From assembly GCA_047495785.1 (NCBI GenBank), contig JBLDXI010000025.1:930001-994000 (forward strand): a stretch of 64,000 nt of DNA, written 5' to 3'. Within the stretch, counting starts at the first letter, position 1, and each line of letters starts with the position of its first letter. A program made the translations under genes and the position numbers. Shown in pieces: positions 1-64,000 of the stretch. The notes under the pieces are model-generated. The model was not told the origin of the DNA. It ran no database searches and saw nothing but the letters and a program-made list of their open reading frames with translations. Source of the stretch: Lepidodermella squamata. Its lineage: Eukaryota; Animalia; Gastrotricha.

Positions 1-149
1 GAGTCATTTCAGGAAATAACATGGGTGCTACAACTAGGCGACATTTTCCGCAAATCTTCAACCCGGTCTGAGAAATGGCTGTCAGGAAGAAGGGAAAGCT
101 CACAAATCTTTCGTGTTTGTGGAATGATTCGTTATAATCCAGCTGGAAT

Positions 150-782
150 ACCTGACATCGCTTACGCTTCGTCGGATGCACACTGAGCCACGTTCCCTCA
201 AAATTCGAGAACGATGATGACATTCGTGGCAGAAACTACTACAAGCAATCTCGCTGGAAAATCTCACCGTGGTACAAAGCTTTCAACCGTTTCGTTGCGG
301 AAGCTGTGGCCAATATTCGGGCGGATGATTTGGCACAGGACGACTCTGTGTCGCCGATCACCCTCCAAAACAGTTGCGACATCCGCTATCTGCTGAAAAA
401 TTTCATAAAGCACATACTTCCCCTTTTTCCACTGTGTTCGGTGTGTTTTATTTGCGGAGTTGCTGATTTTCGATAGTTTGTTTTGAAAGGAAATTAAATT
501 ATCGCTAACAAAATTGCAGTGAAACCCAAAAACTCGCCAGCTCATTACACCAATGGTTGCGTTGAAGAGGCAATCAATCTAACGAAAAATGCTGAAATGC
601 CCAGCGGTGCGTTGCCTTTGGCTCAGGCTATTCGTGTTCTAAGAGCGGCTCAGCGTCGCCGCTTTAAAGCAGCAACGATTCCCAACAAGCCGGAACAACC
701 TCGAAAAGGGGAACAGGCGACAATACCACTGAAAAATGGCGCCGCAGCGCGAGGATGGGTAATAAGAAGAAAAACTTGCTGA
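150..782 (+). mobile_element. Degenerate C-terminal fragment of a Mutator-like (NOF-FB type) transposase
   Basis: Open frame ~156-480 reads ...YLLKNFIKHILPLFPLCS, then after a probable short intron ...HYTNGCVEEAINLTK...GWVIRRK, resembling the 'Y.PL.PLWS...TN..VE..F...K' motif of NOF-type MULE proteins; upstream frame is broken by stops. Family call is from motif recall only. Confidence 0.4.
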
Positions 783-2473
783 CCTATGGCAAAACCCTTT
801 CGAAGCGACTTTTATCATCTGCAAACAAACTAGGAAATTTTTGCAAAAGCAGCCACTGCATTTGGATTCTATCGCAGATATTGAAGGGTTGCATTCAGAA
901 GCGCAGGAATTACCTTCTCAATCAATTCCAAATCCATGCAAACCGCCCGCTGCGATGCGATCAATAAATGCAACAGGTTAGTGCAGTAATAAATGCAGAA
1001 ATAAATGTAAAATTTTCATAGCGTCAGTGTCGCCAAGCAGCAACTAGACCTGTCAAAGCGATATCTTCATCCAATTGCTTTCAGTGAACCTGGAATCGAC
1101 TCAGATGATAGTAGCTAGGGCAATGACGATGAGCCGCGCGAAGCGAACGACGAGAGAAGGTCTACGCGTCGCGGCTAAATTCATGACTGCACTTGTTTTA
1201 ATTTATATCTCATACTTATTTCAAGATTTTCGTTGTTTATTACCGATGACATGGTTTAGGGAGAAAACTCGCTGTTTCAATTCATGATAAATTGCTATAA
1301 TATCACCGGTATTCGGGGCAGGTATCCCAAATCGCACTATTTCAATTTTTCGCACGATTTCTCCGCAGCGGTGAGGACTTTTCGACAAATGAGCACGCAA
1401 TATGAAGGTAATTTTGTTAGCTACAAGTGTAAATGCTCGATTAGACGGCGTCGACGGCCTTGATACAGTGCGGCCGAGAGTGAAGTGGTTCAGATACTAT
1501 TCAGAATTAGGAGTTTTCGTCTTACTGAGAAATTCTGAAGTCTTCGCTTAGCTACCGTGGTAATCCCACTGGTAGTCTTCCGAGATATTTCCTTTCATTA
1601 ATAGGTATTTATGCCAAAAGTAAATAAATTATGAAACTAAAGCAAACGGGTCTACCTGTAACCCAGTCGAGCAGGCGGTCAGAAAAGCCTGTTCGACATA
1701 GCAGTGAATTCTCAAGACTCTTTCGCGACGTCGCTGAGTTGGATTGCATGGCAGCATGCAGGTATGGTTTTCGAATTGTTGGATAGCGAGGCACACGGCG
1801 CATCTCAGATCCTTCAGGAAAAAATGAAACACACTTTTATGGGTAAATAGGTAAAAACTCACCGACAACTATCCGATCATCATCTCTTTTAGGCGAAGGC
1901 AATTTCGAATAAAAATTATCTAAATTGATTAATAAAACAGTATTTTTATACACATATAGCCGGCGAGTTTTTCTTCCATCATTTTCATCGTTTCTGAAAG
2001 CCTGAATCACAGACCAAGGTAAACCACTGTAAAATATCAATGAGGGTTAATTTGTTGTTTTGTTTTGTTTTGGAGCGAAAATCAGTGTTTCAGAAAAATC
2101 ACGAGTGTGGCTTCGGATATCATTTTCGAGGTTCACATGGTATTTTTGAACATTTAAAAATACATTTCGGTCTAGGTCATCCCTGAGCAAGATCGTAAAA
2201 TCAAGCTAAGTTTCGGCCAGAAGTTTCGGGCTGAAGACATGAATTTCGAGGGAAAACAATCAAATTCGCAACTTATTGATCGTATTCTAAGTTACGCTTC
2301 GTTTAATAAAATAAAGATTAAATCAAAAAGTCAGGGCGAAACGAAGACATTTTACCTTGGTCTTGATTCAGAAGGGCGAAAAAATTTCACCCGAGTTTGT
2401 CCCATAAAAATAAATTCCAACATAACAGAAACAAAGTTAGTTTTGTCAGTTTTTGATTATCATTTCGCGCATT

Positions 2474-5400
2474 TCATTTCATTTTCCCAGACGCGAGTGA
2501 TCGAACTCGGTCAGCAAGGTCGGCCGGCATTTCACTGCTAATTTTCTGAACAGGCGTCATTCCTGAATGGTTTTTCATTCTCAACAGCTCACCAGCTTCA
2601 GGTCGCTCGACCAAATATCGCAGAGCATCGAAGTTGTAACTGGATCCAGCCGCCAGATGCATGACATTGCACCCGTTCACGTCTTTCGACTTGATATTCG
2701 CACCTCGGCAGAGCAGTAAATCAACAGTTTTCACGGCGTTGTGTTCAACCGCGACCATCAAAGCGGTGGAGCCGTTTCTGCTCGCCTTTTTATCAACCGA
2801 GAAATCCCAGTCTGACAACAAATAATCGACGGATTTTTCGCCATTTTCGTTCATACAAGCCCAGTGTAGGAGAGGATATCCATCGATATCATGGCTGAAA
2901 CTGTACGAATTTAGTTTTCTCATGGCGTACTTCAGCATTTCAAGCGAGCCAGATTTAGCGGCGAGGCTCGCCAGATTTGAACCCCTAATCATGGTTTGGA
3001 AGACATTTGCGTTGCAAAGGTTGACTAGGTACTTGGCGGCTTCAAGATGGCCGTTTCCAGCCGCTAGCAGCAGTGGTGTGGCAAGAGAGCCGGTTTTGTC
3101 CTGAAGCACATCGAGCGAAAATTCGACGAGGTATCTCATAACGTGTAGATGGCCGGATTTCGAGGCTGCGAGAAATGGAGTGTGGCCAGTTACCCAGGTC
3201 TTCGATTCGATTTCGGTTCGATCTTTTTCTACGTAAAATAAAACAATTAGGGTGGATCTTACTCAAGCCGAATATTTAAAATTACCACTAGCGAGCCAAG
3301 AACATTCATACAATTTTCTATGATGCTTGATTTCTCACTTTCTGATCTCTTATTACTTATTAGTATGAGCTCTACTTCTAAAACCAATCTCGAAATTAAA
3401 CAGAACCATCAAATCAACCCATTCTCGCCCAAATTTCGAATTTGACAGTGTAACGTAATTTAATGAACTTTTGATTGCTCTCTGAAGTAAATAATCTCAC
3501 AACCTGATGTTGGAGTGCGCGACGGCGCGTCAGTTTTTCTGTTGCCTATGGGAGGCAGTTCCGTAGGCTGAGCGGTTTTGCAATACTTCAAAGATTAATG
3601 GCTTGGCTATGCCAGTCGCGCTTGTTGGTGGGAGGGCAACGCATCCGTCGAATACGCTTTTAATCCTGAACTGATCGAGGAAGAACTTTGGGCCGAGGCG
3701 CAGGCTGACGGCTAGGCGATGGGTTTCTACGCCCTCTAAAACCCCGGAAATGTTGTAACATATTTTTCTACCGCAGATAAATAATTCCGATTCACTATCT
3801 CGATAAATTTCGATTTCACATCCACAAAATAGCCTCAAATCGCTGGAAATCACGTGTTAATTAGAAACCCGTGAAAATGAGCACACAAGAGTCGGACAGT
3901 CTTATGCACCCAAACGGTCCCAATGCGAAAACTGTTTGATAACGCATGAAAGCGGCTAAAAAACGTAACACTAAAATGACCGAAGTCGTATCAGACTTTT
4001 TTATCGCGAATTGCGATGTTACAATGGCTTTATGAATTCGAACGTTAAAACCCACCAAGTCGAGATTGTCGATCTCCAACACATAAGTTTTGGTCGATAA
4101 TCGCTTTAAAGCCTGAAATTGAACAAATAGTATGGAAAACAGTGACGACGAGTTACTGGCCGAGCCTCATCGAGTAATTTCTCAAGGGTTACTTGGTTTG
4201 CCTGAAATTCAACATGTGTTACAGGCTCATTTTTAGGATTTTTATCCCAACGCTGCACCGGTACATTTGCCTACTGATGGCAGCGCGGTTATTGCGACTG
4301 GTAATACTCAGATTCAATCACCAAGGCATGTCAGATAGCTCCGGACCATGGCTTTGTCAGCCAAAGCAGCTGTCAAACACATCGGTACCCTGCTCTGGGT
4401 CGAACCAGGCTCAACCAGCAGATTACAACACACATCTATCGATGCTTGTGACTCAGTTGTCAAGTCTGCAAGGCGATCCGCCATCGCAACTGATTCAACA
4501 GCCTTTTCCGATTGTTATCAGGCCAGTTGCAAGCTCCGCCTCCGCAACAGCACTACGCGCAGCGACCAATCCAGATTCCTCTAGTTCCGCAATATCAACA
4601 GCTACTACCGTCGGTGCCAGGTCAGCAGGTCAACCCGTCAATTTTCTACAACTCTAATTTCAATTCTTATTCAACTCCTCGAAACGCCTAATTGAACACG
4701 AAAACTGTGCCGAGACGCTCGCTATAACGATTAAAAAATAAAACCCGTTTTCGATGTGAGATGGTGCTTCTCAACTTGGACATCAACAACAGCTCTGTTG
4801 AACAATTTGCCGGCTTTGCACAAATATCTCACTGATCTGAGGGCAAACTGGAAGAAAGAACTGAAGAAAATGATGAAAAATTCGAAGAAGAAAACAGAAA
4901 ACCAGCAAAAATTCGAGCAGGTTGATAATTTGGTCTCCACCGTATCGGATTATCGATTGCTTGCGATTTGAGATTTGAAATGAGATTTGAACGAAATGCT
5001 TGTAAAAAATTCCTACTCTATGAACATCCCCTATTATTACAGAGTTATTATAAATGCCAGGCAAAATAATATTGGTCACATTTTATTTTAGGATAAATCC
5101 TTACTAAAAATCAATGGAAATTACGGGTCCCCCATAGAGTAAAAGGCTTCAAAGCAGTATAAACCCAAAAAGCGGGGCAAACTACACGCAACAATAAATC
5201 GAATTAATTACGATAAAATTCTGCGTAATTTTCTGCACATGGGCTCATCATAACTTTAAGAGCCCGGCTTATGAATTTTGGAAAATTTTCGAAAAACGAC
5301 TTTTTCGACCAAATTGAGGTCTCAGCTACATTGCGGAGTTTTCATGACTTATGCTCCTCAATTTTTGGTGTGAAAAGCTAGAATAGCAGACCATCATGTT

Positions 5401-8400
5401 AATCCATTGGTTGAAAATCAGAGGCTAAGCCTGAGCGCCTACTGGGAAGACTATTTAGTGCGTTTACCCTGCTTTGAAGCCTTCTGCTTCGTAGGGGACC
5501 CGAAATTACATCAAAATTTTAAAATATTTGAAAATATGAAGAATTATAATCAAGTTTTGCCACTTGAGATTTAGAAAAATCCTCATGTGGTTTACCCAGT
5601 TATTTTCCTTCCACAAACCCCATGAAACAGCCCAAGTCGGGGAAAGATGACTTGCAAAAAATTGGAAACTTCTGAAGCAAATCAAAATTTACCCAGAATA
5701 AACTTGACGATATCAAGATGGCCATTCTCGGCAGCCACGACAATGGGCGGCACCCTATTATCCTCGTCACGCGATAAATTGCCGAATTTCTCGTGGTAAA
5801 ACCTGACAATATCAATGCAGCCATTTCGACATGCGATTTCGAGCGCATTTTCACCCTGCTCATCGTCGCATTTTTTCGCATCGAATCCGTACTCATCAAC
5901 CAGCAGGCGAACCAAATCGGCGTTGCCCTTTTCAGCGGCTTGAAACAACAAATCGCGACTGGCGTGTTTGAAATTACGACGGGCCAGTTCTTTATCGATC
6001 GAGATGAGATATTCAACGATTGGGGTGGAATTAATGGCAAAATAAGTGATTTTGTTGCCCTTTGATTTTGCTGATAAGTTGGATTTCAATTTTTCAACCG
6101 CGAATCGAACGCATTCCAAAGAGCCAGCTTCAGCCGCTTGAAGAATAACTGTTTTATCGTCATCCGTCGTGTCTTTATGATCGACAATAAAATTCCAGAA
6201 TTTTTCCGGGACTCGTTTGAAAATTTCCGAAAATCGCGTGAAATCGCCGCTTTTAGCAGCATCGTGAAATTCTTTATATTTCAAATTCTAGAAAAGTAGA
6301 AGTCAAGTAAAGAATGGAAAAACGTGTAATTAGGATTTTACTTTCACATCGATTGCCGGGTTTTCAGGTTTTTCAAGTGAAACATCGCATTTTTCGAGGC
6401 CGCGGGTAACATTTTCGATGAGATTATCTGATTCCCAATCGAGTTTGATCTTCAAGTTGGCGACTTTCTCCGCAGTTAAAATTCTCGAGACCTACAAAAT
6501 AAGGTTGAAAAAATCGAGTAATTACTTTGAAAAATTTAATAAATTGAGTTTAAAAACTTTTGACCGAAAATTGGTCATTAACGAACGGGTAACATTTCTT
6601 TCTGCTAAGCGTATTCTATCAAAAAAGGGAACGAAAAATCGATCGTACTCTTTGATCGAACCTGACCGATGCGGTTACCGTCGGGCTCCTCGTTATGGAG
6701 ACTAGCCAAGTTAGCTATAAGCTTACCTAGGCCTGGCAACAAGGAACATCATCCTATAACACGGTCTACAGCTACCAGTTACTTCAAACGGAAGAAGCCC
6801 GAACAGTTACGAACTACTAAATACTAGTTATTCACAATCCCAGCTTCGTCGCAGCAATACATCGATTTTTAACGATGCAGGCAGAACAAATTCGATTTTC
6901 TCAAGTAATGGTCCAGAATATCAACCTCGCATATTCTAGTACCTCAGCCTCCTATTGTGCCACCGCCGACTATGCTCCCTACTAGTTGTCGCTGTTCGCT
7001 TGATTTCCGTGAGTTTTCAGACCTTCTAGACATTCTGGAAGAATTCTATCCGCAGCTAATGAATTCGCCTCAAAAACGCATACTAGGTGGTCCCAATGTC
7101 AAAAGAGTTCTTCACTGCTAATAGAAGTGACTACGAAGTCAATTTACTGGATACCTCAAATAATTGATTAAATTCTGCCAATAAAGCACACACACACACG
7201 GCTGAAATGTCCCCTCAGATGACTGACGATGAAAATTCGATCGTGTTCGCTTGGGGACCCAAAATCTGGGCCAAGCGGCGAGAATTTTGCGATGAGACGA
7301 GGCTTAACCGAGAGTGCATCGACTCAACACGGGGCGATGATCAACTACGCGATCTACACGCATCGAGATCAACAGAATCTACGGACCTTTTCTCGTTTTC
7401 TCGACGTCATTTATTCTCTTTGTAAATTACTGCTGTGTCATGCGCATTTTTACCCTCTCGAAGACCGGGAAATCAATAAAGCTTCGACTTTTTCTACTTT
7501 ATGAAAAAATTGCAATTGCAGCTTCTTCTTCTTCATTTTATATTATTTTTAAGATGGCGAACGTCTCGCCAATGTTCACATGGAAATTTTCCAGCAACGA
7601 GTGCTGAATGCTGGGTTGAATATCGTGGTGATTTTACTGATTTTTCTGGCGATGACTGACCGGATTAGTCGGGTTAAAGCCGAGGGCTACTACCGAACAA
7701 CAATAGCCGCTTACGAGCTCGATGATTTTCAACGCCATTTTCGAATGACAAGGCAAAAAGTTGAAAAGCTCACAGGATTTTTTGTTCGAAACGGAATTCT
7801 TCAGGCTCCGAATCCTGACCACTTCGGACGCCCGCCTTTACCTCCGCCTCTGAAGACTCTTATCTCTTCAAGTTATTAACGAACCGTATTTCGAAATCGG
7901 CGATCGGTTAGTTGTAATGAGATTGTTTCAATTGTTCGTTTTCCAAAAAATTTCGAAAATGTTCATTGATTTTTGATAAAATTAAAAAATTAAAAACATT
8001 CAGAAATTATCATAATTGAATTTTCAAATTAACTAGAAATTAACTAGAAATTGAGTTCCATTGGCGAAAGAATGCTTGAAATTTTTCAAATTTTTCAAAT
8101 TATTTCAAACTCCTCATTAAATTGATGCGCATCGAATTCGCCTTCTGCGGAATTATTTGGCCACCCTGTATATGGAAATAAGTAGACCTGATGCATTATA
8201 AAAATGCGCCATTATCAAGTACTGTAACGCGGTCCTTTTTTCGGACGGGGTAAATTCGGACACTTTTGGCTTCGAGCATGCGTTTCTCCTCAACCAAGGA
8301 GGTTAAAAACACCGTTAAAAATGTAGAAGATAGTCCAGAGTCTCGTCTTTCAAATGACACCTTGAAACATGAGGAACGGAATTTTTTACGAAGAACGGTT

Positions 8401-11400
8401 GCACTTTTTCGCAGGTGTGCGCCCAGGTAAAAAATTGCCAACTTTTTCAAATCGCTGTATTTTTTGCCGGAAAGAAGCGCAAAAGAAAGAGCGCATCGAC
8501 TTCAGTTAGATAGGCGTGTTTGGAACAAATTTGAATTGCCCATTTGTCCAGCAATTCAGCCAGAAAAAACGAAATCCCCGGCTTATTTCGGACAGCCAGA
8601 AACTACAGAATTCAATTGACCTTGACATTTTTTAAACTTTAAAATGTTAGTGAGAATGGCACTGAACTGCGTTGAGAGCGAGCACAATTCACTATCGGGG
8701 TTTCAAATCCCTCAATGTCCAATTTTCTTTTTAAATCTGCTCACAAATTGCATCTCGCTTTAATGTGAACAGTTTTGTCCGAAATTAGCCGAGTCAGTTA
8801 CCCGTGAATACCTGTGCAGGGGAAGGTATAGTTTTACCGTGACACTAGGATATGCAGTTTTTCAAGGCGCATCTTTTGGCGTGAATCGCGTAAATAAAAT
8901 TCGCTCACCTTAAAAAACAAAGCTCGAAAAACAGATTTTTGTCCAAAATAAGACCACGCTACAGTATGTCTCTTGTGAGTGGGATTACAAAAATCCGAAG
9001 AAATTTGATCCAACCCGGTAAAAACCGAAAATTACCGAGCCAGTTACCATCAGGGTTTCTAGGATGTTCTGCGGTAAATTTTCAAATTTCTTCGGTAAAA
9101 CCGTTGATAAATGATGGAAGATTCTTCCGTCGGCTTCATTTAAAAAATTTGAATTAATTTCATCCTAAAACATTTTTCTAAATGGCAAAATGGTTGCGCA
9201 ACTTATGGGTCACGTTGTGCTTCAATTATTTCAAGTATTGATTTAACAAATCAGATCAGGATGCGGTGGCGGAAACTAGGGCACCCGGTTCTCTAATTCC
9301 GGCAAGAGTCCAAGTAACTACAAAATTAGCCATAAATCTAGGTTAAATTGCGAAAAGCGGCATTGGATAGCCCAAGAACTCCTCTATAAGGCTGTATTAC
9401 CCGAATATTTTCTAAAATGGCTGGCAAAGTAGAAAAAACTCAGTAAGTGACGGAATTCAGGGCGGGATGCTCTATTACCGGGTTCTTCCCGGTTTCTTTC
9501 AGTTATTTTTGAGTGAAATCGTCGATGGAGGATCGGAGAGGTTCAATTTCGAAACAGGTTACAGTTGATCAATAATTTTTGCAAAATTATAAAACAGCCT
9601 GCGCAACTCATGGGGAATTATATCGATAAAGCATTTGGCAGTAGAATTCAAAATTTGCTCGGCAAAACATTTTTTAGACCAACTTACATCAATAACTTGT
9701 TCGGCGCAATTTGCGTGCATCTGAACAACTTTATCAGCTTGTTTTTTCGTGGCCTTGATCGATAATTTTTCGATTTCGTCGCTGATTTGGTCTCGAGCAG
9801 CTTCCACCTGCTTCAAATCAATATCAGACGCAGTGGCTGCGATCATATCGTCCCGAATCTGGTCCAATTTCGAAAGCAGAAGATGGCGATGGCCATGAAC
9901 AGCCGATTCTAGAGATTTTATCAGCTCATCGGCATGGCTTTTCACAGCTTTCTTCGCTTTTGCAATCTCTTTATCGATTTTCGAGCCATTTTTCGTGATT
10001 TTCGAAGCTTTCGCAACGGCTGAATCGAAATTCTCATCGAGCTAAAAATCAGTGTTTAAGAATTAAATAATTCTAGAAATTTTAAACTTGCCCAAAAGCT
10101 GTTGAACTCGAGCTCGAGTTTCAGATGTTCCAGATGGGCGGGGTAACACGTGGTGCAGAAGTTCTCTTTGCAGTGCTCGCACGTTTTCAACGACGATTTC
10201 TTGCCAGGGTGAGACGCGTGGGGGCAACTTTTGTCGCCGAGTTTCAGCTTCTTGCCGCTTTCTTTCGGTTCGATTTCGACTTGCAGAGCTTCGACGGCTC
10301 GTTTGACGCCGTAATTACTCGCAAGAGCTGGGAAAAACCGAAACAAAACAACGCATCAAATTATAAAATCGAGTAAATTCGGAAAATTTGAAATTTGGAA
10401 AATTGAAAGAAATTCCAAATTCTACAATAAAATCGTGATTTTTTGAAATTTTGAAATTTTGAAATTATCATTTAATTAAATTTAAATTTATGAAATTAAA
10501 AAAAAATGTATTCTAATTTTGAAATTAATTTTGAAATTTTTATAAATAATCAAAAAAATTAAAATAAATCCTTAACATTTTCAAAATTTCAAAATTTGAG
10601 AAAATCAGGGTGATCCCATAATTAAGGTGATTCTTTTTCAATTTCAAGATCCCGCGCATACATCCCAATCTAACAAGAACCGTCAAAACTGGACGGTACT
10701 TGACTGGAAAAAAATAATTTGATTCGAGCTAACTGGGCTCAAAAATGGCAATTCCTAATTAATTTTTCTAACGAATCTTGAAGGCTAAAAATCCCAGCAC
10801 TCTAAATGAATTCGCTCATAAGCCAGATTTTTGTGATTGATCAAAGATCAAAATTACCAGCATTTTTACAGCATCCGAATCAAAATTGCACATTTTTCAC
10901 CCCTGAACTTTTGAGCCCATTTTCTCTGCAAGCCTGATGAATGTCAACCTACTTTCTATGCCGATCGAATTCTCGTTTATTTATCTTGAAATCGGCATCA
11001 AAATCTTAGGAGGTCAAAATATTCGCCAAACCCCACTTTTCACTTATTTTCGGTCAAATATGACTTTCGAGTCGAGTGAAAATATCGAAAAAATCACTGA
11101 TTTTTTAAATGAATAATTGGAATCGCCTCCTCAGACTGAAGTCTAACTCGTTGACTGACCGCCGAATGGGAAAAATCAGTTATCGACTAGGCATGAAACG
11201 TTAGATTTCTGGGAAGACCGTGTTTCAGATAAGTGCAGGAGACCCAAATTTAGGGCAAACATTAAATAAGGGCAAATTAAATTAATTTGGTCAAAGGCGA
11301 TGCGCAAAACGTTTCCTTACCGTTGAGCCCACCGTCAGGCAGTTCTTGCTCAGTTCTGCATTCGGGACAGACCAAGACTTCGTCCTTCTCCAAGATCAGC

Positions 11401-11585
11401 TCGAGGCAGCTCAAACAAAACGAATGACCGCATTGCGGCAGAATTTTCGGCTTCTTCGGCAGTCCGTAACACACGGCACAGCTTAACGCCTAAAAATTCC
11501 GGAATTTCACAAGCAATCGGCAGTTTTACAAAATAAAACCCACATCGACTATGTTTTTGTTGGCTGAATTTGGCATGGCCGCCAT
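2474..11585 (-). CDS. TRIM-like protein: RING (C3HC4) + B-box + coiled coil + C-terminal ankyrin repeats, ~766 aa, 7 exons
   Basis: Exons 11585-11544, 11489-11321 (RING CAVC...CGHSFCLSC...CPEC), 10327-10092 (B-box-like CPHASH...CEHC...FCTTC...H), 10041-9688 (coiled coil), 6491-6342, 6287-5693 and 3228-2474 (ankyrin repeats, e.g. TPLLLAAGNGHLEAAKYLV, STALMVAVEHNAVKTVDLLL). All junctions are phase-compatible; total 2301 nt; one GC-AG intron (10091-10042). The RBCC-to-ankyrin join across intron 9687-6492 is inferred from phase and sequence continuity. Confidence 0.75.
4132..4971 (+). mobile_element. Probable hAT transposase remnant in an intron of the TRIM-ankyrin gene
   Basis: Fragment ...IKPVFDVRWCFSTWTSTTALLNNLPALHKYL resembles the hAT 'TRW.S....L..L..L..AL' segment; fragmentary with no continuous ORF. 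Confidence 0.35.
5125..5501. mobile_element. Non-autonomous TIR element (MITE) with 8-bp target-site duplication
   Basis: Imperfect ~40-bp TIRs GGGTCCCC...AGGCTTCAAAGCAG at both ends, flanked by the direct repeat GAAATTAC (5117-5124 and 5502-5509). Confidence 0.75.
7580..7910 (+). mobile_element. PIF/Harbinger (HARBI1-like) transposase N-terminal remnant
   Basis: DDFQRHFRMTRQKVEKL...GRPPLPP..K.L...then EPYFEIGDR after a frameshift matches the Harbinger N-terminal HTH region; truncated. Confidence 0.6.
8232..8800. repeat. Dispersed ~570-bp repeat, copy 1 (GGGGTAA(A/T)TTCGGA-type ends)
   Basis: Colinear, clearly homologous copy at ~55381-55995; short inverted terminal motifs ggggtaaattcggac / gtccgaaattagcc. 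Confidence 0.7.
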
Positions 11586-12440
11586 GTTGCTAATAAATGT
11601 AGCACGCTCAGTATGCAATTGACCTGAAGAGTGATGAGGAAGTAGGTCATGCAATGTTTTATTACTAGCGGCGTGGATAGTGTTATGTGCACTGCGCTTT
11701 CGAGCAGCTGTGTTGTGAGGTCATCGCGCCCATAATCAGCACACGATTAAAATCGTAAATCGTTTTAAAATAAGTGACACGCGATGGTTCGGATGATTCA
11801 TCACTGATTTATCGCCCGTCATTTTTGAATTTTTGACGCTAATTGCAGTTAATCTGCCTTCGAAAAAATCTACCTTGGAGTAAACCTAGTGTGATAAAGT
11901 CCTTGAAAAAAGATGAAAACGTCGAAATTTTCGAGAAAGAACCACTTATTCGTTCGATCTTGAATTATTTGCCATAAACTAGGTGCCACTGTGCGAATAG
12001 CAGGTGTGTCTATTAGTACTTGACGCAAACCATACGCCAACAAATTTCCAATAAAATGCAGTCACAGTGGAATTTCATCGGCAAGACGTTTCGATCAACC
12101 GCAATGGGATTCTGTCAGAAAAACAGCAGCGGTTCGCAAAATGCTAATCAGATGGTCAGACTTTGGACTAAAACATTCCAATTCCTGAAATGGATGGCAC
12201 GGTTGGACAAATAGTAGAAGCTTTGAAGCTACTAAAGAACAGACGGGTATTTGCAAAAATAATTGGAAGTCTGAATACTTGGCAGTCTCGAGTGAGCTTG
12301 CGGGACAGAGCCGTTCGCCATATCTCTTTGGAGCTTCTTTAAACTTGAGGTCGATGCCGAAGACTCCGGCAAAAGCAATGACATCGGACATCGATAGGGC
12401 GGGTTTCATTAGGAAGGCTCGACAGGGCACTCAGGCAGTA

Positions 12441-12924
12441 CAGTGTTTGGGATGTGATTGATTTTGATTTTGGGACTAATCCTTTGCGCTGTAAAATCAA
12501 CTCTTCTCCTCAAATCAAATCGTCTGGAGCCGAAATCAAATCTTCAAAATAAAATCACAAGTTTAACAAATCTCTCAAAATCTTGAAAAAATCACCATTG
12601 TAAAGCTGAATGGCATGTTTCCATGAGGTGGTATTCTTGAATTGAAAACTGTATCTAGTTGAAAACTGGCGCAAGTATTTGCTTCAAATGAATATTGCTC
12701 ATCACATGTTTACATAGGAAAATAGTTTAAAATAGTCGCGGAGAAGCCGTTTTCGGTATTTAATTGAGACCGCTAATTGGGACCTACAAAATCATGGGCA
12801 AAATATTTGGAAATATGAATCGAATCTTTGCAAAACAGTCAAATCAAATTTTCAAGTCAAATAACGAAAAATGACCCCAAAATCAATCAAAATCAAAATC
12901 AAATCAATCAAATCCCATTCGCTG
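12441..12924. mobile_element. MITE-like element with GATTT/AAATC subterminal repeats
   Basis: Left end CAGTGTTTGGGATGTGATTGATTTTGATTTT; right end is an imperfect inverted match (...AAAATCAAATCAATCAAATCCCATTCGCTG); no exact TSD seen. Confidence 0.5.
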
Positions 12925-13974
12925 AGTAAGCTTGTAGGTCCAGCCGGCTGAGGGCGCTCGACAGCGGCGGATTCGGCGCTGAGGGCTTCGGCGCCGGTGC
13001 CGGCAACTGCTGCTGTTGCTGGGGCGGCTCAAGGTTGAAGGGGTCAGGCAGAATCAGACCAGGGCGCCATAAAGCATGGTCGGAACCTATTAGATATCTT
13101 TAAATTTTTCTCTGACATGATTTCAAAACGAGCGCGATTCATTGTCCCTCTACAGTGACAATCAAAAAATCCGCACGGTGGAATTGAGGCGAGGCTAGTT
13201 GAAATTTTTCGCACGTGCGAAATGAGGCTGTTTATCCCTAGTCCGCAGCAAAACGGACCAAAATGACGCCTTTTTCACGAGATCCAAAAATAGCTCCAAG
13301 GAAAGGGGGATAGTTTCAATAATATGAATATATTCATGAGATGTCATGAAACTAGGACATTCTTGGTCAAGTGCCAAAGATGCAGAAAAATTTGAGCAAT
13401 TTGAGTAAAGTTACAACAAATCAAAAATGATTTTTCCAGAATTTTTCTGACATAATTATCAATTATCAACTTCGAGGGCTTCGGAATATTAATTAGCACC
13501 TCATGAATATTCATATTTTCAAAACTATTAAAAATTCTTGGTCTGTCCGAGTTTAACCTTAATTTTTAGTTGAGTTTAACCCAAGATTGGAGCCAATAAA
13601 ATAGCTCGGGCGCGAGTAAGACATTATTGGTTTCAACAAATTCCTGACCGTGCTTAACTTTTGATTTTCACTGCACCTCTTCCGTCTTACCCTCCCGTTA
13701 GAGGGGAGAGTCAGCCCCTAACATTTCACCGATTAATGCCAAATTTTCGCTCGTGCAAACTGTCTTGCATGTCGAAAATGTGTTTACTCAAAACCCATTC
13801 ATTAAGTCACACTAGTATAATAAACATCATTTATTTCCCACTCTACAGCAGTTAACAACAATGAAGCGGTGAATTTTTCAATTAATGTCATCCCTAATTC
13901 ATGCTAGAGCGTGGATACCTATGTATCCCACTCTTGTCTTGACTTTCCCAACTGGTACATTGTTCTGCATCACA

Positions 13975-14334
13975 TCAGTTCTTAATGTAGTGCATTTCTC
14001 CACCATTGATGGGGAATTGGTTGGCGCAGCTCGTCGACAGGCGACAGAATCTAATCTGGTTGTAGTACGTGAAAGCTTTGCAAGTTTTAGCCGCGTTACA
14101 CTTGGCCGCACATCCCTGGGCATCTGCGATATCGGGAATCGTGTCACCGACTTGATTATTGTAATAAGCACAGCTCTTTGTTGCAGCCTTGTAGCCAGCA
14201 ATTGCTGTAATAAATCCAAAATTTCAACAAAGCTTCATAGAGTCGGTGTTGAGTAACTTACTGGGGTTTTGCGCAGTTATGGCTGAAATGGCCATCATGA
14301 AAATCGCCAAAGCAGGGAGCATGGAACTAGACAT
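13975..14334 (-). CDS. Small secreted PAN/apple-like six-Cys protein, copy A (100 aa)
   Basis: Exon 1 14334-14262 (signal peptide MSSSMLPALAIFMMAISAITAQNP), 57-bp GT-AG intron, exon 2 14204-13975 (TIAGYKAATKSC...QGCAAKCNAAKTCKAFTYY...FCRLSTSC...HYIKN*). C-x3-C-x5-C-xAF...CxL is the PAN core. Not called by the ORF track. Confidence 0.8.
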
Positions 14335-15526
14335 TTTAATCGTGAATAGGAATAGACTTTAGACTTGAAGAAGGAAAAATGAAATTTAATAAATATCCAC
14401 TGGGCATTATTGGTCGTATTTATTGAAGCATGCAGCCAATCAGAAATGGAATAATTTTAAAAAACAGCATGACGCAGCATTTTGCAGCCAAAAATACGCA
14501 GCCCAAGTCAAATAAAGCAGGTGAAATTTGTTTTTTTTGGCTGAAAACCTATTATTCACTCAGTACTGAGAATCTCAGTGCGAAATAGTACCATGCGAAA
14601 ACGAGCTATAGAAGCAAGATCATATATTTTAAGGGTATTACTTACAGCGTAGCCAAAGTGAAACCGCTAATTTCAGATTTTTCCTAAGCCTAAAACCACT
14701 TGATTGGCATCTTAATGTTAATAAAAATGCAAGCGTGAAATGTTGTAGAAGACGAATTCTTCGCTTCAGAATTCATACATGGCTTTGAATTCGTAAAATT
14801 ATTCGAAAATCGGCCTTTGACTTGTGCCATCGTGTTCCAATCAATGAATTGGCTCTAAAGGAAAATTCGTCTGATTTCACTGCGGCGAAAAGTGCGAGAA
14901 ACCTAATGACAACAGTGTTTGCCAATGTCAGGTGAATGATGTTGCATTTTGCAGCAAAATTGTGTTTTTTGCCGCAGTAGTTGGCCAAGATTAATATGGG
15001 GCTCACCGCCGTAGTCGTTGGAAACCATTTAGCTCGTGTGGCAAGTTAATTTTTTTATCAATTTATTAGTGGATTGAACGGCCAAAATGTTTCATGCCGG
15101 AGTCATAATAACCATCGATTGACTAAACTATTTGGTGCTTTCACAATGTTTGCTACTCTCTAGACATTAAAACCTCTCCGACATCTATACGACCTTTCAG
15201 CATTTTTTCAGACGTATGCTCGCGCTTCAAGTTGATGAATTTTTATTTCAGAAATAATTTAGCTTAGTTGACTTCGGTAGGCACGCTGAAACAAATAATA
15301 GACCGGGCATGCACGACCCCTTACCGTGTTTCTCCATTCAATTAGCTTATTATTAGGTGCCCTTTTTAAGGGTGCGCCTTGTTCTATGTTTGCATATGCA
15401 ACAGGTGAAAAAAGCTTTATGCCTAATAAAAATATTATGCCCAATGCTTGAGTGCTTTTTCGACTTGAATAATATTTTTCGAAATGCCGGAAATACTGCT
15501 GACCTTTTATTCGTTTTAGGCAGTTA

Positions 15527-15938
15527 CCGTAGTTACCGAAATATAAGCCCCCACTCGTTTAGAAGCCTGTCTCGATTAGAAGCATAGTCCTATCTCGAAT
15601 AGTAGCCTAGGCTACTACGGCACGTGTGCTCTGCTGCGCTGAACGGTATTTAAAAACGAAAAATGCGTGAAGATAATATGTAAAAATCTGCTGTTTATGA
15701 TGATTTTAGTGAAAGCTTTCCTTATTAGTTTTAATTTCCAGCTATTAGACGACCTAGCTAATAACTAATAATGAATACTTTGATGAGTTTTGAGATTGAA
15801 AGACAGCAAGTAACGTCAGGTCTCCGTTGCAAAAGCCTATCTCAAGTAGAAGCCTAGTCTTGAATAGAAGCCTACTTTTCCCCATTTTTCGAGGTATCAT
15901 TTTTGTATAAGCCCGGGTTAGTATTTCGGTAACTGCGG
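15527..15938. mobile_element. Tc1/mariner (pogo-like) MITE with TA flanks
   Basis: TA-CCGTAGTTACCGAAATA...TATTTCGGTAACTGCGG-TA with internal TAGAAGCCT repeats; partial second copy at ~33424-33719. Confidence 0.7.
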
Positions 15939-16390
15939 TATTATATCGACGGGTTCAACCGTTTTAATCCTTATTCATGCTTCCATTTTCGTATAATAAG
16001 GTATGCAATAAATGGAGAATTGCAAGCCCTCCGCATCCCATGAGATCGGCACGTATGTTGCGACTTTGAGCGAATGGTTGAAACTTGAGGAAAACAGTCA
16101 AGTCGCAAAAATGCAATAAAATTCAGAAGCGATCGGAGAATTATATTGAAATCGCTTTCAAAGAATTTTCTCAACATGTTCTAGTTCATCGAAAAAAGTT
16201 TTCACTGTCTTGAATGTGAAGATGATAATGATAAGCCAACATTTTGTGCCTCCCATTGCTTAATAACTCCGATTTTTCTAATAAGAAATTTTACCGAAGA
16301 CCTGAGCTATCGAACGATGAAAACCACTCTAAACAAATATCCATGGTCACGGAAATACTAAAAATGCGAGGCGAAAAAATCAAACGTTTA

Positions 16391-17787
16391 CCCAGACGGA
16401 AATTTAAGACCAAAATCTCGGCTTAATGTTTCGGCTGTTTATTTGATACCCCCAAACTGTCCAAAAGTTTTACTCGAAAATTTCGGCCAAATGGTCGAAC
16501 GTTAAATTTGGGCCAATTTTTTCACCAAAAGTCTTTCTGAAATTGTCAAATTTCGGTGTAGTCGATGGGTGAAAATTTCGGCGAAACTGCTATCCGAGTT
16601 AATTGATGGGCCAAATCTATCATGCATTAGTTCCGATACTTATATGCTGGGGGTTTTACTCCATCGGCCGGCTTCATGTTGCTCAGTTCTTTTAGTCATC
16701 TCAGATCCCATCAGCTTCTCAATTACATCGTATTTTCAATTTTAATTTTATTATCAATTTTTCATTTTAACATCACTATATAAATGCCTGCTTAGGTATG
16801 AACGCAGGTCATGTCGAACTTGGCACTTATTTTTTCCGAAGCGCCGAAAAGATACCGTCAATATTTCAATAGGCTTTGAGGTTTATATAGGAAAAATAAC
16901 TTTCACTTTTGAGACCCAAAAAAATCAAATGAGAACTCTACTAGAGAAATTTGTCATTCCGATCTCTGCTGTGACGTGTGTGACGCAACACAGCTTTGAG
17001 TTGCACAACAATCGCGCGGAATGAGGGCATTTCTCATTACGACTTTTTTCACTCTCATTTTAGATTGATTTTATTGCGATTCTGAATTGGGTTCTTCGCA
17101 AGAATAAGCCTGACACTAAATTCAAGAGCAATTTCATCCGATCTTAAAATTGATAAAACGCGAAAATTTCCCGCTAGTGAGATTTTTTACTATTCCTTTC
17201 GGGGCTGAAATCAAACGAAAAGTGATGGTCATGCACCCATGAATCGAATCGAAATCATTTAGTTTAACTTGGTTAATTTCATACCGTAGAAAAACAGATG
17301 AGCTATAAATTCTTCCTGCTGTGTCGCGAAAGTGAGGAAAGAAAGTCAATCCCTAATCCCTCGAAAAGAAGTGTTTCACAGCCTTAATAAATATTGAAAC
17401 TACTGCTGCCGGCTATATATGTAAGACAATATAATTCTTAATATTAAATTCCAATCCATGCCGAAACTGTCAGCGAACTGTGGAGAAATAGCTACGGTCG
17501 ACAACTCGACAGTTAATTACAACGAAAATCAGTTCGCCTAAACTTACTCGCTCAAATAATCGAAAAATAGTTTTCAGCATAAGATTTCGTTAAGCTTTTT
17601 GTCCAACAGGTGAAAACTCAATTTTTGCTGAAAATCGTCAATGAAACCATGGTAGAAATTCTTAAAAGTGAAGTTGCCAAAAATTAACGCTAAATTTGAA
17701 GAATTTTATGGGGGAAATCTCACACCGAAAAATTTGGCCGAAGATTTGGTCCTAACGCCCTCTTGGCCACACGAATTTCCGTCTGGG
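16391..17787. mobile_element. Non-autonomous DNA element with CCCAGACGGAAATT terminal inverted repeats
   Basis: 14-bp inverted termini at 16391-16404 and 17774-17787; subterminal (T)TTCGGC/GCCGAA repeats; no transposase ORF. Confidence 0.55.
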
Positions 17788-17944
17788 ATATAGCATATCT
17801 CTACTTCTGAGCATATTTTTGGGCGTAACCTATCGATAATGGGAATTCACCTTAGTATGATTTGTTGCAATCTGGTTAAAGTGAGGAAATGGACACCCGA
17901 GTCGGGTACAGATTAACCAAAAAAGAAAGCAACCTTAAGTTTTG

Positions 17945-18480
17945 CTTCTGATACAACTGTATTTATTACAGGCGAAGATTCGGCCCTTGCGCGGACCATC
18001 ATCAGACTAAAAAAAGGAATCACAACAAGAATTAATACAGTAAAGAACGAAAGCACAACAAGGTATCAGCATGAAAATAGAAACTTTCAAAACAGCTTTA
18101 ATTTTATTGAGTCGGACTGCACGTTGAGGCTCACTGCGATCTTTGTCTGCTTGATGAGTAGACTTTCCAAGAACGGACCAAGCAGTCCCACCTGTTGCGG
18201 CACTTGCTTAATACTCTGAAGTGCGCAGGGATGTCAAAGCTATCAGGCAGTTTGTGTGTGGCCTGATGTTTGCCAATTGAGATGTCATCCCAACACAGCT
18301 AGCGTCACACTGGCCACATGAAAAACGATATGCGCCGCACTGGCGACTGGTGGTTTACGAGTTCGGGCTTGATCACCTTCGCTCTGAAATTTTCGTCGAT
18401 TCTACGGATTGTGAAGATGGCTTGAACAGCCAACAGCTAACATTCCAGAAATATCATTGAGTCTCATAATAAGAGGAATA
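17945..18480 (-). mobile_element. Penelope-like retroelement 3' remnant (GIY-YIG endonuclease C-terminus plus pLTR with a degenerate hammerhead motif)
   Basis: Minus strand reads, with indels, AYRFSCGQCDASCVGMTS...IGKHQ...HFRVLSKCRNRWDCL...ESLLIKQ...SLNVQSDSIKLKLF* (stop 18089-18087), typical of PLE GIY-YIG ends; followed by CTGATGA-T-GGTCC-loop-GGGCC-GAA and AATAAA. Confidence 0.8.
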
Positions 18481-18834
18481 AGCGGCAGAATAGCTAGACA
18501 ACAGTTTATATTTCTAGCTAGTTTTTACACAATGTTTTTACATTGCTCTTTCTCAGCTTTTCATCATCAAGTTTAATTAAACATTAGCAGTTAGTCACTT
18601 CTGTACGCCGCCCAGAGCTAATCATTCAATGGACAATACCACAATTTCAGCCGAAAACAACTGGCACCTGCTGCGGGGGCTCAGTATGTTTGGCTGCAAA
18701 ATGCTGCGTCATTATGTTTACCAATGCCTGCGTTTCTGATTGGCTGCTCGCGCCAATAAATACGAGCTGGGCCCCGTTGATGTGTGTATCATTATATTTT
18801 TCATTTCTAAAGTATATTCCTATTCACGATTAAA

Positions 18835-20355
18835 ATGGCTGGTTCCATGCTCCCTGCTTTGGCGATTTTCATGATGGCCATTTCAGTCATAATTGCGCAA
18901 AACCCCAGTAAGTTACTCAACACCGACTCTATGAAGCCGAGTCATATTCCATCATGTTGATTTGTTGAAATTTTGGATTTATTACAGCGATTCCTGGCTA
19001 CACGCCTTCAACAACAATGAGTTGTATAGATCACGATAATCAAATTGGCTTTCCGCTTTACGGTATCGGAGATGCCCAGCGATGCGCTGACAGATGCAAC
19101 GCGGATAGCAAATGTCGCGCTATCTATTTTGCCATGTACGTGCATTCCCTTTACCCTCAAACTGCACAAGGTGGCCGGACCGACGACGGCCTCAACGACA
19201 TTTACTCATTTTTGTGCTCTATCCGAATCAGAAAGAATTTTTATTGTAGATTTCAAAGTTTTGACGTGACTAAGAACGAGTCACGTCAAAACTTTGAAAT
19301 CTACAATAAAAATTCTTTCTACGTCACATGAAAGCGGGGTGTAGCTGTTTTTTGACATTTTTATAGGACAGTTTGCAATTTACAAGTTTAGAATATGTTC
19401 TAGTCACGCATTCATAATATGCAAGGTGATAAACCATTATGGTCCTAATCAACCCCCCATCCCGTCAAATTGCGTCAAAAGTATGTCAAAATTGCCAAAT
19501 TAAAACTTTTCAGCTACTCTATTCAGGTAAGATTAGCAAGACTGTTACATAGATAGAGGGGGCAATATAGCTCAGTTACGGGAAAATAGAAACCGAAGTT
19601 GTACTTCAACCAAAAAGCGGAAAAAATCAGTCAAAAACGGTACAGGGCACATGGAAACAAGCATGAAATTGTATGGGAGTTCATTCGATGTTAAACATAA
19701 TTTCAGCCATAGCTTCAAGTAAAAATGATAAATCAGATTGATAGTAGCTTGGTTTTTATTATAAGATTGCTTTTGTAATGCCCCGGCTTTAGAATATGAA
19801 GATTTGTCATTTTTGACATATTTTGACGAAAACTTTCACGTATGAACAAGCCGGGCTGGATTAACCCTCCGGCCATAAATCCCAATAGGAGTAATGTAAG
19901 ATTCTAACTGTTTTTGGCATACTCTTGACGAATACCTGCTTTTTGATTATAACCTATTACTAAGGAACGGTAACCACTAGTTTTTTGCTAATCAACCATC
20001 GATAGTCAAAGAATGCTCCTTATGCAGCCTCAAATTTTACAACTCGCGGAATGCGAAAATTTGACAAATTCTGACTAGTACCTGTCACGTAATTAAAATC
20101 TTTGATAATATGAAAGTTGATTGTCGTCAGCTTTTGTCTAAGCTAAATGGCCCATCGCTCAAATAATGAGAGGCAAAAAACCGTGTGTCGATATGATACA
20201 CGGTTGCGTGTAGCTCCGGCCGCTCCGGCAACCTTGTGCAGCTTGTGTGACAAATATGCTTGTGTAGTAAACGGATGAAAGACTGTCGCCTTTTGACGAG
20301 CTGCGCCAACAAATTCGACATCAATATTGGCGAAGTGAACTACATTAAGAACTGA
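18835..20355 (+). CDS. Small secreted PAN/apple-like protein, copy B (102 aa if the 1.1-kb insert is spliced)
   Basis: Exons 18835-18907, 18988-19135, 20268-20355; MAGSMLPALAIFMMAISVIIAQNP-TIPGY...SC...QRCADRCNADSKCRAIYFA|IKRMKDCRLLTSCANKF...NYIKN*. Inverted, head-to-head paralog of copy A. If 19136-20267 is not spliced it is a disrupted pseudogene. Confidence 0.65.
19136..20267. mobile_element. Inserted element with subterminal inverted repeats and GT...AG ends
   Basis: Absent from paralogs A, C and D; 22-bp inverted repeats (19158-19179 and 20224-20245, 2 mismatches), each 22 nt inside the boundaries; ends are gtacgt...tgtgtag. Confidence 0.6.
19230..19320. repeat. Perfect 42-bp inverted repeat with 7-nt loop
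   Basis: Arms 19230-19271 and 19279-19320 are exact reverse complements. Confidence 0.95.
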
Positions 20356-21010
20356 TGTGATGCAGAGCAGTGTAACCAGTTCGGGAATTTGAGACAAGAC
20401 TTGGATTCACGAGTAACCACGTTTCAACATTAATTAGCCGTCATTGATTAATCAACTGATTGCTTCATTGTTGTTAGCTGCTTTGGAGTGGGACATCTGT
20501 TAATTATTAGTTAGGTATACTAGTGTGGCTTTGTGGATGAGTTTTCAGTGAACACATTTTAACCAACAATAAAACTGGAGGCATGAAACAAGGGATGGAA
20601 TTAAAGAAAAATGGTTCTCATCCCGCGCCTGGTTTGGGCGTTTTATCCAGCACCAGTCCCTAGCCTCGACCGGCCCGCGTCTAGAACAAAATCCATCATT
20701 GAAGGTGCCACAACCTGGGCTTGTATTTGGGAATTTACGCGGTATATCACTTTCCCCGTTTTGAACCCCCGTTTTTCATCAGAGACTGACAGCAGCAAAG
20801 CCTTGAAGCCTTGAAAAATGCATAAATTAACTAATACAGCAACAACACACGATTATATTTGCTTTTATTCGAAACGTCGTGCAGTAGTTAATGAAAATTA
20901 AGAATTATAGTTTCAGCATTAAGTAATAATGGCACTTATATTTATCACCAGCAGCATCGTTATCGTTTTAAAACCGGATTCTTGGATATTCAGAATAAAA
21001 AAACGTCAGT

Positions 21011-24000
21011 TTATTGCATATATTGATTGATTTGATCGTAACTCATGAAGTGGCTACCCCCGCCGCATCGATACCCACCGCCAATATCAAACCACTGAAA
21101 ACCAGCCGGGCACAATCCAAGCTGTTTCAGCTTCATTTGCATAGCAAGTTTTCGCTCTTGTTCCTGTCGCAATTTCTCAGCCTCCTCCTCCAATCGCTTT
21201 CTCTCTTTCTCGATTCGTTCGAGCTCTTTTCGCCGCTCCTCCTCCTTTAGCCGCTCAGCTTTCGCCTTAGCTTTGGCTAATTCCTCAAGTTCGCGTTGCT
21301 TTTCGGCCAACTTTCGCTTCTCCTCCGCATCGCGTTTCGCAGCGGCTATCAATTGGGCCCAAGTTTCATCGGAAACTCCGTGATCTCTTTTCCCGAGTCC
21401 TTCGGGTACATTTTCTGGCTCTTTTTCTTCAATAGGTGGTTTCTCTTCAACAGGTGGTTCTTCCTCCTTTTCCACTTCAGTCTCGATTTCGGTTTCCATT
21501 ATTACGGGTTGATTTTCCTGGTTTTGCGTCGCAACGTCTCCGAATAATTGCTTCATTATATTCGATTTATTCTCCGCTTTTTCCATAATTTTTGATTGTT
21601 CGATTCGTTCCTTCAAATCAGTTTCCAATAAATTAATGACAATACGACCGGGTATTTCAATCACATCACCGGCTGTAATTTTACTCGGATCGAGCTCGTT
21701 GGCTGCTTTGGCAATCAATTTCTTGACAAGATTTCCGATATCGCGGCCATTTCCCCAACCGCGTTGATTTCGCAATTTTTCAAAAATTTGCAGAATTTCA
21801 ACATCGGCCGATTCCGCGATAGACCAGCCGTCCTTTTCGAGGGATTTCTTGAATAAGCGAAGGCATTCCTCCTTCGAAAATGAATGAAAGTCAACCCGGC
21901 CTGGGAATCGACTGGCCAAACCAGAGTTGGCGTTCAATAAACCGGTAATATCCTCCTTATACCCGGCTAAAATGACGACGATTTTACCGAAAAATTCCGG
22001 TTTCGTCAATAAATCAACCAATTCATCCAAGGCTTCCTGGCAAAATTGGCCGCCCGCCTTTTTAGGATCCAATCGATACGCTTCGTCGATAAATAAAACC
22101 CGGCCAAGGGCCTGTTCCAATTTCGCCCGGGTTTTCGGGGCGGTTTGGCCTACGAATTGGCCGATCAGTTCAGTTGCTGAGGTTTCAACAACTTCGTCAC
22201 TCGCCAACATTCCAAAGGCTTTGAACATCCGACCGACCCGCCGGGCGACCGTGGTTTTCCCGGTTCCGGGCGGGCCCTGGAACAGGAAATTCATCGGAAT
22301 TGTTTCGCACGGATCGCGGCCTCGAGCGATTTGAACAAGGGCAGATTTTTTGTACCCGTTCATCGTAGTTATAATTTGATCGCAAGACACTAAATCCGAG
22401 AAAAATTTCTCGATTTCGACATTCAGTTGCGCCCCGCCGTGTTCTTCCGTCCACTCCGGGTCGAAATCGACCGGGGCGAGTGAGTTCATTTTCGCCCGTT
22501 CGGCGGGCGAGAATTTTTTCAGCCGATCTTGCATGCGTTGAACGGCATTTCCGATCAAATTTTCCACTGAACCAGCGTTGCCGAAATTCGGCCGACGTCT
22601 CTCTTTTTCCAACAGAGCCATAGCGGCTTTTTGAGCCTGGATCGGGCATACCAGGCCGCGTTTTTGAATTTTATAATTCAAAATTCGAGTCAGTTCGTCG
22701 ACGGAATAATCTTCGAAATCGAAAGCCACCTCCGGGCTGAAGCGGCGCGAGAGGCCCTGGTTCGAATTTCCGATCATCGTCTCCATTTCCTTGCGATAGC
22801 CCAGCATTAAAACGCACCGATCGTCGCCGGGCACGTTTTGCACCTCGCCGACTATCGTGTCGATGACAGCGGTTCGGTAAGGGTCGGTGACGTTCTCGCC
22901 CGCGTAAAGGCCGTACGCCTCGTCGATGACCAGGACTTTTCCGAGACTGTTCTGTAGAATCGCTTTCGTTTGATTCTCCGACTGGCCAAGAGCGGATCTG
23001 GGGAACAAAAAGATATTAAAAATTTGAGAAATCAATTGTTTAATCTAGTGTTAATTTGCGAAATTTCGAATATTCATCGCCCTTTACTGTTCGCAAGAAT
23101 TTTCAAAAATATTCAAAATGAACCTTCTAAATTTTTTCAATTTCGAATTTTTGACGTCAAAATCTTTGACATAATCAAAATTATCGAATAAATCGCGATC
23201 AGTTTCATCACCTCGCGAGGGGCGTCCTTTCTATTGCATGACCCCGGTAAGGAAGATCCAGAGCGTATCCTGGTGTTCGCCTCTATGGAATTCATTCATC
23301 TCGCCTCGTCGCGTTGGCTTTCGTCGCGACTTCCAAGGTGCCCCGCGTTTTCGCCCTTCTCAATACCGATCTCGAATACCCGAAAATGGCAGAGCTCTAC
23401 CAAAATTTCGAGAAGAAGTGGATCGGCGTGTGGCGACGCAAAGTGTCCCTCCGGAATTTGACTTCGAGCCCTGGAACATGGTGAAGCGCGTTGAAAATTC
23501 GCTACCTCGCACCGACAACTTTCACGAGGTTGATGGAGGAGAGGGTAACCCATCGATTCGGCCTTATCTCCTTGGATGCTATGACAATTTCTGGGGGCTT
23601 AGAGATCATTGATAAAGGCAATACAACAGTTGGAATGTCTCTCGACGAGCCTGGAACACCGGCTACACAGCGTTTGTGACTTGGGATGGAGCTGGAGAAA
23701 ACTGGTCGTAGCACAACGGCCTGGTTGATCATTTAGATTTTTCTTATTCATTTTCTGATGGCTTCTCGCATCCTTCGCTTCGCTTTATCGCAGGGTGTCA
23801 ATGAATTCTATCCAGCAAGAGCAAATCAAGATGCGAATGAAATGCTCTTTGATCAATTTCGGCGCGACGGGAATTCGTCCAAATCGAATCCTACGTTTCG
23901 GGCGATCCAGCGCCGTGCCGGTACATTGCGAGTCGCCGGTGGTTACTGGGGCGTTTCTCGCGGAGGGAATAAAGGGTGCCGTTGGATCTTTGGATCTCAA

Positions 24001-27000
24001 ATGTGCTCGAAAATTGAAAAGCATGGCTTGGGACAAGGCGAAAATGGCAAATGTTCATCGACTTCACCAACCCAATCACTTAACCTTTGATTACAACATG
24101 GTAGCCTGGATTTCCAGCTTTATTACCAAAAAACTGGGCCTGAAACCAAGAGCAGCTTTCCATAGCGATTACGTCGAACTTCGATCGCACGACGATGTTT
24201 TATGCGTTGTTACGGTGGCTCTTTCTGGGTCCTATCGTGATGACGTGTTTACCATCAAAAACCTGGATGAAGTTGCGCTTCGTTTGGGCCATCAGGTTGC
24301 AAAAATCGAAGATAAATCTATTATCTCTGAAATATTTCCTGGCCAGAAGAACTGTTCGAATTTTCCGCGAAAAATTCGGGGCTAAATTTAAACGAAACTA
24401 GTTTTTGATTTTGAAAAAATAAAAATATGGGCGCGAGATGGTTAAAATCGGTATTACGTTGTTGGCTATCTCAGTTCGTATTCCGTCAACTGAGTCTCGA
24501 CAATTCGGAAAACGACAACTCAGCCATGACAACTCAGCCTGCGACAACTCAGCCTTTAAAAATATTGTTTCAATTTGCGACATCTCGGCCCGCGACAACT
24601 CAGCCTTTTTCTAATTCTAATGATATCGCGACAACTCAGCCTACGACAACTCAGCCTTTATTCCATTATACGAAATTACTTAACTCTATTACCATGCGAG
24701 CGGAGCGAGCATGTGAGCCGGACTTTATAGTTTGAAGGCTGAGTTGTCGTAGGCTGAGTTGTCGCGATATCATTAGAATTAGAAAAAGGCTGAGTTGTCG
24801 CGGGCCGAGATGTCACAAATTGAAATAATATTTTTAAAGGCTGAGTTGTCGTGGCTGAGTTGTCAAGGACTCAAATGTCTGTGGACCTTTCAGCTATCAC
24901 AATATTCTCGCTATTTAGTAGCGTACTATTGTGAATTAGCTATTGCGTCGGCCGGCATCAAATTTATAAGCGTAAAATTATAGCCAGCTAATTTCATTTT
25001 AAAAAAATTAAAAATTTTAAAATTGATTACAATTAAAAACTCACCCGACAAAATCACTCGGCTTTTTCAGTACGACTTCGCCATTCGACAGCAGACCGAG
25101 ATCCCTCAAAATCTGGCCGTACAACTTGGCAACTGTGGTTTTTCCCGTACCAGGATTGCCCAGGAAAAGTCGATTCAACGTCACATTCCACAAGGGCAGT
25201 TGAAGTTGTTCACGCTCGAAATTCGTCTTCACGAGTTCCATCAACTGTTGAACAGACTGTTTCACCGAATTCAGACCAATCATGCTCTTTAATTCAAGCC
25301 AAGCGGCCGATGTTGACAGCGCATCGATCGGATCAGGGCCGAGTAGGTCTTGTTTCGTGATTAGAAAGTCGTTCACCGAAACAACGCCTTTCGACCTTTC
25401 ATCGGCTACTCGCGTTGCTTGGCGTTCGAGAACCTTCTGAAATTCGTTTTTCACAGCGCGAGCATTGCCAAAACCAACAGAATCGCGGCCCCGACCGATT
25501 CTCGTGACCAAAATCTAAAAAATATTTAGAAGATTGCAGTGGAGAACATGCGATAGTAATTTGTCAACTCTTTGAGCTAATTCGAGCATCAAAATATATT
25601 TTTTATATAAAAATAAAATCGAAAATATCTCCAATAAATGCTCATTTCGTTTTCGTGTATACTTTGTTCTGCCACATGTCGCACACACTGTTTTCGAGCA
25701 ACGTTTTAAGCAAAAATCACGAGCTAAGAGTGCAGGTCGAGAAAATACGCCCAGCTGATTTTGAGTGTGCTGTTTGCAACGATCTAATTCATCCTGAAAA
25801 TCGTTTTCGATGCTATGGTTGCAATGTTGCTGTTCACGGCTTTTGCACCGGCTTCAACAAAACTGTCCTGCGGACATTGGCGAAATGTAGCAGAATGTCC
25901 TTAGGTTTTCTGTGCTTCGGTTGTCGCTAATACTTAAGTATTATCATCCGCAGCTGTTGAACATGCTTCTTTCCATACCGCAATTCTAGCCACTGAATTG
26001 CTTTTGCAACGCTACGTTCGTGAAAGCTGCGATTCCTGTGGACGTCGACTTACGGCAGCAGGGACTGAAGCCTGGATGAGGACGTATAAATTGTCTATTC
26101 TGGGAGGCAAGACATCGTCATCAGCGGCTCAGCTGATCCGACAAGTGTCGAGCTCAATCTACGATCTACGGTAAGCTGCTACCGTTCTCACAACTTGGCA
26201 AAGGTTTGGATAAAAGCCTGCTGAAGCCAATAAGCCATCTGGCAAGCTGATGGAGCTGCACAAATTACGTTGGAAAAACCCGTATGGATTTCTGACAGCT
26301 CCCGATCTCCGGAAGAAAACATTGGGTCTAGTGATTGGTTTCGGATTTCGCCTTCTGTCGTGTTTCTCGCTCGATCGCCAAATCAACAGAATAATAGTTT
26401 GCGGAAATCGGCAAAAAGACAAAACAGCAAATCGAATGACCAAACATCAACAACAATTTATGGGCCCAGATGCCTTAACCTCGTCTGAGCGGTTAAATGG
26501 GACTAATTATTTATCAAGATTGGTCCTATGCTGCCATCTACATTCTTCAGGGTATGGATCTGCGGGAGGTGGTCGAGCCACTTCCCGCAGGGGCCGCTCC
26601 AGGCGCGCATCCAGCCACACGCATCCCCGAAGTCCCGAGTCTCGAGGATTTGGCCGTCGAAGCTGCACGAGCAACCGCCGCCGAACGGCAGGGCCGAGTC
26701 GAGCTCACCCTTCGCGAGGCAAACGCTGCCGTCGTCGCTCATCCCGATGAATCCGCGCTGCTCGTGATACCCAGGGCTTTGCGATCAACGCCGCCGTTCG
26801 CTCTAAGCGAACTCGCGAGCAAGAACTCGCCGACAAACGTGGTTGGCCGCTTCGATTCTAGTCCGCCTAGTAGGACCAGCTTACTAGTACTACATCACAA
26901 GAGCGGCTGGTGATGATCCTCGCGCTATATTGGCGGCGCTCAAGGCCGAACGGACCTCGGCTGCCACCGAGTCGAGGCTCCTAGCTCGTTTTCACAGCTT

Positions 27001-30000
27001 TGCCATGGCCCCGGGGCCACACGAAATAATAAATCGAATAAATGGCCGAAGTCTGCAAACAAGAAATTCGGGTACGCAACTCTCCGCAAAACGGCTCATT
27101 CCATGTATGACACGATGGTGATGAACGTGGCGACCCTGCAAGACCTTTTTCGCACTGGTGCTCAGCAGTCAGCTCAGGTGAGTCTTGCTAAAACCCAACA
27201 CTGCACGGAAAATGACCGTCGTTGAAGGCAAGCGCAAGCGTTGCAACAAAAGCGGCCGAGGCAGGCATTGCCGGTGCCAGCCGTGTGACCCGGAAAATGC
27301 CGGTGCAATTACTTTGGAGTCATCTCTCGGTAAAAGAACAATTTACTACTTTGAAAAACAAGGGGGAAATGGAGCCAAATTGCATCGCCTACGCATCATA
27401 CTTTCACCAGTGGTTAAATCAATTCTTGCCTGGAAAAAGATTGTTTTGAACCTCTTTTACGATATTCATTGCAATATAATGCATAATTCGGAACCTTGAT
27501 TGCTCAGAGGACTAATTTTTTGGCGAAATTGCTCAATGAATTAGTTTAAAGAGCAATGACCAAGGTTATTGGCGCGATTGCTCAATAACCTATTCCAATA
27601 GCTATTGACCTAAATTGCGTAATGAACTACGACACCAAAATCGTGATTACGAATTATGATATGAGATGAGTGAATTTAAATTTGAAGTTTGAGAACAAAT
27701 ATTTGATTCTTTGCATTTTAGCGGTTTTGGGGGTAGAACTATATTTTTGTTACAGGATATCGATGTAACCTGTGCTCAACAAGGGCTCAACGGAGACATA
27801 AGATGAATATCAAAATTTCCATCGATTGATTTGATTTTTTTCTCTTACCTTGACCCATTGGCCGTTTAGTCCTTTCTCGAATTCGAACGGCTGAAGGCCC
27901 TGATTATCTTTCGCAGTTTTCTTGAAAATCTCATGCAACTGCGCGTCGGAGTAGTCCTCGAAAATGAAGTTGTACGGAAACCGACTCGGCAGCCCCTCGT
28001 TGTACTCCATCAATTTCTCGATTTTATTCTGATAACCAGCAAAAGCGACTACGAGTTTCCCAATATTATTCTCAACCTCCGTCAACAGGTGATCCATGAC
28101 ATGCCGACCAGTCAGCTCGGTTTTCGGGTCGAGTTGATACGCCTCGTCGATGAACAACAACCCACCGCCTTCTTTGTAAATTTCATCGAGCAATTTATTC
28201 AGCCCATCAACGCCCTCGTGGACCAGTTTAGCCCCAGTCGTTTCGACAAATTTCGACCCGGACAACGCGTCGAGGTCGGCCAGAAATTCGGCGTAAATTC
28301 TCGCGACAGTCGTCTTGCCTGTTCCTGGATTGCCGCACAGGCAGATATTCAGCCGCTTGTCGGTCAGCGGACGGCCTTGCCGCTTCGCCAAATTGATCGA
28401 GTGGTAAATATTCCAGAAGGTCTCCTTAATTTCACCGAGACCACTCAGTTTCAGCAGCTTCTCGAAACCTTCATTCTTCACTTTTCCGCCGGATTTTCGC
28501 TTCTCTTCGTCCCAAAATTGAGCGATTTTTTCGGCTAAATCAAGTTGTTTAGCAGGGGTTGATACAAAGGCAGTTTTTCGTTGTTGATCGAGCAGATATT
28601 CGATAATTTTCACGATTTCGTTGCTGAATTCGCCGGCTTGATAAGCCAAGAACGTCAATCCAGCGGCATAGCCAATCGACTTGAAAGACTGATTTTTCAT
28701 GAAAGAAAAAATTAGGCAGGATGCGAATGAAAATATCATCGGGTGGCAGTTTGATGCGAATTTCGGTGGATTTTCGGTGATTTCTTGCTCTAATGAGGCG
28801 TCGTGCAGTTGCGAACGGCAAGCCAGGCAAAGTAGGGCTTTCTCGCCAACTGATTTTTCATCCAATTTTTCGAAGAACTTCAACGCGTCCATCCACTTGT
28901 TCTCCGAAATTAATTCCAAACCGCGGCGGAGAGCTTTGGGCAGGGGCGATTTTTCGGCGGAAAATATTTGTGACGCCAAATTTTCATCAAAGCTGAAGAA
29001 TTTGGTGAGAATCGCATTATCCGACCTAAAGTTATAAGAAATATTATAAAATTGTGAATGAACTGAAACAAATTCTCACAGCTACTTCAACTTATTAACT
29101 TTATTTTGAAAATTTTATATAGTATTTTGTGATATGGTAAATTTGATTCTACCAAGTTGATTTTTCATCTTTATTGACTCTACTTTCCCTGTTTAGGAGA
29201 CTCTTCCTGCCAAGTTTCATTGCCGAAACTCCCGTAGGCATGGCACTTTCCCATCCAGTCAACTAGGAGTCGCAGCTATCCAAAGTCAAGATGCAACTGG
29301 TGAAGGAAACCCTGAGTAATTTGAAAGCTGGGTTCACCGCTTTTCACGATTTTCGAAATCCCCAAGCTCACAACTCTCCGCAAATTCAAGCTTGAAGACA
29401 GATTCAGAGCTGGCAAGTCTGTACTTTTCGTTCCTCGATTACACCATTTCGCTGGATTGGTGGAGAGGATTCCAAGTCTCCTGAAATAGAGCTTCGAACC
29501 GCCAAAGACTCATCAGCGACTCAGAACAATTTTGTATAATTAAGCTGGGCCTGCCTCTTCAACGTCTCATGTAATTTTTATATTATTCGACTTCCGATAT
29601 TATTTATAGGCATGGCATGGCATGGCATTCGGGCCTAAATTAGGCCTAAAACGGCACGACTGGATAGTAGCTATTGTCCTCGGCTGCGCAATCGTTACGT
29701 CAAATCGAACAGGCACGTTTTGCGGCGCTACAATCTCTGAGTGGGAAAACCGGACAACTGCCACCGCTGCTGGTATCATTCAGGGTGAGAGCTGCCATAG
29801 CCATCGCCAACAAGGAAGGATTCAAACCTGATTTCGTTGCGTTCTGCATCGCATGTCACCCGGAAGCAGGTCTCCGCTGCGAACAGTCACAATGCTTGGC
29901 GATGGCGCCTGATTTTTCAGAATGCTATCTTTCTTTCGGGGGTTATGGTACCCAGTAATTGGCCATTGGTAGCCGCTGCTCAATCTCCAACTGCCGAAAC

Positions 30001-33000
30001 AAAAACCGGTAAATCTCCCGCCTCTTCGGCGAAAATCACCTCCCAATTTGATGATTCTGAGACAGTTTTTAAAAAATATTCAGCAAATTTGATAAAAAAC
30101 GGAAATCAGGAAGCTGCCGAACATCTTCGAACCTCGAGTCGATTACCGATGGCCCAAACAAAGAAAATGACTTTGAAACTCAAACTGTGATTAAGATTTC
30201 AAATAATCAGCCCAAAAAATCGTCAAAAAATCGGCCCAAAATTCTCAAAAAAATCAACAAGATCAATGAGTAGAAAAATTATGAAATTTTCTCTCCCATT
30301 TCATTTACCAATATTAAATTTTCTTAAGCGCCTACTTAAGCGCATCCATTCATCAATACCGCCATTCACAATTTTATTTGCTATTTTACCAACTAATGGT
30401 TAATTACGTTGCCCATCTTCCATCCCAGCTCTTTACAAACCTGACTTTCCGCCCTCTTTAACCTACTGTGCTTATTGTTAATTAGAACTTATTTTACCTA
30501 TGTTATTGTATCGGCAAGTTGCATCGGTCCGCACACCTTCACCGTACCTGCCTACTGCGCGATCGGTATTTTGATGTTTACTATCAATATTCTCGGTTTG
30601 AAATTACCAGTTTCACATAACAGTTACTCTTGCCGCTATCATAATTATAGCGCCTCCCGGCTGACCGCTTCGCCTTAATACGAACCCGGTATGCAACCTC
30701 CCCCTCTAATATTTGACCTGCCTTTCTTACACATAGTATCATTTTCAGGGCCTTGGTTTCACCTGAAATAAAAGGCCTCTATCGCCAACGACCCGTTGTG
30801 CCTTTTTGGTCTCACTGTTACAGGTTTTCTCGCCGAACTGTCCGGCAGCGTGTGGTATTTTGCGACAACCAAGCGTGCGTGATGCTGGTAAACGACGCGA
30901 GCAAGCGCCCGAAACACGCACGTATAAGACTATTCTCCATCCGTGAATTAGTGAAATAGGATATATCGGTTGTTGTGAAATGGATGTCCACCTAGGAGAT
31001 GTTGGCTGGACTGTTTACGAAGCCACTGCCTGTCCATACCTTCGCCAAATTGCGGGGTATGATCGGTATCAATTGATATATCGATGGGGTGGCGTAAGGT
31101 TAGCCGAAGTGGAAGTGACGTAATATACATTTGAGAAAACATGTATATAACTGTGTGAAGGTTAAATGAAAGACGCGCCGGGTGCGCGAGTAGGAAAATA
31201 TGGGGTCGTGGATGGGAAAGGCCTCTTTGCCGCCAGACTCTAGATATTTAACAGTAAATTCACCGTTTGTTTTTCCAGCTGTTTCCAGCAAAATTTTGCC
31301 GATATGGGGAACTCAAAAAAACCTAATAGAATTTTGTTAGTAACTTCCTAATCCGATCCGATTTCAATAGTAGTTAGGAATTTTTACGATCCCACGCGAT
31401 AAAAAAAGAATAAAAAATAAGGTAAATTGAACGTACTTCACTTCTTTGACCTGATCTGCAAGTTCCTTTGCCACAAATGAAACCAGGTCTTCAGAATGAG
31501 AAATCTGGGCACTATCCGAAGAATCAGGCTCATCTTTAGCGTCTTCAACCGATTGATTTTCTGTTGATTTTGCACAATTTTTATCCTCAATTTTTTCGGG
31601 GACTTTCGCAGGGCCATTCACAGGGCTAGAAGTTCGATTGTCGTTGGAAGACTTGGCAGCATTCGCCATTATTTGCTGCTTTTTAGCCGCAAACTGGTCG
31701 TTCAGTTCTTTCGCTTTTTCCTGCAATTTTTTCTGAGTTTCCGCTTGTTTTTGAGCCACCTCGATCGCGGTAATTTTTTGCTGATTGTCAAGCTTCATTT
31801 TCTGAATCTCAGCCTTTTCGTCCAAGTCGAGCTGTTTCAACTTGTCCTGCTCTTCTTGCAATTTCCGCTGTTTCTCAGCCAATTCCTGCTGATGGGCCGC
31901 GTTTTTCCTCGCCAGTTCAGCCGCGTTCTTTTTCGCTAATTCGTCTTTCTTCGCAATCGCAATACAGGCTTTGCAATTTCGATCTAAATCGAGTTTCGAA
32001 CCGCATTTCAGCATCATCGAATGGCCTTTCGAGCAGAAGAACTCTTCGAAAGCCGAACAAGGCACTAGGTCGTGATCACGCGGGATTCGGTGGCAGGTTT
32101 TCGAGCACGTATGCTTGCCGCATTTGAGAATTTTCCCGCACGGAGCGTCGCAACCGCCGTCCGAAGTTTCAACATCGAACGAGCTTGGTTTAGCCAGGCA
32201 GTTGGTTCGATTATGAATCGGGCAATGGGCCATGAAGCCCGGTTGAATCGCGTCTTGTTGTTTGAACAACTCAATGACTTTGCACCACAACTCGCGGCCT
32301 TTTGCAGATCGCGCGTTTTCGAATGTTCGCATGTTACCGATTAGGATGAGCCCATTTCGAGCTCGACTCAGCAGGACGTTGACTCGTTCTGGCTGGCCGA
32401 CGAATCCAATATCGCCGGTTGGGTTACTGCGGACCAGCGATGCAATCACAATATCAGCTTCTTCGCCTAAATTAAACAAAAAATAAGAGGATTGCGAAAA
32501 TCCAAAATTTTGAAGAAATCTCAAGATTATCTTTGCAAATTGAGACCATCAATTATTTTGAAGGGTCGAAAATTTGCACCACTAAAATGAGGCTCCACTG
32601 CAAAAAAAATCGTCACGTAACTAAATATTTTAAAAATTCCTTGATACACAAGATCTCGGACTCTCCATCGATTCAGTATGACTAATCTTGTTCAGCAAAC
32701 AAATACCCTCCGTATAACATTTGCAGATCATTCAAATCTCATATATTGCGCCTTCTCAGTCAATTCTGAGGCAAGCGGTTGTTAATAACAGCAACAGTAT
32801 CTGATAAAAATCGTTGCGAATTCTACGATAATCGAGCTCTATCTACTTCATTTTAGATTTTTCAATGGCGAACCAATTCAGCTCTAAGCAATTAAAACAG
32901 CACGCTGTAAAACTCACGGGTGTGTTGGAGCACTGGAATTATCCTAACAGATTACTTCGAGACGACGACTACTATGAAGAAGGCCGTGATTTTCGCGAAG

Positions 33001-36000
33001 CGAAAAATCTTTCCAGCCATGCAAGGAAGAAAACACATGCTGACATCTTACGTTATCAATGTAACAACTTTCCTCAAAAAGGCGGCTAAGAAAAATTGTA
33101 CTGGCAAATTTCTACGACACGATCCTTGTTCATCAACCTGGGCTCCCAGGCATTGTCGAGGTCATCGATCAACGGAAAAACTCGAAATGTCCAAAAGGAT
33201 AGCACACGACTTCCGGATGTTCAGAAAGAAACATTTGTGATGCCTGATATCAAAGGGTCATGAAGCGGTAGTCCAAAAATTGTGGGTTCTGGTATTTTCG
33301 CTCAGAGCTGGTATCGTCTCTTCGAACAGGACCGGTACCCTCTGTGGCGCGACGATTTCGGAATGGGAAAATCGGCATGTGGACAGGAATAGTTTCCCAA
33401 GGCACGTCTTAAATTCGTCAATGCGTAGCCTACTACGGCACGTGCGGAAATTTTGCTCTGAGCTGAGCGAACCAAAAATGCATGCAGATATTAAATAATC
33501 TGCGATTCACGATGATTTTTGTGGTAGCGTTCCTTATTATTCTTAATTTCCTTAATTTATAATAAGACGACCTAGCTAAAAGCTAATAATCAACAATTTT
33601 TAGAGTTTCGAGATTGAAAGACGGAAGTCTTCGCTGCATAAGCCTCTCTCAAAGGGAAGCCTACTTTTCCCATATTTCGAGGTATCAGTTTTGTTCAAGC
33701 CCGGGTTGGTTCTACGGTAAGTTAAGTCTGCACTACTAAAACTTCCACTACTTCAACATCAATGCCGTTTTAATTTTTGAATACTAATATTAATCTTCTT
33801 CATTTTTATACTGGTTGCTACATCGATTTCGATATTGATCAGTCAATTTTTTTTTATGATTCTTCAATTTTAAATTCTTTCGTAGCCTTAAAATTTTAAA
33901 TTTTCTGAGCTCTGCTCTTCTGTGCGTTTTGGCTCCTTAAATAAATAGAAGAATAAATAACAATCGCAGTAAAAAGTTATTTTCATATCGATACAAATAT
34001 TAGCTGGAAAATGCTTATAGCATTTACCTTCAAATTTTGCCATTTTCCATATTTATAAAAGCTTTTTTCTAAAATTACCTTGATAATTATCGATAGTTGA
34101 AACTCGAATAACAGGCAGCTTGTTTTTCGGCGTGATCGACGGCAAATTACGAGAAGAATCCAAGCCGAATCGATTCAAATCAGCCGCATCAAGTTCCGAT
34201 AACACCACTTCACAAACTTTGGCCAGTCCTTGCCTCAGCGCGTGAAGTTGGGCCAAATACGGCGTCAGAACCACCAAATCCTTGCCGTCATAGCCCTGTC
34301 GCAGCAAATACTCGGCGATTTTCGCAACCATCGCAACTTCATGCGGGTTGATTTTCGACAGCGTGTCATCACCAATTTGCTTATCGATCGAATCGTCACT
34401 GCCCTCAGGCTCATCGTGGTTGATGAACATGACATTTCGACTGACACCTTGAATATCCGGGCGATTTTTCGTGGAATCCGCATCTTCCAGTAACGGATAG
34501 GTCATATTTCGGACGAACGCCGAAATTTCAGGCCGCATTCTATGTTGAACTTTCAGCGTGACATGCGGAAAATCTTTCAGGGCGAGTCGCTCGAAAAGCG
34601 ACCGGTTGAATTTGAACGGTCCAGACGACTCGACAGTCAGTGAATAATTGTTCAATTTCGGCCGCAGTTGCTTGTGATCGCCGATCATTATCAAATGCTT
34701 GCAGTTAGCGGACATGCTAGTAATGACGTGGGGTTCAAGGATTTCGCCGGCTTCTTCCATGAGCAGCACCCCGGCGTTGACTGCATCGAGTTTGCTCGAG
34801 TACTTCGCGGCGCCTGTTGTCGTACAGCCGATTATTCGTTTTGATTTCAGCAGGCGAATCTCCTCTACCTGGTTCAATTCACTGAGCTCATTGACCAATT
34901 CGTCGTATCTAAAAAGAATGAAGAAATAAAAGATTCAGTGCTGCTAGCAAACCCTTCCGAGAACAAATTGAAAACTTGAAGTAGTCGAACAAGAATCTCG
35001 AAATAATCATTTAAAGCCCCGCGTAATGGAGCTATCAAAATAGCTCAGGGCTAACTTGATTTTACGTCCTCCTCAAGGGCAATCTGCTGAAACCCTTAAA
35101 TATGTATATTCGCCCTCTGCTTGAGTACTGCTCTAGCGTTTGGTCGCCTCATTTAACAGAAAACATTGTTGCGTTTGAAAAGGTGCAGTTCTACTTCACG
35201 TAAAGGTGGTAGCCATCCTTCGCCATATTTATAATTGGCCTTGTTGGGGATCCTTTGTCAACAACTATTCGCCTCAACCGTTTGAGAAGAGTTTCGATAT
35301 CGACGCTATACTTCAACCGTATGTCGTGCCGGCATCCATCATGCAATTTGTTGGCGAACCTGCAATCGCTGCCTATCTTAGGTACGCTGATGCTCGTCTG
35401 ATCCCAGCTATATCCAATGATGAACGTGACGGGCCTATCTTATATCAACGCTGTGACCTTCATCCAAACCTTGATGCTCCGCAACGCTGTTTCGAATGTT
35501 TTGAGCGAATGCGACCTATGAATCCTCACGTTGACCTAGCCTATCCATCTCAGTTCTATAAGAACTATATCCCTATATACGTGGGGATGAAACCGTCCTA
35601 GACATCGGCGGAGATGGACGAATTCAAAGTCGCCTGTCGTCAAGAGCATTGAAGGAAAAAATCTTTACAGTCAATCCTGATAGTGCACTTCGTCTCAAAA
35701 TTCCTGTTAATTTCACTAACCAACGCTTCGAGACCTACAAACGTCTGCATACGCTCGGATTCCTTTCCCATGCTGGCTACTACCTTAACGCCAATGAGTT
35801 GGCCAAGCTGGCTAAATTCAGAGCACTTATCCAGATTCACCACACAACCAACGAACCTTTTTCTTGCGAAGGTGGAGAGAATGAAAATTCTTCCCGGTGG
35901 CGATATTCAAATGGTGCTCAAAGAACGTAATAACGAGGTCACAGTTTACACACACCGTCCTTTCACGCAGGCGATTCCTGATGGACACGTTCTCCTCTAC

Positions 36001-39000
36001 CGTCATTTTTATCCCACTCCTCACATTGAAGTTTTGATTACTGCACAGCCGGACTTTGCGTCCGAATTCATGACCCGCCTTCAACGCGGTGAAAGCCGAA
36101 TCAAGCTCAATCCTGGAGATCCATCTGTTTTCAAATCAACGAAACATTTCTGATCGGATACTATGAAATTTACACACTTCCTTCGTCTAGTTTGTGTGGT
36201 CGGTGCCGCTGGTCTTCGTCCTGGGGCGCTCGCCAATCTCTCTATTCTTGAGTTGTCGCAATCTCGTTTTAATTTAAATCCTTTCTTCGATTCTAAACCC
36301 ATTTTCCGGGTTATTTCTAAACGCACAGGACTTTCTTCCTTCTTCAATGTCGCAACCTACGGAGCTCCAACTCCCCTTTTCCAAGGTTTGGCCCCTGTGC
36401 AACAGGGCTATTTACCAGATACATCCTGTCCTACCTGTTTAACAACAGGCCAAATTACTCTCAATGCGAACGATCCCAAACTGTATTACCCCCGAGCATT
36501 TATGTGGAAGGGTGATCAGATCAGATCATCTTTACTTGATAAATTCACTTAAAAATTTACAAGCTTCTTCGGCGCCAATTATCAAGATCGAAAATTGCCA
36601 CTTCAATTTATTACTTGAATTATGGAGAAATAAGAAATCCTGATTTTCAACAAAAATATTCCCTGAGGCTCATACATACGTATAATATGTCTGCATACGT
36701 ATATGTCGAGCTTCGCCCATTCTATCAGCCCATTCCAGGGCCAATTCTCCCCGACAAGAGGCCCTGTACTACGTACTCTCTCATTAGGCGAAATGCATAA
36801 TTTGGGGGAATAAACAGTGGGAAGGAAAAACAACCCGGCTGTAAAAACTCAAGCGTTTTCTTAGGTGAAAATATTTTTCAGATAATTTCTTTAGAAAGCA
36901 AATTAGCCCGTTGATTTTTTCTGCTAAAAATTCGCGAAGATGAGAAAGCTGCGAAAAGAATTGAGAATTTTCCAATATTTGACATTTGGCATTTAATGAC
37001 GCCCCACTTCGTCATGGACAAAGAAGAAATGCGATGCTTCCTTGGAATCCTGCTGCTTTCTGGGTATTCACATGTCCCTCATCGCCGACAGCACTGGTCT
37101 GGCGATCCTGATCTCCACAATGCTGCTGTTGCAGATGCGATGCGCCGGAACCGCTTTGATGAAATTATGCAAAATATACATTTGCAAGGTAAATTTTATT
37201 TGCTATCGGAGAAAGGCTGAATATTTTAGTTATTTCTTAGACAACGACAATTTGCCCCAAAATGATCGGTTTGGCAAGGTTCGCACCTTATCAGATCTGC
37301 TGGGCCATCGATTTCTGCCCAACCTTGCACCCGGTGAACATCTGGACGTCGACGAGTCCATGATCCCCTAAATTTCTATATTTTGTTGCAATTCGTTTTA
37401 GCTGCCCGTCGTCAGAGTAAAAAAACCCAACTACCAGTGTCCTAAATACGACCGCTTGCTTGCTGCAAGTAAAATGATATTTAACCGCAATTTTGGGAGA
37501 CTGCAACGTGGTGCGATGTGTTTTCACCTTGGTATCAAAGAAACTTATATTTTAAACCGGCATATAGCACAATAAATTGTGGATATAAATTAGAGACCAA
37601 TAAATCTTTCAATTCACGGCTCGAAAGTAATAACATTTTCGGAATTGATTGAAAAAAACACTCACCTGGTAAGCGATTTCTCGAGCTGCTCCATGTAAGG
37701 CTCAACTAACTCAGCCCGCCACTTCGCAACCATTTGATTCCGCTCCTCGGCAGCCAACTTCCAGACACCCTGCGATTGGTCATCACGCCAATTTTGCATC
37801 GTTTTAACCAACCCGCGATCTTCACCATTCAACCACTGCCGCCATAAATAATCAGGTGGTAGCGATTTTCCAGCCTTGCCCTGAGCCAGTTGAAACCCAC
37901 CACTTTGTTTGGGCAATTTGAACGCTTCTACCGTATCGTTATCGAAAAGATGGGCGAAATCTTCCATCCGATACGTTGCATTGTAGAAGGCCAAATATTG
38001 CTGATTTTGAATAATTTCACCTCGAATTACGTCCATTCGATCGCGAAGAGACCAGTACATTCGATTCGGGTCACGTTGACCCTGGTTTCTCAACAAATTT
38101 TGCAGCATGAATGGCTTGATTTTATCATCACACTTCTCCATACCACCGATTCGAACGATCTCTCGAGGAGGCAGGCCGAATTTCATTAAATCAACCAAAA
38201 ATTGATCCAAGGCGTGATTCGTATAGCAAACGATCAGAATCGTTTCATTGGTCGAATCGAAAATTATTTTCCCCAACATAGCACCGCAGTAAGATTTTCC
38301 AGTACCAGGCGGACCTTGAATTAAGGCGACACGATTTTTGAGACTAGAAATCACCGCTTGAAGTTGACTCGAGTCGAGAATTGTTGATTGAGTTTTCAGG
38401 TTCAAAATCGGAGTTAAATCACTTTTCGAATTGATTGATTCCAATTTTTGCAAAATTTCCCCGATTCTAGGATTTTCCTCAACATAATGCGGAAATTCGC
38501 TTTTCGAATCGTGAAGTAACTCAGGCTCGAATGGTAACTCGGAAATTTGTTTCAGCCGCTCGAGAACCGGAGTGAATGCGAAAAATGAGGCCGATAGTTG
38601 GACAGCCTTTAAATTCGATTGAACTCGCCCAACTTCGAGAACAGCCCATCTCGCGTCCTTCTTATCGAAAAAATGAACATCGATCGATGGCGGCTTTTTC
38701 AGCAAATCTTGATAATCCCGAGCATTCACAATGCCAAGGCCAACCAGTCCTTCATCCCTCGAGCCAAGATTCCTCACGAAAGCTAGAATCGAGTCGATTC
38801 TCAGAAAATTCGCTCGTTCGTCCCAGAATTCTTGTTTCGCCTTTTCGATGTCTTTTTGTGTCAAGTCAGGTGTTAATCGTTGTTTTAGACCGGCCGGCTC
38901 TTCGAATTCCATTTTAAAGCCGACGCCAAATCGTTGATTGCAACTAATTTCGCTGAATTTGATTACGTTTAGAGATCGAGACTTCAAACGAGCGGCCAAT

Positions 39001-40592
39001 TTCGGGTTGTAATTTTTATTTGAAGTTTTGCCGACGATTAGCAGTGAATCGAGTTCTTCTTTCACGACCCGGTTAATGTCTTCCCTCAACAACCGGAAAG
39101 ACCAGTCCAGGTAGCTTGAAACTTTCCGATTTGGCGGTTCTCGAGCCTCTAGAACATCGTCAGTTCGGGGTAGGAAAGGCTCCTCGTCGCAAACTAGTTC
39201 ATCCGAGGTCGGGTAGGGTAAAATTTCGTGAAAATCCACCTTGTCATTCGAATGCCGCCAGCCAGGCTGTTTCATTCGAAGCGAGTCGATAGTTTCAAGG
39301 GTTTGGGCTTTTTGCTTAGCCGGGGCAGGTTGGTCCTCGAATGCATCGAAAAACTGGTCGACTTGATCGGAACCGTTTGAAGCTTCGCTTTCGTGGACCT
39401 GGTCGAGCAAGGTGTTGATTTGGTCTGAAACACCTTTCGACATTGGATATTCACCGGTTGCAAGGGCCTTGGCAAGTCGCTTCACGTGGATATTTTTCTT
39501 CGCCTCCAAAGCAAAATCATCTCCGCCTGGAAATTATTAAAACAACATTAAAAACAGCAAAGATTTAGGTAAATCATTTCCAAACATTTTCAAAAATTTT
39601 AAATATAACATTTTTCCATCGGTCAATTCAAAGATTTTGAAACAGTCCAAGTATTTTTTTAATCCTAAATTGTCCCCATAACAAAAATTCATTTTTTCAA
39701 TTTTCAGAGAAATTTTCAATTTTCAATTTATTTTTACTCAAAGAAAAATGTCAGAAACTGTTTCTGATAAGATTTCTAACTCTTAAAAAAAACTAGCGAA
39801 TCTGAATTTTCGCCTGCAATATTTCCAAATTTAAATTTAAATTCAGTATTGACTAGAAATGTGATTTTAAGGCAATTCATGTTGATTTAACAACGCGAAA
39901 TGCCTGTAAATATATTTCTTGCCTTTGATTATTTGCAAAACCAGCCAGCCAATATTCATGCAATGCTCTTGGTCCAATTTGCGATCGATCACGTAATCGA
40001 CGAGTTGGTCGAAAAGAAACGGCGCCTTGAATATGGTCCTCAGCAGCTTGACAGCACTTGCACCTCGAGTCGATGAAATTGTTAATCTTCCATCGTTTCC
40101 AACAAATTGAATTAGAGGAATGACAGACTTTTTCACGAAATCCAGGTTATTTTCGATAGAAAGCGACTGGCGCAAGGCTTTCAAGCCGTACTCGCTGGCT
40201 GTTAAACGGCTCAGAGTCTCCATTTTGTCTTCACTAGCTAGAATGTAGGCGATAAATTCTCGGGCGTCTTTTTCCGATTGAATTTTATCATCATCAGCGG
40301 AAGCATCCAGCAGCCAGTTGAACTTCTTTTCGGTCATTGAGCCGATTGCAGGGCGAGATTGCCGCATTATTGGGGGCGGTATCACAATGGGTGGTCCGGA
40401 AAAAGTGTTTTGAGAACTCGTTTCTGAAGCGATACATGAAAATATAATACTAAAATCCAAATTTTTAAACTAGAAGCTACCTCTCGGAAGATCACTGCGA
40501 AACGAAGTACCAGCTCCGTTTTGAGGCAGGTGTTGCTGCCGACCGCCACCTCGGTTGGGACCTTGACCACGCCGGTTGCCGGGGTAACTCAT
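21011..40592 (-). CDS. ZNFX1/UPF1-like SF1 RNA helicase fused to three CbxX/CfxQ(SpoVK)-type AAA+ ATPase modules, ~2655 aa, 8 exons
   Basis: Exons 40592-40481, 40423-39923, 39526-37666, 34908-34079, 32466-31437, 29025-27849, 25514-25045, 22997-21011; all phases compatible, total 7968 nt, no stops. Helicase motifs QGPPGTGKS, CYTNHALDQF, MEEAGE, IGDHKQLRP, QHRM, STIDNYQGEE, RVNVLLSRAR; NF-X1-like CGKHTCSKTCH; three AAA sets (GNPGTGKTT/FIDEAY, GNPGTGKTT/VIDEAY, GPPGTGKTT/FIDEAY, each with GL.(S/R)RF and GN.(R/G) lid); C-terminal CPAGFQW...GGGYRCGGGSH. Confidence 0.9.
23234..23612 (+). mobile_element. MULE transposase remnant (internally deleted) in intron 7 of the helicase-AAA gene
   Basis: ERILVFASMEFIHL (segment preceding the DDE domain) and PPEFDFEPWNMVKRVENSLPRTDNFHE, matching the animal MULE 'P.F....WN.......PRTNN..E' motif. 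Confidence 0.65.
24492..24872. repeat. Palindromic MITE built from GACAACTCAGCC units
   Basis: ~130-bp near-perfect inverted arms (~24530-24658 and ~24734-24864) around a ~75-bp spacer; multiple GACAACTCAGCC/GGCTGAGTTGTC units. Confidence 0.8.
25655..25930 (+). mobile_element. PHD-finger coding fragment in intron 6, probably element-derived
   Basis: CAVC...CYGC...VHGFC...FLCFGC (C4HC3) on the strand opposite the host gene, followed by degenerate coding sequence. Confidence 0.55.
26250..27180 (+). mobile_element. Possible tyrosine-recombinase remnant (intron 6)
   Basis: KKFGYATLRKTAHSMYD...DLFRTGAQQSAQ (27061-27177) resembles the HxLR-box and second-His region of tyrosine recombinases; upstream LGLVIGFGFR may be the first catalytic-Arg box; frames are broken. 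Confidence 0.35.
29610..29960 (+). mobile_element. Tyrosine-recombinase-like remnant (intron 5)
   Basis: AIVTSNRTGTFCGATISEWENR, homologous to the fragment at 33280-33400; resembles the first catalytic-Arg box (R.G....T..EW). Confidence 0.5.
32865..33400 (+). mobile_element. Tyrosine-recombinase-like remnant (intron 4)
   Basis: GIVSSNRTGTLCGATISEWENR preceded by frameshifted coding-like sequence; nearly the same peptide as ~29690-29752 with mostly different codons. Confidence 0.5.
35206..36800 (+). mobile_element. Degenerate coding tract with tyrosine-recombinase-like motifs (intron 3)
   Basis: Chain of frameshifted ORFs including LVCVVGAAGLRPGALANLSILEL, YVYVELRP and TTYSLIRR; antisense to the host gene. 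Confidence 0.45.
36996..37371 (+). mobile_element. piggyBac (PGBD-like) transposase fragment containing a 52-bp intron
   Basis: EMRCFLGILLLSGY...HWS...MRRNRFDEIMQNIHLQ|DNDNLPQNDRFGKVR...LDVDESMIP; GT-AG intron 37189-37240 restores the frame; truncated just after the first catalytic Asp. Confidence 0.85.
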
Positions 40593-41326
40593 TTCTGAAC
40601 ATCAAAATCCTATAAACTGCAGACAATATTTTAGAAGAAATCTAGATTGATGTTTAACGGGGAAAAGTATCAGTAACAGGTAAATCAAGCATTGAAAATG
40701 TCTCTTATAGAAGTTAGGTCTCCGCTTCGTGGTTTATATCACGTTTTTGTGGTCTTTATCAATCCGCAAGATTACTCATTTTACACAACGCGTTGAATTA
40801 ATCAGCAAGTTACTGATATAGAACGCTTTTTTGGTTTCAACGTTGCGATAAGCCAAAGCGCCAAAGAGAGCTAAAAATTGGCAGCGAGAAGTCTGGTTAG
40901 CCAACTACATCTGACCAAAACATGTGAAAAGTGGTCAGTTGTGTAATTACGTTATTTTGCCTCAAATTCACTTGTGCTGGTCCCTAAATTGCCTTTTTGA
41001 GCAAATTTTCAAGGTCAATGCATGAATCCCAAAACCATCTGAAGCTAATTTCGTTCTATTTTTTAGGCCCCCGACATTTGAAAAGTAAGACACCGAAAAA
41101 TTGCGTGCCGTTGCGCTGTCAATGCAAAAAAACGTACGCTATATACTTACCTAGATGAGCTAAGTTAAGTCCAATAAAGGTGCGATCTGTTTTCTTCTTG
41201 GGGCTAGTTCTAAAAGATCACGCAATTTTTATCGGACGGAATTCAAAATTGTGACACTATTTAAACGGAAAATGGCAGTTGTCAATTTCACTCGATTCAA
41301 CTTTGCTAGCAAAACCAACGAATAGA

Positions 41327-41746
41327 ATGTCTTTGAGATTAGTCGTGCTTATCGCCGCTTGCTTGGCGATTGCAAGTGCTAGGATGGTGGGTAAGCCAAC
41401 CATCAAGCCAGCATCAGAGGCCAGCGCTAGCGTTTTAGCCGCACTCAATGGGTCAATAAAGGAGGCTTTTGCTGAGCAGGCTGGTCTCGAGGATTGCGAC
41501 CTCGATCCTTACCAAGCTCTGGTCTTCAAGTCAGACTTGTACAGCGGAAGAACGTACTACTTCTTGGTTTGCGATTTCTCTAGTATTTATGTTTTATAAA
41601 TTAGTTGGGTTTTACAGGTGAAGATCGCTGACGATGAATGCGTGAAGCTCCGCCTAAACCAGTCTCTATCCGGCCCAAATCAGCCGATCCTTCTGGTCAG
41701 TTTCGATCGCAATCTCAACTGCGAAGAAGCGAGCAAGACATTATAA
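41327..41746 (+). CDS. Cystatin (stefin/type-1 fold) with signal peptide, 122 aa
   Basis: Exons 41327-41566 and 41618-41746; hydrophobic leader MSLRLVVLIAACLAIASA, then ...ALVFKSDLYSGRTYYFL|VKIADDECVKLRLNQSLSGPNQPILLVSF..., aligning to stefin '[35 protein letters not shown]'. Confidence 0.8.
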
Positions 41747-42181
41747 ATGGCCTAAGAAGATTGATTTTCATAACTAATTTCTCTGAGAACCCTGAAAAAC
41801 TGTAATTAAAGATTAGGAGTGAGCATAGAGTAAACGACATGGAGGATAATTACAAAAATACGCAGACTTTTAAAGTTATCGGTATCGGAAAATTTTCGGG
41901 CAATTAGTAAACGACTTTTCAAGTGAAGTGTCTGTGTTTTAACCAGAGGTTAGCATCTCGTAAATGCAAGAAATAGTAATTTTTGACTCGGATATGAGAT
42001 GAACGGAAAATCTCAAGATAAGGGCTTGAGCCATCTCGCGCTTAGAAAAAACTCAGCTATGGCGATACCACAGAAATGAAAACCGGCGAGAGATTGACCT
42101 GTATGATGCTAGCGACCGCATGCGACCGGCAAGTTGGCACTTTGCCAAATGTGCACACACAAGACTGTCGTGTTTCTGCCT

Positions 42182-42578
42182 AAAATTAGGCAGAATTTTC
42201 CGCTATAGCTTTTTCTGCCTAAATGGTAAGTAGGCGCTTGAATCGCGAAAAACCCCATAAAATGCCTTTAAATTGAATTTTCTAGTCGATCTTGCAATAA
42301 TAACTAACCTAAAAGACTCAATCCGTGAATAATTCATCATGGGCGCCCGTAATAAGATGGTTACACGTAAGACGCAAAGCGCAGTACTTCGCCTGTCTTA
42401 GCGCAGCATCTTTAGTCACTGCCTCTCTATCTTTGATTTATTTTTAATTCTAATTCGTTTTTTGACAAATAAATGGATTAATACAATTAAAATGATCATT
42501 GGCATCGTTTCTGGGGCTTTCCGCTACATAGCGAAATTTTAGGCAGAAAAAGCTATAGCGGAAAATTCTGCCTAATTT
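42182..42578. mobile_element. MITE-like element with ~42-bp inverted repeats
   Basis: AAATTAGGCAGAATTTTCCGCTATAGCTTTTTCTGCCTAAA at ~42183-42223 and its reverse complement at ~42538-42578. Confidence 0.65.
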
Positions 42579-44491
42579 TCGGTGCGTGACAGACGAAAAA
42601 TTTAAAAATTTACCGCGCTCGTCGTGAAGGTCGTCGTGATTTTAAAAAAATACGAGAGAAATACCTCGTAGTATTTGCTAATAATCAAATTTTGTCAAAT
42701 TCAAAAATTGTAGATTGTAACCTTGAAGCCAGACCTGGCGCGTGGTTTTGAAAATATCGACTTGCGCGACTTACGGACTTCTGCGATCGACTGGTGTTCA
42801 CTGCATTGAACATTGAAGTCGAATCGAATCGATTGCTGCCATTTTTTTAAGCGATCCGATCGCATCTACCTGCCCAGGTATGCATCCTTACCTGGATTTT
42901 TGCCGCCACACCTGTCCAGGTGATTCTGCTGGGAAAACGGATTGCACCACGAGAATCAGCGTGCTATGTTACAGTGAATAACACCGTATCACTGCATGTT
43001 ATGCTATTTTGCCTGTCATAACACGAATGCCCCAAAGTTGATGCGTATTTTCTCCATAGTAAAAGCTGAAGTTGGAAGAAATTCTGGCAGAATGCCAACA
43101 GAAGGTGTTATCGAGGTACGGTCTTTTTCTATCAACTAGGAATGGTCCATAACACCGGATAACAAAAAATGGAGTCAATAACATAAAAGGAAGTATACTT
43201 ATTCTGCTGGAAAACTTCTGCTAACTTCAATGCAGTCTGGTTTCGCTCATGGATGTTTTAAGGCTTTCGACCGATGTGGTGCGACTTTCGATTTCGAGGT
43301 TTTGACACGCCCGCAGCCACCACTCAAGGGCGTAGACGTGGGAGGCCATACTCCTGCTTTAACTGGCGAAATGCTCAGAGGGACCCACATCTAAATCGTT
43401 CGTCGTCATTCTCAGTCAGGCCCGGTTATAGGCGTTCAGCAGAAGGGATGTGCAGCCATTACAGTTATACCTAACAACATATCGATCAAACTGTGATAGC
43501 ATCAAGTTCGGATTAACATGCGTCTGAAGTGTATGTGAAAGTAGTAATAAAAAGAAAGTGGGGAATTGGTCTTTGCTAAGAAGGTGTAGCTCGCCACCTT
43601 ACCTTATCGCCGCTACGATAGAGCAATCATCTAGTGAATCTTTCTGGTCGGCAGATAAAAACCCGTTGCTACTGCGTGCTCATCAGCTTCAATTGGTTTA
43701 TTTTATTTTGAGCCATGTATCTTGTCCAATTTTTTGCTTGACTTGTGCGTTCGAGGCACTGTTCTGTATACCAAACGGGAGTCGCCAGTGGGCAAATCTG
43801 GATGATTTTTTTTTCCGTAAAAGGCTATTCAATTGTGCCTGCTGGAAATTCTGTTTATGAGGAGATCCAGCTAATCCAATGCCCAATAGAAACAGATGTT
43901 GCCTCAAATGCTATGGCGATTAATCATAATATTCTGCCTCATGCTGCTTGAATAATGATGACTTGGTTCAATCTTTGCGTGATATTAGTTACTTCTTTTT
44001 GCTGTTTATGACATATTTTTCAGTTTCTTGTCAGAGTGATTGTTTGTGGACGGAGGCGTTGGAGGGAGATATAAATTATATCGCCTTGTGAGAAAACGCC
44101 GAATTTAGGGAGGAGCGAGTGCTTGAGTCACTTGTTTTATATTGCGGATGAAATAGTGAGAAACAGCCGAGAATAGCGAGCTGTCAGCAACAAATGAGTG
44201 CTTTAATACTTATGAGATAAACCAATCAATTGGTTCCTGTTGACTGCTGCCGTGGACCTGGTTAAGCTTTAAGCGAAATGAGCTTGTATTTCAGGAATAA
44301 TTTTCAGACTAATCGTGCTTTTTCACCACCAGATTGGTGTTTGAATTCGCGATTTTTCTAGCCAAGAATTGATCTACTTTGTTGTGTGATTGATAAATAT
44401 CGTTTTGTTGCGTCTTGATGCAAATTACGCATTGAGTATTGTTACGTTATGTTTCGATCTCGCGCGATTACTCCAACATTTATCATGACTA

Positions 44492-44671
44492 CAAGGTGGC
44501 CGAAAAATTCCACTGAGCGGGAATTCGCTGCGCATAATTTTAATGAGGAGTTTCAAGAAATTGAGGAGTTCCATTGGCAAAAGAATGCTTGAAATTCTTC
44601 AACTTCTTAAAACTCCCCATTAAATTGATGCGCAGCGAATTCCCGCTCTGCGGAATTTTTCGGCCACCCTG
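44492..44671. mobile_element. Tc1/mariner-type MITE (CAGGGTGGCC termini, TA flanks)
   Basis: ~60-bp imperfect TIRs flanked by TA; a partial copy lies at ~8050-8170. Confidence 0.75.
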
Positions 44672-45426
44672 TATAAAGCTTATTATTCCTAATCTCGCAT
44701 ATTTAAAGATGAAATTCGGCGATTTAATTTTCAATACTAAGCGCGTGTTGCATAGTTGAAATATTATTTTTTAGATTGTGGACGATTTATGCATTACTGA
44801 TATGAGTGGCAGACAAAATGGTGAAAACGTGGGTGCAAAGCCCAGTTCTGTCAAAGCTGGCTTGCGTTCAAAATGTAAAAGGCAAGTTTAAGCTACTTGG
44901 AGATTTGAACTTCTGTTTGTAGATGAAGTTAAAAAAATGCATATTCCTTTGCCCTATGGATGCTTCAACCGACTTGGTCCTAGCTACAAACCACAAGCAC
45001 ATTATTTCTAGTGAAAATTGTGGGTTAAAATTTGGGTCAGTCCTCGCGCTGTCGCTTATCTAGCTTTTTGAAGATGAATCACTACTATAGCCACGTCCTG
45101 GTTATTTTCGGCTCACACTGGCGTTCTTATCATTTATTCCCACGTTTTTTTACGCCGCAGTACAGATATCGGTATTTTTTATCAACGTTTGGCTGAATAA
45201 TTTATAACCAACGTGCAAAATGAGTCAGTTAGCTTGCGTGTAGATAGCGACCGCAGAGTAGTTAAAGATGCGAATAGCACTACAATAACTATCATTATTA
45301 TTCCACGAACAATTCTTTAGTTGAAGATATCACGTCATATTCTTAGCTTTTGCCCCTATTTTCAAGGCTAGTTGAGGTTTTTATGCTTGTTATAAGTATT
45401 AATTAATTTTTTCCAGACATAAACCA

Positions 45427-48400
45427 ATGGCTTCGAACTACTTTAATCGAACTCAAGCTGGATCAAGGTCTCCAGCTTCACCTGATCAAATAGGACTGAT
45501 CAAACTCGAATTTTCATCTCATCCCAAAGTACGTATCTATTATTTCAGTTTTTCAATATCATGATGAGTTTTTTGTAGCTTTTTTCGGAGAAGCAGTTTG
45601 CCGATTTGCTCGAAAGCGCCGAGCCGCCCGTGTTTGATCAGGCAATTTTGTTTCTGAATCACGTGCCCCATCGTGCTGATAAATTGGACACCCTACACAA
45701 GTTGACGACCTCAAAATATTTCGCTAATTGTTTGAAATCTTTTTCAACGGAGAACCTTACCCTCGAGCAAATTGAAGGCACCATTATTCCTCTTATCAAG
45801 TAAATTTTCGTTAATTTTGCTGATTTTTCATATTTTAAAATTGTCAGGTTCATAGAAAGTGAACGAATGCTCTACAGTGGTTCCGCTAGAATCCATGCGT
45901 CCCTTGAATTTCTATCGAAAATCGGCCTTAATTTATCCATGATGCAACGCTGTTTTGGTTTCGCCGAAGAGGAAATGATTTCGAGCGATTCGCTTCTGTT
46001 GATTTGCTGGATGTTTGCTCAACTGTCAAAGTCCGGCCGAATTCTATCGGTGTTGATCAGAGATTTAGCACATAAATTCGCCGACTTTCTGACCAAAAAA
46101 TCGCTGCCTGGATGGAAACAATTGACTGAAATGATCAAATTTGGCGCGAATGGGGTGACTGAATTTGAGCCCCTTGATTCAATGCGGAAAAACGAACCAG
46201 GATGGCGGCATGATAATGATCGAGATAATTTTCGAGAAATTGCTGTCTACCCAACTGCAGCCGAATTAATTTGCCCGGATCAGCCTTATCTTCCTGAAAC
46301 TGCGACTGTTTTCACTTCAAATCCTGATCAGGACTCGTATTTAAACTGGGCTTTTCGGTTGCTGCGGGAGGATGTTGTGAAATCGGTGAATGAAGAAATC
46401 GATTTGATCATGCGATATTCGACGAAGAAGGACGCGCCGGCTTGGACGAAAAAATTGCTAGGCCGGTTGGAAAGTCGAACACTTCAAGTGGCGGGATTTG
46501 CAGAATTTGCACTTGATCGACGAGCTGGACCGTGTTTTCGAATGGTTTTCCAACCACCTAATGGCCTGGCTAGTTTTCTGAGAAACAAAGGTAAAAAGGC
46601 TGCGTTCGATTATTACATGAAAAAACGGCCAAGTTTCCTGAAAGAAAAGTCGATCGTCGCTTTTGTGCGAGAAACTGGTAATAATTCTCGAGAAATAACT
46701 GCTGTTGGAGTCGTTGCCCTGCGCGATCCGAAACACCTGGAGAATAATTTCGTTTCAATTGCATTTTTCGATAAATCCCACGTTGAACGCATTTTACGCG
46801 AGGTTGGAAGTAGAACTGATGGTTTGAAGGCCATTCAACTCTCGGCTTCTTTTTTCGCGTATTCACCGGTTTTGGAGCGACTTAAAAATATCAAGAAAAT
46901 TCCGTTTTCCGACGAAATTTTGCTCGGGAAAATCGAATGCCCAACTCCACATCTATCACCGGGATATTCGTCTCTTTCTGTCGCTGATATCGCGGCTGCC
47001 TTGGAAAATTGCGATCCATCCAAAAATCTTGCCCCAATTTTGCGATTAGGCAAAGCACTGGTTTTAGATGCAAATCAAAAGGAGGCCGTGACATCTTGCT
47101 TGAGACGCCGGGTTGGGCTAATTCAAGGCCCGCCTGGAACTGGTAAATCATTTTGCGGTGCGATCATCGCGAAAATCATCCACGCCCATTCAAATGAGAA
47201 AATTCTTTGCGTTTGCTACACAAATCACGCATTGGACCAATTTTTGGAAGATTTACTCGAATTCGGCCTGCCAGAGCAAGATTTGGTTCGGCTTGGAAGT
47301 TCGGAGAAGATGAGCGAGAAGATCAAGGAATTCACGCTGAGAAGCCTTCTTGAGAAAAGCGATTTCAAACCTATTGGCCGTCACGTTTATGAGGCATATC
47401 GATGCTTGGAGGTGCCCGAAGGGTATTTGAAGCAATTATTGCCAGTGATTGAATCACTGAAAACTTCAACGCATTACGCGGAATTTCAACCGATTTTTGA
47501 CGCTGATACAGAAATGGCGTTTCAAGTTCCGGAAAGTACCGATGGGTTTCAAATCGTTGGCGGAGACGGGAGAGAAATTCAAGCTGATTACCTTTGGGAT
47601 CGATGGCTTTCAGGCCGAGATCGAGGCGTGTTACAAAATCGCAAAATTTCAGAAATTTCTCAAAAACTGTGGGACATTTCACCCGTGGAGCGATTTAAAA
47701 TGCTCAACTCGTGGCGGGAAGAAATTTTACGGCCAAAACTAGATGCTTTCGATCGCCTGGTTTCTCATTTCGAAAAGGCCAAATTACTCTTGGATGACGT
47801 TTATCGGCAACCGAAGATCAGTTTGCTGAACTCGAAGCGAATTATCGGCTGTACAACCACAGGAGCTGCTAATTTCGCGAAGGAGCTCGATTCAATTCAA
47901 GCCGGGGTCGTTATCATGGAAGAAGCCGGCGAAATTCTCGAACCTCACGTGTTGACGAGTCTCTCATCGAAATGCAAACATTTGATCATGATTGGCGACC
48001 ACAAACAACTGAGGCCGAAATTGAATGTCTACGAATTGGGCGTGGAAAGTCGAGGTCCGTACGAATTCAACCGATCGTTATTCGAAAGATTGGTCTTGAA
48101 TGGCTTCCCGCACGTCACTCTGCAACTTCAACACCGAATGCGGCCTGAATTTTCGGATTTGATCCGAAAAATCACGTATCCCGAGCTGAGAGATGCGCCG
48201 AAAGTTCTCGATCGGCCGAATTTGGTCGGGGTTGCGACGAATTTGGTGTTCATCACCCACGAACAGGAGGAAGGCATCGACCCGGCGATGGCCAAAGAAG
48301 GCGCTGTTGTTGACAATGTGTCGAAATTCAACAAATTTGAGGTTGAAATGGTGGCGAAAATCACGCAGTATCTGTTATCGCAGGGCTATCGCGGGGAGCA

Positions 48401-50192
48401 ATTGGTGATCCTCACGCCGTATCTTGGCCAACTTTTCGCCCTGAGAGAGGCGTTGCACAACCTTGTTGAGGTTGACTTGAGTGAAATGGATGAGGCTGAC
48501 TTGGGCCAGTTGGGGCTCGATGCGCGAAGTGATGACTCGGCCACGAATCACAAGTCTAATACTCGGGTTCGCATTTCTACGGTGGATAATTATCAAGGTT
48601 AGTGAAGACCTAAACATTTTAAAAAAATTTAGGAATGTTTTTAGACACCTTTTTTTTCATAAAATTTCAAGACGAAATCTCACTGCTGATTAACTTTCAT
48701 TTAATTCAATATCTCACCATTTTATTCGGTTATTCAACTGGTTTGGTTTATGTTAGGGTTTGAGGCAGGGTCTTGAAATTCGGGATGTGGATCTGATTGC
48801 AATAATTCGGTACAGAATTCGATAATTTGGCAATGAATTTATTTTATCCGAAATTTCTTGCTAATTAAAGTTTTGAAGCCAAGTTCCAAAATTCTATAAA
48901 TTAATTTGGATTTTTTATAAAACAAGCGGTAAATTTTTTATTCTAATGCAGGCGAAGAGGCCGATATTGTCATTGCCAGCCTGGTTCGTAGCAACAACGA
49001 AGGCAACATTGGATTTGTCGGCGAACCTGAGCGAGTAAACGTTCTTCTGTCTCGAGCTCGCATTGGCATGATTTTGCTCGGAAACATGCGAACTTTCGAG
49101 AGCGCCAAAACAAAGTTATGGCGAGATCAACTGATCCCACTTTTGAAGGAGAAAAACGCAATTTTCCCTGGTTTACCCGGCCATTGCAACGAGCATCAAC
49201 GCGATTTTCTACTGGCGAAACCTGAAGATTTCGCTAAATTAGCACCAAATGGAGGCTGCGAATTGGTTTGCGATAAATTGCTGCCATGCGGCCTTCATAA
49301 ATGCAAGCAACCCTGCCACCGATCTGCTCATTCGCTCCAAATGTGCAACGAAAAGGTCAAAGTCCACTGCCCTAATGACGAAAATCACCCGTTGATAACT
49401 ATTCTATGCAAAAGATCGGGCGATCTCGGCTTCATCATTCGATCTTGCATGGAGGATGTCCAAGTCAAATGTCCGAGATTTGAAAATCACCCGCTTATCA
49501 CAGTGAAATGCCAATTCAGAACGCACCCAATTTGCCCGACAAAGGCTTTGGTTAACTGCCCTTCAAATCCGAACCATCCTATGATTGCAATCGACTGTGC
49601 TAAATCGGACGATCTCAAATTGATCGCTAGGATGTGCGAAGAGCCCACGAGAGTTAAATGCCCGAAAAATCCGGATCATTCTGAAATCATCGTGCCATGT
49701 CACAGTGCTTCGTATTCGCAAGTTATCAGCCAAAAATGCAAGGATTCAACGCAAGTTGAGTGCCCTCGCTTCCCCGATCAACACCCGCTTGTTAAAGTTC
49801 CGTGTTACCAGTCGGAAAATGAGGGTTTTGTCAAATCCCAATGCGACAATATGGTGCCTGTTCAATGCCCTAAAGAGGAAAGTCACGCATTGATCAACAT
49901 TCCCTGCCGATCTGTTCAAAATAAATCGTTGATTCGAAAAAATTGCCAAACTCGAGTTCAGGTTCGCTGCTCGAGAAAAACCTGCCGCAAATCCTTGGAG
50001 GTGCCTTGCTCGATTTCGGAAAAACCGTCCGAAATCGAAAAACTTTGTTTAAGTGACTTCAACTGCGCAATTTGCAAGTCGAATTTTTCGGTGTCTTGTG
50101 CCACGGTTATTGAAAAAGATCCCATCTGCCCTACGTGCATGGAGAACAGGGATTTGGTGGAATCTTTTTCGGAAGCTGTGACCGTTGCTTGA
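45427..50192 (+). CDS. ZNFX1/UPF1-like SF1 RNA helicase, paralog 2, with C-terminal Cys/His repeats, ~1437 aa, 4 exons
   Basis: Exons 45427-45528, 45579-45799, 45848-48597, 48952-50192 (4314 nt, phases compatible). All SF1 motifs intact (QGPPGTGKS, CYTNHALDQF, MEEAGE, IGDHKQLRP, QHRM, STVDNYQGEE, RVNVLLSRAR); NF-X1-like LPCGLHKCKQPCH, then ~7 VxCP..H...C repeats; no AAA CbxX modules. Confidence 0.9.
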
Positions 50193-52127
50193 AGAAATCC
50201 TGGTGCCAAGATTAACATTATTACTCCAAACTCGCTGAAGTTATTTTCGCTATAATCATATGATATCAACTGATCTGTATAACTCTTGAAGATTGAAATA
50301 TTAATTATTCTAACATTTTGAATTTTTATAGACTATATTTAAATTTATGAGTGCTCAACCCAGCGGAGGGAGAGGGCGGGGCCGTGGGCGAGGTTCCGTG
50401 CCTCCAGGCCAGGCTGCTCAAAGACCTAGCTCGGCTCCCACTCCGCAGCCTCAGCAGCAACCCCAGCAGAACAAACCGTGAGTTGATTTTACGCCAGTGT
50501 CTCGTGGAACATCGAGGCTAAAAAGTCAAAAATCAAAATACATGTATGTTAATGTAAAATTTCCGCTGCATTTTTCGAAAACTATATGGCATTTTAGCGT
50601 AATTTCTGATGAGTATTCCGCAGACTTCAGATTTCGGGACTTCGGGGATTTCTTTCTTGATTCTTGATTCAGATGATTTCGGGCTGATGAGGATAGGTCT
50701 CCGACTGGTCCTCCTCCGACACTCGCCATGCTTGGCCCGTTATACCCGTTATAGTAGCGGACCCGGCATGGCGTGTCCGCCGGAATGAATTTTATTCTTT
50801 CGAAATTTCGAAATTTGTTCTGTTCAAGTAAGACTCTTTATCTATCATAATTTATATATATTACTGATACTTATTTCTAGTTTTATTGTGTTATATCGGG
50901 TTTCTATGAGCGCGAACTTATTAGATAGGTTTCCAAATACTGTATTCAACCATCAGACTACTGTTAAATCCGAAGCAAAAGCGCGGGACCGTTTGTCTTG
51001 AAGGAGACTAAAAACTGAAAGCTTCGAACAGGCGGTGTCCAACTATAGGTATTATTTGCTGTAACGCTGGCAATAAATCGAAAACATAGACAATAATAAG
51101 AGACTGGACATTCGCGCGTATTTAATTCTGCCGAAATGAAAATTTTTGTTTTTTATTTGCACACTATTTTGTGTTGTCATTGCGCCGAGGAAAAAACTTG
51201 TTGACGAAGCATTTTGTGGCTAAAAATACTAGGAAACGCGTGACTGATCGCTTAAAATATAATGCTGACGGTAGAACTAAACTTTTGTTGTAGTCACAAG
51301 CAGCAGGTGTTGTGTCCGTTTAATAAACCGTAGAATAGTATTTCCCAAAGAACTGCCAAGGCACACGAGCTATAATGAAAAATACCGACGTTCCTTCCAT
51401 TTGCTATCAGAATTTAATTCAAAATTTGAGTTCAACAAAGGCTGTGGTGTAGTGTGAAAATTTGCCATAGGGCTATAAGTGATTATCCTATAGCTCGTAT
51501 ACTAGTCGTAGAGAGAAGAGATTTACCTCTGATTGACCGAGTCGGTGAGTCACGAAAATGATTCCTCGTCAAAAGCTATTGCTGGCAGTCGCCGTGATGC
51601 CGATCCTGTTTTACCTCTCTCGGTATTCGCGGTTTTAAGCAGCAACAGAAAGTTCAACAGCAAGCCAGAGCAGGATTTGATGCGTCAATTATTACTTCCG
51701 CAAAACTCGCTAGGAGTTTGGGTAATAAGGGAATACTTTATGGCAAACCATGGAGAAATATAATTTCCCTCGATCTGGAACCCCGAGCGAGTTTGACGCA
51801 GCCAAACGAATCGAGGGGTTCCAGGAGGTTTCCGAGCAAAATGCTGCCCAAATTTGTGGCAGTTTTAAGCCATAGAGAGATTATTGGTTTCCTTAGAGAA
51901 ATATTTTTAACCATAGAGAAATATGTGTTCCTCCATGGCTAAATTTAACCACGCGTATGTGGGATATTGCATTTCTCTATGGCTAGCCATAACCGTGCTT
52001 TACCTGCCATGCAATATAAAACCAGAAGTATAAAACTTCTCCATCTTTCATCGACCTATTCCTATTATTCTCGCCTCATAATGAATAAATCCGAGGATTG
52101 TCACGATAAGATGCGAATCGATTCGAT

Positions 52128-52291
52128 CATAGACAAATAATAAGAGACTAGACATTCTTGCCTTCGCATTCCTGCCGAAATTATTCAAATATCTCTGCAT
52201 CGTGAAAACTGTCGGCGCAATGACAACGCAAATTTTTTTATTTCGGCAGTAGTAAATATGCGTGTGTCCAGTCTCTTATTATTTGTCTATG
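52128..52291. mobile_element. Short MITE with CATAGACAAATAATAAGAGACT TIRs
   Basis: ~27-bp inverted termini, possible GAT duplication; a related left end occurs at ~51085. Confidence 0.7.
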
Positions 52292-52609
52292 GATGCGATT
52301 TATTGCTAGCTTTTCAGCAAATCAATTTTGGTACCCTCAAAAAATCATGCGGCGCATATCTTTTTCAAATGAAACCAAACGCAGATGGAACAGCTGGGTC
52401 GAAATCCAGTTCAACAATTTTCAGTGCTAATACTCGTAAGCCTTTATTTCACACTCTAAAGCAACTGATAACAACAAGCGAGATATGAGAAAATAATTAA
52501 TATTTGACTCTGCTTCATGCAAAAGCTTAGCTACTCATGCATCTCTCGACATGATTACTGCATGGCTCTGATATTTCTTCTCTCAGCATGATTACTCCAC
52601 CGCACCACA

Positions 52610-52985
52610 TCAGATCTTGGCATAAGCCATTGCACTTTTGTCGAGCAGGCCACTGTTGGCGCATTGCTTGAACAAATTACAGTTTTGGGTCTTGGGGAAG
52701 ATCTCGAAAGCGTGGCACATTCTATCCTGGGCACAGAATCCAGCGCACAATTTAGCGTCTGGAACGGGCTTTATGTTCACGATCTGGTTATTAACGCTGC
52801 CTTTGCAACTGCTTGCGCTGGACCTGTAGCCAGCAATAGCTGAAAAAGATCATATCAATTTAACTTTGCGAACAAAAGCAACAGCCGGCAGCAGCCGGTA
52901 TCAGAAACCTACTAGGGTTTTGTGCCGCGATAGTTGATATGATCGCCATGAAAACAGCCAATACAGGGAGCAAGGATCCAGCCAT
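52610..52985 (-). CDS. Small secreted PAN/apple-like protein, copy C (100 aa), nested in intron 1 of helicase paralog 3
   Basis: Exons 52985-52913 and 52839-52610: MAGSLLPVLAVFMAIISTIAAQNP-TIAGYRSSASSC...KLCAGFCAQDRMCHAFEIF...CNLFKQC...AYAKI*. Confidence 0.8.
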
Positions 52986-55380
52986 TTTAAATGTGAATGA
53001 GAATTAAGTTGAATAGAAAGAAAATGATAACAATGAAAAATGGCAATTAGCGGTGGTATTTATTGAGTCGAGCCAGAAATTTGGGACGAAAAAACTTGAT
53101 GACGAAGCATTTTGTTGTCAAAATATACGAAGAAGCACGTGATCGATGTGCGTGACTGATCGATTTAAATATGATGCTGGTATTAAAATACAAATATTTT
53201 GTTGTCACAAGCAGCAGGTGTTGAGTTGTTGAGATGATAATGAAAAAAGCGGCAATTAGCGTTGGTATTTCTTGAGTCGAGCCAGTGTTTCGGGAGGAAA
53301 AAAACTTGATGACGAAGCATTTTGTGGCTAAAAATACAAGGAAACGCGTGACTGATCGCCTAAAATATAATGCTGACGGTAGAACTAAACTTTTGTTGTA
53401 GTCACAAGCAGCAGGTGTTATTCTTTTAATAAACCGTAGAATATTTCTCAACGAATTGTCAAGGCACACGAGCTATAATGAAAAATATCGACGAAAATTT
53501 GAGGCTAGAACGTGGACGTTGCTGAAATATGAGTCGCATAACATCATAACCGAGGAAATTTCCTGCTACAGCGTTATTATACAGAATATTTCCTAGTTAC
53601 CGCGTTTCATCTATCATGTAGCTGTACAGCTTCCTATTTTTCTCAGTGAACGCTTCATAATATAGTTGGCGAGGATTTTCACTGAGGAGAGTGAGTTTTA
53701 CCAGGAAAGACCTCAACGGTCAAGTTTGAAGTTTAAAAGAAAAATAATTACCTACATCCTATTAGAACCATTCTAAGGTAGCATTCTGAGTTGGCGCAAA
53801 TTGCAAACTGAAACTTCCATCTCCACATCATGAAATCTGACGTCGCAATGACAAGACAAAATGTGTGTGTGCGAATATAAAACAATTTTACGGAATATCG
53901 GTGAAAGAATTCAAGCTCCAAGTTTCAGAAGGAGTTGAGCAATCTTGAATGGCTTAGAATTTCTCAAAATTATTCTTTGTTCCTTCGGAAACTCGGTTCA
54001 TACGGCCATTCGTACAGGAAAAGTGTCTCATAATTCTAATCGTTTTTCTTTATATTGGAACCCTAATTTTTACTTTCAATTTTGTTTTAAATCAAGGGAA
54101 TATCTTTCGGCGGCACCAATTTTCATTTAATTCATCACCTAACCATTTTATTCGGTTAACTAAATTGGGGTTTGGAACTTATTGGAATAATTTGGTAATA
54201 AATTCTTTATATTAATGTTTCGCTTCAGGCCAGGCCAAGCTGCCTCTAACCGTCCGTCATTTGCGAAGCAGTATTTTCAATCTTCTGGTGCTCATGGATC
54301 GTTCAACGAAGGCAAATTTCTGGGTGTCCTCAACGATCTACCGAAACCGAAAGCCTCACCCAACGATGCTGACCAATCCGAGGAGAGGATCAAGTCAGGC
54401 CTAGAAGGCAGTGCTTTCATCGAATACATCCTAACCCGGCGGAAGGGCAAAATGGAAACACTCAGCTTATTAGCAACGAGTTCGTACGGCGTTACTGCAA
54501 TTAAAGAAGCGCTATCCCAGGAAACCGGATTGGATTATTGCCGAGAAAACGTGCTACCCCTCATTCGATTCATTGGCCAGGACGAACGAATGACAACCGG
54601 GTCAAGTCGAGGCCAGGGCGTCGCCAAAATTCTCCGCGCCATCTACGACGCGCCGTTTCTACGCGACTGCCTGTTCCGTTATGTCCGCGAAAAGTCATTT
54701 TCAGACGATGAAAGCGTTGAAATCGCCTGGCTGGTGTTGCAGGTCGTGAAAAACGACAATGCCAACGTGAAAAAGGACCGAAAAGTCATTGAATTGGTCG
54801 ATTTCATCAAGAAAAGTTCGAACCCGAAATTGCAAGAGTTGAGCCGGCAATTTGAGACGCAACTCAGTGATGTCCATTCGGTTTCTGATTCTGGAATTTC
54901 GACGATTAACGGCGTCAATTTGAGTCGAATGAATGAACCCGGCTGGCGGCATGACAATGATAAGGCTGATTTTCGTGAAATTGGCCTGTATCCGACTGCT
55001 GATGAGCTGACCTGTGTTAATGGGCCGTTTTTGCCGGTGACGAAACGCGTTTTCAATGAGTCGAAACAGCTGGCGAGCTACATTGATTGGGCATTCCGAT
55101 TGCTGCGGGAAGACGTGATTCAAAGTGTGAAGGAAGAAGTCGATGTCCTGATTTCGAAAAATAGTGAGTCAAATTATAACCACTTTCAAAATCAGAAAAT
55201 TTTTGCGTCCCAACTTCAATGCCAATATTTGGGAGTTTTTTATCAATAGTGTTTTTATATTATTTTACGATTTATTTTCGGATAAGGACTACCCCACAGG
55301 CCTCAAAATAGTGAGAAGTTGCGTTATGAAATCATTTCCTGGTGAACCGGTCATTTTTTTCAAACCGGACCTATAATGCT

Positions 55381-55995
55381 GTCCTTTTTCGGACGGGGTA
55401 ATTTCGGAATCTTTTGACTTTGAGCGCATTTCTCCTCAAACGTGGTGGATAAAAATACCGTTAAAAATTTAGAAGATAGTCCAGAGTCCCGTCTTTCAAA
55501 TGACATCTGAAATATGAGAAACGGATTTTTTTTTTACGAATAATGGTTTCACTTCTTCGCAGGTGTGCGCCGAGGTAAAATATTGCCAACTTTTTTATTC
55601 GGCAGTATTTTTCGCCGGAAAGAAGCGCAAAAGAAAGAGCGCATCGACTTCAGTTAGATGGGCGTGTTTAGAACAAATTTAAATTGCTCATTTGTCCTGA
55701 AATTCAGCCATAAAAACAAACGAAATCCTCCGGCTTATTTCGGATAGCCACAAAATACAGAGAATTCAATCGACCTTGACGTTTTTAAACTTTAATATTT
55801 TGGTGAGGATAGCACTGAGCTGAGTTGAGAGCTCAATTCACTATCGGGAGTTCAGATCCCTCAACATGCGATTTAGTTTTTTCTTTTAATATCTGCTCAC
55901 AAATATTATCTCGTTTTAATGTGAACTTTGACCCTAATCTAAATATTCACACTGAGCTGTCCGAAATTACCCCAGTTGTGTCCGAAGTTAGCGAG
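55381..55995. repeat. Dispersed repeat, copy 2 (homologous to 8232-8800)
   Basis: Shared blocks such as GAAAGAAGCGCAAAAGAAAGAGCGCATCGACTTCAGTTAGAT. Confidence 0.7.
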
Positions 55996-56389
55996 TCAGC
56001 ATAAAACTGTCCTCGAAAATCGCGGATTTTATAACTTTGAGAGCCTGCATCTCAATTTGCGCTACCTCCAGATTGCTACTAATGGCATCGATGCTGCATT
56101 TCAACATCCAATTATTACCAAAGTCATGTGGGCATGCTAACGTTGGCTTGCGTTATTAGGCGATAGATAACATCCAAACACGCAGATGGAGCCGCTGGGT
56201 CAAAATCCAGTTCGCATAAGCCTTTATTTCTTACTCCAAAGCAGCTAAGAAGAAGCAAACTATGATAAAATGAATAATCGGCTCATGCTAAAGCGCAGCT
56301 ACGTATGCGTCTCAATTTTCTCCTCACAACATTATTACTGCATGCATCTGTACTTTCTTCTCTCAGCATGATTACTGCACCTCACCACA

Positions 56390-56762
56390 TCAGATCTTGG
56401 CATAAGCCAGTCCATTTCCATATAACGAGCCACTGTTGACGCACTGCTCGAACAGTTCACAATATTTTCTCGTCGGAAAGGTGTGGAAAGCGCCGCACTT
56501 TTTATCCGCGTCACATTTTTCAGCGCACTTCTTACTGTCTGTATTAGACCACATTGAGACGGTGTTGCTTTTGAGGCCATAGCAACTGTAAGTAACAGAC
56601 TTGTAGCCAGCAATAGCTGAAAAAAATCATATTGATTCAATTTCGCGTGCAAGAGCAAGAGCCGGCTACAGCCGGTATCAGAACTTTACTGGGGTTTTGT
56701 GCCGCTATAGCTGAAATGATCACCATGAAAACAGCCAATGCAGGGAGCAAGGATCCAGTCAT
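56390..56762 (-). CDS. Small secreted PAN/apple-like protein, copy D (99 aa), nested in intron 2 of helicase paralog 3
   Basis: Exons 56762-56690 and 56616-56390: MTGSLLPALAVFMVIISAIAAQNP-TIAGYKSVTYSC...KKCAEKCDADKKCGAFHTF...CELFEQC...AYAKI*. Confidence 0.8.
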
Positions 56763-59700
56763 TTTTAATTGCGAATGAGAATAAATTTGAACAGAAAGAA
56801 AATTATAGTAATGAAAAACGGCAATTAGAGGTGGAGTAGACCCAGTGTCCCGAGAGGAAATACGTGATGACACAGCATTTTGTTGCTAAAAGTGCAAGAA
56901 AATGCGTGACTGATCGATTAAGATAATATAATTCTGACTGTAAAGCAAACTTTTGTTGTAGTCACAAGCAGCAGATGTTGAGTTTTCCTTTTAGTTTTAT
57001 GTAGAAAAATATTCACCGAAGAGCTGTCAAGGCATGCAGGCTATGATGGGTGAATAGTAAGTTGGTACCCGCAAGTTCGTAACGTGATCATTTCGTAACA
57101 ACCAAGGTACCTTTTCGTAACGCATGTAATGATCTTTTCGTAACGCTTGTTTAAATTTCAATTGACATTTCCAAATTAATTTAGTGATCTTTTCGTAACA
57201 AATTAAACCAAAAGAGTGATCGATTCGTAACGCTTTTAATTTCGTTAATATGACCCACAACATCTCAGAGGTGAAAGCTAGTAGCAGGTGGAATCAAATC
57301 ATAATGAACACAGTAATATGTCGTGGCCCTGCGAAGTAGGACCGCGGAACTTACAGGGATAACAAAAATCGACTTAATAATTCAAAATGTCTTTCAACCT
57401 TCAAATCATCAACGTTCTAAAAATCGATCAGAGTATTCCGCGCGTTGTTGATAAAAGCTTCCTTTCTACGCCTGCCTCGAATAAATTTATGACTTTCATG
57501 CATTTTCACCAATGATTATGATTATTATGATGACGTTCCTTCCATTTGTTAGCTGGATTGAATTCAAAATTTGACGCTGAAGTGTTCATTGTGGAACCTC
57601 TGATAAGTTGAACTTTGTCGAGCACGCTGATTAGTCAATTTATCGTTGTTAATGACTCCCGAGCGATCCACAAAAAAATTATATTTTATTTGACCGCTGC
57701 TAAATGAAAAGCGTATCCTAGCCATTTATCAATTATTTCCAGCAACCAGCAACGAGTCTCAGGGTCAACCAAGGCCGTTCTGGTTTGAACTGATTACCTT
57801 ATGCAGTTTGAGTCGTAGATTCAGAATTTTGCATTCGCAATTTTATTGGACCTACGGATCCACCTCAACGGTAATCAAACTTGCTTTTGTCGTATTTATC
57901 GGGGATCTTGCTGAGCTAGGCTAGCGATCTTATTCACTGCGCTGAGATGTTGATCTCAAAGGAATAAGCCATAATCTTTTCCTGTCAAAGATTCAGAGCA
58001 AAACCATAAATATAAAAAGTATTGAAGTAGTAACACCGGTGTTACCGTTTACAAACTATCTATCGGCTAACTATCTAGCGATATAAAATAATCCAGAATC
58101 CAAGGAGCCGTTAGGAAGCAGCCTGCAGCCGAGCACCCTTTCGGGGTGCTACAGCTTATATTAGTTCGGCAAATATGGGTATATCATGATTTTTTTACGT
58201 TTTTCGGAAGTATTGCAGAATAGCGGTTTTTGAATGCTTGAAAATGATACAAACTCGTTAGGCCTTGTGGGGCCGAGTGTAATTTTTAATTTTTAATTTA
58301 TTTAAAGAACGTGATATCCAGGTTTGGAAACTCTACAAGAGAAAAAAGTGCAGTGTCATAGATATAGACTGGTCTGCAGATTTGATTTGATTGATCTACC
58401 ATGGAGTTCTAGGTGATTCGATTTTAACAAGACCTGTGATTTATTGAAGAAATGAAGTCAAATTAAATCAAATTAAATCAAAGTCACTGGAAGGCAGCCT
58501 TATTAAAAGTATTGAACAAACATCAAAGCCTGAAATTTGTTAAATTTTTCTAGTTTCATATATTTTCCTTATTTTATTTCAGAAAAATCGCCTCAGTTGA
58601 GCCTCTTAAAAGCCAAGTCTCTTAAAGTGCTGCGTTTCACCGAAATTTCATGCAACCAGCGTTGTGGAGTTGGCTTCAAGTTGCAATTCGAGCAACCTCC
58701 GAAACTTCGTGGCATGAAGAAAGCAGATGTCGAAAAATTCTGGACCGAATCGAGCCTCATGAAAGTTCAATCGGCCGTCGCTTTCATCCGAAACGACAAA
58801 GAACTAGTCAGTCTCGGCGTAGTCAGCCATCGAGACACGAAACAAGACCTGTTGAATAATCCGCCTGAGTTGGAGGTGTTCATTTTCAGCCGAGACGACT
58901 TCAATCGAACCCTATTCGAACTCGGAAAAGATCAGAATAATTTGATAGCTGTTCAACTTTCAGCTTCATTTTTTGCCTACAATCCATTTCTAGAACGACT
59001 GAAGATGATTTCGTTGATTTCCCTCGAGGAGGAACTAGTCGCCTGGGGTTGAAATCGAAAAACCAAGCTATATCGGCGAAAAGCTGTCGAATGTGATTGA
59101 ACTTGTCGATTTGATGGACAAAGATGCGGATTTGGCGCAGGTTTTACGCCTGAGAAAGCCGCTGAATTTGGACTTGACCCAGAAGCAAGCTGTTGTTTCG
59201 AGTTTCCGCCAACGAGTCGCGATGATTCAAGGCCCGCCTGGTGCTGGGAAATCACTGTGCGGCGCAGTTATCGCGAAAATGATTCATGACAACTCGAGCA
59301 AGACGATTCTAGTCGTTTGCTATATACAAACCACGCCTTGGATACGTTTCTCGAAGATTTGCTCAATTTCGGCCTCCCCGAGCAGGACATGGTCTGTATT
59401 GGGTCGACTGAGAAAATGCGCGATCGAATCAAGCCGCTTGCGCTCGGCCGCGGCAACGATACGCTTCGTCGCGCTTGTTCGAATTTGCGCGATCAGATGG
59501 ATGATATTCGGGGTGAGATCGATGATTTGAGGAAGAAAGTGACTGCGCTGAATGCGACCGATAGAATGACCGATTTTCAAATGTTTTTCGGCGACGCTTT
59601 CAATCTGCCGCCTTCGCGAGATGGAATGCAGGTTGGTTGTTACATATTTTTTCGTTTAAATATTAAAAGAAAATCAGAACAATTAGAACAATTATTTTCA

Positions 59701-60439
59701 TGCGAGAGACAACATTGAGACGAGGGAGAAGTAGTATTTAAGCTTGGAATGACTGTTTCAAGATCATTCATTCGTCAATTTGAGGGGTCTTGCTTGCTTG
59801 AAGTTTCTCAAATGGTCATTTTTTCATTTTCAATATTCAGATGTATGATATGTAAACATACTCACTCAGTCCAATGTTTCGTCGCTATCATTAAACATTT
59901 CAGGAAATTAAAACGTTACTTCGAAGCAACAGATTTGCCTAATATTTTGAATGAAAATAAGTGGGGTAACCAGTTTAAACAACTACCAAAAGGAAAACTC
60001 AGAAACCCCTCTTCGGACTATTCTCTCTAGAAAATGGCTAAAATTGCGCACAAATTGGATGAAATATTTGCAAAATTGTTAAAAAATTTCTCGATTCGCT
60101 CGAAGTCCCGATATTGTGGATATTTCCTATTGAAAACCGACACTCGCAAACCTTGGATTGTCCTGGGGAAAAATCAAAAATCAACTACAAAACAAATTCC
60201 TGGTTACGCCCTTGATGAAAATACTCCGATTTGCGCTGCTTTCCATTCTCGACCACCCGGCGTCTTCTTTGAATGCTGCCAATGTGATGAGTTAGAAGTT
60301 GACGTAGTAAGCGATGCCATACCACTCATTATAATTGCTAAGAATATACGTTGTACTCATGGTACCGAGCGCGTTGTGGGATCCACGGGAAAGATCGAAT
60401 TGCGGAATGGCTATTCTTTGCTACGAAGCACAAAGCGAT

Positions 60440-61005
60440 TTTTCGTAGAAATTATGCATCACATACTACTTGTCTCCTACTTGTCTCCAAGCCAAATGGA
60501 AAGCGCCTACAAGTCTTACGTGCTACCCTTCCTTGAGTTTGGCATGGTTGCTTACACGTTTGCAGCGTCGTCGGCCGTCCTAGAGAAACTGGACGGAGTT
60601 CAGAAAAGATTCTGCAGTATCACCGGCGCGAAATTGCAACCGCTCGGACATCGACGATACGTAGGTTTGATGACTTACTTATATAAGATTGTTGTAGCCG
60701 GCCGGGGTACCGCCCAAATTCGCTCGAAGTTCAGTCACATTTTCAAAAGGCGAAACAGAACCCGATCATCATCCGAACTACACCACCATCAAATCAGCCT
60801 GGCAAAGCAACCGAAAGGCGACAGGAAGAATATCGAGCCATTTGAAAGAATGCTTGGTATCATCAGAAAATGGAATACAATTCCGAAAGAATGCTTCCCT
60901 GCTGTCATTGACATCAATTTTTTTAAATCTTCGATACATGTCCTAGGGCTTGTGCTATAACCAACAGTGCGCACCCGAAAACTTTCTTAAATAAAAAAAA
61001 AAAAA
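60440..61005 (+). mobile_element. 5'-truncated non-LTR retrotransposon (CR1/L2/jockey-group ORF2 C-terminus) with poly(A) tail
   Basis: AYKSYVLPFLEFG...LEKLDGVQKRFCSI...LQPLGHRR...LYKI...TRS...KWNTIP...FKS followed by AATAAA running into an A-tract at ~60990-61005. Confidence 0.8.
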
Positions 61006-61448
61006 CTAGGGATAATACGACCGGAAATACCCAATTGAAAAGTGGATTATGGCGTAATTTCTGTATTCTCCACCAAATGCCAAAACGTTCGTTGAGCTGA
61101 AGTTGAACGATTCTGGAATTCCTCGATTTATTTTTAAAACTTCAGACCCTAGGAGGAGATAAAAGACCCCAAAATGTCGCGAAAAGGCTTATCGCTTTAG
61201 GTTGACGTGGAAGCACTGGTCTCATCCCATCCAAATGTGTGAACATCTCGCAAGATTCCCCACCCAGAGAACCCTATGAAAATCCAGCAGAACTTATTGC
61301 GCGACGAATTATTAAATCGATATCAACTTCACGTAGTTTTAAGCGAGCGTTTTTCAGGAATTGGAAAATTTCGCCCGTTAAACATCGCGAAGCCGATTTT
61401 CTCAGCAACCCTGATGATAGTCGACCTCCTCTCTTTGATACGTCCGAG

Positions 61449-61612
61449 CGCAGATGAAATAGCTGGTGCAAAATTCAGGTTCAACATTTTACAGTGCTAA
61501 TTGCGCATAAACCTTTATTTTGCATTCCAAAGCAGCTAATAACAACAACCAAACTATGAGAAAATAATCAACATTAGACTTATTGCCGAAGCTTAATGGC
61601 TACTTCTGCATC
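61449..61612 (-). repeat. Orphan copy of the PAN-gene 3' flank
   Basis: Matches 52380-52540 and 56180-56310 (GCAGATG...CCTTTATTT...AAAGCAGCTAA) but has no adjacent CDS. Confidence 0.6.
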
Positions 61613-62096
61613 TGAATGGTCTCCTCGGGATTGAAAAATAAATATAAATAAAAATAGCGGGATTGAAAATTTCAGTGAAATCAGTCACTGATGGGAAATA
61701 TCAGGCCTTAGAATATCATGTGGTTGCCGATTTTCAGATTCTTTCCTTGATTTGATGGAAATTTAAAAAATTCGATTTTTTGATTGGCTGAAAAATGTTC
61801 CGCCGTGAAAGGGTTAATGATGAAATGCGAAACAAAGTTTGTTCTTGAAATCAATGTCAAGTTCAATTTTTTAATAAATTTCCGAATTATTTGATCGAAA
61901 AATTCTTTGTCATAGCATCTGAGGCCTGTTTGGATTCTTCTAATTTTTTTAATTTTAAATTCAAATTTATTTATTTTTAATTTCAAATTCAAATTTGATT
62001 GGTTTATTTCAAGAGAGAGATACCGATTTATTGGTGGTCTGCGTTACATAATTCTTAGTAACATTGCCTTTAAGACACAGAGATATGAATTAATTA

Positions 62097-62541
62097 CCAT
62101 ATATACCGGAATATAAAGGACTCCCTACTATTTTTTTCAAACTGTCCGAAAACCCCTCTCTTCAATTCAGGGCCTCTCTTTTATTTAGGGCCTCCCTATT
62201 ATTTTTTCTTCGCCCCGAACAAACCCGAGGTATCACTGAAAATGCCGCTAATCACCATCAAAAGAGAGGATTTTCATGGCGATAATGCCTCACACCAGGT
62301 AGTCGGGCCACTTATCCCTCAAGTTTCGCTTAAGCTGTATGCAAACAAGATTAAGAGGGATTAAGGTGAACAGCTAATTTGTACCCGCGCACGCATTTCA
62401 GAGTGGCGTCAAGAGTGTTGGTAGCTGACCCTCTCTACAATTTAGGTCCTCCCTTTAATTATTTCAAATGCCTCGTAACCCTCTCTACTAAATAGGTCCT
62501 CCCTTCTAATTAGGTCCTCACTTATAATCCGGTATATACGG
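62097..62541. mobile_element. Pogo-like MITE with TA flanks
   Basis: TA-CCATATATACCGGAATATAA...TTATAATCCGGTATATACGG-TA with internal GG(T)CCTCCC repeats. Confidence 0.7.
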
Positions 62542-63324
62542 TAACTTCAGTATAGATGATATTTCTTAATAATAAGTATTGGTTATTTATCGTTGGTTGG
62601 AATATAGATGGTGGTGAAGAATTCGAATACTGTCTTTGAGGGCCTGTGAAGCGATATCGATGGCTGTGCCGGCGTTGATTCCATAATCGCAATTTTATAA
62701 ATTCAATTTTAATTTTCAATTTTCAATTTTATTATTTTTTAACCTCAATTAATTTGTGTTACTTTTTTATTTACGGAGAATTTTCAGAGGTTTTTGACCT
62801 TCAATATTTTTTTTTAATTTTAAGAATTGCATAACTCTGTACTATTTTTATTCTATTTATTCTCTCTTTTTCGTTCATTTTAGGTGAGGAATCTGATATT
62901 GTCATTGCGTCTCTAGTTCGCAGTAACGACAAGGGCTCGATCGGTTTCGTCGGCCAGCCGCAACGCGTCAACGTTATGTTGTCCCGCGCCCGGCTCGGCA
63001 TGATCCTAATCGGCAACAAAAACACCCTGGAAACGTCGAAAGACCGCCAAGCCAACAAACCATGGCCTAAATTGTTGAAAATGCTCGACGAGAAAAAGGC
63101 GATTTACCCGGGTTTCCCGGGTAAATTGACTGAATCTATTGAAAAATGGAAAAATCTTGACGAAAATGAACGAAAAAATGAGCTCAATCCGCAACACAAC
63201 AGCGAGCGAGAGGCGCGTGAAAGGCAATTTCGACTCATGCGGGAAGAGACGAAGCGGCAAATGGATGAAATGCAACGCATCGAGCTGGAGCGTAAACTCC
63301 TCGAAGAAGAAATGCAGCACATGG

Positions 63325-63530
63325 AACAGGAACGAAAACGCCGTGAAGCAGAACTGAAGCGCGTGGAACAGGAGAGAAAACGGCGCGAAGCAGAGCGGAA
63401 GCGCATGGAGCAGGAGCAAAAGCGCCGCGACGCAGAATTGAAACGAATCGAGCTTGAACGAAAACGCCGCGAAGAAGAACTAAAGCGCGTGGAACAGGAA
63501 CGAAAACGACGCGAGGACGAGTTGAACCGC
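63325..63530 (+). repeat. Coding tandem repeat, 42-bp / 14-aa unit ([14 protein letters not shown]), ~5 copies
   Basis: Visible in ORF 62976-63686; codons differ between units. Confidence 0.85.
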
Positions 63531-64000
63531 ATGCGAGAAGAGCGCAGGAAAGAAGCGCAGGCTCAGCAGAAATTGCGAGACATGGGCCTGTGCCCGGCTA
63601 ATTACATATGGCTGCGAGTGGGTGGCGGGTACCGCTGCGCCGGTGGATCGCACTTTATGACCATGGGCCAACTTGGCATGAACTGAATTATTGAAAGCAA
63701 CATACTTATTTTTGCCAATTACCTGGAAATCAAGAAAACGAACTGATTAAAGACTGCGAAACAATCAAGTCAACTCAATTACGTGCAAGTGATTTCTCTG
63801 TATTTTTCTCTTTGTTGAAAATAAACTCAGCATATAATCATATTCAATAAACCAATTCGGCTGCATTTTATTGGATTTTTTTTAATTTCAGCTTTTTTTA
63901 GTTCACTTACACAGAAAGCTGTACGATTGCTGCTAGGCAATGCAGGCATTGTAGGCCGGGTTTGCAGGGTCAAAGTACAACCCTAAAAATTGCGCGCGCG

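Follow-up and report, generated by a model that had tools for sequence, protein, structure and literature searches.

ZNFX1, currently under active study, is a dsRNA sensor and small-RNA inheritance factor, recently recognised as an RNA-activated E3 ligase as well, and the RZ finger domain is common to this protein and RNF213. CbbX is the red-type Rubisco activase. The gene described here (gene 1), found in a window of 64,000 nucleotides from the genome of Lepidodermella squamata, combines a helicase resembling that of ZNFX1 with three AAA+ modules resembling CbbX.

Structure of the gene and its host

Eight phase-compatible exons on the minus strand (40592-21011) give a coding sequence of 7,968 nt and 2,655 aa with a single terminal stop (Table 1), in agreement with the original prediction of one open reading frame of ~2655 aa. 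Splice junctions are GT-AG throughout, the sole exception being exon 2/3, and GT-AG introns of kilobase size are among the seven. Exon 1 is the least certain exon, with neither RNA nor homolog backing.

Table 1. Positions in the window of the exons of gene 1 and of two paralogs
Feature	Position	Strand	Content	Support
Exon 1	40481..40592	-	ATG at 40592; Gly/Arg-rich N-terminus, residues 1-37	Gene model
Exon 2	39923..40423	-	N-terminal region; GC donor AAAG|GCAAGA	Gene model
Exon 3	37666..39526	-	ZNFX1-like N-terminal conserved segment, then helicase 1A; motif I GPPGTGKS 38315-38292; insertion	Pfam AAA_11; PDB ZNFX1 1e-21
Exon 4	34079..34908	-	Helicase motif II MEEAGE 34760-34743; domain 2A	Pfam AAA_11, AAA_12; PDB ZNFX1 9e-40 vs UPF1 7e-14; X1 contig splice to exon 5
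Exon 5	31437..32466	-	Helicase end; Cys/His NFX1-like finger region 32227-31961; K/E/Q-rich coiled coil	ZNFX1 residues 1277-1426 at 2.5e-19; X1 contigs 31540-32524
Exon 6	27849..29025	-	Helical pre-AAA domain; AAA+ module 1: Walker A 28334-28299, Walker B 28160-28137	Pfam AAA; NCBIfam SpoVK, EccA, CbbX; AlphaFold; X1 contigs
Exon 7	25045..25514	-	Module 1 lid; AAA+ module 2 start, Walker A 25160-25125	Pfam AAA_lid_6, AAA; adjoins exons 6 and 8 in every homolog
Exon 8, first part	21011..22997 (whole exon)	-	Remainder of module 2: Walker B 22936-22913, lid	Pfam; PDB EccA1, CbbX
Exon 8, second part		-	Module 3: Walker A 22276-22241, Walker B 22099-22076, lid; acidic/coiled-coil tail	Pfam; PDB EccA1, CbbX
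Exon 8, end		-	C-terminal motif 21121-21041, stop codon	Motif conserved in 105 homologs
Paralog gene 2	45651..50192	+	ZNFX1-like helicase without AAA modules; intron position common with gene 1 residue 1102	PDB ZNFX1 4e-67
Paralog gene 3	54278..63686	+	N-terminal part and 1A; helicase 2A not detected, AAA modules absent; same C-terminal motif as gene 1, 63489-63674	

The genome had appeared animal-like from the window, and this impression is confirmed by two host genes: HSP70, whose identity to the proteins of animals is 74-78%, and UPF1, with a score of 1391 bits for its human counterpart vs 948 for that of yeast. Judged by these two sequences the host is an animal, and a fungal or protist host is not borne out. 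The neighbours of gene 1, formerly read as TRIM RBCC and stefin genes, gave only weak IBR/FYVE-like zinc-finger and PAN matches, and that reading was not confirmed. The nearest relatives with a species name are all non-animal, as would be expected if DNA of a fungus or protist had contaminated the animal assembly or been misassembled into it, but gene 1 is located inside a 2.48-Mb contig, its composition matches the remainder of the window, its GT-AG introns reach kilobase size, the depth of DNA run X2 is even over the stretch, and no fungal or algal sequence exceeds 53% identity. Contamination or misassembly of this kind is thus barely conceivable.

Junctions 2/3 and 3/4 are bridged by uninterrupted reading frames of the paralogs, that of gene 3 spanning the exon 2/3 junction in alignment with a 3-residue gap. 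Exons 4 and 5 are joined in a spliced contig of a single run, X1, which is RNA by guess only and also covers some intronic repeat DNA. Contigs of this run extend over exons 5 and 6 and leave the greater part of introns 4 and 5 uncovered. Of the splicing that the original prediction proposed to confirm with RNA, X1 thus supports exon 4/5 but not the helicase-to-AAA junction (exon 5/6), over which no spanning contig is shown; for that reason we infer the link between helicase and AAA parts in the RNA. For junctions 5/6, 6/7 and 7/8 the sole support comes from collinear homologs that carry the fusion in one genomic ORF. The codon changes among the listed variants are 17 synonymous vs 11 non-synonymous, although they fall mostly within the linker.

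The absence of an RNA contig over exon 5/6 is also what would be seen if exons 1-5 made up a ZNFX1-like helicase gene and exons 6-8 a second, triple-AAA gene next to it. Intron 5, between the two, is long (2.4 kb) and repeat-bearing, the family includes AAA-only proteins of 900-1,250 aa, and the paralogs are devoid of the AAA part, all of which would suit such an arrangement. It is nonetheless improbable, as both halves lie on the same strand in compatible phase with no stop ahead of the exon 5 donor, exon 6 begins partway through a conserved pre-AAA domain and has no start codon at this point, and in the nearest relatives one uninterrupted genomic ORF holds both parts. Moreover, the C-terminal family motif has been kept by the AAA-less paralog gene 3, which suggests a fused ancestor and a later deletion of the AAA part. 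Gene 1 is a single real, transcribed gene of an animal.

Helicase half and finger region

Pfam models AAA_11 and AAA_12 match within exons 3-5, and helicase motifs I and II are both in place. The best PDB match for each of exons 3, 4 and 5 is ZNFX1 (9q9z), ahead of UPF1 (4e-6 to 7e-14) by 12 to 26 orders of magnitude. The helicase, predicted to be a complete one of UPF1/ZNFX1 type, is by these matches a ZNFX1-family SF1 helicase. PADLOC gave only a general SF1 likeness to Mokosh MkoA, which was set aside.

The Cys/His region of exon 5 (residues 1182-1270) aligns to ZNFX1 residues 1371-1426, that is, to the first NFX1 fingers, as the predicted 'NF-X1-like finger' would have it, but the Pfam zf-NF-X1 model finds no match there at E<=1 (it reaches E=0.06 on paralog gene 2), and on sequence the label is right only as 'like'. 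A genome-wide search that included the cluster gave no match to the ZNFX1 N-terminal domain (PF25396); a weak phmmer stretch (17-bit) in exon 3 aligns to ZNFX1 residues 399-479. As for the C-terminal E3 module of ZNFX1, formed by a Miz-like domain with an RZ finger, the tail and motif of gene 1 have no Pfam or PDB relative, in a search that relies on RNF213 chains and Pfam, the 9q9z chain being devoid of the ZNFX1 C-terminus.

The triple AAA+ unit and C-terminal motif

The Pfam pair AAA and AAA_lid_6 is found three times in exons 6-8. Walker A and B are intact in all three modules, and these motifs do not vary within the family. PDB matches of exon 8 are to EccA1 (4e-35) and CbbX (2e-30). An AlphaFold model of module 1 (pLDDT 82) superposes on CbbX (3syk) over 211 residues with Z 20.7 and rmsd 4.1; RuvB comes next among the families (15.6), and in this model the fold of module 1 is closest to CbbX. 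The three complete CbxX/SpoVK modules of the original prediction are accordingly present. Scores against the NCBIfam models SpoVK, EccA and CbbX (88-233 bits) lie under the equivalog cut-offs (423-467), and orthology to any one of these proteins is not indicated by that measure. A CbbX-like [FY]VG pore-loop motif occurs in modules 2 and 3, the aromatic residue being missing in module 1.

The protein ends in a conserved Cys/His motif, CPxG[FY]xW...GGYRCxGGSH. An RZ finger was considered for this motif and rejected, as nothing beyond chance matches came from Pfam or from the PDB, the latter searched with a single sequence as well as with a profile; no RNF213 chain was found in the PDB with the motif profile.

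Paralogs and distribution of the family

Gene 1 is part of a tandem cluster with three diverged, AAA-less paralogs. In the 121-Mb assembly the triple-AAA gene of the family is present in a single copy, and no ZNFX1-like helicase was found outside the cluster.

The helicase-to-AAA fusion is collinear in ~45 homologs, and in the two nearest (P0051 and P0041) it is contained in a single uninterrupted genomic ORF. Carriers include Dikarya, a chytrid, the green alga Cymbomonas, Diplonema, Mastigamoeba and the chrysophyte Chlorochromonas, while the Mesostigma and Chara rows were matched over the AAA part only. Gene 1 has the layout of this family, with helicase, finger, coiled coil, helical domain, three AAA modules and C-terminal GGYRC motif collinear in one protein, and adds a new member from an animal to a eukaryotic family that is widespread but uncharacterised. 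In the literature no functional study of any family member and no paper on this fusion were found. The expectation that the fusion is known mainly from fungi and protists was borne out, in that only fungal, algal and protist proteins carry it among the named matches, which form a minority of the best 120-150 rows in searches where fungi predominate. The close relatives P0017, P0041 and P0051 could be animals or protists. The ACOX gene adjoining P0051 is only 35% identical to that of the host, so the P0051 organism is not a close relative. A giant-virus origin was also considered and rejected, viral contigs having given only single-domain CbbX-like genes (26-38% identity) with no helicase.

Origin of the gene

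Both halves of gene 1 group with the fusion family in their respective trees. In the AAA tree used for final placement (27 rows), gene 1, P0017 and Chara form a clade (94/95) that is sister to the chytrid and Dikarya, the enclosing clade being supported at 97/97; gene 1 is excluded from Dikarya at 100. In the helicase tree it clusters with genes 2 and 4 (95), outside Dikarya (99). Because gene 1 falls outside crown fungi and shares a helicase clade with its tandem paralogs, recent transfer from a fungus seems unlikely on these trees. With its seven introns, three diverged AAA-less paralogs and branching beside fungi, it looks like a long-standing resident of the animal's lineage. The original choice between horizontal acquisition and patchy retention is thereby narrowed to old retention and very old transfer, both of which are possible.

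The first of these, which we favour, would be the differential retention of an early opisthokont gene, missing from animals among the named matches. Its main rival is a very old transfer, in which an ancestor acquired the gene, already fused, from an alga, some other protist or a fungus of an early-diverging line, introns were then gained, the gene was duplicated in tandem and the AAA part was lost from the copies. The position of Chara beside the animal gene is not predicted by vertical descent and counts against retention; Chara and P0017 are the nearest tree rows, and the best identities are to the chytrid (53%), Chara, Mesostigma and further sequences. However, identity to every relative is only ~50%, and the gene is nested in no sampled donor clade, fungi being monophyletic without it. 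No animal homolog appeared among the species-named matches in any search, nor was canonical ZNFX1 found in the assembly, as transfer would lead one to expect, but the fusion spans at least five eukaryotic supergroups, so that an early origin in eukaryotes followed by losses is just as possible. The number of introns, one position of which is common to three paralogs, also speaks against transfer, which we regard as a tentative explanation with a little over a third of the weight one would give to a certainty.

Proposed mechanism

The mechanism that we propose for the retained gene is drawn solely from analogy with ZNFX1 and CbbX. The helicase would bind RNA in the manner of ZNFX1, and the triple AAA+ unit, in which the three Walker A/B pairs are conserved and modules 2 and 3 have CbbX-like aromatic pore loops, may form a ring, most simply a six-module dimer, the pseudo-hexamer of the original prediction. 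ATP would be spent on remodelling or pulling at some protein in the RNA-protein complex so bound, in the way that CbbX acts on the Rubisco tail, and a role in RNA surveillance or defence appears likely by the same analogy. Taken as a whole, an animal gene of the fusion family, differentially retained from an early opisthokont and acting by RNA-triggered AAA+ remodelling, has in our view an even chance of being correct. It is more doubtful that the animal replaced, or never had, canonical ZNFX1 and relies instead on an older ZNFX1-type cluster whose founder still links the sensing of RNA with an unfoldase ring of six CbbX-like modules.

If true, the animal would have in common with fungi and algae an RNA-triggered protein-remodelling defence motor that is missing from animals among the named matches. 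The family is a sister type of ZNFX1, with three CbbX-like motors in place of the ligase part, found widely in eukaryotes and reaching animals. No new mechanism is demonstrated by the find alone; it provides an animal context in which the family can be studied and a clean case for examining gene retention vs transfer in small spiralian invertebrates.

Comparison with known systems

RNF213 resembles gene 1, by analogy only, as a giant protein with AAA+ modules and zinc-binding elements; its AAA modules are dynein-like, whereas those of gene 1 are CbbX-type and are accompanied by no detected RZ or RING finger. CbbX, EccA1 and SpoVK belong with the gene 1 modules to one AAA+ subfamily with AAA_lid_6 (E-values 1e-25 to 1e-69), but gene 1 carries three modules in a chain, fused to a helicase, where a subunit of the known proteins carries one, and there is no context of Rubisco or type VII secretion.

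The fusion proteins of fungi and protists are much closer to gene 1 than canonical ZNFX1 is. Neurospora tetrasperma NEUTE1DRAFT_146869, Fusarium graminearum FGSG_02130 and Blyttiomyces KAJ3312151.1 are, like gene 1, collinear from the helicase to the C-terminal motif, and fungal and protist fusions share with it 44-53% identity over the ~800-aa triple AAA and 26-54% over the helicase exons. Gene 1 differs from them in its animal host, its seven introns, its additional Gly/Arg-rich first exon and its branching outside crown fungi.

Human ZNFX1 (9q9z) and gene 1 have in common the SF1 core and the conserved segment ahead of it, and the alignment extends to the first NFX1-type fingers of ZNFX1, although per-exon scores of gene 1 are 80-140 bits to ZNFX1 vs 260-275 to fungal-type proteins. 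The Pfam ZNFX1 and zf-NF-X1 models give no score on gene 1, in which no Miz-like or RZ finger was found, and approximately two finger-like units stand in it against the long finger stalk of ZNFX1. In domain layout, ZNFX1 has its E3 part where gene 1 has three AAA+ modules (bioRxiv 10.1101/2025.10.14.682297).

Gene structure and junctions

The minus-strand interval of gene 1, the helicase and triple-AAA+ gene, contains extended regions free of stop codons that match helicases and AAA+ proteins. With splice sites chosen on phase, site quality and homolog fit, they give eight exons and a coding sequence of 7,968 nt with one terminal stop, encoding 2,655 amino acids, the same length as the original prediction had read from eight phase-compatible exons. 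All junctions are GT-AG except exon 2/3, where a GC donor (AAAG|GCAAGA) is the sole phase-compatible site; the uninterrupted ORF of the tandem paralog gene 3 aligns across this junction with a 3-residue gap, and paralog gene 2 aligns across exon 3/4 gap-free. A spliced form at exon 4/5 is present in X1 (a sequencing run whose label gives RNA only as a guess), one contig of which passes from 32468 directly to 34081 (two ambiguous bases allowed), the exact junction 34079|32466. This run also covers exons 5 and 6, with introns 4 and 5 mostly empty. Every homolog reads without interruption through junctions 5/6, 6/7 and 7/8, and the nearest two relatives carry the entire fusion in one genomic ORF. 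These collinear homologs argue for a single gene across exon 5/6, the junction at which the claim is weakest, as none of the contigs displayed spans it.

X1 also reaches intronic segments i and ii, which are probably repeats, since in X2, a DNA run, contigs have loose ends or depth is threefold there. In X2 the three intronic segments have either elevated depth or loose ends, and all are probably repeats or polymorphic insertions within introns 5 and 6. Over 27600-33500 the X1 contigs contain numerous 'opposite strands' joints spaced by about 100 bases, and in one contig exon 7 in sense orientation is fused to antisense exon 6; such joints resemble fold-back artefacts that arose in the library or its assembly.

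Part of exon 5 is represented in X2 by two contigs of equal depth, one with 33 differences in 364 bases and with variants in common with X1; it is a diverged second haplotype or homeolog. Changed codons in the partial list formed by the listed X1 variants and this haplotype are 17 synonymous versus 11 not, most of them in a poorly conserved coiled-coil linker. Because the list is partial, these counts point only roughly to purifying selection.

Features of the gene 1 region and of related sequences (window positions unless another sequence is named)
Feature	Position	Strand	Remark
Gene 1	40592-21011	-	exons 1-8
Cys/His region of gene 1	32227-31961	-	residues 1182-1270
C-terminal motif of gene 1	21041-21121	-	within last 30 residues
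Part of exon 5	31613-31976		two X2 contigs
Intronic segment i	27600-27800
Intronic segment ii	29373-29569
Intronic segment iii	30555-30751
Gene 2	45651-50192	+	helicase part, without AAA modules
Gene 3	54278-63686	+	without AAA modules, no detectable helicase 2A region
C-terminal motif of gene 3	63489-63674	+
Gene 4	contig JBLDXI010000025.1, 994448-999703	+	just outside window; helicase part, without AAA modules
Ankyrin-repeat gene exons	2474-6284	-	Ank_2 at E 1e-24 to 1e-30
ORF past called end of P0051	L001, 12976-13494		codes AAA lid

Domains of the predicted protein

The UPF1/ZNFX1-type helicase of the original prediction is borne out, ZNFX1 (PDB 9q9z) matching exons 3, 4 and 5 at 1e-21, 9e-40 and 2.5e-19, above UPF1 (4e-6, 7e-14 and 3e-7), with a match that takes in a short conserved segment upstream of the helicase. 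The predicted NF-X1-like finger stands only as a likeness: the Cys/His region after the helicase aligns to the first fingers of ZNFX1, but Pfam zf-NF-X1 gives no score on it. The Pfam model PF25396 gives no score either.

Exons 6-8 encode three AAA plus AAA_lid_6 units (Pfam) with Walker A and Walker B intact in all three and invariant across homologs, as expected of the three complete CbxX/SpoVK modules predicted. Their best scores are to SpoVK, EccA and CbbX, all under equivalog cut-offs. Modelled with AlphaFold (pLDDT 82), exon 6 forms a helical domain and then an AAA core, which matches CbbX at Z 20.7, above RuvB at 15.6. By sequence reading, the aromatic residue of the CbbX-type pore-loop motif ([FY]VG) is kept in modules 2 and 3, not in module 1. 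The final 30 residues contain the motif CPxG[FY]xW...GGYRCxGGSH, also found at the extreme C-terminus of 105 fungal, algal and amoebozoan homologs, with two Cys, one His, W, GG and G invariant. Neither Pfam nor the PDB contains a relative of this motif, and an RZ finger was considered and rejected, searches of both databases detecting no connection.

Host and paralogs

The window lies within a 2.48-Mb contig of an assembly of 121 Mb in 151 contigs. The host's intronless HSP70 shares 74-78% identity with mollusc, arthropod, tardigrade and vertebrate proteins, against 64-72% with the listed plant proteins, and its UPF1 scores 1391 bits against human UPF1 versus 948 against yeast Nam7. These genes therefore mark the host as an animal, in line with the original prediction. 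An ankyrin-repeat gene also lies in the window.

The triple-AAA gene is single copy, and the assembly has no ZNFX1-like helicases apart from gene 1 and its plus-strand neighbours, genes 2, 3 and 4. As the next-best helicase match is UPF1 and zf-NF-X1 matches sit on contigs without a ZNFX1-like helicase, no separate canonical ZNFX1 was found in the whole assembly; the Pfam ZNFX1 domain model has no match genome-wide. Genes 1, 2 and 3 have in common an intron position at residue 1102. Gene 3 keeps the family C-terminal motif despite having no AAA part, which suggests that the AAA modules of the paralogs were lost after duplication; with the motif kept yet no detectable 2A region, this gene may be decaying or rebuilt.

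Relatives and origin of the fusion

A HMMER search with exon 8 against 1.84 billion representatives gave 4,899 matches below 1e-30, with an identity ceiling of about 51%. About 45 of the best 150 have the identical helicase-finger-AAA order, named carriers being Ascomycota, Basidiomycota, a chytrid, Cymbomonas, Diplonema, Mastigamoeba and Chlorochromonas; Mesostigma and Chara rows matched the AAA part only. Named matches in the length-limited searches (exon 8 and the helicase ORF of gene 2) are fungi, algae and protists only, which agrees with the predicted fungal and protist distribution and adds algae to it. No animal name occurs among the named matches in the best 120-150, fungi-dominated rows, limited evidence that the fusion has no animal relatives. 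An ORF just past the called end of P0051, the closest relative, still codes an AAA lid, so this relative extends beyond the 2,304 aa of its gene call, via a frameshift or short intron.

In an AAA tree of 49 rows (quick search, mixture model), the homolog P0017 and Chara are the partners of gene 1 (98), within a clade (96) that also includes the chytrid and a Dikarya clade (100) from which gene 1 is excluded. With 27 rows (careful search, LG+G4), the gene 1, P0017 and Chara group (94/95) is sister to chytrid plus Dikarya (88/79), within a 97/97 clade. The helicase tree joins gene 1 to the pair of genes 2 and 4 (95) and sets them apart from Dikarya (99); with Rozella, Rhodelphis, P0051 and P0041 they fall into a group of unresolved branching order. 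Because helicase and AAA trees agree, the fusion was inherited as one unit. The original prediction allowed horizontal acquisition or patchy retention; with gene 1 outside Dikarya in the trees of both halves, a recent transfer from crown fungi is unlikely, and a place beside fungi is the position expected from descent from the opisthokont ancestor. An old transfer into the animal lineage may instead have occurred, in view of the Chara neighbour in the AAA trees and the absence of animals among the named matches.

Possible function

The fusion first noticed is thus confirmed as an observation and its interpretation supported in part, gene 1 adding a new member, from an animal, to a widespread, unstudied family. 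Its product may be an RNA-guided remodeller of RNA-protein complexes, acting in RNA surveillance or defence. If the analogies apply, the helicase part would bind and move on RNA as ZNFX1 does, and the AAA+ part, like CbbX, would make a ring and thread a protein tail through its pore. Because each chain has three modules, a dimer with six would be the simplest ring, and four of its six pore loops would be CbbX-like.
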